From: Rhizaria sp. SCN 62-66
Taxonomy: Eukaryota
Length of the DNA: 64,000 bases
NCBI GenBank assembly: GCA_001724265.1
Contig: MEDY01000111.1
Span: 1 to 64,000, forward strand
Direction of reading: 5' to 3'
The notes beneath the pieces were generated by a model, which saw only the letters and a program-made list of their open reading frames with translations, was not told where the DNA came from and did no database searches. The translations under genes were made by a program, and so were the position numbers. This document shows, piece by piece, positions 1-64,000 of this stretch; positions within the stretch are counted from its first letter, which is position 1; each line of letters opens with the position of its first letter.

Positions 1-918
1 GCCGCCGCCGCTGCCGCCGCCGCCGCCGCGAGCTCGGGCTCCGGCGGCGGCGCGGGCGGCGGCAGCGGCCGCGGCGCCGGCTCTGGCGGCGCGAGCGCGG
101 CGGTGGGCGTGAGCGCGGCGGCCGCAGCGGCGCTGGCGGCGAGTGCTGAGCCCGTCGACAGCGGACTCCAGCTGCACAAGGGTCTGCTGGCGCTTGCTGC
201 GGCGGCGGAGCGTGAGGCGGCCACGGTTGCCAGCGCAATCAGCACTTATCTCTTGCCTCATCCAGCGCCTGTGGCTGCGAGCGCGTTGCAGCAACAAGGC
301 GGCGCGGTAACGGCGATGAGCGATAGCGCTTCGGCCGCCGAACAGCAGCAGCCGCAGCCGCGGAGTGCCGTGACGTTCTCCGCGGGCGGCTTAACTTCTT
401 CCGTTGGCGGCCTGACTTTCGTGACCCCGCGCGTGGTGCTTCCCGCGTTGGCGACGGCCCTGTCCGTGCCCGCTCCCGGTGCTGCCTCTCGCGCCGCGGC
501 CGCGGCTGCGCGCGCGCGGCTGATGCTGCTGCCCGGCGAGGCGGCCGCGCGCGTGCTGGTGCCTGTGCCGCGGCTCCGCACGGCGGCCGAGGTCGCGCTC
601 GTGTGGCGCGTCAAGGTGGCGCAGCGCGCGGCCGCCGCGGTCGCGCTATCCCACTATAGCGCGAGTGCCAAAGAGCACAAGGATGCGAGTGGCAATGACG
701 TCAAGAGCGAGGCTGACGCGGCTGCTGGTGCTGTGAAGACTGAGGGCAGTGGCAAGGTTGAGGGTGAGGGTGTTGCTGACAAGAAGATGAAGAGCGAGAG
801 CGACGCGGGCGCTGACGTTTTGTTGCCGTCATCCTCGACGGGCTCATCCTCGACGGGCTCGAAGGCAATGAAGGACAGCGACGACGCTGACGACGACGCT
901 GACCGCAAGGGGCGCGGC

Positions 919-982
<64 letters not shown>

Positions 983-1131
983 CGAGCGCCGGTGCCAGTG
1001 CACTGAGCCCCAGTAGCGCCGGCAGCGCGCGTTCGCGTAGACTCGCGCTCTCGCCCTCGTCTTCGTCGTCGACTCTGCTGGCACATTCCCAGTCGCAGTC
1101 TCCGCGCTCCCTGCGCGTGCCCGCTCCCACA

Positions 1132-1172
<41 letters not shown>

Positions 1173-3480
1173 TAATAACAACAGCAACGCCACTGTGAGC
1201 GATGGCGCTAGCTCATCGAGCGCGTCGACCACGGGCTCTGTCGCTGCTCCCGCTGCTGCTGCACCTGCGCCCGCGAAGCGCGACTCCCCGCCTTCGCGGT
1301 GGGTGATGGAGCCGCCGCCGTTCGCGCTGCAACCCGCGCCGCTTCCGCTGCACCTGCTGCTGCCTCTGCCGCCGGCCGCGCGCGCCGCGTCGGCCGCGCT
1401 GTTGCCAACTCCGTACTTCGGCACCGTGCTGGGCTCGGCGCTCGCACAGGCACACCCGGGCGTCGGGCTCGATGGCACCGCGGTCGCCGCGCCTGCGCAG
1501 CTCGCCGCTGCCGCCGCCGCCGCCTCGGTTGCCGCCGCCGCCGCCAGCGCGCCCATCCTCGGGCCCGGCGCAGGCTCGGCCGCGGGCGACGCCGCCGTCG
1601 CGGGCGCGGCCGGCGCGTCGCCGCTCGCCGGCTCGGCCGCGGGCTCCGGCGCCGGTGCTGGGGCCGCCGCGGGAGCTGGTGGCGCCGCGGGCGGGGCGGG
1701 TGGCGCGGGCGGCGCGGGCGGTGGATGGGGCTGGGGCTGGGGTTGCGAGGACGACCTCACGGCCGCCTACGCCGCCACGGAGCCCGCGTTCCCGGTGACC
1801 GCGCGCAGCGGAGGCGTCTGGGGCAAGGTCGGCGGCGCGGCGGCTGCGGTCGAAGTGTCGCGCGCTCTGTTAGGCCTTCCGCGTGGCCCACACGCCGCCG
1901 TGCGCGCTCCACTCGCTTCTGCGTTCGCTGCCACAGTCTCAGCGCCGGACGCCGAGGGCGCCTCTGCGACCAACGCCTCCAGCGTGTGCTCTAGCTCTGC
2001 TGCCGCGACCGGCACAAGGGCGAACACGAGCTCTAAGGGTCGCACCACTGCAAGTCATGACTACGACGGCGCGCGCACGGTACCCGCGGCGACTGAGGCC
2101 GACGCCGCCGCCGTGGCCGCCGCCGCGGCGTCCGTCACCTCCGTCCTCACGGGCACTGGCGTGGTCGCCAACGCTGCGGGCAGCGTCGCCGGCGCCTCGG
2201 GGCCCGACGCTTTCCTGGCGACTACGGCGCACGTCGTCGCCGCCGCCGCGACGGTGCTGCCGCTGGCGCTGCCGGGCACCGCGTCCGCTGCCGCCAACGC
2301 CGCTGCCGCGTCCGCCGCCGCGCAGGCTGCCGCTGCTGCCGCGGCGGCGGCCCAGCCTCGAGGCCGCGGCATGGTCGCCGCGCGCGGCACCGCCGCCGCC
2401 GCGGCCGCGAACGCCGCCGCCGCCGCGAGTGCCGCCGCTACCGCCGCTGCGACCGCTCGCGCGGGCGCTGGCGCTGCTGGCCGTGGCGGCGGCCGTGGCG
2501 GCGCTCGCGCGGGCTCCGGCGCGGGCCGTCTCGACGGCTTCGGTGGGCTCGGCCTGGGGACGGACCCGCTCGCGCTAGGGCTGGGGTTCACGTTCACGCC
2601 CTCCGCGCTGGGCGCCGCCGACACGGGCGCCGGCGAGGCCGACGGCGGCGGCGGCGCGGCGGGCGAGGGCGGCGACGCGGCGGGCGGCGCGGGCGACGGC
2701 GGAGAGCCGGGCCCATTCTGCTACTGCGGCGGCCCTGCGTACGGCGAAATGGTCGGCTGCGAAAACGTGGCGTGTTCGCTCGAGTGGTTCCACTTCGCCT
2801 GCGTCGGGCTTGAAACCAAGCCGCGCGGCGCCTGGTACTGCGTCAACTGCGACCCCAAGAACAAGCGCAAGCGCGGGCCCAAGGCCGGCGCCAAGGCCAC
2901 GGCCACCGCGGCTGCCACTGCGGCAGCGGCGGCCGCGGCGGGCGCTGACGTGATGCTGGCTGCGCCGCTGCCGTTGACCGGTGCCGCGCTAGCTGTCGTC
3001 GAGGGCGCAACTGCTGCTGACTCCGCTGCAGCAACCAACGGCAGCGAGGCAGCTGCCGCGGCTGCGGCTGCTGCGGTTGCAGTGACGGCTGCGGCGCTCC
3101 CATCCGTTGTCACGAGCATTAGCGACTCTGCCGCGCCGTCCGACGCAGGTGACTCTACCGGTCTCAGCGGCGCTGAGATGAGCACGGACAGCACTGGGCT
3201 GCCGGTTGTCGGTGCGGGAGCGCCTGCGAAGAAGAAGCTTGGCCGTCCCCCGATGCCTGAGGCTGTGCGCGCACTGAAGCGCGCGCGCAAGGCGCAGGGC
3301 CTGACGGGCCCGCCGCCGCAGGAGGAGCTTGAGGCGGCGCACGCACTCGCGCTGCAGCAGGAGCAAGAGCAGCAGCAGGTGTAGGTAGCTACAGCGATGA
3401 TGCAGCAACAGCTGGCGCAAGCACAGTTGCAGCACCAGTAGGCAGGTTTCGAGAGCAGTAGCATGAATACTCAGCAATGA
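1..3480 (+). CDS. ING-family PHD-finger chromatin protein, Ala/Ser-expanded, 5'-partial. Ends at TAG 3384 under the standard code, or at TGA 3480 if TAG is sense.
   Basis: Frame is open from base 1. ING-type PHD finger FCYCGGPAYGEMVGCENVACSLEWFHFACVGLETKPRGAWYCVNC at ~2716-2850, followed by the NLS-like KNKRKR and an AT-hook-like KKKLGRPP at ~3229-3252. The Gln-rich frame continues through TAG 3382-3384 and TAG 3439-3441 to TGA 3478-3480, where AT-rich spacer begins. Confidence 0.85.
922..981 (+). repeat. (AGC)20 coding microsatellite, poly-Ser
   Basis: Perfect AGC run, in frame within the ING-like CDS. Confidence 0.95.
1135..1170 (+). repeat. (AGC)11-AGT coding microsatellite, poly-Ser
   Basis: AGC run followed by AAT/AAC poly-Asn codons. 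Confidence 0.9.
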
Positions 3481-3771
3481 AAACGTTTAATATGACTCAC
3501 AAGGATAATAACTTATGCAATACACACCTAATCCATATACTTCACTCATCCTATGTGGTTTTAAAACTTTGTTGTATTTGTCTGATAGTACTAATAAGAA
3601 TGAATTACACGTTCAATCATATAAACAACTCTTAAGAGCAGCTTGCGTACATCACAATAACACTTAACGGAATTAAACAATAAACATAGACAAAGCACTA
3701 AACTCGTCAGACTTTGAAGACACTACTATAAACAAAAAATAGAAACATATGTGCCATTTATGACACTTGCT

Positions 3772-6700
3772 TTACCATTGCTCGCCTTCGACTGCAGGAG
3801 CAGCGGGTGCGTTGCCGGCGTTGTTGCCGACTTCAACGTTGTTACAGTTGGACTCCTCGGTTAGGGGTGACAGCAGCATGGTGGACTTGCGACCCATCGT
3901 GGTGCGCCTGCGCCGGCAGTCCACGAAAGCCAGGGACACGCGCCGCGGTTGTCCCTTAGGCACCTGCATGTTCGCGCTCATGGCGTCACCGTCACCTGTC
4001 GCGGCAGCAGCTGCGTGCGCAGTCGCTCCTGATGCAGCCGCTGCAGTGCCGGACGCGGTGTGCGCGTTAGCGCTAAGCACCGACGCGGGACTGCAGAGGG
4101 GCGAGAGTTCGAGGAACAGCTCGGCCCTGTTGCTGCTACTGACGCCGACTCTAAGATCACTGTAGTTCTCGGCAGCGACTGTAGCCGTCTCACATGCGGG
4201 AGAGGGCGTTGCAGGAAAGCTTGACGGTGAGTCGAGGCATGCACCAGCCTGCAGCATGCGCGCGCGCGCAGCAGCGCTTGTTTCGGTAGCACTCGATGTT
4301 GCAACAGCAGCGGCGCCAGTGGTCGCGTTGCGGTCCGTGTGCTGCGTTGGAATGGCAACATCGTGCGCTAACGAAGTCAGCGCCGACCACGTGTCGTGTC
4401 CGACAGCATCAGCATCGGGTGCGCTGTCGTTGTTGTCAGCGCAGTCGTCGTCAAGCTCAAACTGGTGAAGTGCAGCCGCAGCGGCATTCGCAGCAGCGCT
4501 GTCGTTGTCAACAGTCAGTGCAGCATCATCAACAGTGGCATTAACGATGGCATTGGCAGCCTCAGCGGCAGGCGCAGTCACATCGGCAACATCATCAGCA
4601 GGGTCAATAGCAGCAGCATCACTGAGCACGTTGCTTTCAGTCACGGTGTTGTCGCCACTGCTGGTCGCACTGGCGTCATCGACAGCAAACGCGTTGAAAT
4701 CGCTACTGTTGACGCTGAAGTCAGCAAACGTAAACCGACGACGGGGCCGCAGCTGCAGGCGCTTGTCACCATTCTGCTGCTCATGCTCCTGCGCTAAGGC
4801 AGCCTGTCCATTCCGTGCCGCGCTGCCGAACCCGACAGAGTGGGCAATGCCAACGCTCAGGCGGCGCACGCGCGCGCCCACGGTCACGGCACTGACGCTC
4901 GCGCCTTGCGTCACGACGCGCCACGCGAGCGCCGCGCGCCGATTCGCCTCGCTGTACACGGCAGCGACGCGGGCAAATGCGGGCGCGGTCGCGTCGCGTG
5001 CAGCAGTCACGGTTGAGGCCGCACTGGCGCGTGCAGAGAGCAGCGGCATGAGAACCGTCGTCGACACGCGAGCACGCACAGCGGCGGCGTGTTCCGGTGC
5101 CAACGTAGAGGCGGCGCGCCAAACCAGCGCGGCGAACAGGACCCAGCGATAGTGGCGGGCGACCCAGTCCAGCGGACGCAGCGCGCGGTCGCCAGCGCGC
5201 GCCACGGCCACAGTCGCGCGGCGGACACTGCGGGCACAGTGGCGAACTGACGCGGCGGTGGACTGGGCAGTCAGCGCAAGCTTGCGGGTGACGGTGAGAC
5301 GAGCGCCTGCACCAACATTGGGAGCAGGGGCAGCAGCTAAAAGAAAAGATCATAATGAATGCAAATCAGAGGATGTTAGAATTTAGTGAACATGAATAAC
5401 GTGCATAGGATAGGATAGTAGTCGTAATGGTGTTTTGCGTACCAAGAGTGGCTGCAACAACCTCAGCAGGCGGCGCAGAGTGCGAGGCAAAGCCGGCGCC
5501 ACTAGGGGCAAATGTGAAGAGCGGCCGCGAGGGCGGCGGGAGCAGGCTGTGCGCGGCGGGGCCGATAGAGCGCGCCGTCAGCGTGGCAGCGGCATGGTTG
5601 CTAGACAGCACAAACGCCAAGAGCTCGCGCGCGGAGTGCTCCTGTGCCTGCTGCAGCGCCAGCGCCTTCATGCACACGACGTCAGCGGCGACAGCGGAGA
5701 CGGCGGAGCCCACAGCCGCCACAGCGGCATCAGTGGCCAGGCTCGCGTTGCTGCGCGCGAGACCGACAGCGTTGAGCATCAGCGCCTTGGCGGTAGCGAC
5801 GTTAGCGCCAACGCTGATGCTTCCGTTGTTGACGGCCGTTGCCACGCGCAGCGCGGCGGTGCACGCAGCGCCCGCAGCGGCGCCCGCGGCGGCGTTGGTC
5901 AAGCCCGTGTACAGCGCGTCCGCCGCGACCGCGATGCCGGCGCCCGAGCTGCCGCCCAGCGAGCCGTTTGCGGCCGCGGCAGCCAGAGGGGCGGCGGCGG
6001 TGAGCACAGCGGGCAGCACCAGGCCGAGCGAGACCGAAGCCGCTGCGGACGCCGCGCGCACCATAGCGGACGACGGCAGTGCCACGCTGGCGGCGGCGGC
6101 GCTCACGCCCGCGCTGGAGACAGTGGCGGACACGGCGCCGACACCGGCGGCGGTGGCGGTCGCGGCCGTTGCAGCGGCGGCGGCGGCGGGGGAGAGTCGT
6201 GCAGTCAGTACGGCTGCGGCTGCGGCGGAGGAGGCCAGGTGCCGCGCCGCGCCGGTCGCGCCGGGGACGGCGAGGGCCGCGCGGGAGACAACCTTGGCGA
6301 GCAGCAGCAGCGGCAGCAGCACGAGGCGCTGCAGACGCAGCAGGCGCGGGAGCAGGAAGAGGAAGGGGCGCGTGAGCGGGGACAGCGCGGCTGCGGGGGG
6401 GAACATGTACAGCAGCACGGGCAGCGCGCGCTTAGTCGTGGCAACCACGGCTGTAGCATTGGGTGGAAAAAGGAGCGATGTTAGCAAGGAAAATGATTTG
6501 TAAAACATGAAGTGATAAGAAATCTTACGCGTTGATGCTTGATGAGAGGTTCGACGTACAGGGGGCGAGCGCAAGCGCAGAGTGGCAGTGCTCGATCACG
6601 AAGCTCGTCTGCCTTAACACAAGCACGGCGACGGCACGGAACCGCGCTAGCGCGAGCAGTGCCTGCTTGAGCGGCGCGCCCGCAGCGAGCGCGGCGGCGG

Positions 6701-9458
6701 CGGTGGCGCGCGGGTGGTGCAACGCGGTCCAGCACGCGGGCACTGTAGCGCGAAGGTAGAGCAGCGCCATGGACACGCGCCGCAGCAACCGCACCGCGGC
6801 CCAGGCCTCGCGGCCGCGCGCGTACAGCTGTTGCAGCGAGGGTGGCAGGAGCAGCAGCAGCGCCGGCACGCGGGAACGCGATCGCGAGCGAGAGCGAGAC
6901 CGTGAGCGTGAGTGGGATGCAAGGCGGCGCCGCTTGTCTTCGTGCTCGCAGGCAGCTGCGTCGTCACTGGGGGCGCTGTGGCGATGGCTGTGGGATGCGG
7001 GGCGAGGCGGGACAGCGTCAACAGCGGCATTGTTGTCATTAGTTAAGGTTGGAGTGAGCGGAGCAAGGGATACAATGTCATTCTCTGCATCATCACTGTC
7101 ATTGTCGTCGTCTGCGGCGTCATCGTCAGTCTCCTCGTCCGCATCGGCAGTCTTGGTCCGGCGCGCAACGGCACCGCTGCCAACACTGCGGCGGCGGCTG
7201 TGCGCAGTCACGACGCTGAGCCGGCGGCGGCCGCTGCTGTTGCTGCCCGTGTACGACAGACGGCCGCTGGGGCCGTGGCTGGGGCCAAGCGCCCCCACCG
7301 TGTCGCCGTCCTCCTCTCCGTCCTCACCGTGACCGCCAGTAGCGTTCGCCTGAGACTTTGTGGCGTATGCAAGGCCGCGGACAAGTGCAGCCCGTGCCGC
7401 ACCGGCAGCGGCGGACGCGGCGGCAGAGGCGGCGCGCGCGGCGGCCAGCGATGCGGGTGAGGCGAACACGTTCTTGACGAAGGCGCGGACCTTCGCTGGC
7501 GACCGCACGGAGTCCAGCGCGGCGGCCACGGCGGGCCCACCCCAGGCCGACGCCGCGGCAACCGCAGAGGAGACCGCGCCGCCCGCCGTCGCCGCGGCAG
7601 AGGCGGGCGCGGGGTGCGGCGTGGCCGGGGAAGACGGTGCGAGGGAAGAGAGAGGAGAAGAGAGCAGAAGCGTGGTCTTGTCAGCGCCGATGCTTGCATC
7701 ACCAGCAGCGCCGCCCGAGAGGCCTGATTCCGGAGCGGCGGCGGCGGCTGAGAATTGTGAGAACTGCGAGAAGGCGGAGCAGCACGGCGACGGCAACGCT
7801 GGCAGCGATTGGCGTTCGCGATCGTACTGAGTGGTCTGCTAAGGCTGCTGTTGCTGCTGCTCCGTGCAGTCAGTCTCAAACGCGGTGAGCAGCGATGCAG
7901 GGTCCTCCGCGTCATCGCTCTGCGCCATAGACTCCGTCGTAGCAGCTGAGGGCCCAGAACCAGAATGCGCCGCAACCGCGGGAGCGCTGGGCACAGCGGC
8001 CGGGGAAAACGGGGTCGCAAACCGAAGCCGGCTGCCGTGCTACTGCTTCAGAGCGTTCGCGGCGCTCACCGCCGTGCTTGCACTCGCAGTCACATGGCTG
8101 TTGCTCAACGGTTCATCATCAGAAATTGTGCTTTCGGCATGGCCCTTAGATGGTGTAAGTACCTGCGCCGGTTGGGGCGACATAACGCTGAAACTGCGCT
8201 TACGCCGTGCACTCTTGCGCTTCGCCGCGCTCTCGCCTCTCACCGTGGGCTTAGCAATGGGCGTGGGGGCGGGCGACAGCGCGCGCAAAGCTGCGGCGGC
8301 AGCGGAGCTCACCGCTGAGCTCACTGCAGCCGCGGCGAACGCGCCGCCGCGCCGCAGCAGCGGCGACGAGTGGCTGTACAGAGCGCTCGCTGCGCCCGCG
8401 GTGGCGGACGCGGCGGAGGCGAGCAGCGACCCGGCCTGCACCGGTGCAAGCGCAGGCGCGGGAGTCACCGTCATGGGTTGCGTCGCAGTTGCAGCCGCCG
8501 TGGCGGTGGCTGTGGCGATCGGGGCGAGAGGGGGGCGCGTGCGGACGGGGGTCGATGGAGCCGCACTAAAAATGTTGCTGTGCTGAGGAGTTGACTGAAC
8601 GGCGTTCACTCGCACGGCGGTCACGGCGGCAGCCTCTGCAGCGGCGACGGCTTCAGCGGCGGCAGCGGCGTCGGCTGCGGCCGAGGCAGCGGCGAGAGCG
8701 ATGGCAACCGAGCTGTAGCAAGTTCTGTTGTCATTTTCCGACACAGTCTTAGACTCGATAACAGCGTCGTCAGTAGTGCAGGCAACTGTCGGCATTGCGT
8801 TGAGCGCAGCACTGCAAAGGTCACTGGTGTTGCCGGCATGGTTGTTGCCCAGAGGGCTGCTGTAGTTGTTGTTGCTGTCGTCGTTAATGGCGGCTGTGTC
8901 AACATCATCAGTGCTATCAATGGGCACATACATCACGTCGTCATGATTAGCGCCAGGATCAGCCACTGCAGCAGAGTCAGCCAGTGCACACACGTCTTTG
9001 CCTCCCTCTTGGCTCTCTGTGCTGCTCTTGCCGTTCGCGGCCGCTGCGTCGTCGTCGTCGCCGTCGCCCCAGAGCACCGCGAAGGACGACAGCATCGCGG
9101 TCACGCGGCGGCTCGAGCGGCGGCCCTTCTTCGCAGAAGCCGCGCTGTTGTCGCCCATCGTAGAGGGCGTAGCGCGGGGGTGGGGAAGCGCGAGGGGAGC
9201 GGGACTGGGCAGGCCGGCGCCTGCAGTAGCAGACGCGGGTGCAGTTGCGGAGGGTGTGGCAGTGCGAGCCTTGAGCGCGAACGAGGCCGGAAACGGGGAA
9301 AAGTGGTGTTCGGGTTCGTGCCGCTTAAACACTGGCGAGAAAGCCTTCCGCAGTTCCGCGGTGTGTGGCGTGCGGCTGAGACCCATGCTGAGACCGAGTC
9401 CGGCGCCGGGGGCGGCTTCGTTCTCGTTGGAGCTGCCCAGCTGCATGCGCGCGTCCAT
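3772..9458 (-). CDS. Large uncharacterised low-complexity protein with several hydrophobic segments (~1823 aa if the two in-frame TAGs are read through). Exons 9458-6560, 6450-5443, 5336-3772.
   Basis: ORFs 8040..9458 and 6525..7796 are in the same frame and separated only by TAG 8042-8040 and TAG 7841-7839. Introns 6559-6451 (GTACGT...GCTAAC...TACAG) and 5442-5337 (GTACGC...TTTTAG) join the downstream ORFs in frame (both phase 1). Ends in TAA at 3772. Contains an RS-repeat and hydrophobic stretches such as WVLFAALVW. Confidence 0.65.
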
Positions 9459-10020
9459 CTTTGTTAGCTCACAGAAGGGCGTATCAAGGGCTTATGGTTA
9501 TGTTTTTCTCACCAAACAAATTTAAATCTAGGGTAAAATAAGGTAGCCCAAGAAACAGTGATATCGGGTGAGTTTATATACCGTGGGAAGTGAACGGACA
9601 ATTAGGTGAGATCGAGGAAACGCGCTCATGTGATGGTTCCTGTTATTCAGCAGCCGCGAAGTTAAACATCCGTCGTTAGAAAATCAAAAGACATATCATA
9701 ACTTTCCGTTATTGATGAAATACATAGATATAATTATTTTCGCTATAAAATGTGATCATATGAGGCAGATAATCGAAACGCTTGTCCAACGGCTAGATCG
9801 CTTCGGTCAGGCGAGTTGACATACAGTATTTGTTTTCTTACATGTACGTCAACGCTACAGTTGTTGCCGGACTTGCACATCATTTTTGACATAGGTTTTC
9901 GATGAAACATAAATATAATTGATTTTTCCTGATTGCTCAAGCAACAAAATTTAATATAATTGTATGACAATTGTTCTGGCGTTTCTTCAATGGCTTGAAC
10001 AGGTTTGACCAAGTCTGACG
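9459..10020. promoter_or_regulatory. Divergent AT-rich intergenic region, probable bidirectional promoter
   Basis: 562 bp between head-to-head start codons at 9458 (-) and 10021 (+). No specific motif identified. Confidence 0.45.
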
Positions 10021-11488
10021 ATGTCATCAGACGCGTCATGGATTCGTTTTCTTACTGGTGGTACTGCCTCATGTCTCGCTGAAACTGTTACTCTGCCGGT
10101 AGACACAGCAAAGGTACATTATATATCATGATAACGCATATTATTCATTTGCCGACCCGACGTCCTTGCGTGCGTATCCGACATGATGTCAGGAGTCACT
10201 TCAAGTTGGCGAATGCATCAATCTCCACAGACTACTTCTCACCTCGTCGTTGAATCATATTCAAACTTTGTGCAAGTTCTGTTTAGGTACGCTTGCAAGT
10301 ACAGGCAGCGTTGGGTGCGCAGGGTCCGCGCTACGCAAGCGGCTGGGACTGCCTGAAGAGCGTCGTCAAGCACGAGGGCCCCAGCGCGCTGTTCAAGGGC
10401 CTGTCCCCGGCGCTGATGCGGCAGGCGTCATACTCGTCGTTGCGTATAGGTTTCTACGAGCCCATCCGCAACGTGCTTGCGCCAGGCACCGCTGCCAAGG
10501 ATATCTCGTTTGCCAAGAAGGCGATCGCGGGCGGCACCGCGGGCGCTGCGGGGATTGCCATCGCTAACCCCACCGAGCTCATCAAAGTCAGGTACGCAAT
10601 ATAGGAGCATTAACAGGTGATAAGAAAGACCATAGTGCAATTTGGCGCGAGCATACTTAACCTAGTGTTTACACGCTCATGCAACTTATCCTTGCTGATA
10701 TTATCTAAAATCTCCCCAGGATGCAGGCGGACAAGACCGGTCTGCGCTACCCCAACGGCGCCGTGCGGGCGCTCGTCTCTACTGCGCGCACTGAGGGCCT
10801 GCGCGCGCTCTGGCGCGGCGTCACGCCCAACATGCAGCGCGCGTACATCGTCAACGCGGCCGAGCTTGCAACCTACGACCACGCCAAATCCATCCTCATC
10901 TCGGCGCTCTCGTTGTCGCCGACGAGCGCGATCACCCACGTGGCGGCGTCTGTCGCGGCCGGGGCCGTGGCAGCGCTGTGCTCGCAGCCGGTCGACCTCG
11001 TCAAGAACAGGCTCATGAACCAAGCTGCCGCAACGACTACGGCGGCTGTTGCTACGCACAGCAACCTCGCCAGCGTTGTTGCTGCTAATCTGAATTGCAA
11101 CTCTGGAAGCGTTATCCTTAACGTCACAACAGCTGCGCATCTCGCCACCGCAACGCCGCTGCGCGCCACCAGCGTCGTCGCCGCACTCCCCGGTCTGGCC
11201 ACCGTTAATGCATCCCCGCCGTTTCCCGGCGCTGCGACCAGTTGTCTGCTGGCGACCGGGCGCGCCCCCACAGCAGTGGGCGTGAGCAGTGCGGTCGACG
11301 GTGGGGTGCGGTATAATGGTATGCTCGACTGCGCGGTCAAGACCGTGCGCGCGGAGGGTGTGGCGGGGCTCTACAGGGGAATCCTGCCGTACAGCTGCCG
11401 CATTGGGCTCTTTTGCGTGGTGATGTTTCCCGCGTACGAGCAGCTGCGCGCGCTGGGCGAGTGGAGCGTCGCGAGGGAACGGCTGTGA
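10021..11488 (+). CDS. Mitochondrial carrier (SLC25), uncoupling-protein/UCP4-UCP5-like, 388 aa. Exons 10021-10113, 10287-10591, 10720-11488.
   Basis: Splicing restores three carrier signatures: PVDTAK|VRLQ, PTELIKVR|MQ and PVDLVKNRLM. UCP-type PNMQRAYIVNAAELATYDHAK is present. Introns 10114-10286 (GTACAT..TTTAG) and 10592-10719 (GTACGC..CCCAG). Stop TGA. Exon 1 is absent from the ORF track. Confidence 0.92.
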
Positions 11489-12504
11489 GAGAGTACAAAG
11501 TTGCGATTCTTTGGTAAAAATAGAAAGATAGCAAAACTTCAAAAAACGTAATGAGTTTATACAATTTTCGTCTGTTTGCTCAAACAGTTGTTCTAAGTCT
11601 GAATTGTGTGCATATCAACTTGAAAATATTCCGATGCAATTCGGTGCAATCAAAGGATACAAATCTTAAGCAAGCTGACATATGGATGTGCTAATAAAGA
11701 AAGAAGAGACGGGGTGTAAAATATAAAATACATTTTAACGCGCCAATCCTCTTGACAACTCTTATTCGAATCAAAAGCCTAGGTTTACGGTGTTATATCC
11801 TTAATCTATATTGACCCGTCAACACGACGCAATCATGTATGTAACAGTAGCAAGTTGGCGTGGAGTCGAAATAGGCTGCTTTGTTGCATCCAAGCAATGC
11901 CCAAAACTAGAATCGCAGAGCCAAGTCAACGGCAGCACTACATAAGATAGATGCCACTGTTTCAGCGACATATGGCCCAAAACATGATCTAATGGAGGTT
12001 TAGCAAGGTGGGTCGGATCACCAATTTCAAAGTGTACACTTGAGAAACGATGATCTCCGAAATTTATCACACGACATATCATGTCAGCATAGATCCGACA
12101 CCTGAAACCGCATTAATAACTTGCAAGACGCCACTAAAAGTTTGACAAGAGTCTCAAACTGTGTTTTAGGAGGAGTGCACTGCAGGCGGTCAGCGACGTG
12201 GCACGGTATGCATTTCTTAAGAAGATACACACACCACAAGGTCCATCAACAAAACTTTGAGTACGATGTCCGGATTGAAAGTTACAGAAACTAACATCTG
12301 CTATTTTTACAATCTTATACAACTCGTTTTCAGTGCCCTACAGGAAACTCCTTCGTAGTCATCGCTTGAGTGCGCGGCCCTGGAGCGCCCCGCTTCTCCC
12401 ACCCTCTACAGAAACAGTTTCAACGCCTTTTAGAGCCCGCTCCTCGGAGCACGCACGCTGATTGCCCTAGCGCCTTCACATCTGCGCGCACGCGCCTGGA
12501 CAAC

Positions 12505-15500
12505 ATGTTTCCGTCGTCGTCCTCGCCGTTCACCAGTGGCGGTGGCGCTCCCGGTCACGGTTCCTCAGCCGGTGCCGGCACGGGCACTCTGTCGGCCTCC
12601 AGCAGCGCGCGCTCGCTGTCACAGCTGGCGGGACCGCACCGCGTGGGGTCGCTCAACTCTTCTCTGCTCTCAGCTCTTGACACGGCCGCCGATGTCGTCG
12701 TCTCGTCCGCTTCCGCGGCCGCCTTCACGCGCCCCCCTGCCGCTTCTGCTGCCACCCGCGACGCGACGGTGACGGCTGACGCCTTCGCTGGGCTGCTCGA
12801 CGGCGATACCAGCAGCGACTCCCCGCCCATCCGCGCCGTCCCCACCGCGCCCCCCGGCCTAGCAGGCGCAGGCGCGGTCACCGCAGTCGGCGGCAAACGG
12901 TCGACCGCGCCTGCCGCGCCCGCCACCACTGCGCAGTCAATAGACGCGACCGCGAACGCGGCTGCGGGTGGCCGTACGTCGGGCCCGTCGAGCGGGGCGC
13001 TGCTGTCGGCGCTGCCGCTGCCCGTGTCGCCCATGGTTGCCGCGTTTCCATCCAACCTCTCGTCGTCGCGGTCATCGCCCGTCATGCAACAGCAACAGCA
13101 GCACGATAGCGGATATAGCGGATATAACCAGTCTGCCACTGTGTCGAGAGGGAGCTCAACTTCAGTTTCGTTCAACACCAAGCAGATCCAGCAGCAGCAG
13201 CAGCATCACCAGGTTGGCTTTATGCACCCGCTACCGCAACAACTGCAATTTCAGCAGCAGCAGCAGCAGTACCAACCGCATTTGAACAACGCGATCATTG
13301 TCAACAGTGATCTCGGCTACTCTGCGCAGCCCGCGATCGACTACGACTTCGACTCGGACGCGCACCTCACCGACGCTAGCGTCACCGACGATGCGGTAGC
13401 AACAGGCGCAACGGCGGCGGCGGCGGGTGTGATGACGCGCGCTGAGCAGCGCGCCGCCGCGGCCGCGCGCAAGGCGTCCAAGAAGCTCGCGCAGGAGCAG
13501 AAGACGCGCATCCAGATGGCGGGGCTGAAGCTCATGTTCCTGTTGTTCCTCGCGGCGGGCGCGATCCCCCTGCTCTACCTCTGGACCGACGCCGTGTACG
13601 CGGCCGAGGTAGCGCGCTTTGTGCCCGCCCAGTGCATGGTGGCCACCATTGCACGGCGCAACGTCACCGTCCACGGACTGTGCCCCGACACGGTCAACTA
13701 CCTGTTCGACGTCGAAGTGTTCCTGCCTCTCGAGTACGGCATTGCTTTCCCCCAGGAAGCCTGCTCCGGCAAGCGCCTCGTGTGCTACGAAGGCGACGGC
13801 GCGGTCGAGGGTGCGCCGCCCTGCCGCTCCTGCGAGCCCAACACGATCCACGGCTGCAGGCTACCGCTCGCGCGCGACCCCACCATCATGGATCACCTCA
13901 CGCCCGGTACGTCTTGTTTTCTGTCATAACAAATATTGGTGATCTAATAATTTTTTTTGACTGTACTTGATTCATGAGTTGTATATTCTCACCAATTTTG
14001 CTTGCAACTCTATCACCTTGTTTATCTCCAATTTCACAGGCACCAACGTCGACTGCTGGCTGTTTAAGCACTCCCCGTCTCCCGCGGCGCCGCGGCCCTT
14101 TTTGGCGAACCCGGAGGACATGACCGACTACCCGCGCCGCTCGCTCTGGTTCCTCGCGCCCGTGCCCGCCGTCGCCGTGCTGCTGCTGTTCGTATTCTTC
14201 TCCATCTGCGAGGCTGGCGGGTTCGGGCTCGCGCTGCGGGAGCTCAAGCGGCGCTTCTGCGCGGCCTGCTGCGGCTGCCGCTGTTGCTGCCGCTGCTGCC
14301 GTCACCAGGGTGGGAGCGATGATTCCGCCGACGACAAGGCCGGCCACAGGCACGAGCACCATCATCACCATCACAAAAAGCACGGTAAACGCGGTGACGA
14401 TAAGAACGAGCCCTTGCTGATCGCGCACACGAGCGCAGGCGACGCGCCCCCTGGTGCGGCCAACGCTGGCAGCGCTGCCAGTGGCGGCGGTGGGATTAAG
14501 CTGAAGACCCGTCGCCCGTCGTGCGCGCAGAACGCGCTCATCACCGCGCAGAGCGCCGGGGCCAACCGTGCGAGCGTTGCCGTGTACGGTGGCGAAGTCC
14601 CTCAGTACGACGGCAACAGCAGCTACGGCAACGGCCGAGTGACTGCTAGCAACACGTTTTCCCACGGCCACTACGTGCCGCCGCCGCTGCCCGTCATGAA
14701 CAACAACATCAGCAACGGTGGCAATGCGGGCGGCATGTACGTGACCGTGCCAGCGACGCCGTCCCGGTCCCCGTCGCGGACACCGTCTGCGCAAACCTCG
14801 CGCGCCGCCACGCCACGCCGCAACAAGTCCGCCGCGCACTCCGCAGCTCACTCCGCCGCGCACTCCGCCGCGCAGTCGTCGTCGTTCGCGCCGGTGCCAA
14901 GCCCAAGCTTTGCCCACAGCCAGCTGACGCTCGGCCCATATGCTCAGCAAGGACAGTTTGCGCACTACAGCAACGACAACATGCCGCAACAGCAGCAACA
15001 GCTGTACGCGAGCTATGGTGACGGCAGCAATGCCAATGCCAGCGGAGCTGTGTACGCGATGTTCGCAGCCGCCCCCGTGACGGCAACCCAAGGTCTCCTG
15101 CCCCCTGCGAGCCCCGCGCAGGGCCATGTCCGCAGCTCGGTCCACGGGCACAGTCCGGCGCACGGCCGCAGCCCCGCGCTGGGCCCCGCGGCGACGGCGG
15201 CGACGAATGTCGCCCCGCAACAGGCCGGCCGGAGCAGCAGCCGGTCCAGTGCGCATAATAGCGCACAGAACAGCGCGCGCAACAGCACGCGCGGCAGCGC
15301 GGCGCCGTCGCCGCTTATGGGGCCCGCCGCGGGCGCCGGCGCGGTGGCAGGGATGCCCGCGCCGCTGTTTGCCCGTAACAGCCCCCAGCTGTCGTCGGCG
15401 GTGCCGTATCAAATCAGCTTCAATAACCACAACCTGGGCTCGAACGTGAACATGATTAACAGTAGCAGCGATGGTGTTGGTGGTGGTGGGAGCAGGAAAG

Positions 15501-15742
15501 GCGGCATGTCCACGAGGCCCGGATCCTTCACCGGGCTGCCCCAGTCGCATCTGCACTCGCAACATCAGCAGCAGCAGCTGCAGCAACAACAGCAGCATGG
15601 GTTGGGTGCCGGCGCGCTGCTGCGGCGGCCCGTGGCCGGCGGGGTTGGACCCGGGCTAATGGTTGCGCTGGGGCCCTATGACCACGAAAACGACCACCAC
15701 GAGGACGGCGACGGCAACGGGCCCGTCGGCGGCTACTATTGA
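12505..15742 (+). CDS. Two-TM membrane protein with a Cys-rich loop and long disordered termini, ~1034 aa. Exons 12505-13906 and 14040-15742.
   Basis: TM1 LMFLLFLAAGAIPLLYLW, a loop with multiple Cys and an NVT sequon, TM2 LWFLAPVPAVAVLLLFVFFSIC, then CAACCGCRCCCRCC and a His run. Phase-1 intron 13907-14039 (GTACGT..CACAG) joins ORFs 12370 and 13967. Stop TGA. Confidence 0.75.
14828..14875 (+). repeat. 12-bp coding tandem repeat encoding SAAH-SAAH-SAAH-SAAQ
   Basis: TCCGCCGCGCAC-like unit repeated four times. Confidence 0.7.
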
Positions 15743-16392
15743 GCCATGCAGGCTGAGTGTACAGATGTTGTGTAAAGTTGCTACACGACTGGGTATAATG
15801 TCGGAACTACGTATTTGAATGTTTTCCTGTATATATTTGTATGTTTAATGAACTGTCGTATGCGAAAAAATGCGATATGAGCAGAATGTTTGCTGCTATC
15901 GCGCTTCAGCTCCCCTTGAGCACCTCTGGCCCAGTGTGCTACCAATCGGCTGTGGTCCAAAGCTGGGGGTTGGGGTGAGCCTCTCGAGATAAGAGGGGAG
16001 TGATTGAGAAACTCGTTCAATATAGATACCTATTTAATTCCGAAAAGACATTGATATGAAATTGTTATATCTTCTTTTATGTCGTTCAAGCCTTCATCTG
16101 ACGCGCGATATCCTGCTTGATTTGTTTGCCTCTTCGCTCTCCTTGCTTTGCTATGACGTAAAACCTACGCCACCCTCCAAAGAGCGCCATCCCGCGCAAG
16201 AGCGAGTGCCGTCTATCTCCCGCTCTAGCGCGCGTCTTGGCACGTTCTATAACTGAGTCAGTGGTGTATTGCGTAAGCGTCTCCGCTTCCAGACCCACCA
16301 GCAAAGGAGGGCTTCCTTCTCCGTCAGCAAAAACACCATAGCTCCGGTTACTATAAGGCTCTAACAGCGCCAGTCAATCCTCACACCGTACA

Positions 16393-19300
16393 ATGCTGGA
16401 CTGGGAAGCGATTGCGCTGCTGCTGCTGGCAGTGGTGCTGGCGCTCGTGCTGTTCTGGGCGTGCATGTCCCGCCGGCGCAACAACTCTCACGAGCGCCTC
16501 ACGTCGTCGAATCGGAACCAGCTCGTCAACTCCAAGATGTGGCTCGACGGCCGCAACCCCGCGGACGCACACCTGCCCACCAACGCCACTGCGGCCGCGC
16601 GTCGGCGCAACCGGCGGCCCGCGCTGTCGCGCGCCGACTTCGAGTTCCTGAGTGAGACGCACCGCGCCTTCGTCCGCGGCATCCACACACACCTGCACTC
16701 GCTGCGGGCGGAGCGCGCGCTTACGCAGACGCTCGCCTTCATGGGCTGGCGCTCGCGCAAGTTCTACGCCTTTGTGAACGACCCGCTGATCAACAATACG
16801 TACGTTGAGTGGGCTGACCCGGACTCGCTGCGGCCCAAGGTTACTACACTGCTCACCGTCGTCATGATGCGCACCCGCATCGAGGTCACCGCGCGTGCGC
16901 AACAGGCCAAGATCTCGCTCGACGACCCCGCGCCGTTGCTGCCCGGCACGCGCCGCCCAGCCGCGCACTTGGTGCCTTCTTCCATGGCCTCCGCCGCCCA
17001 GCCACAGTCGTCGTCGCTTTCGCCGTACGCGCCGCCGGAGCAGCCACTGGCTGCGTGCGTCAACAACGCGCCCCCCGCGTCGCCGTGCTTCGACCATTCG
17101 TCACCCGCGCGCCAGGCCGCGCTGCGCTCGCTGTTGGTCTCGCTCGCGCACCCGCACGTGCTACCCACCTGGGACCTGGGGTTCTCTGCCGACGGAACCC
17201 TAGCGTTCCTGCTGCGGCCCTTCGCGCCGGAGGGCTCGCTGCGCGACTTGCTGTGGGACGTCGAGGACCCGACGATGGCATACGCGGTCAAGTACCCGCG
17301 CTTTAGCAACAAGGTGCCCGCGGTGACCGGCAAGGTTGAGGAGGACTTCACCACTGGCGGGCTTGCAGACGGCCAGTTCATTGCAGACCCCGGCGCCGAG
17401 CTGTCAGACGACGACGATGACGACGAGGACGAGGACGACGCCGAGGAAGAAGAGGGGGGCGACGCGTTGCTGCGCGGCGGCAGCTCGCGCAGTGACATTG
17501 GCAATAACAGCCACATCAGGGCTTATCCACTCACCGTCGCGCAGATCGCGCGTTACGGTCGCCAGGTAAGCTATTTTACAAAGCACATTTAACCACGAAT
17601 ATCATCATGAAGTAGATTCATTTTCATGATTTATATTTTGTTATTAAATGTAATAATACCTCACCAGATATATTTATTTATTTAAACTGATTCTGTTCCC
17701 GCACGCACCTCAATAGATCCTGACCGCGATGGTCTACCTGGAGCGCGCCGGGCTGGCCCCGCACTCGGTCCACGCGGGCAACATCATCCTGCACAACGGC
17801 CAGTGCCGGCTGACCGACTACGAGGCCACCGCGCTGGGCGTGCCCGCGCAGCACCAGGCCCGTCTGCGCCGCGCGGGCCCCCACGACCCCGCCGTCGTGG
17901 CGTTCGCGTCGGTGCTGTTCGAGCTGGCCACGGGGCAGACCATGCCCGTGCCCAAGTACCCGCGCTTCCCGCCCATCGAGCGCCTCGCAGCCACGCACTC
18001 CAAGATCGCAGACGTGCTCAAAGTCATCTTCTCCCCTCGCCCCGCGACGGTAACCGGAAGTGACTCAGCTGCGACCAGTGCGGGGCCTGCACCCGGCACT
18101 GCTGCGCCGCCGTATGTGCGCCTGGCCGACCTGCTGCAGCTGCCGCTCTTCGCCGAAGTGGCCGATGTGGCGCCGCTCCCGCCGCTGCCGCCGGTGGGTA
18201 CGCCGCTGCTGACCGACGCCGAGGCCGCGGCTATGTACGGCGGCGCGCACGGCCAGCTGTACAGCCCCGACGGCGGGCTCGCGCGGCCCGGGCAGGGCGG
18301 GCTCGGCTACGGCGCAGACGGCCGGCCTGCACGCGTGGACGTGTTCCGCCACCGCGCCTGCCACGCCGTCGCCGCCGCTACCGCGCTGGGCGCCGCCAAG
18401 ACGCTCCCGCTCGCCGCGGGATCGCTGCTGAGGTGGTTCCCCGCCGAGCGCGAGGCCTATGCGACGTGGCGCGCCGCCAAGGACAAGGAGAAGGGCCGGC
18501 GCGCGGCGGCCGCGGCGGCGGGCGGCGGCGGGAAGAAGAAGGGTGGCGGCAAGCGCGGCGGCGGGAGCAAGAACATCACCGTCGCTGCGCGAGCGGCCGC
18601 GGGCGAGGCTGATAATGATAGTACGAGCGACGGCGACAGCGACGACGACGACGAGGAGGTGGAGGACGAGGTAGTTGCCATGAGCCGCCGTGCTAAGGCG
18701 TACGCGCGCGCGCAGAAGGGTCAGGGCCACATCGCGATTGACATCGACGACCGCGACGAGGACGGCGGCGGCGCAAAGGCCGGCAAGAAGTCTGCGAATG
18801 CGAAAAAGAGCGGCGCCAAGAGCAGCCGCAAGTCCCGCGCTGACCGCGACGAGGCGCGCATCGAAAGCCAGGCCGCGTTTCCCTTCGCCTCGCTGTATGA
18901 TCCCGACTCTGCCGCGTCTAACCCCGCTGGTGCCAGGAGCTCCAACAGCAGCAGTAGCAGCTCTGCGGCGGGCCGCGGTGGGGTTGACGACGCGTTCTTC
19001 TCGACAGTGCAGAACGTCGTCGTGCCCAAGGGCCGCCACGGTCCGGGCCAGAGCTCCACTGGCGTCGCTGTGACCACCAAGAGCGCCGCGGTCAGCCGGC
19101 CCACGGCGGCAGCCGCGGCGGCCAATGCGGCGGCGGCGCGCGCGGCGGCTGAGGCCGAGGCCGCGGCCGAGCAGTACGAGCGTAGTATCATGGCCCAGGC
19201 GCAGCAAGCGCAGACTCAGAGGCGCGTGCAGTTCAGGCAGCCTGTTGCCGCAGCCGAGGAGGACGAGGAGGACGGTGGTCATGCTGCTGCCTCTGCGGCC

Positions 19301-19855
19301 TCGCCAGCCAAGGCTCAGAGTCCGGTTGCGCAGCCGCAGTCTCAGCCCAAGGCTCCTGTGCAGGCTCATGTTCGGTCTGAGCCTTCGAATCAGAGTCAGC
19401 GCCCTCGCCCATCTCAGACGCAGCAAGCGCAGACCCAGATTATCGCTCCTGTCCCCGCGCCCGTCGCCAGCGAGACTCCTGTGCCTGTCCCTGTAACTGT
19501 AACTGCGCCTGCAACAGCGAAGGCTGAGGAGGAGGACGAAGTCGCAGTCCGCCGCGCGCGCGCCCAGCGTTTCAGCACTGCCGCGCTGCCTGGGGCGGCC
19601 GCCAACGCCGCCAAGGCCGCTGCGGCCGCCGCGCGTGCCGCCGCTGGCGATGCCGCCGAAGCCGCCGGTCTGCCGCGCAACGCCAGCGCGGCGGCCGTGG
19701 CGGCGGCTGAGGCGGAGCGCGCCGCTAGGGCCCGCGCTACTGCCGCGCCGGCGGGCGCGCTGGCCGGGGCTGGGTTTGGCACTGGCAAGGACGAGAAGGG
19801 CCGGTGGCGCGCGACAAAGGACCTGTTTGACGACGTTGAAGACGACATTGTTTGA
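16393..19855 (+). CDS. PXK/Slob-like pseudokinase with an N-terminal transmembrane anchor, ~1103 aa. Exons 16393-17565 and 17717-19855.
   Basis: Motifs LAHPHVLP, LRPFAPEGSLRDLL, IARYGRQ|ILTAMVYL, HSVHAGNIIL..CRLTDYE and FASVLFELATG resemble the PXK/Slowpoke-binding-protein kinase-like domain; HRD and DFG are absent. Phase-0 intron 17566-17716 (GTAAGC..AATAG). Stop TGA. Confidence 0.82.
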
Positions 19856-20332
19856 GCGAACGCCGTTACAGGACAAGAAGAGCTTTGCTTGCTCCATGAG
19901 GGCCATATTGGTATTACGTGCAGTGATACAATAAATATTTAGATTTGCGTATAATTATTAACTCATACACATATGTTTTACTGAAAGAACAATCAATATT
20001 TCTTTTGTATTTACATGTACCCATTTCTCATTTCGAAACCAAACAGGAACACTATGACATTACCACATGTCGCCTGTTCCTGCTTGGCGTATCAGTACCG
20101 AGAGTCGCTTTCGAACTCTCTGTCTTTTTAGGACTAAACTAACCCTGTAATACAGATTCCGTAATACAAACTAGACTAAAACTATAGAAAGTGACCCACC
20201 TAACCAAACCTAAGTATTCATACTAACCCAAGACCCTTAAGCCTGCAGTGTCCCCGCATCTAAGAGAGTTGTCTGACCTAACCTTATGAGTTGAACTCTG
20301 TGCAACCCCCACGTGTGACCACACGTGCTCGC

Positions 20333-22057
20333 TTAGTTGTACGTACGGTTGAGGTGCGACATGTAGAGCGAGTTCTGCTCCGCGACGAGCAGCTCATCAG
20401 CGTAGTTGTGGCGGAAAACGTCCATGACGACAGCGGCGTCACTCTGACGCACCTTGTACGCGTTGTAGTTGCCCTTCTTGACCTGCGCAAAGTCCCACGT
20501 GACGACGTGGTTGCCCGTCGACGTCGCAATCCACTCCTCCTTGCTGTTGGCAAGCGTGCCCGTGTTGAACATCGCGGGCGAGAACGAAACCTTGTCGATC
20601 TTGAGCCGCAGCATATCCGTCGGCAGCAATGACAGCTTGATCGGCTTGGGCTTAGCCACGCCCATGCGCGAGTCGAAGCCGGTGCGCGCCTCGCCGTTCT
20701 TGGCGCCGTCCATGGCAACGTTCATGAGGATGAGGTACGTCTCGCACGTGGCGAGGATCCACTGGCCGTCCGCCGTGACGCTGATGCTCTTGACGGCGTT
20801 GCCGAGTCCGGGCAGCACGGTCTTGCAGTAGTTCTTCTGCAGCTTGTTGAAGAGGCGGATCTCGCCCGTCTTGCTCGCCACGGCCAGGTAGCCGCTCTCG
20901 GTCGTCGCCGCGTTGCTGAGCTGCACCTTGGTCGCATACGAACACTCCTCGGCAGTCTTGTTCTTGCCTGACACACGCGGGTCAATCGAGAACACGGCGT
21001 TGTCGCTGACGCCGACGACGAGGTTCTCGTTGCTGACCTGCGCGTACTTGGTGCGCGGTGCGAGCGAGTTGAACTTGACGCCCTCGCGGCCCTGCCACTC
21101 GTCGATCACCGTGCCCGTCTCGATGTCGAGGTTGTAGATGCGGTCGCGGTTGTCGTCGTCGAGCATCAACAGCTTCTGGTCCGCGTTGTGCAGCTGCATC
21201 TGTGCCGGCGTGAGAGTCGCCCCGTCCTTGCCCTTGACCTCAGGGATGCGGTTCAGGTACTTCAGGTCGCCGTCGCTCGTGTGCTTGAACATGCCCAGCT
21301 GCGACCCATACGCTGCGAACGCCACGCCGCGGTTCATACCGGCGACCACCGAGGAGATCTTGCTCTTGCGTGCGGACCGCGTGAAGCCGTTCGCGCCGCC
21401 GTCCTCGTCGTCATCGTCGTTGCCGCCCGCGAGCGAGGAGCGGATGCCCGACGCCCGGCTCTTGATGGGAGTCTGCTTGAGGCCGAGCGACCGGTCCTCG
21501 TCGGCCTCGTCCTCCTCCTGGCGCTGCGCCGAGCGCTCCTCATCGTCGTCGTAGTCGTCCAGCTGCGCCGCAGCGGCCGCGGCGGCGGAGGTCAACGACG
21601 CGCGCACAGTCTTACGGTTCGAGTAGCCGAACGCGGGCGGCGCTGCGTCGGTCATGGGCACTGCGACGGCGCCCTCGGTCACCCACGAGCGGTCGTCCTC
21701 GCCGACCTTGGACTCGAGGTCCGCGCGATACGCTGTCTCAATGATGCCGCGCGCCACGGCGGCACGGAACTCGTTGGCCCGCTCCGAGAGCGTGAGCGTG
21801 AGCAGCAGACGCTCCCCATTCTCGCGCGTGTACAGCCACTCGACGGCGTTGGGCTTAGGGAAAGACAGCGCGCATGACGTCTCGAGCGCCTGCGAAAAGA
21901 GCTCCTCACCCTTGGGGCCCGCGACAGAGATGCAGAACTGGAACTGCGCGTCGCCGGTAACCGAGGCGGCGACGGCGCCGAGGTCAGTGGTGCGGCCGTC
22001 CTCGAACTCGACCGAGAGCTTGCCATCCACCGTGATGAGCGCCTTGCTCGTGGACAT
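20333..22057 (-). CDS. VID27: VID27/CYPRO4-family protein (vacuolar import and degradation 27), 574 aa
   Basis: C-terminal propeller motifs IYNLDIETGTVIDEW, FSIDPR, TTESGYLAVASKTGEIRLF and KTVLPGLG..ISVTADGQWILATCETYLIL. Stop TAA. Confidence 0.88.
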   Translation of the reverse strand: MSTSKALITVDGKLSVEFEDGRTTDLGAVAASVTGDAQFQFCISVAGPKGEELFSQALETSCALSFPKPNAVEWLYTRENGERLLLTLTLSERANEFRAAVARGIIETAYRADLESKVGEDDRSWVTEGAVAVPMTDAAPPAFGYSNRKTVRASLTSAAAAAAAQLDDYDDDEERSAQRQEEDEADEDRSLGLKQTPIKSRASGIRSSLAGGNDDDDEDGGANGFTRSARKSKISSVVAGMNRGVAFAAYGSQLGMFKHTSDGDLKYLNRIPEVKGKDGATLTPAQMQLHNADQKLLMLDDDNRDRIYNLDIETGTVIDEWQGREGVKFNSLAPRTKYAQVSNENLVVGVSDNAVFSIDPRVSGKNKTAEECSYATKVQLSNAATTESGYLAVASKTGEIRLFNKLQKNYCKTVLPGLGNAVKSISVTADGQWILATCETYLILMNVAMDGAKNGEARTGFDSRMGVAKPKPIKLSLLPTDMLRLKIDKVSFSPAMFNTGTLANSKEEWIATSTGNHVVTWDFAQVKKGNYNAYKVRQSDAAVVMDVFRHNYADELLVAEQNSLYMSHLNRTYN

Positions 22058-22556
22058 ACTGTGCTGTGGGGAATAAGTGAAAAAAATACGTGTGAGTGAT
22101 TGGAAGACAGTGTGAGTAAAAGAGAGAGCAGGTTACTGGGAGTGATTTGGATGGGAGTCCACAAGGTCATTCAGTGTGCTGATGACGCGAGAGGACGAAG
22201 GCGAAACATTTGGTTAGTGGGGGTATAAAGCAAAATAGAAATCGGAATTACATTATATAAAGTAGTGCATATCCAGTTAGAGTCAAGATCACAGTGTTCG
22301 CGGATAAATAGTGCTTGTATTATGGTCTTTGGAAAAGCTCGCGAACGATCGAACCGTTGGTGGTGGACCAACCAACTAACGGCTCGGTTCGCAAAAAAGG
22401 CATCGAGCATTCGTGGCCACACACTGTTTTAACATAAAATGTTATTATAACTTAAAGCCAATGCATATTCCAAGGGGAACTGTCTCCGCAGATAACAAAT
22501 TTAACTGACTAGGTCTCCTAGACTAACGTATCTCATCAAATCGCTTAACAGTCCAC

Positions 22557-25500
22557 TCACACCGTTGTGGCAGGAGCAGGCGCAGCCGGCGCAGCCGTAG
22601 CAGCTGCAGGAGCAGCAGCAGGAGCAGCAGTGGTAGCCGCAGCTGCAGCGGTGACAGCAGCGGCATCGGCCTCGCCCTCAATGGCGGCAACCACGGGTGC
22701 AGTCATCCTGGCTGCAGCGGCAATGTTATCCCGGATCTGTTGCATGCGAAGTTGCGTCTCGTACACGCCCATCTCGAGGTCGCGGACCTTGTCCTCCTCG
22801 CGCGCCACGTAGCGGTAAAACGGCGTCACGGCCATTGCCATCGCGCGCTCCGCCGACTCGATCTCGCGCGTGTACTGCTGCAGCAGCTGCTCACGCACTT
22901 CGTTGTGCAGCGCGTCGATCTTGGCGCCCAGCTCCTTGTTGAGCCGCGCGCGCTGCGACGGGAGGATGACAAACCCGGCGAGCGCGACTGAGCCTGCGCC
23001 CGCGAGCCCCGCAGCGTCGAGCACGGCGGCCGCGACCAGCCCGGACAGGCCCAGGGCGCCCAACTCAACAGCCGCCGTGGCCATGACGGCCTTTTGCACC
23101 GCCTGCACCATGCGCGCGGTCTCGGCCTAGAGATCACGGACAGCAAGAAACAAGAGAGAATATAACGTGAGCAATATAGAAATAACATAATAGCATTAAA
23201 TTAATAAAATACGATTTACACTGCATTGATGAGTGAAATTATAAAATATTTCTAAAAAAAATGCAATATTCAAGAGAAATCATTGTTTTTAATGATCTAA
23301 TGTTAACGGACCTGGCGCTTGGCCTCGGCGACGGTGTCGCGGCAGGCGGCCTGGATGCTGGCCAGCACCTCTGCGCGCGAGTGGTGCAGGTCCACCCCGG
23401 CGGCGCGCACAAGGTCAACCTGGCGCGAGAGGTCCAGAGGACCGGTCATCGTCGCGGCAGCGGCGGCGGCGGAGACGGCGGCGGAGGCTGCGGCAGCAGC
23501 ATTGTCGCTGGCAGCCTTTTCACTCACAGTTGCGGGCGCAGTTGCGGGCGCAGTGCTCGCAGCGGTAGCAGCGGCCGCGTCAGTGGCAGCAGCAGCAGCA
23601 GGGACAGCGACAGGAGCAGGCGCGGCCGGAGCAGCAGGAGCCGGCGCATTGTTATTGTTACTGCCAGAGCCAGCGGTGGCAGAAACAGAGCGCTGCATGA
23701 TGTGTGCAAGCGCCTGCGCCTGCCGCGCGCCCTTGTGCACCAGCCAAGCTGACATCGTGGCCAGAATGGCGTCGACCTCCGCAGACACGCCCGCGTTGAC
23801 GGCCTTGTCGTAGCTCTCGCGCAGCTGCTTCGAGCCAAGCAGCAGCGACGGCATGTTCACCACGCGCACGTGCTTGTTCAGGAAAGCCGTGCTGTCGCGC
23901 CGCATGCGAAGGAACACGTTGTCGAGCTTCGCCAGCTGCGCCTCCAGGTCGATCAGCGCTTCCTTGCGGAAGTCGCGCGTCTCGGCCTGGAGCAGCGACC
24001 GCGTCTCGACGTCGGTGGCCAGAGTGCGGCGACGTGCGGCCAGAACGTGGTCGTAACGCCGGATGACTGTGTCGGCGACCGAAAGCGGGTTGCTGAGCTT
24101 GAGCGCAACCTTGCGCTCGTCAGCGAGCTCCGACAGCACGTGTCGCTCCAGTTCGCTGAAACCGCTGTTGACGATAAGCGCGCGCGCCGCGGCCTGCGCG
24201 GCGGCGGCGGACGCGGCGGACATGTGGGGCACCCGGCTGTTGGCCCCCGCGCTGCTGCTGCTCGGGCTCTGCGGGCTAGAAGCGGCGAGCGCGAGCTTGC
24301 CGTCGAGCGCAAGGCGGGAAGAGACGCCGAACACGGGCGGCACTTCCTTCAGCACGACCTTGGCGTTCGAAGCGACGAATGCGCGGACCTCGTCGAAGGA
24401 CGTGCCGGCGTCGGAGCTGCCGTCCGCGTACACGTGCGGTACGCTCGAGTCGAAGTGTTGCATCGTGTGCTCCGCGCGAGAGGCAATGCTCTCGTCGTGC
24501 CTGTGGCCGTGGCCGCTGTTGCTGTTGTTGTTGAGATTCGAGTTGGAGATGAGCCCCGTGGACGCGAGAGTGGGCACGACTAAGTCGACCTTGTTGAGCA
24601 CGATGACGACCTTCTTGCGCCACTGTGCGATCTTGGACATAAACTGCTTTTCCGATTCACTGAACGGCCGCTCGACCGATGTGACGAAGAGGATGAGGTC
24701 CGCCGACGGGATGAACCGCTCTGTGATCTCCTGATGCTCCCGCAGCACTGCGTTAGTGCCCGGCGTGTCGACCAGGTGCGCCTGCTTCAGCCAGTCAACC
24801 GGCAGCAGCACCGTCTGGATCGAGCCGTCGTTGCGGCGCACACTCGTACTCGCGCTCGCGGTCGCGCTTGTATTGGCGCTAGCGCTCGCACTCGAGGACG
24901 CAGCAGCATCAGCGTTAGCGGTGGCGTGCGCGCCAGTGCTGCTGCTGTTGGCTGCAATTACCGTGGGCGTGGGACCGTACTTGAGGATTTGCACCTTCTC
25001 GGTCGTGGGCAGAATGCCGGTGCGGCAGTGGCGCGCACCCAAGAGCGCGTTGATGAAGTTGCTCTTGCCCGAGTTGAACTCGCCGACGACGACGACAAGA
25101 AAGAGCTCCGACAGCGAGTCGCGCGCGGCCGCCAGCAGCTCCGCGTCCTCGGCCGAGAGCCCCAGCGGAGACAGCACGGCGGGCACGGCGTCCAGCAGCG
25201 CGCGGATCTCGCCCAGCACCGCCTTCTGCGCGGGGTTGAGCAGCGCATCGAGGGTATAGTCGGCGGCCGAGAGCGCGGCGTCGACCGCCGGGGACGCCGC
25301 GGCCGCGGAGGGCGCGGTGAACGCCGCCGACGCGCCGGCTCCTGCGCCGCTGCTCGTGGGGAACGCGCTGGCGCTAGCGTTCGTGCTCGAACTCGGGCCC
25401 GTGTTGGCGGCGCTGGAGGAGGAGGAGAAAGCGCGGACCCAGTGGCGGGAGGCAGTGGAGGTGCGAAGAGCCGCGGCGGAATCAAGGGTGGCTGCGGACG

Positions 25501-25684
25501 CGCCGGTAAGGATTGTGACAGTGCGGGGCAGAGCCAGGGCGCGCGGGACCGCAAGCGGGCCGTGCGCCGCGGTGGTTGAAAGAGAGCGCAGAGCAGACGC
25601 GGTTCTGGAGGTGGAGCGCGACATTGCGGCGGCGGCGGCAGCCGCGGGGCGCGAGGCCGGGCGGGCGAGGGCGCGGCGCAACAT
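22557..25684 (-). CDS. FZL/bacterial-dynamin-like GTPase with a predicted mitochondrial presequence, ~980 aa. Exons 25684-23312 and 23126-22557.
   Basis: G1 GEFNSGKS, G2 LPTT, G3 LVDTPGTN, G4 VLNKVD, plus ADLILFVTSVERPFSESE and a C-terminal hydrophobic hairpin AVELGALGLSGLVAAAVLDAAGLAGAGSVALAGFVILP. The N-terminus MLRRALARPASRP.. is Arg/Ser/Ala-rich with no acidic residues. Phase-0 intron 23311-23127 (GTCCGT..CTAG). Stop TGA. Confidence 0.88.
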
Positions 25685-26274
25685 GGCACCAGAGGAACGA
25701 CGGGGGCAGGGTGCAAGAGAAAGTTGTAGGCTGTGCGGGAGGGCTTGGATTCGGAGAGGAGCTAGAGAGAACCTGAGGCAGGTGGAAAGGGTCAGGTCAG
25801 AGAGATCAAGGGAGTTCGGAGTGTCAGGCGGCACTTAGTGAAATGAGTGCGAAACGAGCGGGGTATATTGTCAAAGATAAAAGTATAAGAAATGACAGCT
25901 AGATCGAACATAAAAATTGTTATTCCGAGAGTATATCTTATTGAAACCCGGAACCAGGGTCTGCGCGGTCGTCTTAAAGATCGCCGACGGGGATCAATCT
26001 CACTTGCGCCATCTGTTCGCAAAAAATGACCGTCTATTTTCGACGACATGCCTTGAAGTTGCGGTATCTCTTTGGCATCTCTACGGTGACCAATGTAGGC
26101 GTCGAATATGGCTGCATCTATCAAGTTCAAATAATGTGTGGCCTTTTCAATTTTATTATCAAACGATTTTTTATCGCATGCTCAGTATCATTCATAGCGC
26201 GCATCTTTTGTACACTTGCCTCATCTCCACACTTTGACTTTGCTGCTTGTCTCTTCCGAGCGCTGTAGTCCACT
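25685..26274. promoter_or_regulatory. Divergent intergenic region between the dynamin-like and P1 genes, probable bidirectional promoter
   Basis: 590 bp between head-to-head ATGs, with pyrimidine-rich leaders on both strands. Confidence 0.45.
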
Positions 26275-26723
26275 ATGCCCAAGATTGCTGACGACCAGAA
26301 GGCTGACCTCGCGTGCACCTGCGCTGCCCTCATCCTCTCCGACTCCAACACTGCTGTCTCGTACGTTCTCCTCCCGGAATGATCATCAAAATCATCAGCC
26401 CTGCGTCTACTCCCTTTCTTGGTCTCATTAGCGCATCACCCGCTTTCACACCGCTCACACATATTTGACTGCTTGACTCTAACCTGTATATTGCTCATGT
26501 CTGCGACTTTAGCGCCGACAACATTGCTGCCATCCTGGCCGCTGCCGGCTTCGACAACATCGAGGGCTACTACCCCAAGCTCTTTGCCTCCGCTCTTGAG
26601 GGCAAGGACATCGGCGCCGTCCTCTTCGGTGGCAACGCTGGCTCCAGCTCCTCCTCTTCCTCCTCCTCGGGCTCCTCCTCCTCCGGCTCGTCCTCTTCTG
26701 ACTCCTCCTCCGACTCCGATTAA
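26275..26723 (+). CDS. RPLP1: 60S acidic ribosomal protein P1-like, 98 aa, with an atypical Ser-rich C-terminus. Exons 26275-26360 and 26513-26723.
   Basis: Spliced translation: MPKIADDQKADLACTCAALILSDSNTAVSADNIAAILAAAGFDNIEGYYPKLFASALEGKDIGAVLFGGNAGSSSSSSSSSGSSSSGSSSSDSSSDSD*. The P1 motifs LACT.AALIL.D and PKLFA.AL are present, with C-ending codon bias typical of high expression. Intron 26361-26512 (GTACGT..TTTAG). Stop TAA. Missed by the ORF track. Confidence 0.85.
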
Positions 26724-27606
26724 GCGCTTTAACCGCAACCAGAAGCGCACTGACTTGCGGGCGATGACACAAACACGCTGCTGTCGCAGGTGCTTTAATA
26801 CCACGATACATCTACAGCTGGAGCTAGAAAGCTAGCTGCAGGACAGCTGCCGCTCGTCCGTCCGGAGTCAGTAAGTCAACAGTCAGAGATACAGACAGAG
26901 AAGATAACCACGCGTGTGTCAACATACGCGGCAAATGCGAGATTCAGACCCGGACTCGCACAGTACATAGAGCAGAGAGATTAAGATGACCGGCGGGACA
27001 AGCTAGCGTGTTGCTAGCCCTAATTGCTCATCGATAGGTATTTGACTGGTGTGGCGCTGATACTGACCGGGGGCGCAATAGAACGCGCCGCCGGGCAGTC
27101 TTAGTGGGCGACTCAGTGACGGCAGGTGGATTCACAATAAACCAAACTTTACAACAATTCCTTCACGGCATGGTCTACTGCACAATTTTTTTCGTTTCCT
27201 GTGTGGCATCTTGCATGAAAACGCTGTTTATAATTGCACTTCTGTCGAATGATGTGTCGTATGATGATGTTTTCCATTGTTAGAACCCATTTGTGGTCAC
27301 ATCACACTTGTCACCCCTTCGTCTTCGGCTCCTCAAGCTCGACGTAGTGCGGCACTTGTGACCGAGAAATCTCTTTGTTTTATCAATGCAATAGCGATTT
27401 TATAAATTAAATGTAAAGAAGTGTCACAATTGTATATATTCATGATTCAACTTTTTTGTTAGGTGTGATTCCTAGACTTCTAATCTTGTCTTGAAAGATC
27501 GTCAGTACAAGGTCGGGAGATACGGCAGCATCTCAAGCGCATCTGACAGCATTGAACTCACTCAAAACCTCTGTTATCGTATTTACTCTATGTATAGGCT
27601 CGCTAC

Positions 27607-30255
27607 ATGCTTCCCCAAGACGCAATGTGGGCCTCGAACCAACTCAAACGCGTACAGGCCGAGTTGACGGACCTGCGCCTGGAGCGCGACGCGCCGCTCA
27701 GCATGCTCGATACTGAGATCGCTCCGCACAACGAGGCATGGGCCGCGTTCCCCGACTCCAGCGACGCATGGACCGCTCAAGTCCAAACTGCACTTCAGCT
27801 TGCCGACAACACATCGATCGATTCAACCACCCATCGCCGCGCTCCCCCTGGCTCGGCCCCCGTAGCCGCGGCCCAGCGCGAGCGCGACATTGCTTTTGCG
27901 CGCTCCATCAACGCCGTCACCGACGACCTGACTGCGCGCGCGCTCGTGCACTCGCATGTCGGACCCGGCAGCTCTATTGCTGGTGCATTCCTGCCCGCGC
28001 AGGGCCCGAGTGACAAGGATTGCATTCAGGCCGTGAATGCTCTCAAAGAAGCGCTCAAGACAGTGTACCCACTGCTCACGGCCGCTTGGGTTCCAACCGT
28101 TGCGTCAGCCAAGCCGCACACGGGCGATAACATTGCGGCCTTTCTCTCTGGCAACACCATTGCCTCTGACGCGACTGACAGCAGCAATAATAGCGGTACC
28201 GCGAGCGCAAAGAGCGCTGGTGCCAAGACTGTCGGTGGCGCGTTCAAGCCCACTGCCGCGCTTGCCACTGGTCTGGCCGCCGCGGCGCGCTCTCTGGCGC
28301 AGCAGCCCGTGCTTAGCGCGTTCCACGCCATGTTCCTGCAGGAGTCGCGCGCGGCGCTTATCCGCGGCCGTGTCGCCGTGTACGCCAAACCGGGCGAGAC
28401 GGACGCCAAGAACGGCAAAAACAAGACCAAATCCACGGGGTTCAGCTTTGGCGCGAACAATGACACCGACAACGATAGAGACTCCGCGCCCAACGGCCGC
28501 TTTGTTCAGTCCGCTGCTTTTGTCACGCCGCTGTTTTCTACCGTGTACTCTGTTGTCACGACGCTCGTGCTGGGTCTCGCGGTCCAGCCCGTGCCCGCCG
28601 CCGACAACTTAAGCAACTACAACGGCAACACTGACGGTAACGCCGCAAGCAGCAACAGCAGCGGAAGCTCTAGTGCTGGTGTGGAGCGCGCTGTGGACGC
28701 AGACTGCCGCGCGGCTGCGCTGCACTTGCTGGCCACCATCGCGGCTGTCACCGGCGACGCTTCGCGCGTGACCGTGGCCATCGCAGCGCTGCGCCGCGCC
28801 GCGCTCTCGGCCGCCGCGCCCGCCGCTGCGGCCGCGCTGCCCGCCGCGCCCGGCTTCCCCTGGCGCGGCGGCTACGCCCCCGGGGCGCTGTCTGCACTCG
28901 CCGCCGCTCTCGGCCAGGCGTGGCCCGCGCTCAGTCAGCTGAGCTCTCTCACGCCCACCGTCGGTCTGGTGACTCCTGGCGCCAGCGCGGATACGGCGAT
29001 TGCGGAGCTCGTCGCTGCGGCGGCCGCACTCACTGCGGCAAGTGACAAGGACAGCAACAACAGCAGCAGTTCGGCTGCTGCCAAGACCGCGGGCAGTGAA
29101 GCGACTGCTGCTGCTCCCGCTGCTCTGGCAAGCGCTAAGAGCGCTGTTGCTGCGGAGGCTGCTGTGCCGCGGCCGAGCCCGTCGCTGGTGTGGGCCGGCC
29201 ACCGCCACGCCATCGTCGTGGGCACCGATTCGCGGTACTACTCGCTACATGTAGTCAATCAGAAGAAACAGTACAGCAACGGGCCCTTCTCCTCGGACTC
29301 CGACTCTGCCGCCGCGGGCTCTGCCCAACCCAACGGCGCGGCGACCGCGGCGTGCGCCCGCGCTCTGGCTGGCGAGCGCGACAGCGCCGCGACGCTCGTC
29401 TCCGGCTCTGCGGAAGGCCTATTAAGCGGCTGGCACGCCACCGCGGCTGGGCTGGCCTGGCATCCTGGAGATGCGCTGCTGGTCGGCGCGGTCAACGGGA
29501 AGTCCGACTCGTGCACGCCGACCAACGGCACGTTCAACGCGCAGGTGCTGTACTTCGACAACGCCGAAATGGCACTGGCGCGGTGGGAGGATCTGCTCGC
29601 CGTGGCCATGGACTTGTCCGTCGCTGTGCAGCACTCGGAGGACAAGTACAACGAAGGCGACCTGTTGCCGCTCTCGGGCCTTCTTGTGCTCGACGGCGAG
29701 GTAGTCGACGAGGTCATCGGCAGCGCCAGTCTCGACCGCGAGCCCGTGGTGCGCGGCGACATCCTCACGGCGACGTTCATGTCGCAGTTGCGCACCCGCG
29801 AGACGGACCCGCTGCGGCCGGGTGACGAGTCCGTCACGCAGCCCGTCATGAGCGCGCGCCAGGACATCTACAATGCGCTGCCGCCCCTCTGGCGCGCGCC
29901 ATGGCTGCGCAAGGCCTCGCTCTCACGTTGGTGCATCCGTGCGCCGCTGCAGGGGCCCGCGCCTGTGTTGGGCTTCACTCTGCCCGCCGGCGCCGCGCTG
30001 GCTCTGCTGCCGCCCGCGGTGCGCGCTGCGATGGGCGCGACCACGACGCTGGCGCCCAACAGCACGCTTGGCTACGCGCCCCGGCCCGGGGTCGACGCGA
30101 TGACTCTGTTCTTTACGCCGCAAGGTCGCGCGGTGCCCGGGCTGGTGCTGTCGGCCGAGGCAATCCGGCAGATCCTGCTCGTGCTCCGCAACGTGATTCG
30201 CCGCGTCGCTGCCGGCGAGGCCAAGCTGCGCGCTGCCAACGCCTCCAGTAGCAGC

Positions 30256-30291
<36 letters not shown>

Positions 30292-33200
30292 GCGAGTGCG
30301 AGCTCAAGTTTGACGGTTAAATCTGCTGATTTGGCGGCGAATACAAACGACGTCGAGTCGCAGCTGAAGGCCGCGATGGCCGACTGCGCTGCTGCGTTCC
30401 ACACTGCCAGCTTGCTTTCGCGCGCGCTGGCCATGTCGCTGCCGCGCAGCCACCCGCTACTGTTTGCGGCCACCGCGATCCGCGCCCGCGCCGCGCTGTT
30501 TCTGACCGGCGAGCCTGTCTACGGCGACGAACGCAACGGCGCGAGCCTGAAGGACACGGCTACGGTTGCCAAAGAGAAGGCTGTTGCTGCGAATGTCATT
30601 GATGCCGTTTCGCTCGAGACGTCACTGTACTTCTCGGCCGCGATCCCGCCCACGAACGCGCGTCGCGCTCTGATGCACGGGTCGCCGGTCTACACATCGC
30701 CCGCGACCCCCGCGGCGCCCGCCGTGGTGCTGCGCGCGCACGACGACTACACGGACCCGACGCTGCGGCCCTCACTCTCGGACGAGGCGATTGCGGCCGC
30801 GCTCACTGTTGCCGCCGTGTGCGACGAGGGCCGCTCGCGTCCGTACACGTTGGCCCACCGTGTGCGCGCGCTGGACCACCCGGTGGACGTGCCTTGGGAG
30901 CTGTTTCTGCGCCGCGTCATCATGCCGGTGCTGCCGCCCGCGATCGCCGCCGCGCTCGTGCCGGCGTGCAGCAACCCGTTCCCCAGCGCTGTTGCCACGT
31001 CTGCTGCTGCGACCGCCGCGACCGCTGCTGCTGCTGCTGACGGTGCGGCTACCCCTGTGTCCTCGTCGTTATCGTCGTCATCTGCTGAGGTTCCAACTGT
31101 CGAGGCTGTCTTGGTTGATACGGACAGCGCTTCAAATGCGTCCGCGTCCGCGTCTACGACTGCGGCTGGGACAGAAGAGAGCGGCGAAGGCCTTGCTTGG
31201 GCGCACCGCGTCTCCGGCACCGTGCTCTCTCTCTGGGAGTCCGTCTCAATCGTGCGCATCCGCAAGCGCTGCCCGGCGTACCCCGCCTCAGTGCACGCCA
31301 CGCAGCGCGCCGATCTGAGCGCGTTCGGCGACGGTTTGCACCCCGACGTCGTGCGCGGCGACGTGCCGCTCGCCTGGTCGCGCCCGCGCGCCGCGGCCGA
31401 CACCACCCTCGTCTTCGCGCGCCCGCGCACGGCCGCGCTCGCGCCTGGGCTGCGCGTGTTCGGCGACGTCTGCTTCAACGCCGACACCGCCGACACGCCC
31501 GCGGGGCCCGCCGCGCTGGCGGCGCTGGAGCAGCTAAGCCGCACCGGCGCCGCGCCCGAGGGCGTGCCGCTGCCCGCGCTGCCGCCAACGATGGTCGCCG
31601 ACACGGCGGGCGCGGGCGAGCTCGTCGCGCCGCCGCTTTCGTACCGCATGCTTTTCAGCTCCAACGACGTGCACAACGCGGTTGTGCTGGGCGCCGACTG
31701 CAGTGCCGCGACTAGCAGTGGCGCGGCGGCGGGGGCGGCGATCGAGGGCTTACCCCGGGTATCGCGCCCGCGGCACTGGGCCATCTGGCTTCCGCTGCCG
31801 CCGTCCGGCTTCGTGACGATGGGCGCCATCTTCGTCGACGATACAAACAACCCCGCCGCGTTCGCGCCGCGGTCCGCTGACGGCGGCAAGGCGCAGGGCC
31901 ACAGCTGCGACGCCAGCGACGGCGACCGCGACGACGACGACAGCGAGGGTGAGTTTTCTGGTGCTGCCGACTGCCGCCGCACGCACGGCCGCTACCGGCC
32001 CGTGATGCCACCGCGCGACATGGTGCGCTGTGTACACATGGCCCACGTGTCCGAGTGCGGGCCGCACCAGCGCGCGCTGACGCTCGAGGGCGCCACGTCC
32101 TGGGGTGGCGGCTTCGTTGACCCCGACGCAGTCGCAGTCGCTGTCGGCAAGCGGGTCGCCGCCTCGGTGCGCGCGGGCGCGGCCAAGAAGCCTCCCGTCA
32201 AGGGTGCTGTCGCCAAGACTAAGGCTGCCACTGCTACCGCCGCTGCTGCTGCCGCTGCCGAGGCCGGTACTGCTGCTGCTGCTGCTGCTGCTGAGGCGGC
32301 TGCTGCGACAGTTGCTGAGGGCGGAGACGACGACAAGAAGGGCAAATCCGCAGCTGGTAAGAAGGGGGGCAAGGCTGGCGCTGCCTCTGTTGCATCTGCT
32401 GGCGCCAAGGGCGGCAAGACTGGAGCCAAGGGCAAGGGTGCGAAGGGCAAGGTGGGCAAGAAGGGCGGCAAGAAGGGCGGCAAGAAGGGCAAGGGCCGCG
32501 GCAAGGGCAAGAAGGCCGACGCCGACAAGAGGGGTTCTGCCTCCGCCGCCGGCGCTCTCGGTGGCGCGCTGTCATGGGATACGAGCGCGCGCAGCCTCGA
32601 AGGATATGCCAAGATGCACCAGGGTGCGAACAATCTCATCAGCTTCCGCACGTCGGTCAACTCGTTCCTGGTCGCCGCGCTGGGGCTACACCACTTCGCG
32701 CCCACGGCGACAGCGCGCATGCCGCTGCGCTCCCGCGATCCCGTGCCCGCGGTGACGCCGTGGCACACCGAGATCCCGGTGCCGCTGCGCGTGCCGCCGC
32801 GCAACGCCGACACAGACCCGGGGCTGATGCATCTGCCTCTGGGCGACTTTCCCGCCGCGCACCGCGCCTGCGATTATCTCGACGCCGCGTACTTCGACCC
32901 CACGGTCGCGGACACGCGCGGCGTCGTGCCCGCGCACTCTGTCGCCGACCACGGCCGCCAGCGCTACGCCTCGGGCCGCCCGCGCCCCGGCGCCGTGCCG
33001 CGATTGGGGCTGCCGCTGGAGCTGCGCGTCCTCCGCGAAGGCCCCGCGCTGCCCGACCTCACTGCGATGCGCCGACAGCCGATAGGCTACACCGGCATCA
33101 CCCCCAGTAGCGTAGTCTCCGCGGGAGCCGCCGCGTTCGAGCTGGGCAACCGGCCGCGCCGCGCCGCGCAGGCGGAGCGCCTGGAGTGGGAGGAGGCAGC

Positions 33201-36200
33201 GGAGGCGCATCAGCACAACGTGAACTGGGCTGCGAACCCTACTGCGCATAGCATTCGCGGCGGCCGCGGCCGTGGTGGCCGTGGTCGCGGAGGCCGGCGC
33301 GGCGGTTCGCGCGTCCGCGTCAATGACGATGAAGCCGGTGACGGCGACGCGAAGGATGGCGAAGGTGACGCGCTTGAAGAGAGTGAGTGGGCGCATATGG
33401 GCGGCCGCATGCCCGATAGCGATGACGACGAATTTCTTCGTCAACAGGCCGAGGACGAGCTCGTGAGCGACGAAGACGACAACGACGACGAAGACGGTCT
33501 CATGCTCGGCGACGACGGCGACGAAGATGACGGCGCTGAGGGCGACGACGACGACGGCGAAGAGATGGAGGTCTACCACATCGACAGCAAGAAGCGTCTC
33601 GTTCGCGGCGAGAACATTCGCCCCGCTCCGCGCGCGCGGCGCCGTGCCGCGGGAGGGCGCCAGCGCGGGGCCGGGCGTGCAGCTGCGGCCGACGCCGCTG
33701 CCGAGGATGACAGCGCCAAGAACGACACTGCTGCGAAGGCGGAGCCCGCTGCTCCGCGTGAGCGCCGCGCGCGCGAGCATTTTTTGCGTGTTCTCGAACA
33801 TACTCGTTTCGTGTTTGGGCGGGAGTCATTCCCTGCTGCGCGTATATTCGCGAGCGCCGTTGCTGCACTGATGCAGACAGTGCGCACGTACCAGCGTCAC
33901 CCCAGTACCGCAAGCACGAGCAACGCAAATGTGGGCGCGACTGCAGCTACGACAGCGCCTGGGACTGATCATAAGGATGACGACTGCGCTGTTGCCGACA
34001 ACTCTGCTGTTCGCTTGTTTGAGCCCGACCAGCAGCATAAGGTCCCGCGCACACTGCGCGTCAATCATCATGAAGTCAATATGACGACGATCAGCCAAGT
34101 GGCCAGTATGGAGGCAACTATTGCCGCCAGCACTGGTGCTCTCGCCCGCGCTCTCCACCGCTGTGCTGTCAGCAGCAGCGCTGCCAGCAACACTGATAAG
34201 GACGAGAACAAGGACGACACGGATGAAGCTCGTAACAAGGTCATTGCGACAACGAGCGACGTGACGATTGTCGAGTACCGTCGCTTGCTGCTCTGGCGGC
34301 TGCGCTCTGTGCTCTACTGCTATCGACGCATGCTCGCCGCGGCGCCACCCGACGCGCGCAACAACATATATCTGCGCGAGGAGACTTTGGCGGAGTTTAC
34401 GATCTTCGACCCCGCGCCCGCGCATGCGGCCGCGCTCGAGATGCCGATGAGGGCCAGTGCGTACGCTTCTCCGCCGCCGATGCCGCAATGGGCGTTCGAC
34501 TTCGAGGTCGTGTCCGTCATTCGCGCCTTCCCGCTCGCGCTGCAGCGCTGGCTGCAGCGCGTCGGCACCGCGCCGCGGCCGATGCTCCGCCCCGAGGAAC
34601 TCGTGCGCGAGGCTGACAACCACGCCAACTCCTTCGGCTTCGAGGAGTCGCTCGTGCCTCTCAACGGGTTTGAGTTCGCGACGTTCGTCGGCGTCGGCGA
34701 CGCCACGGCGCTGCTCCCGCGCGGACACAAGGACGCGCCTCTCCGCACCGTCGCACCGGAGCCTGCAGCGGCGACTGCGCCTGAATCCGAAACTGTGAGC
34801 ATCAGTACGAATGCGTGTGCGAATACCGGTGTGTCTCTGTGTGCTGGTTTTAGTGCCGCTGCGCAGATGCTGACGCTTTTTGTTGCTCGCGCGGCGACCG
34901 CGGCTGTTGGTCCCGCTGCCACTGCGAGTCCTCTCGCTGCGAACGTCTCTGCTCTCGACGCCCACGGCAACCCCGTGTGGCTCGAGAGCGCGGTGACGCT
35001 GCTGGAGCCCGCCTCGGTGCTCACCGCGCCGAGCACCGCGCGCAACCTGCAGACGGTCACGCCGTGGGGCGTCTCGGGCATCTCGATGACGCTTTCGCAG
35101 GCGCAGCAGCGGCGTCTGCTCGTGGTGCGTCATCTTAACGCGCTCGCCGAGCCAGTGCTCCACATTGTGTCCGCGCACTTGCAAGTCGGCGCGCTCGTGT
35201 CCGACGCGACCAACGCGGCCCGCGCGCTGCTGACGGCGCAGTGCCAGGCGGGCAAGTATGGCCGCGGGGCTGAGCTCATCTTCCGCGTCCCGCGCCTCGC
35301 GGACTGGGCGACGATGATGGGACTCAACGCGGACATTTTCAAACCGCAGCACCTGTCTTTCACTGCGCTGCGCGGACTTCTGACGCAGACGCAGCCGCGC
35401 AGCACTCAGGTGCCCAGTGGGACCGAGATTTTTGTCACGCCCATGCACGGTCGCAACAAGATGCAGTCCATTGCCAAGGAGGTCTCCGATGCGCGCAAAG
35501 CGCTCTTCACCGCACTCACCGCCTCGCGCCCCATTGCCATCGAGGAAGCCGCGCGCATTGCGGCTGCTAGCGCCGCGGCAGAGGCAAGTCAAGGCGAGGG
35601 CGACGCCAACGATGGTGACGGCGACGGTGATGGCGATGATGAGGCGGATGAAGATGGCGCAACCGATGGTATCCAACATTTCTTCGATGCCGAGGCCCAG
35701 TTCTCTGCCGAAGTGAGCGCGACTCGCACCAAGAACATGCACCGTAGTCGCAAGATTGCGGCCCGCGTGCAGCGCAACGCCATGGCGCTGGCTGCGTGCG
35801 GAGCCAAGGCTGATGCCTCGGCCGTGCCTGCTCTGAGCGCGGACGACATCTGCCGCAACGTGAGCCACCGCGAAGGCCTCCCGACGGCGACGACGTTCCC
35901 CAGTGAGTCTGAGCTGCAGGCTGACGATGTCCGCTCCGACACGGTCACGTTCTCGCGCCCGCGCCTCAGCATCGTGTACTACAACACCGCGGTCGCGCTC
36001 GGCGGCCGGCCCAGCGTCATGGACGTCCCTCTGGGCACCACCACAGCGTGCGAGCTGCCGGGCCGCCCGGGCCTCCTGTCCGCCTTCAACGATCTCAACA
36101 ACGGAGTGCCTTTTGCCGGCGCTGCGCACGTACAGAAGGATCTCAAGGGCAAGCTCCCGCTGCCGTGCCCGCGCGCGCAGCCGCTGATCGGCGAGCACAC

Positions 36201-39200
36201 GCTGTCGCCGCACACTGACACGACGCCCCTCCCCGCGCTGCCCTGGACGTGGAACGCGTCCTGTGGTCCTTCAGCACTGGCGGGGCTTGCCGCGGCCTCT
36301 GTTGTTCCGCGCGTTGTCGCCAAGACGGCGATGACCGCAGTCGCGCTGACTGGCGCGCATGTGGCCGCTCTCCGCGCGCTGCTGACTGTGTTCGCAGTCA
36401 ACGCAGACTCCTCGGCGTTCCTCGTGTCCGTCCCGGTGCTTGCCGACACGCTCGCCGTGCTTGCCCGCGCTCTGCAGCGCACCGTCGACGGTGCCGATGA
36501 TTGTGACAGCATCGTGGCCACCAGTGAGAGCGAGCAGGAGCTTGTTGTGCCTGCGAGTGCCGCGATCTGCACTGCGCTACTGAGCGACTTCTCGACCCTC
36601 TTTGCGTTTGCTCGTGATATTGCAGCGACACGCGCCCACATTGTGGCTTCGTATGCGCTCCGGCCCAACCCTGCAGACAAGGCACCCACGGCGCTCAGTC
36701 TTGAGCGCACGCCGGCGCCCGCGCCTCTGTTTGGCGCTGCCAGTGCGTGTCGCGTGCGCCGCGTCGGTGCTGATGACCTCGCCGACTTTGATGCAGACTG
36801 CGCGGTGCGTGCAGAGTCTGCGCTCGTACCGCTGCTACGAATGCACGCGTTCCTCTATGGCTCAGCGCAAGGCTCCGCGCACATGCTCACATTGCAGGAC
36901 TACACTGCGCTCGCTGCACAGCACGCGCTGCTGCGCTCTGTCACCGCTGCTGCCGCGAGCCTCATTGCAGGGGTCACAAATGCTAGCGCGAACGGGGTCG
37001 CGGGGCGTGCGCGCACCTTGACGCGGACGTTGCTGGGCGCCATGTCGCCGCGCGCAGTGACGACGATGCACGTCGCCGTCGAGGCCGCGCTGCTCAACGC
37101 CTTGCACTGGCACCGCGAGCGCGCGGTCTATGACATGTTTGTCGGCGTGGCGGGCGCGGGACGGGCGTTGGGCGACCGCGGATCATTGATGATGGCGCCG
37201 CTCGCTCGCGCGTGGGCTGACTGCACGCGCGCGCTGGCTGATCTCCGCACCGCAGCTGCTCAGCAACAGCAGCAGCTTGACAGCGAGTGCAACGCTGCTC
37301 TGGGTGAATTGCGCACAGTTGTAGCAGGCGTGTTGTCAGCCGTTGCTGCAACGACTGTTGCTCGTGTCGGTAACGTTCACTCTTTGAACTCCAGCGAGGG
37401 CTCCGCTGGCCTCGTGCACTCGAGCGTCCCGGGCCCGCTCGCCGCTCTCGCCGCGATGCCGACGCCCGCAGCGCGCGCACGCGGCGACGCGGCGGCAGGG
37501 ACTGCGCTGGGGCCGCAGCACATGGCTTTCCCGGTGCCAAACCGCGCGCTGGACAGCCGCCCGCGGCCAGGACTGCCGACGGGACTGGGCTGGCACGCGG
37601 GCCCCGCGGGGCTGAGCGCGCTGGCGCCGCGCATGATGCGCACAGGCTGCCCGCTCGCGTATGATGCGCTGCGTGGGGACGACGATGGTGCTCTTACATT
37701 CAAGACCCTGTACCTGAGTCATGCTAGGTCTGAAACGCCATCGACCAACGACATCTCGCTTATCAGTGGCGACACCGCGGACTGGATCAGCTCCGAACTG
37801 AGCACGCGTGCGTGGATGTGGCATGAGTTCCGCACTGCGTACAGCGAGGCTGGCGTGGCGCGCGCGAGCAAGGCCGCCGCGGGGACCGGGTTCAGTGACT
37901 TCGACCACAGCAAGTCGCTGGTGCCCACTGCGGCGGAAGAAGAGGAAGACCGCGAGGCCAAGCACGGAGAGATGGCTGAGCGCCTGCAGACCATCGAACG
38001 GAAAGGACAGGAGGCTGAAGAGGAAGACGAAGATGAAGATGAGGATAGCTCTGATGACGGCAGTGGCGAGGAAAGCGAAGGCTCCCAAAGCGGGGAGTAT
38101 GACAGCGGTTCCGAGGTAGATGACGAGGACGAGCTGGAGCCCCGTGACCGGAATCCGCTCCAGGTCGCGATGGGCCAGATAGGACTTGAGGCCTTTGCTG
38201 TCCTCGCGCCGCTGGCGCACGTGCCCACGCCGTACTGGCTTCAGTCAGAACACTGGTCCGAGGTCGCGTCGGGCGGCCCCTCTGTACGCCGTCTCCTGCA
38301 GCATATCCGGGTCTCGAAGCCTATGCCCGCGCTCGAGCGCTGGGGCAAACTCGACAACCCGGCGAATGCTGCAGCTCTGTACCTCGAGCGGCTGGGTGCG
38401 TCACCGCACGCGCGGCTGGCAGACTGTCTGCGGTCGAATCGGTTTGTGCCGCCGAATCGTGCGGATCCCAACACAACGCTGATCCTCAGCAGTGACGTGC
38501 TGCGGCGGCGTCCTTTTGACGGTGGCGCTGAGATGGGCCTCACCAACGCCCTGTTGGTTGCTGCCGCGGCTAATGAAGTGATCCGCGAGCGCGAAGCCGC
38601 CGCCGCGGTGGACCGCGCGGTCGGGCTGCGGTCTCTGGTGTCCGTGGCAGAGAGCTTCCCTGACCCAGCAAGCCAGGCGGCGCAAGAGGCAGCTCGTGAA
38701 GAAATGGAGGAGCAGCAACGGCGCCCTGGTATGCCTTTCACGACGAATATCTGGGCTGTCAACCCGCTCACCGTCGCCGAGAAGTCGCTCGTGCCGCACT
38801 CGAGCAACGCCGTTTTCGATCACGTCGCAGCGTCGCACTGCGCGGATATGGACTGCGTGCCTGTACAGCTCTGGGCGCTGTCGCCCGAAGACGTGCACCA
38901 CAATGAGTACCCGCAGCGCGATGAAAACGACATGGGGATCTTCCTCCGCATCAACTGTCTCTCCATCATCACGCCTGCAGAGCCGTGCTCCGTCGCCACG
39001 CGCGCACTGATCGACCGGCCGGCGCAGACTGAGGACGACGACACCAAGAGGCCTGTGTACGACCCGTTCGACCTGCGCGGCCGCGCGAGCGCGCGTGAGG
39101 AGCAGGCCGCTCTGTGGAATACCGGTGGTGACGACATTTACCTCGGCGCAGAGGATCTGCGCGCCACGCTGGACCGCTCTGTGCCGGCGCTGAGGTTGCG

Positions 39201-42200
39201 CACGAGCTACCTCATCGACTCGGAGTTCTCGGCCTACGCGCCGCTGCCCGTGTGTGCGCCGGCCGCGGTGTTCACGGCTCAAAACCGCCCCTCGGTGTAC
39301 TTTTCCCACGCATTCTCCCTGCAAACCCTGTGGAACGCATTGCCGTTCAATGTTGAGAAGGCTGAGCCTTTATCGCGCGCCCAGATGAACGGCGCTCCAC
39401 ACGAAGTCCTGCAGCGCATGGCGGAGGCTGAAGCTGACGCCAAGCCGCTGACCCGTCTTGAGCCCGCCAACGAAATGCACAATGGCCTTTTGTTGCTGGA
39501 ATATCTCCAGAAGCTCGTTAAGGCGCTCGCCACTGCTGTCGGTGACTCCGTACGCGCTGTTCAAGCCACGCATAAGGGTGGAAGTTCTAAGTGTGCCCCG
39601 CAGAGGCCGCTCGCGCTCCTGAAAGCGGACGAGATCGCAACCGCGCGCGCCGCAGCCGTGCGCAACCTGCGTGTGACGCGTCTGATGAGCTCCGATTCGC
39701 GCATGACGACACCCTTCTTGGCCGTGCGCCGCGCGCCCGCTGATGACGCCAACGCCGCCGCAGCGCCCGGAGGCCTGTTGCCCGTGGGCAGCAACGCGTG
39801 GTGGCTGCGCCAGACGGCGTCGGACAGCGTCGTGAGTCTCGGCGAGCTCGCTGCACGCGGTGTGCTGGCGCCCACGCAGTGCGTGTTCCGCGACGCCGCC
39901 GGCCGCGCGCTGCGCTTTCACGGCGACGTCAACGCCGCATCGGCTGTGGCGGTGCTGGCGGGCGTATTCACGTCCACGCGCTCGCTGCTACGCGTGACGG
40001 GCGCGACCGCCACGCACCCAGCGTACCCGCTCCCGCTGACACTGCGGCCTATAACGCACTTCGGCGTTGGTAGCACTACCGTCGCTCTGGCGTGTCGCGC
40101 GTGTCAGTTCGCGTGGCCGCTCGACGAGGAGGCGGCTGTGTGGACGTGCGCTGCCTCTGGTGCGCTTGTGTGCGAACGATGCATGCTGCAGTGGGGCACT
40201 TTGCAGCGCTTGCCCGTCAACTTTGCCAAGAACTCGGCTCAAGACGGCTGCGATATGGCGCACACGCGCCTCCCGCTGCATGGCGCGCTGCCCGCCGCTG
40301 CACTGCGCTACGCCAACTCCGCCCAAGGCCATCTTGACTCGAATGTGAGTAAGACTGTGGCGGTATGCGCGGGCTCGCTCTTCTCTGCTGCCCCCACAGT
40401 CACGGCCGCCGTATCTTTGCATCAGTTCTACATGAAGTACCTCTCGGAACGCGCGCGGCTTCGTCTACCGACGCCTGTGTCTTTCCACAACACCTCGTCG
40501 TCTGCAGTCACGCACGTGACCTGGCTGCGCGCGCATGCGCCCGTTGCCGGTCACCGGCGCGCGGCGCAGCTGCCATGGCGGCGTACCGATGTGGCCTTCG
40601 GATCCGTTGCCGCCTTCCCGCGCGCGCTTGAGGGCGCCGTGCTCTACGTCACCGAGCCGCGGATGCCCGCCGACGTCGGAGAGTTCGACGCATTCACCTC
40701 GGTCACGGTGCCGCGCGAGCTTGGCCCCTGCTGGGTGTACACGCACGTGCTTCCCGATTACCCTGTTGCCGCCATTGACGTGATCAATATCGGAAGTGGC
40801 CGCGAACTAGGCGCGGGTCAGACGATGCTCTCACTGCGGCCCTCGATCGATATTGCGCCCTCCGAGACGCTAGCGGCCTTCGCGCCCACCGGACAGGCCC
40901 TCGCGCTCGCGTGGGACTGGCCGCTGTGTTCCCCGGAGACCGCGGCTGCGCGCGCGAACGCCATCCCCAGTGATCCTAAGGGAGAGAGGAGTGCGCTCGC
41001 TGACGCGTCACGGTGCCCGCGCAGCTACTCGCGCCTAGACCTCTGGCGCTCGCTCTCAGCGTACGCGCCCGGCGCCACGGTCACGATGCAGCACATCGGC
41101 GAGCCCTACATCCAAGTGCCCTTTGCCGACGCGCATTGCACCGAGGAGCGTCTTGAGGTCGAGAACACCGACTACGCCCTGCCGCCGATTACGCCCCTGC
41201 GCGCGATTGTCGTTTTATTCGTGCCGACGACGCCCGTGCGCGATCGCTTTATCGCCAACCCCGACACGGCCGTCTCCGGCGCAATCGCCGCCGCTGCTGC
41301 CGAGAGCCTGTGCGATGACATGGTGCTTTCGACTGCAGCTGCTGTCGGCGCGCCCCTTCCAGCAGAGCAAACTTTTGCTCTCGCCAAGTCTGCCCTTACG
41401 GCAATGCCCGAGCTGGTCGCGGCCGAGGCTTCGGCTGCGGCTGCCGCGGCGCTTGCGCTGCGTGCTGAGTGGAACACTCTCAACGCGCTGCGGCAGCGCG
41501 CAGCGGCCGACGGACTGCGCATCACGCCCGAGAGCATCAAGCAGCAGGGCAAAGAAAAGATTCTGGCCGCGTCTCTGCCCTCTGCGCCGCCAGCGAACGA
41601 GCTCTACTATGCCGAGGCAACGGCTGCTTCAGGCTCGGCTGCTGCCGAGGTCACGCAGCTCACTGTGGGCAACACTGTGCTCGGCCCTGTGCTCGGCGGT
41701 CACGACGCTATCGCTCTGTGGACGCTGGCCGCGCGCGAGGCAAAGGACTCTGGCGCTCTCACACTAGTGCCCGCGCCTGCTCCGCTGTCTGTCGTTGACG
41801 CTGCAATTGCGACTAAGTCTACTGCAGCGACCCAAGACGCTGCGAGTACTGCCGCATCTACCGCCTCTGCCGCAGCTGCACTTGCAACCGCCGTTGAAGC
41901 GCGTGTGGCGTGGCAGACCCTCATGGCCTCCGTCATTGCGACTGAGGCTGTGAGCACCGGGGACGCTGTCGCAGACGTTGCTTTGCCCGAGCGCCGTCCG
42001 CCGCTGCCGTCTAGTCTGCGCGCGGCCGAGACCCGCGTCGCCGCCGCTGCTCTTGCCGCCGTGCACGCGTGGACCGGCGCCAGCGCTGATGCGAGCAGCA
42101 GTGTCGCGGCGATCGCGCCTGTGCGGAGATTTGTGGGCGAGAAGCTCGTCGCGGTCAAGGCCGCTGCGCTCGACGCCGTGGCCGACGCGTTCTCGGATGA

Positions 42201-45200
42201 AGCCGACATTGCCGCTGAGACAGCTGTGGCTACTGCTGCTGACGCCGCTGTGTCTGCTCTCGCGTTGCTGGCCGATTTCCCCGCTGCTCTGCAGCCACTG
42301 CAGGGCGGATATGATTCAAAGCAATCGCGCATGGTGGCTTCCTCAGCTGCAGCTGTTGTCGATGTCGTGGTCGCCGCGGTGCTCGCGCCCTGGTGGGCTG
42401 CGCTGCATCGCTCTCGCGGTGCGGGCGTGCAGACCAGCGCTGCGGAGGCGTCGCTGGCGCTGCTCACCCCGCTGATGCGCGAGTCTGCGCAGCAGACAGC
42501 GCTCGCTACCGCCGCCTCTGCGGCCCTCACGCGCGCGGGCACCTTCGCGCGCACGCACGCGCCCGCGCTTGTCGAGGGCGACGCGGCACAGGGTCTGCGC
42601 TCTGCTGCCGCTGTGGCCGCGTTCGTCCGCCTCGCGCCTGAGTTTGTGCGCCCTGGCTGTGCCGTGCGGCGCTCTGAAATGATGGCGCCGAGCGCGGGCC
42701 CCGTGAACGAGCTCTGTACGATGCTCGCGGCCGCGCCCGCCTCCGTGCGTGCAGAGCTGCGTCGCGCCGCGGACGAGGAGACGGCCGCTGTGGCTGCCGC
42801 CGCGCTCGCTCTTGTGCTGCGTAACTCTGGTCACGCACTCTCAGCGCGCTCCAACCGCGACACCGCCGCAGAAGCCGCCGCAACCACCTTCGCGGCCGCG
42901 ACCGCTGCGCAGCTGACGCTCGCTGCGCTGTGGGCGGGACTCCAGCCTTTCGACGTCGCCACGGGCGCGCGGCTTGCTGACTTGCTGCCCGCTGTGTGGA
43001 CGCAGCCTTATGTGGCGCGCGCCTCATTCGACGCGCTCCCACATTCTGCCTTCGCAGCCGCCGTGGGCGCGAGCGACGCGACGCGTGTCTCGCTCCTGGC
43101 CGTTGTGGCTGCACTCGCAGTGCCCGCGTCAGTCGCCGAGCGCGCCGTGCGCGGCTTATGTGCGCTGTCAGCGCGGCTGAGCTCGCAGTGGGTCCTCACG
43201 TTCCTGGAGCGTGGTCCGCAAGCGGCCACGGACGCTGCGCGTGCGCTTGTGCGTGTGGCTGTCGCGATGGCCGCGACGCCGCTTAAGGCCGGCGCTGTCG
43301 TCACGCGCCCGCTGATGGATGCGTCGTCCCTGTGCGAGCCGACCCGTGCCGTCGCGCTGATCGCGCACCGCACGCACGGGCTCGCTGTCGTTCCGGAGGT
43401 GGCCAACGATCTCATGGACGCTTTCGCGGAAGCTAGTAACACTAATAGCACTCCCGCTAGCAACAGCAGCAGCCTGTCGAATATTCGCGTTCGCAAGCAT
43501 GCGGCTGCAGCGGTATCTTTTGCGTCGACCACCAACGGTGCAGGGCTCTTCTCGCCTGTTGGCAGTCTGTGCAAGCAGTCTGGTGCCTGGGTCGAGATGT
43601 TGGACGTTTTGCCCATCGTGGGCGAGATCGAGTTCACTTTTGCCAAGCGCGCTACGGCTGCTGGTGCCGGGGACGACAACGTCCCGGTCACCGAGACTGC
43701 CGTGGTGGCTGCTGCTGCCGACTCGGACGCCAGTGACGCCAGCGAGGGCGACGAGGACGACGAGGACGCGGAAGACGGTGGTGAGTCGGCTGACGACAAC
43801 GATGACGCTGACACCGCTGCTGTCTCTGCGCCTGCAGCTGCGCCGCCAACGACCACTCTCGCAGCGGCGAGCCTCGATAGCGACGACTTCACTGTCGCGG
43901 TTGATCTCGTGCTTGGGTCGCCCCAGGGCCATATCCTCACGTGCGTCACCGATGACGCCAAATCAACTGTCCGTGACTTGCCCAAACCTGGCAAGAAGGG
44001 TGCTGCCGCTGCTGCCGCTGCCGCTGCTGCGGGTGCGACGACCGGTGCACCAGTGACCGTTCTTCCTCTGAACATGTCGCTGACTGCCACTGGCCGCTGC
44101 CGCGCGGACGGCACATTCACGCTGTCGCTGTACCGCGCGCAGGACACAGGCAAGCGGGAGATGACTGTCAAGGGCTCGCATGAACCTGCAACGCCGCTCA
44201 TCTTCACGAACCTTGACGTCCGCAACAACAAGGAAGACTGGGCCAGGTTCGCTGCCCGCGCGCGTGTGTATGTGCCTGCCGGGTACGACATTGTCTCCGC
44301 GACCTACTCCGCCGACGCTGTTGGTACATTCATTCAGCTCGACGAGAAACGCTTCGAATCGTCGTTCTCAGAGCAGTTGATTGAGGCCGAGGCGATGCAG
44401 CCCATGCCGCTGGCGCATGCTGCTGACGCCGCTGCGCTCCAGGCCGCCGCGTTGCGCACCCTCAACTACGCGCTTCGCGTTTCTCGCACGACTACTGCAG
44501 TGGTGACGCGCGATAGTGAGGACGCTTTGCTGAACGGAGCCACGCTTGCTTCGCTGGCGACGTCGGCGACGGGTATTCTTGGTGAGTTACAGCCGCTGAT
44601 TGACGCAAGCTTGGTCGCTGCTGATGCTCCGGTCGCCCAGGGAGAGCGCAAAAGTCCCCGCGACTGCTGCAACACCATTATAGTCACTGCCCTCGCGCGC
44701 ACGCTACGTTTGTTTGGTCTCGTGTTTGCGCTTGATGCAGCTACCACTAATGCCACCAATGCCGCGGTGTTTTCTGCGCTGGGTGCGGCCCTCGGTCGCT
44801 TCGTGTGCGCCGTGGCCAAGCTTGACTCGGTGGACGCGAACACGACGCAATCCACGATTATCAAGGCCCTACCTTGCCACCACATCTTCGGCCTTCAAAG
44901 CTCTGTCGCGCCGCTCGGCAAGCTCGGCCACAACGCGGCCGCCGCGCCGACGACTACAAGCCGCGTCGTTGCTGCTGTGGCCGCACCCGCCGCGATGGAC
45001 TGTGTTCTCGGCCTTTGGATGGCTCAGCTGCGCAATAAGCACAGCGCCGCCAGCACTGCAACGACGGCTGCAACGCGTGAGACTGTGACGGCCATGCTTA
45101 CCGCCTATGCCGCCGCGACGTCTGCCTCCCAGAGCGAGCCCGTCACGGCAGGCGAGAGCGACACTGAGAGCGACGCGTGGGCGCGCGACGGCCAGCTGCA

Positions 45201-48200
45201 GGCGTGGGCGTACAAGCGCTGGGCCGAGCTGCACGCGCGCTGCGCCATGGCCGGCGTGTCGCCGCTGTGCGCGAACAACCCGCTGCGCGCTGTCAGCGCA
45301 CTGCTGCCGCTGGGGCCGGACGTCGAACTCCGGCTGCTGCGCCATCACGCCATGGGCACGTACAAGCGGCCGGAGCACCAGGGCCGCCCGCTGCTGGCGT
45401 CAATGGTCATCCACGACAAGGGCGACGGCGACCAAGATAGCGATGAGAACCTCATCGCCGCAACTGCTGGTACCGCTGCCCAAGTCGATAAGGCCGATGC
45501 GGCCAAAGCAGATGCCGAGGCCGATGAAGTTGACTTAGAGGCGGACGGTGCGGAAGGGGATGATGTCGAGGGTGATGTTGAGGGCGATCTTGAGGGCGAT
45601 GCCGAAGGCGACGTCGAGCAAGAGCAAGGTGACGGCGAGGCCTCTATCGACCCACCCAGCAGTGTCACCTCTGAGGCTGCTAAGAAAGAGCTAGTTGTGC
45701 GTGATGCGAGCGACACAGTTGCCTCGTCGAGTGCTGACAGCTCTGCAAGCGCTCTGGTCTCTGCTGACGCTGCCGCCCAATGCGAGACCGAGACTTCCAA
45801 GGCACGTGTTATGTTCCCCCCATTTGTGGACTCGGACCCGCTTGTGCCGTGGCAGCGCGAGATGGCGGTGAGCAACTGCATTACGGGCTTCTCGTTCGAC
45901 TCAATGGGAACAAAGATTTACGGCAGCTTCACAATCATCATGCGCCACAGCGTCACCTCGCCCGCGCGCGGGCCCACGGCGTCGACGCTCCCCAGCTGGG
46001 CGCAGCGTCCGCTGATGCCCACGTGCGAGGGTGCGTACACTTTCACGGGGCATTTGGAAGTCGATGACGTTCACCTTCCGGCCGCGCTTCCCGCCGCCGC
46101 GGCCGCCTGGCCCGGATCACAGCCGTTCGCGCCTGAAGCCGGGCTTCTCACACTCATTGGCGTCGCAGGCATTGGCAACACTGATGCTGCCGACGCTGCC
46201 TCTGCGGCTGCGCTGGTCGAGAAGAGCGAAAAGACCGGACCGATGGCGCTGTGCACCGCCGCGTTGCCGCGGTTCCTCGCCGACCTTGACCGGCGCGAGT
46301 GGGGCGTGGCGAGCGCAACCGCCGTGGCGGAGACCGCTGCGGTGCAGAGCATCCAGGGCGTGGGCGCGACGGCCGACTTCAAGGGCTCAGCCGCGCTGTT
46401 CATGACTCCGCCGCTCGACGCCGATCCGCTCAAGGACGCGCTGGCGTTCCCTGCGCTGCTGCTTGACGCCTTTGTTGCCGCGCACACCACGCAGAGCAAC
46501 GACAAGCTCTCTTGGCGCGCGCTCGTCGCTCCCCAGCTCGCGGCCGCCACCGCCGATGTCAGTGCAGCTGGCAGCCCGAGCGAGGGCGCGGTGATGGCCG
46601 CGCTGGCGCTGCGGCTGTCGGCGCTGTTAGCGCACCGCCACCCCGTGGCCGAGCACCTCCGCAGCCTGCCGACGGGCAACGTGCCGGGCCACCAATGCGT
46701 ATCGTCGAGCGCGCGGTCGCCGGGCCCGGCGCTGCCGCCCGTGGTGGTGATCGACCCCACAGGCCGCGTCATCTCGGAGCCAGTGTGCCCGTCCGCGGCC
46801 GCGCTCGTCAAGCGCCTGCTCGTTGCCGAGCTGTACGCCGAGGCCGCGGCCGACGCGCCGGGGCCTGTGACGGCGTTTGTCGCCGCCGGACTGCAACTCG
46901 CGCTTACGGCCGCGCTGGCCGCCCTGATCGAGTCGGTGTCTCCGACACTGGGCAGCTCGATTGCCACCGAGAAGCTCCCTGCGCTGCTCGAGCGCATTTC
47001 CGCCGCCGGCCGCGGCACGGGCGAGAAAGCCAGCGACGCGTGGGCCGAGTACCGGGCCGCGCTGCCGCCTGCGCTGCTGCCGCTCGTGGTGCAGCTTGCG
47101 CCCGCCGTCGAGCTTAAGGCCGCCGTGCGCTACGCGCGCGTGGTCGCCGCCGAGAAGCGCGCCGCTGGGCTCATGCGCCAGCGGCAGCGTAGCGGGCAGC
47201 CGATTGCGCCGCCAGAGCTCGAGGCTGCTGCGTGGGCCGCCACCGCGCACCACTACACCATGCAGCGCTCGTCGGTGCTGAACTTGTTCCTGTCCGTCGC
47301 GCTCGAAGTGCTCGCCATCCCGGCTGGCGTCGCGCCCGCAGCTGTGGCGCCCGTGCTCGGTGAGCCGCGCTACCTCCGCGAGCCCGCTGCCGTGACCGCC
47401 GCGAGCGCCACTGGTGCCGAGGGCGCGTCTGCGGTGGTTGCGTACATGGTGCGCCACGTGTTCAACACCGCGACGACGCGCCTCGTGGCCGCCAACGCGA
47501 CCGCAGCGGCGCACACGATGAAGATTAGCTTCTGGCCGCGCCCCAGCAAGGTGACGCAGGAGCCAGCGCTGCTGCCGCTGGCTTCTCTTGCCAGCACGCC
47601 CGCCGTGCTCGCCAACGTCGCCGCGTGGCCTATCGTCGCGTCCCCCACGCGCGCGGCTCCCGGCGCGCTGTCCGTACTGCCCGCGACGCTGATGTCCGTC
47701 TTCGCAGCGCCGCCCCTGTGGTACGCGCCGAACCGCAGCCGCGTGTTCGAGGAGCACCCACGCTCGGCCGACACGTCCACCGGCGGCAGCAGCACGACCT
47801 TCTGGGCCGGCGTCGCGCCCGCCGTGGCGCCGCTGCCCGGCGCGGTGCCGCCCGCGCTGCCGCCGCCGCTGGACGCGCCCACCAACGACGCGCTGCTGCT
47901 CAACGAGTGGGTGTGTCTCGGCGGCGGCGTGCGCCTGCGCCAGGACTTCCTGCCGCAGGCCGCCATGATCGCAGTCTCGATGCGCGGCCGCGTCAGCCCG
48001 CTGCTGGTGCTGCCTGGCGAGTGGCTGCGCCTGCTCTCGGAGCTAGTCGACGTCACTGCGCGCGCGGCCTCTGCGCTGCCCCGCGCCGCAGTCCCTCGCT
48101 TGGGGCTCGGCGCCGTGGCGCAGGCCATCGCGGCTACGCGCGTGGCGACTGCGCTTAACCGCACCGTATCGCTGCTCTCGCTCGTGCCTTCGGCGCCACT

Positions 48201-51200
48201 CTCGGAGGGCTACGTCGCGCGCTCACAGCGCGTGCCGTCGCCTGAGTCGCTGTTCGGCTCCGCGATGCGTGAAGAGGTGTTCTCGGCGCGCTTCGTGACC
48301 TTCCGTTCCGCCGCCGTTGAGCTCCTGTCCTCGCTTGCCGTGCTGACCCGTGTTGCTCCATCGCTCACGGACGCCATTCCCGGCTCGACCATTCGCAGCG
48401 GCATTGTGATGCGTTCGCTCGGAACGCCCACGCACCCGTTCGTGTCGCGTCTTATCGGCCAGGCGCGCAACCTCGTCCGCGCCGCGCGCCTGCTCGCGCT
48501 GACGGAGCCCTCTGCGCCGGCGCGCCCGCCTCAGCTCCGCGCGCTGCAGGCTCGTGCTCGCGGTGACAGCTCCGGTGGCGATGCTGGCGACGCCGTCTCG
48601 ATGCGCGTGCTGCTGCAGCGCGCTGGTGCCGCTGCTGCTCCGCCTGACGCGCTGCTGCTCGAGGCGAAGCTGCGGTCCATCGCGCACCTCGTGGCCGCGT
48701 CTGCCGTTGCCGTCTCGCAGGCGGGCACTCCGCACGCGCCTTTGTTCCGTCCCGCGCACGCTGTGGCGCTGCACGAGCTCATCCTGGGTCGCGGCACATC
48801 CACCACGCGCGCGGCCGCGCTCCGCGCCGCGCCCCTCGGCGACTGCGCGAGCGCCGCTGACCGTGCAATTGCCGCCGCGGTGGCCGCGGGCGCGCTCGAC
48901 GCGAATCCCTGGGCGCTTCGCACGGCGACGCGCGCGATGTACGGCCTCTTTGCGCTGCGGCCAAACAACGTGAGCAGCGAGGCTTACTGCGTGGAAGCGC
49001 TTTACGGCAACGGCCGCAGCTCTCGCGATGTGCCCGTGTCATTCAGCTTGGAGGACATGCGCTCCGGCGCGCACCCGTCGCTGACCAGCCTGCCCGAGGC
49101 GCAGCACACGCGCTCCTACGGCAGCGGCCCGCGCCCGCCGTCGACCGCCCACGCGAGCGTTGACGAGCTGCCTGAGGACCTCTTCGCTGGTGTCAGCCTC
49201 GCGGCCGCGGGCGTCCTCTCCGCCTCCGCCAGCTCCACTGCCGTGTTGCCGGGCGCGCTGCACTGCCTGATTCCCACGGGTGAGGGCTGCGCCGCAGCGG
49301 CGTCCGCTGCAGCGGCGCGTGCTGGCGCTGGCCCCGGCGCCGCGGTGTCCGTCGGCGCCTTCTCGCTCGTGCCCGGCGTCGCGTCCGCGCCCGCGCACTG
49401 CATCGACGGCCACCCTGTGTCCGTGTTCAGCGGCAACGAGGATGTGGCGGACCGCGGCGGCGCGTCGTCCGACCTGCACAGCGCGCAGCAGGGCCTCCAC
49501 CTCGACTGGCGTGACAACTCGGCCATTGTCTCCGACTCGCTCGCCGAGTGGGGCGAGTCGTCCTACGGCCGCGCCCACCTCTACAAGGCGCTGCGCCACA
49601 GCGCGGGCTTCCTTGCGCCCACGATGTTCCCCTCGACGACGACCGCGCGCGAGGCGCGGCCCTGGGTGGCGCTCGACGTCGCGCCCAACGGCGGCTCCGA
49701 CGCGCCCCCCGCGCTGTCCCGCGAACAGGATGGCAATGGCCGCTGGAAGTGGCCCGTGCACGAGGTGCGCCTCGTCATCCCGCGCACCGACGTGCTGCTG
49801 GGCGCACCGCGCGCCGCCGCGGCTGAGCCGAGCAAGGCCACTGCCGCCGCTGCGGTCGGCAGCACCGAGGTCCGCTTGGGCGCGGACGGCCAGCCGGTGA
49901 GCGCAGCGCGCGCGGCAGAGCTAGCGGAGCGGGAGCGCGTGTCCGCGGTGCCGAACGCGTACGCCCGCACGCCGCCGGTGCGTCTGTGCGACGTCACGCC
50001 CGTGCTGAGCGACGCGTCGGCGGGCGCGCGTAGCGACTGCGTGGTGCTGCGCACGGCGCACGGCGCGCTGACGGTGCGGCCGCCGACGCTGGACCACAAC
50101 CCCGAACAGGAACTTGCGCACCGCAGCGACGCGGCGGCCGGGTACGAGGTCGTGATGGCGCCGCTCGCAGCCCCGCTCACGCCCTACTCACTCTTCGTCA
50201 CCGTCCCCATGCCGCTGCTGCCCTCTGGCCCCGTCGCGCCCTCCCCCGTGGTGTCCGCGGCTGCGGCGAGCGTCGCAAGTGCGCCGCTGAGTTGTGAGCA
50301 CGCTTGGACGACGACGACGCTGCCCGCAAAGGAGCCCTTTGTGGTGCCCAGTAACGAGCAGCGGTACGTGCTTTTCAACCCGCGCACGGACACGGTGCTG
50401 CGGCCTGACCCCGCGACGGGCGCGATTCGCGCCGTGCCGCTGCGCGCGCTGTGCAACACGCTCTCGTGGGAGCTGCAGAGCGACGTCGCCGCGGCCGCCG
50501 CGGAGATCGCCGCGGTCGTCGACGCGCTTAAGGCGATGGCAGTCACTGACGCCGCGCGCTTTGCGACTCAAGACAAGGCAGATGCGGAGGACGATAACAA
50601 CGCGCGCGACGACAAGACCCTCTCAAGCGTGACTGTGAACCAGTTCATCACGCTCGCGGACGCGTTTGTCAACAGCAACTCCAATACTATCGGCAAGAAC
50701 AGCGATAGCATGGGTGCCACCAGCAGTAGCAGTGAGGTGGCTTTGTGTGAGTCGCTCTTGCCGGTGCCACTGCCCGCGCTGGTCGGCGAGCTGATGCCGC
50801 CCACGCAGCTGCCGTTGTCGCACAACGGGAACGAGCACAGCGAAGGCAATCTCATGTCCGCGATCGAACGCGTACGCAGCGCGGCGTACAACGGTTGTTA
50901 CGTCCTGCCGCCCTGGTGGCGCCCCGAGAGCGAAGATGCCGACGGCAACATCATCGTGCCCTTTACCGAGCCCGCTAAGAACACAGATAGCTCAAGTCTG
51001 AGTGTGAATGCGAATGTGAATGTGAATGTGCGCACGAAGCCGCTTGTGGCGACCGCGGGCCCGCTCGACGCCTCGTTCGCCTGGGTCTGCGCGCCTGTGC
51101 GCACCGTCAACGACGCGCGCACGCCGTCGACACCGCTTTTCGCGCTCGCACACGCGCAGTCCGGCCGCGCGCTCGGCGCGGGCGTGCCGGGCTCGGCCTG

Positions 51201-54200
51201 GGCCGCGCGCGGCGGTGCCTCTGCGGCGCGCACTGCGGCCGCGTGGGACGCGTTTGCTGCGATTGACGGCGTGGAAATGAACTGCGTTCTCGCCACACAG
51301 GACGCCGCCAAAGGAACATACTTCCCTCTGTGCACGGAGGTCTTCGACCCTCTTGCCGCAGCCGCGCCTGCTGTGCTCCTGCCCCTGGCCAACGCTGCTG
51401 CCCCCGCGGCCGCTGCTGGCGACGCTAAGGCAGCTGCCAGTGAGCCGACGACCTCAGTGACTGCAAGCGGCGGCAGTGCTACTGCAGTGGGAGGACAATC
51501 GGTGTCTCTGTTTGCGGTCTGCTTTGTGCCGCCGGCCGAAAACGACCGCGTACGTCACTTCCTCGTGTCGCGCGCGCGCAACGCGCTTCTGCTCGCGCGC
51601 ACTGCACTCGTGCCCGCAAGCTCGAGCGCTGCCGCCACCGCTGCTGCGGGCGTCGTCGTTGTGGAGGCTGAGACTGAGGAGGCCTTGTCGCCCATCTACG
51701 GCGGCGAGGACGGTGTGGGCGAGGCCGCGGCTGCCGACGCCGCGGCCGCAGCCGCAGCCGCCGAGCTCGCCGCTGCCGACGCCGCAGCCGCGGTGGACCC
51801 CAACGACGAGTACACCTGGTTGTACTTGCTCAACAACACGGCGGGCGCCACGACTGCGCCCGTCGACCTCGCGAACCCGGCCGACGCAGCCGCAGCGCGT
51901 GCGGGCGGCAACGGCGGCGCCTCGCTGGGCTTTGCGGCGCCCGCTGGCGCGACCGCCACGCAGGGCGGCTCAGGCTTCGCTGTCCGCCTCCCGCGTGCGC
52001 TGTTGAGCGCCGTGGGGCCGGAGCCGGCTTCTAAGGCCAGCGTGTTTGGCGCGCTGCAGGTACAGTTGCCGAAGCCGATGAAGCTCGGCAACGGGCGCGT
52101 GGCCGTAGACGTGTCTGTGCCCTGCTACGCGGTGCTTGACGGGTGTATTGTCGACGCCGAGTCTGCTGATCCCGACGCGGACGTCGCGCTCGCCCAACAG
52201 AGTAACGGCGGCAACAACGGCGCCGCGCCGCTCGTACCCGCTGGCGCGCGGCCGGTGGCCGGCGTCATCGCGCGTTTGACCGCCATGCGCGCGAGCACCG
52301 AGGCGCTCGAGGTGACTGTGGCGCTGGCCGTCGACGTTTCCGCGCTGCGCACGGTCGCCGCCGCCTGGGTGGCAAAGCATGGCACACGCGCGCAGCACCA
52401 CGTGACTGTGGCCGACAGCGAGGCCGATATGGTGAGCAAATATTATCCGGACCCCGATGGACTGCCTGAGCTTGAGGACAGCGGCGACGACGAGAACGCA
52501 GATGCCTCTGCTGCTGCTACTGCTGCTGCGCCCGAGGCCGCGCCTAGTGCCGGTGCGGACGTTGCTGCTGCTGCGGAGGAAGGTAGCGACGGTGAGGAGG
52601 AGGACCACAGCGGCGACGAAGACGCCGCCGCCGAAGACCACAGCGGCGACGACGACGGTGACGACGGCGCCGCCGCTGGCCACGACGAAGGCGACCACGC
52701 CGACGTCAAGAAGAAGCCCGCCAAGGGCAAGGGCAAGGCCAAGGGTGGCAAGACCCTCAAGAAGAAGGCCAAGGGCGGCCGCAAGCGCGTCGGCCTCAAG
52801 TCCGGCGGCAAGGACCGTCGCGGCGGCAGCAAGAAGAAGGTTGCCGCGTCGTCGAGCCTCGCCGGGGAAGCGTCTGCTGAGGCGTCCCCCGCACCGCCCG
52901 TGGAGAACATCCCTCTGGGCGCGCTCCCGCCCGCGCTTGAGCGCGCGCTGGCCGCGGTATGCCGCGCCGCGCCCGCGCCGGAGTTCCTTTCGTCGACGCT
53001 GTCGCACGCGGAGCAGCACGCGCGGCGCGAGCCCGTGTTTGTGCCGAGCCGCATCGCGGTGCAGCAGGCGTGGGCCGCGCCGTCGGTGCTCAACATCCGC
53101 CAGATCGCGCCCGTTGCGTTTGTCAAGCGCACGGTGATCACACCGCAAGAGCTCACGCTGCGGCGCCAGATGTTCCTGAGCAGCAAGAACGGCGATCGCT
53201 GCCCGCGCCACGCCCGTCGCGCACGCTGCCCCGCGGTCGCGGCCGTGCGTGAGAGTGCGCGCCTGCTGCCGGCCGTGGACGTGTTCGCTGAGTACGCGCC
53301 CGTGGACAACTCGGCTCTTGTCGACCGCGTGTACCCACTCGTACCCGGCCGCAACATCACGGTGGGACTCGCGGTGCGCGCAGCCGTGCGTGCGGCGCCG
53401 TCGCTGACGCCCGCGCTGCTCACGGCCACGCTCGCGCCCGCGCTGGTGCGCGAAGTGTTTGCGCGCGCAGTGTATCCCGCGCCGCCGCTGCAGAGCCTGG
53501 CTGAGGACGCGGCACAGCAGGAGACGCCTTCGATGTACGACGGCTCGTACGAGGCCGCGACGGAGCCCGAGGCGTCGGGTGCGGTCGAGAAGCGCACCGA
53601 TAAGGGTGGCGTCGAGCACACAGTCTTCGTGGAGAACGTCGCCGTCGCACCAATCTGCATGGGCATCGAAATTGCGTCCAGTGACAACACGTTGGGGCTC
53701 AATGTCGCCCAGCGCGTCGCCACTGGCGGGGCCTTCGCGCGCCCCGCGCAGTGGCGCCGGTCGCCCTACGTCGCCATGCCTGACCGCGACGCGTTCATCG
53801 ACGGCGACGGGGATGCGGCCGCGCACCGGGAGGCCAACGGGCTCTGCGTGTACGACGCGACGTTCCCCTCGTCGCGTGCGCTGGCCGCGGCGTCTGCCAT
53901 GGCGGCCACGCGCGAGGCCGGTTTCAGCAAGACCATCACGGACACGCTGTACCAGCACATGATCGGGCCCTGCTACGTGAAGGCCGGCGGCACCGGCGCG
54001 GCCGTGGACGGGGACAGGGACGCAGGCAGCGCTGCTGCTGCTGCTGCCGCTGCCGCTGTGAGCACCACTGCGGTCGCGGCGACGCGCTTCGGACCGCACC
54101 TGCTGCGCTGCGTGCTTAACTACCTCGTCAACGAAGCCACGGATAGGCTCGAGACGCTGCGCTGCGCGCTGCCGCCGCCGCCTACGTCGGTCGCCTTCTC

Positions 54201-56415
54201 AACCGCTGCGCTCGCGCCCACGCCCGTCGCGCTTGCCGACACTGTCTTCAGCGTTGCGAGCACGGCTGGTGTGACGACCTCTCCGCAGGAGCAAGATGAG
54301 GAAGAGGACGCTGAGACGGACAAGAGTGTCGTTGCGCAGTCGACTCTGGCCGCGACTGCCGGCGCGCCCGTGTGGCTGCCATGGTGGTCACTGCCTCTGT
54401 GGAGCGAGAACCCGTGGGTGCCGACCACCGCGGACCTCATCACGGGCACGATCGCGAGCTCCGTACCGACCGCGATCCCGGCCGAGTCGGTGCTCGTTCA
54501 GCTCGGCTCGCTGCAGCAGCTGCCGCTGCAGCCAATGCTCATGATGCGTCACCTCTTCACGCGCATCGTGCTGCGCGAAGACGCCTCGGGCAACATCAAC
54601 ACCGAGCCCGCGCAGCTCAAGATCAACGCCTCGGTCGCGCAAGGCCTGCTCGAGCGCCTGCTCGCAGCCGCGCACGCCGCGCCCGCGCCCGTGCCGCGCC
54701 CGGTGCCGCTGATGACGCGCACGAGCGCGCAGATGCACGCGCTGGCGCAGACGGTCATCGGCCAGCTCTGGGGCCACTGGGCCGTGCGCCGCCTCACCCC
54801 CGCGCACCTGTCCATCGGCGCGCCCTTCTTTGAGGCCGAGCTGAGCGGCTACTACGCCATGGACACCGGCGGCCCGTACCGCCAAGTCATGGCCATGGCA
54901 GCCGCGGAGGTGCAGCTGCTCTTCACCACGCTTGCGCGCGCGCAGCAGCGCCAGCGCCAGCTCGCGCACCGTGCGGAGACCGTTCAGCGCGGCAAGCTGG
55001 GGCAGCAGGAGCGCCTCGCTGCGGCGATTCTCGAGAGCAACCCCAGCATCAACAATGATGACAGCGCCCGCGACGGCAACAGCGACGCCGACGCCGCCGC
55101 CGCTGCCGCTGCTGCTGCGGAGAGAGAGCCCGTGCGCTACTGCGTCTGCGGCTCCGTGCTGCCGTCGGCCGAGACCGTCGCACTGGCGGCCGCGGCGGAC
55201 GGCGTGGCGCTGCCGGTGCTGCCGACGCCCTCGTGGGTGTACCACGAGCAGGACCCTTCGGCGCCGCACCCGCTGCTGCCTCGCGCACCCGTGGAGCGCT
55301 TTACGCGCAACGCGCACTGGGCCGGCGACGCCGCGTCGCTGCTCTCGCTCATCGGCGGGTTCTACGCCAACTCGCTGCTGCAGGTCGACCCGTTCCCGCT
55401 GCCGCTGCACCCCGCGGTGTGGGCGCGCCTCAGCGGCGACGCCTCGCTTCACCACACCAGTGCCGGCGCCAACGCCGGCGTGGGCGTGGGCGCTGGCGAC
55501 GGCGCGCACGGACACTTGCCTGCGGTGCCGACCGCGGGCGAGTGCACGCGCTGTCTCGACCACAGCCTCTTCGCGCTGCGCCGCGGCATGGCCACGATCG
55601 GTGACGTCTTCTCGCTGGGGCTTTACGCCACGGGGGCCTTTGAGACCGCGGCCAAGACCGGGCTCGGACGGGCCGTCCGGGACGCTACCGCGGCAGTCAA
55701 CGCTGCGGCCACTGCCGCCGAGTCCTGTGGCTTCCGCGGCAGCAATCGCAACAGCAACAGCCGCGGGGCGGCGGCTGACTCTGCGTCATCATCCGCGGGC
55801 ACTGTAGTCGTTGACCCCGCGCGCGGTCTGCGGCGCGTTTACACCCGCAGCGACGGCTCGCACCTGGCGCGCCTCGCCGCGGGCGCCAGCGTCACGGCAG
55901 AGCTGCTGGCGCTGCTGCGGCCGCGCGTCGGGCTCGAAGACTACAGCGACACTGGCCTCACGGGCGCCCAGGTCGACGCCGCGCTCGCCGCCAAGGCCGC
56001 GGCCGCCGCGGCTGGCGACGGCGCAAGCGCTGCAAGTGTGAGCCCCGGTGGTTGGGTCGAGGGTGAGACGACGTCGCCCGTGATCGCGTACTTCTGGGAC
56101 GTTGTGCTGACGCGCTTCGACGACGACGACCGGCTCAAGCTGTGGCGTTTTATCACCGGAACCGGCAGGCTGAGCTCCGACTCGGGCAGCGAGGAGTCGG
56201 AGCCGTTCGTGATCAAGGGTCCCGAGGGCCGACCTGCAAGTGAGTTGCCCGACGAGCAGATGCCCTCAGCGTCGACGTGCTCACTCACGCTCGTGCTTCC
56301 CGCCTACACATCCGCTGATGTGCTCGAGAAGAAGCTGCGGTTTGCAATCGAGAGCTGCGTCGAAATCGATGCTGACTTTAACGTTGACGCGCCTACCGTT
56401 GCACCCACGCTTTAA
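27607..56415 (+). CDS. Giant HECT-domain E3 ubiquitin ligase, 9602 aa, uninterrupted ORF
   Basis: 28.8-kb stop-free frame. C-terminal HECT motifs AMDTGGPYRQ, PLPLHPAVWARL, YFWDVV..FDDDDRLKLWRFITG and MPSASTCSLTLVLPAYTSADVLEKKLRFAI..IDADF, with the catalytic Cys at 56278-56280. Stop TAA. A possible splice acceptor TATAG at 27593-27597 means an upstream exon cannot be excluded. Confidence 0.9.
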
Positions 56416-57802
56416 AGTCGTCTTAGTGTGCAGATCAAGCAAGAATTCGATTGAGATATACTCAGAAGTTGTCTCTTGGACGCTTTGTTTTTTTTGTGGT
56501 GGAGATGAGGTATGAAATGTTTAATGAATGTTTTATGTGTCAAGAACGCACATCATCAGTGAAAGAACAATGATATGTTATTTAAAAGTGGATTTTTTAA
56601 TGAAATATTTGTGACTGTTTTGAAAAAGTATACAAATGATGTTTATATTGGAACAAACAGTTCGCTTCAAGTCAGGCCTTTACCGACACTAATTCATAGA
56701 TCTCGGCAATAATAATCTGGAAATGTAGGATAGAAGTCGTGGTACATGCTGCATATACTAGAAACGTAGCAAGACCGAGTAAAATCTAGAGACATTAAGT
56801 GTCTCTTCTGCTGGATATTGTTCGAAATAGGTCCAAATCCAGATGTTCAGGTCTAGCATCAGCAACAAAGTGGTGAACTTCTTAGCCAATTATGATAATA
56901 GAGACACATGAATGAATTAAATCAATAGAATGTATCTTTGATAGTCGGAAAAGTGTATTTTCAAATTGAAAAAGTAGTTTTTTACAGTGGAAAGAGAAGC
57001 GGAAGAATCGGCGCGTGCTCCTGGGATCGGCCCTTAGACGGAGGACCGTGAGCACGAGGTTGGGTTGGTTTGAACCTCAAAGTTTAGCCGTGTCTCGGTC
57101 TGATGGTTGTGGAAACGCCAAAAAAAGGCAGCTATGTGGTCAAAATGATCTTGATAGCGGCTGATGTTGCGTGATTTAGCACTTATGTGGTGTGTTTGGC
57201 TTTTCTTGAACACGTAGCGGCTACTGTGTCGACGGGCAACGTGCTATGGTCGTCGTAAGCAGAGTGAAGATCCCTCACTCTGTGCCAGCCACACACCGTT
57301 CATTCCGCTCGTTCAGGGCGATACAGCGCTTGAAATAGCACAAATTGGAATGAATGATATGAGCTGCACCCTGGCATTGCTAATGTTCGTGCTCACAACG
57401 CGTGTTGTGCGCAAACTTGCGCTCCCTTGTAGCTTTGAGCAAAGTCAAAGTTGACTTGTGGTTTCCCTCGGTCCTGCTTTGAGCACGCGCTGCTTTGGAG
57501 CCATTGCGTGCCTCTATCTAGCCAACCCACCCCTCTCAAGTGGGTCAATCTTGTTTCTTCGCCACTGATTATTACTTCCTTGCTTGCTGTCATCTCACAC
57601 ACCTGCTTCTTTCTCCTTCTATTTGCCTCCTTTTGTTTTCCTTCACCCCTCGCTCTCTCTTCGGTGCGCGCCCTCCCCTCTCCCTCTCTCTCCTTCCACA
57701 CACTCCACTCGCATTTGCTTCTCGCAACGGCTGCTTTCTTCTCTTGGCACAACCAATCAATGTTTTGTCATTCTTTGCTTGTTTTCCCCTACAACAGGCC
57801 CA

Positions 57803-58381
57803 ATGCAGAACATCAAGTGCGTTGTCGTTGGTGATGGTGCCGTCGGTAAGACGTGCCTCCTCATTTCGTACACCAACAACGCGTTCCCCAACGAGTACAT
57901 CCCCACCGTCTTCGACAACTACTCTGCGAACGTCATGGTTGATGGCAAGCCCGTGAACCTCGGCCTTTGGGATACCGCCGGCCAGGAGGACTACGACCGT
58001 CTCCGCCCCCTGTCGTACCCCCAGACTGACGTCTTCCTTGTCTGCTTCTCGATCGTGTCCCCCCACTCGTTCGACAACGTCAAGACTAAGTGGTTCCCCG
58101 AGATTAAGCACCACGCCCCCAACGTGCCCATGATCCTCGTCGGCACCAAGGCCGACCTCCGCGGCGACAGCGCCATGGTCCAGCAGCTCGCTGCCAAGGG
58201 CCTCCAGATGGTCACCCGCGACCTCGCCGAGGCCCGCGTCCGCGAGATCGGCGCCCGCTGCTACATGGAGTGCTCCGCCCTCACCCAGGAGGGCCTCAAG
58301 AACGTCTTCGATGAGGCGATCCGTGCCGCGCTCACCAAGCCCCCCTCCCGCAAGAAGGCCAAGAAGTGCATTGTTATGTAA
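57803..58381 (+). CDS. RAC1: Rac-family Rho GTPase, 192 aa
   Basis: [64 protein letters not shown], polybasic tail and CAAX box CIVM. Stop TAA. True start is ATG 57803, not the ORF-track start at 57584. Confidence 0.97.
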
Positions 58382-59234
58382 AGTGCTCCAGCTCGATCCT
58401 TATCAATGATCTCGAGCCGCAGCTTTTGCGTACCTCTCGTCACGTCGTCGCGCCAGTCACATGTAACAAACTTGATGACTGATAGACAACGATGACAAAC
58501 CACACTTGTTGGTTGCTGGGACATCCCCGTTCATGAGTCCTTGTTGCACTGTCTGTCACGCGTATTGCCACGCGTTTGATACTGTAGCAGCTGCAACAAC
58601 AACGGCAGAGTAAAGAAACAAGGGACAGATCGACAGCTGTAGTGATGATCTGAGCTGACCGACAAACCCAGTGTGAACAGTCGGTCTCGCCCATCAGTCT
58701 GTCAAGTCGTCGCTCTGATGGAGAGCAAAAGACGGATCCAACGCGGTCCGCTCTTTTCCTCTCTCTCTCGTCCTTGTCTGTCTTTCATCCCTTCTCTTTT
58801 CGTCGCTTTCCTCCATCCACTTTTTCAAAACATAGCCCATCGCACCTCTTAGGGTGCGGCTTAACTTTTCTTTTCGTCTTCGTTTTCTTTGTGTAAATAC
58901 ACTGTTATGATGTATATTCAAATACGACCTGGTATACCGAGTGTAGTACATGTACTATCTTGTATTGTAAAATTGAACTGGAAACAGAAAGGTAAGGCTG
59001 AGTGCCCGCACCCAAGCCTGACCTGACCTTATGATAAAACATTGAAATTGACCAGTTAGTGATATCACCCCAGAAATGAGCAATAATATCGCCCTAATAA
59101 AAAAAAACCCTAATAAAAAACTAAAAACCATAAACACGCCGCATCAAACAGAGCCACGCGTACTGCCGCGCGTACGGCCAAACGTAGCTGTCTGCTTTGC
59201 GTCACTTCACCTCACTTCACCTCACTTGGCCCCC

Positions 59235-62200
59235 TCACTTGGTGTAGAGCCCATCCATTGCGACGTCGTACTTCTTGAGCCCGTTCTTGGTAAGCACCCA
59301 GACGAGGCGGCGCTCGGCGGCCGTCACCAGCACGCCCGCCGCCTCCTGTTGCGCGCTCTCAGTCACCTTTCCGGAGCTCTTGTAGCCGTCGTCGCCCTTG
59401 TCCTTCTTCTCCTTCTTCTCCTTCTTGTCCGCCTTGTCGCCCTTGCTCTTGTCGTCGACGATAGACACGAGCGGCGGCGTGTGGCCCATCACGCCCGCGT
59501 TGGACACGGCCTCGATGGTGCGCCGCACGGGTGCCAGCTCGCGCCGCATTGCCTCGGGGAACACGCACGCCGTGGCCGCCTTGCGGTGGCGGGCGCCGCG
59601 GACCACCCACAGCGTGCCCGCCGCCGTGCGCGACTGCCCGGCCACAATCTCCGCCTCGCCCTGGGCGGCGACGTGCGCGGCCTCGGTCGCCGTGCGCACG
59701 GCGCTCGAGATGGCGACTGCGGCCCGGAGATCGGGGTTGTTGCCCGCGGCAGCCTCGCTGGCGACTCCGGCCGCGGCGGCGTTGATTGCAGCGATGCTGT
59801 TGTGCACCTGCGCCGCGGTCGGCGGGCGGTACCAGTGCTCGGGACGGCGCACGATGGCCTCGATCGCGACGTACCCGCCGGCGGCAGCGGCGGCGGCGGC
59901 GGCGGCGGCGGCCTCGGGCACGCTCTTGCCGGCGCCAGCGCCCGCGGTGTCGGTCGGCGACACGTTCCACCAGGAGCTCTTGCTGCCGCCAGCGTAGGTG
60001 TACATGCACAGCGGGTTGCGCTGCTCGGCGCGGTCCCACCACACGAGCGGCGGCGCGGCCGGGTCAGACTGCGTCGACAGCCCGGCGTAGGCGTCGCGCG
60101 GCCCCACGCGCAGCCACATCTGGCGCGCGTGGGGCGCCACGTTGGCCATGAACTCGCGATACGTCGTGCGCTCGGCCGGCACCACGTCGTCGTGGCGCCA
60201 GAACAGCGGCTTGTCGGCCAGCTCATCCGCAGTCGCAGCTGAGGCTCCAGTAGCGACAGAGGCGCCGTCAGCGCCGGCGGACTCGGGCGCAGGCGCAGGC
60301 GCAGACTCGGTCGCAGACTCGGGCGCAGACTCGGGCGCAGACTCGGGCGCAGAGAGAGAGCTTGAGACCGCAGAGGCGGCGGCCTCAGACTTGGCCTTGG
60401 CAGCAGCGGCGGCGACGGGCGCAGCAGAAATGCTGGCGCTGCCGACAGAGCTCGCACCGTCGCCGATGTAAAAGCTGTTGCCGGTCGCACCGGGGGCGGC
60501 GGGGACGGCGGCCTTGCTCGCGCTCAGACTGACGCAGTCGAATGCGCTGCTGTTGGACTCGCCGTCGCTGACCTCGCCGTGGTTGTGGTCGAGGTCGTCG
60601 AGCGAGAAGTCGGTGAAGTAGCTCTCGGAGAGCAGCGACTTGCCGAGCTTGCCAAACTTGATCGAGCCGGAGCCGCCGGTGACGGAGCCGCTGAGGAAGG
60701 ATCCGGTACGCACGGGCCCGGCGACGGGCGAGAGGCCCGTCACGGGCGTCAACGTCGCGGGCGTCGCCGCGACCGAGACGGCGGCGGAGCAGGCCTGCGA
60801 GAGCGCCTCGGACTCGATCATCTCGAAGTCGATCTCTGACTCGCAGTCGCTGCCAGACGTGCTCGCGCCGGCACCCGCAGCAATGACGCGGGGCGGCTTG
60901 CACCCCGTAGCGTCGGAAATGTTGACCACGGAGAATGACACGTCAGACAGCACGGACGACGGCGCGGGCGCGGACAGCTTCACCGCAGACGCATGCACGT
61001 GTGTGGCGCCGCCGGCGGGGCTGACAACGTCGTTCGCGACCGTCGCGCGGCCGTGTCCGCCGCCGACAGCGGGCGCGTCCACGGCCACAACGCCCGTCGA
61101 CGCCTTGCCAGCGCTGGTCGCGGCGGCCGCAGCGGCCGCAGCGGCCTTCTTGGCGCGGATGCGGTCCAGGACGCTGCCGGCAGCGGTGCCAACGCTCGCG
61201 GCGGCCTGGAAGCCCGTGAGCGCGGACTCGGCCAGGACGCGGACGCGCGCGGTGAACTCCTTGCTGCGCACGGCGGTCCGCACGCCGTCGTGCTTGGGCA
61301 GGCGCTGCTTCCACTCGAAGAGCGTCAGCTCGCCCAGCGCGGCGCGGCGGCGCGCGAGGGCCGCGGTAAGCCCCAGCTGGTCGATGAGCGCCATCGCAGT
61401 CTCCAGCTCCGCCTCGCGCGGGTCGCGCGTCGGGCGTTGGTAGCGGTCGCCGGCCAGCATGCGGTTGATGACTTGCACGGCCATGTCGCACGCCTGGATG
61501 TGTCGGAGGTTGGTCTTGGTGGTGTACTCGTCCCATGCCTCCGGGCCCGCGTTCTCGTCGGGGCGGACGTACTCGCCGTCGGGGTCGTCCGCGTTCGCGG
61601 TGTCGAGCATGGAGATGAAGTGCCACGCAAGCGAGGCGCGGAAGCACACCAGCGGCGCGCCGTGCAGCGCGACCGCGCGGTGCAGCCAGAAAGACCGGCG
61701 GCGTGAGGCCTTGAGCAGCTTCTCAGCCGCAGCAGCCGGGTCGCCGGTCATTGCGGTCGCAGCGTCAATGTCGGCCTGCGTGGTGTTATAGACGACGACG
61801 GAGTTGCGCAGGAAGTTCGTGACAGGAATCAACTTCTCGTAGTTCTTGATGCCGGAATTGGGGGCCAGCAGTGCCACTGCGGTTTCGATGGCGTGGCCGG
61901 CAATGGCGGCGCGGGGCCATGCCGCGGCGAACACGGACGCGGTGACGCGCGCTGCGTGGTTATGCTCCAGGTGGTTCTGCGTGGTGGGGTACACGGGGTT
62001 CAACTCGAGCTCCTGGTGGCACAGGCGCGACACGCGCTTCTGGCGCGCGATGCGGTTGGCCTCGATCCCGGCGTCCGGCGAGCACGTACACCCCATAGCA
62101 ACGCCGCGGGAAATCTCCGCCACGGCGTCGCACGCGCACGTCACGCGCGGGCGCGGCAGGTGGTTCAGGAGGCGAGGGCGCGAGGGCGACGGCGACACCA

Positions 62201-62882
62201 TGAGGTGGTCATACTCGCACTTGTGCGCATCCTTCATGAAGCGCCGGCCCCAGCAGATCGAGCTCCAGTAGTGCACGCCGGTGACGCGCGGCGCGGACTC
62301 GACCACGGTCTGCAGCGCAACAATAAGCGGGCGGAAAGGGTTCTTGTGGTCGCCTTCCGACGCGAGGCGTGACGCATCGAAGAGAACGGACTGGAATGAG
62401 TCTGGGACTGCCATGACGGTCCAGTCCTTGGCGGCTCCGACAGGACTGGCGATATCCTTGTGGTCGGGAAGTTGCTGGTTTGCGCCGAGAGCAAGGCGCC
62501 GCACGGCAACGTCCATCGAAGGAGGCGTGGGAACGTACACGAGCGAGCCGAAGTCGCGGAGGAAACGAAGGCAGCAGTTACAGCGGTAGATGACGCGGTA
62601 CTTCTCAGGCATCAGCGACAAAAACAGCTCATCAAGCGGGAGCTGAATGTCGGCCTGGTAAAACTTGCCGTCAAGCGCGGAATCCACAGCCTTGTCAAGC
62701 GTCGCCTGCATCAGCGCGCGGATAGCACCGTAGGACTTGATAGTATTCTTGATGCTGAGGTCTGACTTAGCCAGCGTGGCGCGGCACTTAGAGAGCGTAG
62801 CCTGCACAGCAGGCGAAATGCCCGGAGCCAAAGGGACATCCCACGCGTAATCATCGTTGTTATTGGGAGCAGCGCCGTCCAT
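59235..62882 (-). CDS. Uncharacterised protein (~1215 aa) resembling a phage/bacterial hypothetical-protein family, with a long low-complexity central insert
   Basis: Intron-free ORF from ATG 62882 to TGA 59235. Globular blocks include YRCNCCLRFLRDFGSLV, RYQRPT..QLGLTAALARRRAALGEL, DPAAPPLVWWDRAEQRNPLCMYTY.GGS and VFPEAMRRELAPVRRTIEA. Confidence 0.8.
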   Translation of the reverse strand: MDGAAPNNNDDYAWDVPLAPGISPAVQATLSKCRATLAKSDLSIKNTIKSYGAIRALMQATLDKAVDSALDGKFYQADIQLPLDELFLSLMPEKYRVIYRCNCCLRFLRDFGSLVYVPTPPSMDVAVRRLALGANQQLPDHKDIASPVGAAKDWTVMAVPDSFQSVLFDASRLASEGDHKNPFRPLIVALQTVVESAPRVTGVHYWSSICWGRRFMKDAHKCEYDHLMVSPSPSRPRLLNHLPRPRVTCACDAVAEISRGVAMGCTCSPDAGIEANRIARQKRVSRLCHQELELNPVYPTTQNHLEHNHAARVTASVFAAAWPRAAIAGHAIETAVALLAPNSGIKNYEKLIPVTNFLRNSVVVYNTTQADIDAATAMTGDPAAAAEKLLKASRRRSFWLHRAVALHGAPLVCFRASLAWHFISMLDTANADDPDGEYVRPDENAGPEAWDEYTTKTNLRHIQACDMAVQVINRMLAGDRYQRPTRDPREAELETAMALIDQLGLTAALARRRAALGELTLFEWKQRLPKHDGVRTAVRSKEFTARVRVLAESALTGFQAAASVGTAAGSVLDRIRAKKAAAAAAAAATSAGKASTGVVAVDAPAVGGGHGRATVANDVVSPAGGATHVHASAVKLSAPAPSSVLSDVSFSVVNISDATGCKPPRVIAAGAGASTSGSDCESEIDFEMIESEALSQACSAAVSVAATPATLTPVTGLSPVAGPVRTGSFLSGSVTGGSGSIKFGKLGKSLLSESYFTDFSLDDLDHNHGEVSDGESNSSAFDCVSLSASKAAVPAAPGATGNSFYIGDGASSVGSASISAAPVAAAAAKAKSEAAASAVSSSLSAPESAPESAPESATESAPAPAPESAGADGASVATGASAATADELADKPLFWRHDDVVPAERTTYREFMANVAPHARQMWLRVGPRDAYAGLSTQSDPAAPPLVWWDRAEQRNPLCMYTYAGGSKSSWWNVSPTDTAGAGAGKSVPEAAAAAAAAAAAGGYVAIEAIVRRPEHWYRPPTAAQVHNSIAAINAAAAGVASEAAAGNNPDLRAAVAISSAVRTATEAAHVAAQGEAEIVAGQSRTAAGTLWVVRGARHRKAATACVFPEAMRRELAPVRRTIEAVSNAGVMGHTPPLVSIVDDKSKGDKADKKEKKEKKDKGDDGYKSSGKVTESAQQEAAGVLVTAAERRLVWVLTKNGLKKYDVAMDGLYTK
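60279..60353 (-). repeat. 12-bp coding tandem repeat encoding (APES)n
   Basis: GCAGACTCGGGC units on the + strand, translating as APESAPESAPESATESAPAPAPES. Confidence 0.75.
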
Positions 62883-63333
62883 GAGAGCGGCCGTGTCCAC
62901 TAGAGTTCGCAAAGCAAATGAGGATACGACAAGGCAAAGGTTAAGTTGTCAGATTGCGGTAGTGCGAGTTCGACCACATGAACAGCGGTTTCCCAAAATA
63001 ACTTTAAAGTTTCAAGCGTTCAAGTGTGTTTAAAACTTCATCATGCATATTCCCACCGTCTTCATACGGGAGTTGAGTCTGTTTATCTCATTTTACTTGA
63101 GCCCATGGCATGACCAAAGTCGGCCTGAGGTTACAGTTTGGATTTGTGGTGGCGGTGACAGATGTGCTTCTTGTTTGTGGTGAGACACAATTCGTCGAAG
63201 GACGCAATAAAACCGAACTGAGCGCAGTTCAAACTCACGTAAAACGTTTTTAAAGTCAAGAAAAAGGAGTAAACATATGTATGATTGGAGGATTCTTCGA
63301 TTTCTGCCAGTATAACTGTCATATCTCGTGCGA

Positions 63334-64000
63334 TCAGCTCTCGGGGTTGTGCGCGACAATAGCGCGGTTGATGAATTCGGTGGCGCGATCCAACGCCGTG
63401 AACTCGCGCGCGGTCACCATGGCGCGGTGCTTTTCCTGGGTTTCCAGGTTGGCATTGTCGGGCGGCGGGACGAACTCGCCGTCGGGATCGGCCTCGTGTT
63501 CAATATCAAGCAGCAAGATGAAACGCCACGCCAGCGGGTTGCGGAAGCGCATCACTGGGGCGCCAAGCAGCGCCGCTGCACGGTGCATCCAGAAGGTTCG
63601 ACGGCGCAACGCCTTAAGCAGCTTCTCCGCCGCAGCAGTCGGGTTGTTAGTCATCGCGTTCGCGGTGTCAATCTCAGCCTGCGTCCTGTTGTAGACGGTG
63701 ATGGAGTTCCGCAAGAAACGCACGACAGGTAGCAGCGTCTCGTAGTTCTGGACGCCGCAGTGCGGGGACAGCAGGGTTAGCGCCCGGTCCACCGCGGGGC
63801 CGAGGCTGGTAATGCGAGGCCACGCCGCGGTGAAGTATGCAGCGGCGGCACGTGCGTCGCGGTTGCACGCCTCGGAGTTATGCGGGCCGCTGCTTCAACT
63901 CCCGCTGGCACAGACGCAGCACGCGGTCCTGTCGCGCGGCGTGGCCGACGTGTTTGGTCGCGGCGGCCGTGGACGCGCATGTGCAGTCGAGCGCGACGCC
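63334..64000 (-). pseudogene. Frameshifted, 3'-truncated paralogue of the 59235-62882 gene; runs off the window end
   Basis: The frame from 64000 reads GVALDCTC..ARQDRVLRLCQRELKQRPA* (TAA 63880-63878), matching GVAMGCTC..ARQKRVSRLCHQELELNPVY in the neighbour. Homology resumes in a shifted frame (FTAAWPR..NYETLLPVVRFLRNS..AAAEKLLKA.RRRTFW.HRA) and ends at TGA 63336-63334, before the YQRP block. Confidence 0.8.

Follow-up and report, generated by a model that had tools for sequence, protein, structure and literature searches.

In-frame TAG codons in two neighbouring genes may be read as an amino acid

Two neighbouring genes in the window (the whole 64,000-nt stretch of DNA analysed) carry two in-frame TAG codons each, so TAG may stand for an amino acid in this organism, although four codons are no proof. 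The reading that we prefer, and whose chances we judge to be evenly balanced, is that UAG is a rare sense codon, probably for glutamine (as in NCBI table 15), and that the PHD-finger gene at the start of the window ends at TGA 3480. What tips the balance toward TAG as sense is not the PHD-finger gene itself but its convergent neighbour, g2.

Results

A Gln-rich tail lies behind two TAG codons in the PHD-finger gene

The frame-1 translation of 1..3480 ends in LALQQEQEQQQV, stop, VATAMMQQQLAQAQLQHQ, stop, AGFESSSMNTQQ, stop. The frame thus passes TAG, a second TAG and then TGA (3382-3384, 3439-3441 and 3478-3480) with a Gln-rich stretch between, as the initial annotation had described. Within this tail (3385-3477) CAG or CAA accounts for 9 of the 31 codons in frame, compared with 2 and 1 when the remaining frames are read; behind the 12 true terminators of the window we counted 0-3 Gln codons. 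At the three codon positions of the tail the GC content is 0.61/0.35/0.61; a GC1 and a GC3 that both reach 0.6 occur in none of the 12 post-stop controls.

The base composition is less decisive. Measured per 30-nt step, GC runs from 0.63 (3351-3380) through 0.50, 0.60 and 0.50 (3441-3470) to 0.33 (3471-3500), and then stays at 0.23-0.40. A switch to AT-rich sequence right after TGA 3480 had been proposed; the drop is real, but at 30-nt steps the edge is not razor-sharp. The accompanying claim that coding character ends exactly at the TGA is weaker than was put forward. In 48-nt pieces the tail has a GC content of 0.56 and then 0.48, and the 48 nt behind 4 of the 12 true terminators match or exceed it (GC at least 0.56); in the codon model, 3/12 post-stop stretches score at least 3.8, as high as the tail. 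Because tail GC and codon score overlap ordinary post-stop sequence in this way, the case for TAG readthrough in the PHD-finger gene, taken alone, is equivocal.

Table 1 Coordinates of the two genes and of the codons and introns discussed
Feature	Position	Strand	Remarks
PHD-finger (ING-type PHD) gene, open frame	1..3381	+	frame 1; 5' part beyond window start
First in-frame TAG, PHD-finger gene	3382..3384	+	context caggtgTAGgtagct; unchanged in X4 contig
18 codons separating the two PHD-gene TAGs	3385..3438	+	VATAMMQQQLAQAQLQHQ; codon score -0.6 vs -4.5, -2.2 in other frames
Second in-frame TAG, PHD-finger gene	3439..3441	+	caccagTAGgcaggt; unchanged in X4 contig
Final 12 codons ahead of TGA	3442..3477	+	AGFESSSMNTQQ; codon score 4.3 vs -4.0, -4.1 in other frames
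TGA, proposed true terminator of PHD-finger gene	3478..3480	+	GC 0.31, 0.29 in following two 48-nt pieces
AT-rich spacer common to PHD-finger gene and convergent g2	3481..3771	.	GC1/2/3 0.29/0.35/0.29
g2, three exons (9458..6560, 6450..5443, 5336..3772)	3772..9458	-	5472 nt = 1824 codons, ATG to TAA
g2 in-frame TAG, codon 473	8040..8042	-	aagcagTAGcacggc
g2 in-frame TAG, codon 540	7839..7841	-	cagcctTAGcagacc
g2 intron A, 109 nt	6451..6559	-	donor GTACGT, CTAAC 30 nt from 3' splice site, acceptor ACAG
g2 intron B, 106 nt, GC 0.34	5337..5442	-	donor GTACGC, acceptor TTTTAG

The same overlap suits a standard code under which all four TAGs arose recently by CAG>TAG nonsense mutation. One or two such steps would have cost the PHD protein a dispensable Gln-rich tail of 32 residues and left its end at TAG 3384, and g2 would be either a young pseudogene or a gene for a 472-residue product whose downstream part has not yet decayed. 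We consider this unlikely, though several points favour it. The GC of the tail (0.56, 0.48) and its GC3 (0.61, against 0.80 in the gene body) lie below those of the body and overlap the starts of true 3'UTRs, and all four TAGs sit in Gln-rich context, one C>T change away. In CAG-rich tracts nonsense mutations arise most often by CAG>TAG; the Gln context therefore cannot separate reassignment from mutation. Variant nuclear codes also have a low prior.

An assembly error does not account for the two PHD-gene TAGs, because both are present in an independent assembly: a contig of X4, which comes from a different study (2025), has 0 differences from the window over 3053..4782, which covers both. 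X4 departs from the window elsewhere, for example by 21 letters in 9246-10813. This stability of the TAGs among assemblies of different studies and years speaks against recent nonsense mutation.

The PHD finger resembles those of ING proteins, the sequence around it in the window differs

The initial annotation had called the gene ING-like, which holds for the PHD finger only: the ING N-terminal domain gave no Pfam match at E<=0.01 in the 1127 residues available (1-1127), the N-terminus of the protein lying beyond the window start. The finger itself occupies residues 907-950 (nt about 2719-2850), and its Pfam matches over residues 1-1127 (PHD, E 0.0064; PHD-1st_NSD, E 0.00075) are both under the curated cut-offs. 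An exhaustive search of representative proteins returned 4688 proteins at E<=1e-3, with 632 at E<=1e-10 over the finger; among the 150 listed of the 4688 matches, the best stretches all fall within query residues 1-113, over the PHD. The top match, P0004, is a five-PHD protein, and BLASTP gave 43-52% identity to its PHD repeats.

With ING-type fingers the finger (FCYCGGPAYGEMVGCENVACSLEWFHFACVGLETKPRGAWYCVNC) shares 42-64% identity over about 30-60 residues, and here too a short polybasic stretch follows it. The differences lie on either side. Upstream are 900 Ala/Ser/Gly-rich residues in which the ING N-terminal domain was not detected. Downstream, the protein continues for about 180 residues (to TAG 3384) or 210 residues (to TGA 3480), whereas the ING relatives that we fetched end about 5-10 residues past the finger. 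A long tail is therefore not conserved in these ING proteins, a point in favour of nonsense mutation in a dispensable tail. Searches for relatives of the tail found no close relative: a metagenome scan gave 22 loci, all at query residues 1-64 (the PHD finger), and nothing matched in a word-index search among entries of similar length. Neither the protein searches nor these 22 PHD-only metagenome loci supplied a homologue that spans a TAG site in either gene.

The convergent gene g2 closes only if TAG is read as sense

Joined at consensus splice sites, the three exons of g2 contain exactly two internal stops, both TAG, and g2 closes as a CDS only when TAG is read as sense. Position 6559 was taken as the donor of intron A, as called for by the change of frame (0>1) and by a CDS that closes. 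The 66 codons between the TAGs have a codon score of 16.9 (-28.1 and -7.0 in the other frames), and the 427 codons past the second TAG score 96.7 (-146.5 and -148.2). GC around both TAGs is steady at 0.62-0.71, with no AT-rich spacer. Past the first TAG the frame runs for 1351 codons without TAA, TGA or frameshift and closes over two introns at TAA. Reading the translation by eye, we found no in-frame Met for about 400 residues past the second TAG, so a separate gene downstream of it is unlikely.

These 1351 intact codons weigh against the standard-code reading by nonsense mutation, which requires two hits in each of two genes, every one of them TAG. In its favour, recorded gene calls close the g2 ORF at the first TAG: the 472-aa ORF ending there (P0154) is recorded from 6 contigs. 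It was also the only relative of g2 that word-index searches returned, being the window's own 472-aa ORF among entries of 30-530 aa, with none found at 531-1691 aa; g2 matches no Pfam family. The pattern of indels listed in X4 and X5 (the latter from RNA, see below) runs counter to decay. All 4 coding indels are multiples of 3 (three in g2 upstream of its first TAG and the fourth where the 12370 gene begins) and all 8 in AT-rich non-coding sequence are not. Thus at least the first exon of g2 is under constraint.

A standard code could also be kept if UAG were leaky. In this account UAG is passed by programmed or leaky readthrough, or takes its meaning from its distance to the 3' end, and short and extended proteins are both made; we hold it to be improbable. 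TAG-C is a leaky stop context, and a C directly follows both g2 TAGs, but a G follows both TAGs of the PHD-finger gene. The involvement of TAG alone would agree with it. Context-dependent stop codes do exist, as PMC4967479 describes in part. Stops in series multiply the loss of product, however, and in g2 there are 1351 codons at stake.

TAG is absent among the terminators of the window

We tallied stop codons over 18,577 modelled codons in 13 CDS or ORFs. The codon scores given above come from a model trained on the HECT ORF of 9606 codons. A 40-codon two-sided scan of all stop codons was noisy (it missed the first TAG of g2 and listed antisense sites) and was left out. In-frame stops number 4 for TAG, 0 for TAA and 0 for TGA. 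The 12 terminators (9 firm, 3 ends of unverified short ORFs) divide into 6 TAA, 6 TGA and 0 TAG; the HECT ORF, for instance, ends in TAA, and an AT-rich spacer follows. The usual share of TAG among terminators is 20-30%, and on that assumption the chance of 0/12 is 0.07-0.014. Neither nonsense mutation nor a leaky UAG explains this absence. The proposal that the PHD-finger gene truly ends at TGA 3480 is thus partly supported, chiefly through g2 and this tally and less through the tail itself.

Since TAA terminates 6 genes and never occurs in frame in the 18,577 codons, a general TAR=Gln code was ruled out.

Three of the four TAGs have a Gln codon as immediate neighbour, although Gln makes up 2.8% of codons in the background (P about 7e-4), which fits descent from CAG. 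The four in-frame TAGs compare with 523 Gln codons. None occurs in the 9605-codon HECT gene (235 Gln codons), nor in any conserved gene; all four cluster in two low-complexity orphan genes that lie side by side (post hoc Fisher p 5e-4). Such confinement would also fit a local cause, for example two decaying genes, and it is a further point for nonsense mutation. A tRNA gene scan of the window found none, and an Rfam scan gave no match.

The tally also bears on mRNA editing. A-to-I editing, known from filamentous ascomycetes, could make UGG (Trp) out of UAG, and being specific to TAG it would match the count of 4 TAG, 0 TAA and 0 TGA, with a minority of genes affected at one or two sites each. 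For these fungi, PMC11156358 describes ADAT-type enzymes that correct premature UAG in some 70 genes, tandem stops in PUK1 among them, as well as stop-loss editing of canonical UAG that gives C-terminal extensions; the in-frame TAGs there, sometimes two close together, likewise lie within otherwise intact genes. By what PMC11156358 and PMC10776026 report in part, stop-loss editing would yield exactly the picture in the PHD-finger gene. The introns of the window also carry fungus-like CTAAC branch motifs.

Even so, we regard editing as very improbable. It gives Trp and not Gln, and the Gln flanks at three of the four TAGs fit an origin from CAG, not TGG. The A of UAG lies in a clean hairpin loop at one of the four sites, and no 51-nt fold beats its shuffles (z -1.6 to +1.9); the Gln-codon context does not fit, and the loop placement appears to fit poorly. 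Nor is the host shown to be an ascomycete, or fungal at all. The look-alikes of its VID27-like protein are Basidiomycota and Streptophyta clusters, and those of its dynamin-like protein are bacterial clusters together with plant and green-algal FZO-like ones; neither set assigned the host to a lineage. The absent TAG terminators are again left unexplained. As regards the neighbouring bases, any TAG trivially places a U at -1 of the edited A.

A candidate intron over the PHD-gene TAGs departs from the verified introns

Splicing could in principle remove the TAGs. GC-rich in-frame introns would excise them at 3379-3441 (63 nt, GT..AG) and, in g2, through a formal GTGAGC..TTAG pair of about 231 nt. 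On paper, six in-frame GT..AG pairs remove both PHD-gene TAGs; the second TAG of each gene is usable as a YAG acceptor and an in-phase GTG codon lies upstream of each first TAG. The initial annotation had counted eight introns of 106-185 nt in the window. Six were verified, at 106-173 nt and GC 0.28-0.42, with the donor GTA[AC]G in 6/6 (GTAMGY) and a CTRAY motif 21-39 nt from the acceptor in 4/6.

Set against these, the candidate at 3379-3441 stands apart, bearing out the earlier remark that it is unlike the others: it has 63 nt, a GC content of 0.56, the donor GTGTAG and no CTRAY branch-like motif. In g2 the sole consensus-like donor upstream of the first TAG (8203) gives no in-frame excision when worked by hand, and the in-frame score of the 66 codons from one TAG to the other (16.9) is that of coding sequence. 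Removal of the TAGs by splicing is in our view the least probable account of all, and highly so.

In RNA from a single polyA metatranscriptome run (X5), 54% of the words sampled from 2600-4100 are present. The longest X5 contig for the PHD-finger gene spans 2728..3307 and ends 75 nt ahead of the first TAG. Among the RNA contigs listed none bridges 3308-3480 or the g2 TAGs, and among the joints listed none falls at 3379-3441 or at the g2 TAGs, which says little.

Discussion

We propose the following mechanism. The host is an uncultured, intron-poor eukaryote that recurs in metagenomes from bioreactors, wastewater and activated sludge; its exons are rich in GC, its introns and spacers in AT. It may decode UAG rarely as sense, and termination would occur at UAA and UGA. 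Reading on through TAG 3382 and TAG 3439 to TGA 3480 would add 32 residues to the PHD protein (X-VATAMMQQQLAQAQLQHQ-X-AGFESSSMNTQQ), and reading through both TAGs of g2 would give a product of 1823 residues. The inserted residue is most likely glutamine, which would make the code that of NCBI table 15 (TAG=Q; TAA and TGA stops). A tRNA-Gln with the anticodon CUA could serve as decoder, or else a near-cognate tRNA-Gln(CUG). From the two genes and the tally we infer that ribosomes read past the TAGs, which residue they insert there, and that the PHD-finger gene behaves like g2.

Reassignment of UAG alone, with UAA still a stop, is known in other eukaryotes. As described in parts of PMC5304391 and PMC11687900, UAG stands for Gln in Iotanema spirale, for Leu in the rhizarian exLh and for Leu or Gln in phyllopharyngean ciliates; in exLh it is rarest in ribosomal-protein genes (PMC5304391, in part). 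With these variants, as far as those sources describe them, and with table 15, the window would share a sense UAG, a terminating UAA and an uneven use of UAG among gene classes. Two differences stand out: UGA also terminates in this window, and UAG is used very sparsely (4 TAG to 523 Gln codons). The GC-rich exons and spliceosomal introns of 106-173 nt set the host apart from ciliates, and by look it is not one. Codes in which both UAR codons mean Gln are reported, in sections of PMC5304391 and PMC2984419, for Amoeboaphelidium, ulvophyte green algae, oxymonads, hexamitid diplomonads and many ciliates. They too involve a change from stop to Gln that includes UAG, but TAA is clearly a terminator here, ending 6 genes (HECT included) with 0 in-frame TAA.

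We suggest tentatively, with rather less assurance than for a sense UAG as such, that UAG is just entering use as a Gln codon while UAA and UGA are kept as stops, an early-stage UAG-only reassignment outside the ciliates. As part of that same tentative reading, UAG would make up <1% of Gln-type codons and would be confined to disordered protein regions that are rich in Gln and evolve fast.

Nuclear codes that split the meaning of UAG and UAA are rare. The cases named in the parts of the literature cited above are one rhizarian, one fornicate and a few ciliates, and all the lineages named there were found with UAG already widely used. If the TAGs are nonsense mutations, we are looking at an ordinary pair of decaying orphan genes. 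Under a sense UAG the consequences reach further. Gene callers that apply the standard code shorten such genes, and P0154 is probably a fragment of the 1823-residue protein. If the reading is true, low-frequency sense UAG in poorly constrained Gln tracts would reveal the first steps of stop-codon capture, and the question of codon capture versus ambiguous intermediate would become testable in an organism that recurs in wastewater data.

Stop codons at the 3′ end of the PHD-finger gene

The PHD-finger gene, whose ORF is cut by the start of the window, had been annotated as ING-like and as read through two TAG codons to a TGA. Our frame-1 translation agrees with this reading, placing TAG at 3382-3384, TAG at 3439-3441 and TGA at 3478-3480. 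In a different study (X4, 2025) one contig spans 3053..4782 with no differences, while X4 sequence elsewhere departs from the window at many sites, so neither TAG is an assembly error. The tail of 31 sense codons behind the first TAG contains nine CAG/CAA codons in frame, against two and one in the other frames. With a codon model trained on the 9606-codon HECT ORF, the tail scored 3.8 in frame versus −22.7 and −5.9 out of frame. Of 178 true in-frame windows 92% score above it, while it exceeds 99% of 356 off-frame windows and 98% of 508 from AT-rich non-coding sequence. The sequence directly behind true terminators (12 stretches) is a fairer control: 3/12 score at least 3.8 and 4/12 have a GC of at least 0.56 in their first 48 nt. 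The nine Gln codons of the tail compare with 0-3 in these controls, and tail GC1 and GC3 are both 0.61, whereas in none of the 12 are both at least 0.6. GC per 30-nt step from 3351 to 3500 runs 0.63, 0.50, 0.60, 0.50, 0.33. As it falls in steps, the coding switch lies at about TGA 3480, as initially annotated, but without the sharp edge described there. From the PHD gene alone, the case for passage of the TAGs is weak.

It is highly improbable that both TAGs are instead removed by an in-frame intron at 3379-3441. The six verified introns are 106-173 nt long with a GC of 0.28-0.42; the donor starts GTA[AC]G in all six, and in four a CTRAY motif stands 21-39 nt ahead of the acceptor. The candidate, of 63 nt, has a GC of 0.56, donor GTGTAG and no CTRAY, which bears out the earlier view that it is unlike the window's introns. 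Nor do five further formal GT..AG pairs that keep the frame make better candidates. The donor consensus of the window, GTA[AC]G[TCA], is very tight, with C at +4 in five of the six. Intron density is very low (one exon is 28.8 kb), and composition is sharply divided between exons (60-85% GC) and introns and spacers (28-42% GC), in what is a eukaryotic 64-kb window.

The coding frame of a convergent neighbour continues through two further TAGs

Partial support for an end at TGA 3480 comes chiefly from g2, the convergent orphan neighbour, which lay outside the initial finding. Between 9491 and 6525 it has 989 codons in one frame, open save for two TAGs. The codon model keeps one frame through both, with the expected shifts at two AT-rich introns only. 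The stretch of 66 codons from one TAG to the other scores 16.9 (−28.1 and −7.0 out of frame), that of 427 behind the second scores 96.7 (−146.5 and −148.2), and GC holds steady at 0.62-0.71 through and behind them. The three exons join to a CDS of 5472 nt that opens with ATG, closes with TAA and counts exactly 1824 codons, interrupted by no stop other than the two TAGs. What lies downstream is unlikely to be a separate gene, because the translation has no in-frame Met for about 400 residues behind the second TAG and no AT-rich spacer follows it. Gene callers stop at the first TAG, and the resulting 472-aa ORF is on record in six contigs.

Across 18,577 modelled codons we counted 523 Gln, four in-frame TAG and no in-frame TAA or TGA. 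The twelve terminators, three of them putative gene ends of short ORFs, comprise six TAA, six TGA and no TAG. If TAG closes 20-30% of genes, as is usual, 0/12 has a P of 0.07-0.014. A Gln codon adjoins three of the four TAGs (P ~7e-4 against a 2.8% Gln background). We put at about even chances that UAG serves as an infrequent sense codon, probably for Gln, while UAA and UGA remain stops and the PHD gene ends at TGA 3480; this reading accounts for the closed g2 CDS, the lack of in-frame TAA or TGA, the absence of TAG from the terminators, and the Gln surroundings of the TAGs. Against a simple reassignment, the four TAGs all occur in a neighbouring pair of orphan genes (post hoc Fisher p 5e-4), and the HECT ORF has 235 Gln codons but no TAG. 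Such clustering is consistent with a standard code and recent nonsense mutations that turned CAG into TAG, a reading that we consider possible but doubtful, as four TAG-only events would be required with no further lesion across 1351 codons. Leaky or context-dependent readthrough of UAG is an improbable account of the four codons. A-to-I editing of UAG to UGG, including at tandem premature stops and stop-loss extensions, is described for filamentous ascomycetes in PMC11156358; here it is very unlikely, since the TAGs stand in Gln context and just one of the four has its A in a clean hairpin loop; look-alikes of two of the host's proteins do not place it in that lineage.

Relatives, strains and expression

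The protein of the PHD gene has an ING-type PHD finger. The ING N-terminal domain was not found in its visible part and the C-terminal extension is unusually long compared with fetched relatives, so in the visible part 'ING-like' holds for the finger and not beyond it. A metagenome scan gave 22 loci, each matching the finger only; in most of the 11 whose ends were read, the protein ends ~5-10 residues from it. An exhaustive search of 1.84 billion representatives returned 4688 matches, and in the 150 listed the best stretch always lay over the finger; word-index searches returned only the window's own ORF. For the tail and g2, the protein and metagenome collections searched yielded no relatives, nor any homologue alignable at the four TAGs; g2 matched no Pfam family. 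Throughout, the PHD-gene ORF shows an extreme abundance of Ala, Ser and Gly; the perfect (AGC)20 (922-981) and (CAG)12 (1134-1169) runs within it code for poly-Ser.

A second strain, ~1% diverged, is present in the later study. Between the window and X4 or X5 (a polyA metatranscriptome run), the listed indels are multiples of 3 in 4/4 coding cases and in none of the eight in AT-rich non-coding sequence; the gene models are therefore under purifying selection. An RNA contig covers 2728..3307, so the PHD gene is present in the polyA library; among the RNA contigs listed, none bridges the PHD-gene or g2 TAGs.

Features of the window and positions of strain differences
Feature	Position	Strand	Remark
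PHD-finger ORF	1..3384/3480	+	modelled gene
g2, large orphan gene	9458..3772	-	modelled gene
g2 in-frame TAG	8042-8040	-	..ANALKQ*HGS..
g2 in-frame TAG	7841-7839	-	..EQQQQQP*QTTQ..
Mitochondrial-carrier gene			modelled gene
Orphan gene	12370-15742	+	modelled gene
Orphan gene	16357-19855	+	modelled gene
VID27-like gene	20336-22132	-	modelled gene
Bacterial-type dynamin-like gene	23306-25834	-	modelled gene
Single-exon ORF, HECT-like end	27598-56415	+	modelled gene, 9606 codons
Ras/Rab gene			modelled gene
Orphan gene			modelled gene, 1238 codons
Intron A of g2	6451-6559	-	limits set by frame
Intron	5337-5442	-	verified
Intron	10114-10286	+	verified
Intron	10592-10719	+	verified
Intron	13907-14039	+	verified
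Intron	17566-17716	+	verified
Coding indels	8556, 8713, 8839, 12375		three in g2 upstream of TAGs, one at start of 12370-15742 orphan gene
Non-coding indels	9503, 10194, 10233, 10258, 11541, 15803, 20298, 22148

Other genes of the window

The HECT ORF has neither intron nor internal stop and ends in TAA. Its C-terminus (..LPSASTCSLTLVLPAYTS..KLRFAIES..) is presumably HECT-like, and its product would be a candidate E3 ligase of exceptional size. The dynamin-family GTPase has its closest look-alike clusters among bacterial dynamin-like proteins (of Chloroflexota and other groups), with plant and green-algal FZO-like proteins also included; such a bacterial-type GTPase is unusual in a eukaryote. 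Of the VID27 domains, the N-terminal and the PH-like one seem to be missing from the VID27-like gene. The same strand carries, about 430 nt upstream of it, a coding-like ORF of 190 codons (22557-23126), which may be an upstream exon or else a gene of its own that ends in TGA. Scans of the 64 kb for tRNA genes and Rfam families gave no match. The stretch was found in public runs from bioreactor, wastewater and activated-sludge metagenomes.

Implications for the genetic code

UAG read as Gln with UAA and UGA as stops would correspond to NCBI table 15, and the PHD gene would then terminate at TGA 3480 after passage of both TAGs. UAG-only changes with UAA still a stop are documented in PMC5304391 and PMC11687900. 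In the rhizarian exLh, PMC5304391 describes UAG use as uneven among genes and rarest in ribosomal-protein genes, a precedent for the unevenness in the window. On the evidence of four codons, UAG as a sense codon in a new lineage would, if true, add to the known code variants.

Follow-up and report, generated by a model that had tools for sequence, protein, structure and literature searches.

Under intronization, latent splice sites would rescue a gene from a premature stop codon, and the model, as laid out in the pertinent sections of Catania and Lynch (2008; PMC2586383), predicts that such an intron starts out as an exonic region with a stop codon in it and latent splice sites, lies in a long exon and has a length divisible by three. 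Exitrons, in the part of the account of Marquez et al. (2015; PMC4484396) that defines them, are introns that lie inside coding exons and contain no stop codons, and their retention gives the full protein. Nuclear genetic codes with reassignment of UAG only leave an abundant trace in coding sequences, the figures in the corresponding part of Panek et al. (2017; PMC5304391) being 384 in-frame UAG codons in 71 genes in one case and 204 in 126 genes in the other.

Here we describe a gene from a 64,000-nt stretch of contig MEDY01000111.1 of Rhizaria sp. SCN 62-66 (hereafter, the window), which carries two in-frame TAG codons inside a 324-nt segment that may be removed by splicing. With intronization, as presented in the relevant sections of PMC2586383, this locus shares premature stops, latent splice signals, a multiple-of-three length, exon-like sequence and a long (2.9-kb) host exon, within the 5'-most third of the gene; the two stops, the 324-nt length, the latent sites and the 2899-nt exon are all present. 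It differs from that model in having five AG dinucleotides ahead of the candidate 3' splice site, which makes the use of this acceptor doubtful, and both its removal from the mRNA and its exonic ancestral state are putative. With exitrons, as characterized in that portion of PMC4484396, the segment shares its place as an internal part of a long coding exon, weak splice sites, a length divisible by three and a GC content (0.617) between those of introns (0.26–0.47) and of its flanks (0.731 and 0.716). However, it holds two in-frame TAG codons and therefore fails the defining exitron feature, as its retention truncates the protein. The UAG-only codes, going by the figures taken from PMC5304391, have in common with this locus the in-frame TAG in coding-like sequence, and TAA and TGA are the usual terminators (in the window, at 11 of 12 gene ends), whereas those codes contain from 1.6 to 5.4 UAG codons per gene in conserved genes, compared with none in 11,317 conserved-gene codons here, where the only two TAGs are found 67 codons apart in a single orphan gene.

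Gene continuity across the two TAG codons

The gene model consists of three exons on the minus strand and has the following features:

3772..9458, minus strand: whole gene, three exons, 5472 nt coding, 1823 codons plus TAA
6560..9458, minus strand: exon 1, 2899 nt, holds both TAG codons (from codon usage in the joined frame)
8043..9458, minus strand: open reading frame ending at the first TAG, an exact match to P0002, a database protein of 472 aa
8040..8042, minus strand: first TAG (TAG1), codon 473, context CAG TAG CAC GGC
7839..7841, minus strand: second TAG (TAG2), codon 540, context CCT TAG CAG ACC
6451..6559, minus strand: intron 1, 109 nt, GTACGT..CTAAC..ctacag, GC 0.40
5443..6450, minus strand: exon 2, 1008 nt (from codon usage in the joined model)
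5337..5442, minus strand: intron 2, 106 nt, GTACGC..CTAAC/CTGAT..ttttag, GC 0.34
3772..5336, minus strand: exon 3, with TAA at 3774-3772 followed directly by AT-rich DNA

Exon 1 begins at the ATG at 9458, where AT-rich DNA turns GC-rich, and ends at 6560; the GTACGT at 6559 is the sole donor that joins the frame of exon 2. A donor-like GTAAGA is found at 6528 and does not join that frame. The two TAGs (TAG1, 8042-8040; TAG2, 7841-7839; spaced 67 codons apart and in the same frame) are the sole breaks in the minus-strand frame of exon 1, read from its ATG (9458) to its last base (6560), and this frame is shared with the stop-to-stop ORFs 8040..9491 and 6525..7838. In-frame stops in the joined model are confined to codons 473 and 540 and the terminal TAA; its other 1821 codons are intact, and so is each of the two downstream introns. 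The ORF that ends at TAG1 matches P0002 with 100% identity over residues 1–472 and is present on six contigs.

Codon usage, scored by frame, showed frame 0 to be the top-scoring one in all 50-codon windows from ∼9450 to 6525. Between the TAGs, the 66 codons have a frame-0 score of +13.5 bits, compared with −41.3 and −12.1 bits in the other two frames, and the stretch 8192-8043, just ahead of TAG1, has a frame-0 codon bias of +7.1 bits. The GC content around the TAGs is 0.59–0.69, compared with 0.3–0.45 in intergenic DNA and 0.26–0.47 in the eight introns of the window, which means that no AT-rich spacer is present at the TAGs. The only in-frame ATG of exon 1 past TAG2 is at position 6770. Taken together, the frame-0 codon usage across the TAGs, the lack of an AT-rich spacer and the lone ATG 6770 show that the locus is a single gene, continuous now or until recently. 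The other coding-like blocks in the window (∼16,600 codons) are all uninterrupted ORFs bounded by AT-rich DNA. Scanning for stops with coding signal in the 25 codons on either side proved too noisy and missed both TAGs.

The sequence-only reading of this DNA had proposed that the two TAGs split one gene, and the frame-0 signal across and between them, together with the lone later ATG, bears this out. The minus-strand reading that it quoted across the TAGs matches the sequence exactly, the local GC content agrees with its description of ORFs joined without an AT-rich spacer, removal of both downstream introns joins the exons in frame, in line with its view that the downstream splice sites are intact, and its estimate that stopping at TAG1 would discard about three quarters of the protein corresponds to 472 of 1823 residues kept. 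It had delimited the two ORFs as 8040..9458 and 6525..7796; their joining stands and the boundary at 7796 does not, this being merely the first alternative start codon of a downstream ORF that reaches 7838.

A candidate intron spanning both TAG codons

We tentatively suggest that the 324-nt segment 8162-7839 is spliced out as a young, exon-derived intron. The features that bear on this suggestion, and an alternative intron considered below, are:

7839..8162, minus strand: best formal intron removing both TAG codons, 324 nt, phase 0, matrix score 12.9 bits
8155..8165, minus strand: donor-like site cag/GTACTTAC (GTACTT), 10.1 bits
7869..7873, minus strand: CTGAC, resembling a branch site, which begins 35 nt ahead of the 3' end of the 324-nt interval
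7839..8069, minus strand: formal intron of 231 nt, donor gcg/GTGAGC, donor score −4.1 bits, total −1.2 bits

Removal of 8162-7839 from exon 1 would leave the mature mRNA of the long isoform free of both TAGs. It would use the latent donor, the CTGAC branch site and the AG either of TAG2 or of the next CAG, would fuse CAG (8165-8163) to CAG (7838-7836) with the loss of 108 codons and would yield a product of ∼1715 aa. As the segment is a multiple of three (324 nt = 3 × 108) and in phase 0, the frame would continue across the junction. If the segment is retained, reading would stop at TAG1, and such transcripts would either yield a 472-aa product or be degraded. The continuity of the gene, the splice-like signals with their rarity by chance, and the lack of in-frame TAG in other genes are observed directly; the splicing itself, how old the intron is and what becomes of unspliced RNA are inferred.

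The splice-site matrices were built from only eight introns, all of them from the window. With these matrices the candidate donor scores 10.1 bits and the acceptor (ccttag/) a weak 2.8 bits, which sum to 12.9 bits; the AG of TAG2 is the acceptor in every formal intron that we considered. When each of the eight true introns was left out in turn, five of them scored at least 12.9 bits and their donors ranged from 4.2 to 12.6 bits, a range that includes the candidate donor. Coding sequence totalling 52,645 nt contains just three sites as strong as this donor. As a control, pairs of TAGs were planted at 46,709 placements and scored for an equally good formal intron: 12.9 bits were reached by 518 of the planted pairs (1.1%), and 12.9 bits plus a branch motif by 29 (0.06%).

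In several respects the candidate departs from the true introns of the window. Their donors resemble GTAMGY with G at position +5 (G in seven of eight, A in one), whereas the candidate donor has a T there, which is found in none of the eight. Five of the eight true introns have a YTRAY motif at a distance of 25 to 43 nt from the 3' end, and none of these five has an AG between the motif and the acceptor; in the candidate, five AGs, four of them CAG, intervene between CTGAC and the acceptor, so that it does not follow this pattern. Splicing at an earlier in-frame CAG would keep TAG2 in the mRNA. With a GC content of 0.617 and a length of 324 nt, the candidate is outside both ranges seen in the window (GC 0.26–0.47 and 106–185 nt), although a sample of only eight introns is compatible with the existence of a rare class of GC-rich introns.

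The segment has a lower GC content than the adjoining 324-nt stretches (0.617 vs. 0.731 and 0.716), and in its first 120 nt GC is flat over the three codon positions (0.55/0.55/0.55). Its interior keeps an exon-like composition and a frame-0 codon bias, which argues against its being an intron; if it is one, the same properties would make it a young intron that arose from coding sequence. None of the database proteins spans the 8163/7838 junction, which weighs little because the records of this genome look like plain ORF calls. A repeat search of the segment found neither a duplication nor an insertion, only low-complexity GC-rich repeats.

The encoded protein and its neighbours

The gene encodes an orphan protein of ∼1.7–1.8 thousand residues, rich in alanine (24.7%) and of low complexity. 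The protein is predicted to be disordered, with a pLDDT of 0.43 for the exon-3 ORF in its Atlas model. A Pfam search with every piece of the protein recovered no family. When exon 1 was read through with TAG as Gln and compared against 1.84 billion representative proteins, only its own ORF, P0002, was returned; P0002 as a query matched only itself. A word-indexed search with residues 474–977 among proteins of 537–1710 aa gave no match, and the exon-3 ORF had no usable match in the Atlas, where its record begins at an internal residue 'read as M'. The protein has no recognisable function.

The window also contains four conserved genes, assigned by their Pfam domains as HECT, VID27, dynamin-like and Rho. 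The closest relatives of the VID27 protein are 69% and then 40% identical to it, and the Atlas clusters that share its short form are mostly from Zoopagomycota, a weak lead as to the affiliation of the organism.

Alternative explanations

Nearly as likely as splicing is that recent nonsense substitutions truncated a once-continuous gene and left it with a 472-aa product or as a young pseudogene, in which case the downstream 1350 codons would be undecayed and the splice-like signals coincidental. The GC content and frame-0 codon bias of the segment are exon-like, as if it had been translated until recently, there are no GC-rich introns among the eight in the window, and an orphan gene for a predicted disordered protein may be weakly constrained. 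In this coding sequence, stops are created by 1.75% of the possible substitutions and TAG by 163 of these 286 changes, so that two TAGs are unremarkable; the identity of the TAG1 ORF on six contigs argues against a one-off assembly error. This explanation requires two coincidences, however: a second stop placed at random downstream of TAG1 has a chance of ∼5% to fall within 67 of ∼1350 codons, and splice signals of this quality arise at 1.1%. In addition, the remaining 1821 codons, despite their repeat-rich sequence, carry no frameshift, further stop or damaged splice site. The locus resembles a young pseudogene or a nonsense allele of a lineage-specific gene in having stops in an otherwise intact, low-complexity gene without homologues, but differs from it in that its two lesions lie close together, with splice-like signals around them, and that the rest of the gene has no frameshift or other lesion. 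Splicing by the 231-nt intron 8069-7839, or by some other pattern, appears improbable. The sequence-only reading had put forward this 231-nt intron as a formal alternative and had missed the higher-scoring 8162-7839; the 231-nt interval does exist and, like a two-intron variant (8162-7946 plus 7827-7748, around a 118-nt exon in another frame), restores frame 0, but as an intron it is no better than chance, being equalled or beaten in 24,463 of 46,709 planted TAG pairs (52%). The sites of the two-intron variant scored 9.6, 6.3, 5.7 and 4.4 bits with a preliminary version of the matrices, but its middle exon would be read in frame 1, which scores −34 to −43 bits where frame 0 is positive, and it was rejected on codon usage; the introns of both patterns are GC-rich. 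The use of TAG1 as the acceptor of a 123-nt intron from 8162 was also rejected, with an acceptor score below zero. We consider it quite unlikely that the locus comprises two genes by design, a 472-aa gene ending at TAG1 and an independent one starting later. The database ORF P0002 does stop at TAG1, but its record most likely represents a simple ORF call rather than a curated model of a gene. Such a boundary would lack the AT-rich intergenic spacer seen at every gene boundary in the window, and a start at ATG 6770 would turn 1068 nt of frame-0 coding-like sequence into a GC-rich leader.

There is similarly little likelihood that TAG encodes an amino acid here, through either a changed code or programmed readthrough. 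In favour of such decoding, the in-frame coding signal persists past both TAGs, and each TAG is directly followed by C, a relatively leaky stop context. The 12 gene ends in the window comprise five TAA, six TGA and one TAG; the lone TAG (gene 1, 3382-3384), a putative terminator that no homologue confirms, is followed by 18 in-frame codons, another TAG, 12 codons and TGA. Against such decoding, the tail of gene 1 beyond this TAG lacks coding signal (−4.6 and +2.5 bits). Translation of TAG as Gln or Leu, as envisaged by the sequence-only reading, is not supported as a property of the organism: in the four conserved genes, where reassignment of UAG should leave in-frame TAGs, none is found in 11,317 sense codons. 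The other coding blocks (∼16,600 codons) likewise have no in-frame TAG and none of them needs readthrough; two TAGs within 67 codons and none elsewhere point to a local cause, not to the code. No tRNA genes were found in the window and a search of it against Rfam gave no match. The RNA around the TAGs folds no better than shuffled sequence does (z = 0.61), and consecutive leaky stops would multiply the loss of full-length product. A known programmed readthrough motif is UAG-CAR-YYA; TAG1 is followed by CAC GGC and TAG2 by CAG ACC, neither of which is of this type. A further option, to which we give very little credence, is that TAG serves as a rare or context-dependent sense codon in this lineage, which is poorly sampled and may be fungal. 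Only fast-evolving genes of low complexity would then use it, which would account for the conserved genes having no in-frame TAG, and the tail of gene 1 (TAG..TAG..TGA, 3382-3480) would be a second example.

Implications

If the segment is not spliced, the locus would be an ordinary truncated orphan gene, and an ORF call that ends at TAG1 would miss three quarters of a recently continuous gene. If the proposed splicing of 8162-7839 is true, this would be an intron caught in the process of forming, after a premature stop, from coding sequence. In this genome it should be easy to recognise, because exons (GC 0.6–0.8) and introns (about 0.3–0.45) are sharply separated in composition. It would then allow the intronization hypothesis to be tested directly and would justify a search throughout the genome for further GC-rich introns with lengths that are multiples of three.

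Gene content and base composition

The window carries nuclear eukaryotic DNA whose base composition is sharply split between coding and non-coding sequence: GC is 0.6–0.8 in coding blocks and about 0.3–0.45 in introns and intergenic DNA. Coding sequence is GC-rich, with third-position GC of 0.76–0.88 in the four conserved genes (HECT, VID27, dynamin-like and Rho), and at most stop codons AT-rich DNA begins within a few bases.

Genes and other features of the window
1–3384, plus strand: PHD-finger protein gene
9458–6560, minus strand: split gene, exon 1 (start at ATG 9458)
6559–6451, minus strand: split gene, intron 1, 109 nt (GTACGT..CTAAC..ctacag)
6450–5443, minus strand: split gene, exon 2
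5442–5337, minus strand: split gene, intron 2, 106 nt
5336–3772, minus strand: split gene, exon 3 (TAA end)
about 10040–11488, plus strand: mitochondrial carrier gene
22132–20333, minus strand: VID27 homologue
25834–22557, minus strand: dynamin-like GTPase gene
26276–26723, plus strand: P1/P2-type acidic ribosomal stalk protein, two exons (PF00428, E = 1.6e-07, profile positions 3–60 of 88)
27598–56415, plus strand: HECT gene, one uninterrupted ORF of 9605 codons, C-terminal HECT domain
to 58381, plus strand: Rho-type GTPase gene, product ending CIVM
922–981, 1134–1169, 30246–30290 and others: trinucleotide arrays in coding sequence

The HECT ORF is intronless, although introns are present in adjacent genes; Pfam matched nothing in it but the HECT ubiquitin-ligase domain at the C-terminus (E = 2.3e-16), and no family was matched over the first 5000 residues of its product. 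The usual P1/P2 C-terminus is acidic, and the serine run ending DSD that forms the tail of the P1/P2-type protein departs from it. The trinucleotide arrays are long and perfect or near-perfect, among them (AGC)20, (CAG)12 and (CAG)15, and Tandem Repeats Finder returned 114 rows for the window, with periods nearly all multiples of three. No tRNA genes or Rfam matches were found in the window. The best relative of the VID27 homologue shows 69% identity and the next 40%; the lineage is poorly sampled. Most Atlas clusters that share the short form of VID27 come from Zoopagomycota, and a link of the lineage to that group is no more than a weak lead.

One gene across two TAG codons

The two TAGs of the alanine-rich orphan gene (8042–8040 and 7841–7839, minus strand) lie 67 codons apart in a frame common to ORFs 8040..9491 and 6525..7838, and the translation across them in the sequence-only reading matches the sequence exactly. 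The joined three-exon model spans 5472 nt (1823 codons) with in-frame stops only at codons 473 and 540. Two donor-like sites lie in exon 1 with 31 nt between them, GTACGT at 6559 and GTAAGA at 6528; the latter leads to a stop six codons into exon 2, so that GTACGT at 6559, the only one that keeps the frame, was taken as the donor of intron 1.

Using codon usage learned from the four conserved genes against their other five frames, we found frame 0 to be the best throughout the stretch from about 9450 to 6525, in each window of 50 codons, after which the switch of best frame coincides exactly with the two AT-rich introns. Between the TAGs lie 66 codons, whose score is +13.5 bits in frame 0, with −41.3 and −12.1 in the two remaining frames. 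HECT gene pieces of equal length have a mean of 25.5 (sd 8.8) when read in frame, with 17% scoring 17 or less and none at or below 0; read off frame, they have a mean of −41 and do not rise above −5.6. No AT-rich spacer separates the two ORFs, and the sole in-frame ATG of exon 1 after the second TAG is at 6770, so if a separate downstream gene started there, 1068 nt that look like coding sequence would go untranslated. Thus, as the sequence-only reading had it, both ORFs are parts of one gene, continuous now or until recently; two genes by design would be most surprising.

The protein collection lists the ORF ending at the first TAG under P0002 and places it on 6 contigs, which makes a one-off assembly error at that TAG unlikely. 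P0002 resembles a plain ORF call rather than a eukaryotic gene model, given that the exon-3 ORF has an Atlas record whose first residue is an internal one 'read as M'; P0002 is uninformative on expression of the gene. None of P0002, P0003 and the Atlas record of 3775–5349 (minus strand) spans an intron, and all look like prokaryote-style ORF calls, unfit as gene models. The protein is 24.7% alanine with many short repeats and has no Pfam family; a search of 1.84 billion representative proteins yielded no homologue, and the Atlas model of its exon-3 ORF has a pLDDT of 0.43.

Is TAG read as an amino acid?

The four conserved genes contain no in-frame TAG or TGA in 11,317 sense codons, and all other coding-like blocks of the window (about 16,600 codons) are uninterrupted ORFs. 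In this they differ from the two known UAG-only reassigned lineages described in PMC5304391, whose conserved genes commonly carry in-frame UAG (384 across 71 genes and 204 across 126 genes). TAG is therefore probably not decoded as an amino acid, and a pair of TAGs 67 codons apart in a single orphan gene, with none elsewhere, calls for a local cause.

The same distribution argues against recoding or readthrough, which we consider highly improbable despite the scarcity of TAG among gene ends in the window (five TAA, six TGA, one TAG; n = 12) and the arrangement at the PHD-finger gene, whose TAG (3382–3384) has 18 codons, a further TAG, 12 codons and a TGA downstream of it in the same frame. That tail carries no coding signal (−4.6 and +2.5 bits), and the bases 3' of each TAG of the split gene do not match UAG-CAR-YYA, the readthrough motif. 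RNA folding around both TAGs is unremarkable (z = 0.61). The TAG of the PHD-finger gene is the sole TAG terminator of the window; in its tail (3382–3480, plus strand) the first 18 codons are glutamine-rich and GC falls there, and a GC-rich stretch 3' of the stop occurs in another gene too.

Candidate introns

Eight introns collected from the window are 106–185 nt long with GC of 0.26–0.47 and have the donors GTACGT (three), GTACGC (two), GTACAT, GTAAGC and GTCCGT; the donor and acceptor position matrices, built from these eight only, are small. Candidates were all GT..AG pairs that remove both TAGs while preserving the frame. The same enumeration was made for control TAG pairs, planted with a spacing of 67 codons at 46,709 positions in the 52,645 nt of coding sequence of the window.

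Introns removing both TAGs (slash, splice point)
8069–7839, minus strand: intron of the sequence-only reading, 231 nt; donor gcg/GTGAGC; total score −1.2 bits; equalled or beaten in 24,463 of 46,709 planted pairs (52%)
8162–7839, minus strand: best candidate, 324 nt; donor cag/GTACTTAC; total score 12.9 bits; equalled or beaten in 518 of 46,709 (1.1%)

With 52% of planted pairs as good, the intron proposed earlier is no better than chance. The 324-nt candidate combines a donor of 10.1 bits (4.2–12.6 for true donors, each left out in turn) with an acceptor, ccttag/, of 2.8 bits (−3.8 to 15.4 for true acceptors), and five of the eight true introns reach a total of at least 12.9 bits. Across the 52.6 kb of coding sequence, only three donor sites are as strong as that at 8162. 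The candidate has a branch-like CTGAC at 7873–7869; demanding a YTRAY branch motif as well leaves 29 of the 46,709 planted pairs (0.06%). Entering 6528 as the intron-1 donor in the matrices gave similar fractions (122/12,679 and 68/8,707).

Splicing or truncation

We tentatively favour splicing out of 8162–7839, which would remove both TAGs together with a stretch divisible by three in length. This accounts for both stops falling in one short segment of such length, for the intact state of the remaining 1821 codons and of the two introns further downstream, and for a rare strong donor in phase 120 nt upstream of the first TAG. Its price is a kind of intron unseen elsewhere in the window: GC is 0.617, the length exceeds that of all eight true introns, and frame-0 codon bias is retained. 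At +5 the donor carries T, whereas G (7/8) or A (1/8) occupies this position in true donors, and five AGs (four of them in-frame CAG) lie between branch motif and acceptor, compared with none in the five true introns with the motif; an earlier CAG as acceptor would retain the second TAG in the message. Eight introns are too few to gauge how rare GC-rich introns are in the genome.

Real truncation of the gene by the TAGs is only slightly less likely. It explains the exon-like interior of the segment without extra assumption, and TAG is the commonest stop reachable by single substitution in the gene, at 163 of 286, but both the clustering of the stops (about 5%) and the splice signals (1.1%) would then have to be coincidental. 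Splicing by any other pattern, the chance-level 231-nt intron among them, is very unlikely, and a small share of the probability falls to no named reading.

If 8162–7839 is spliced out, its unlikeness to the other introns of the window would require it to be young and exon-derived, as young introns are described under the intronization hypothesis in PMC2586383. Exitrons, as characterized in PMC4484396, hold no stops, so the segment is not a strict exitron; it resembles them in its multiple-of-three length, long-exon setting and intermediate GC (0.617, with flanks of 0.731 and 0.716).
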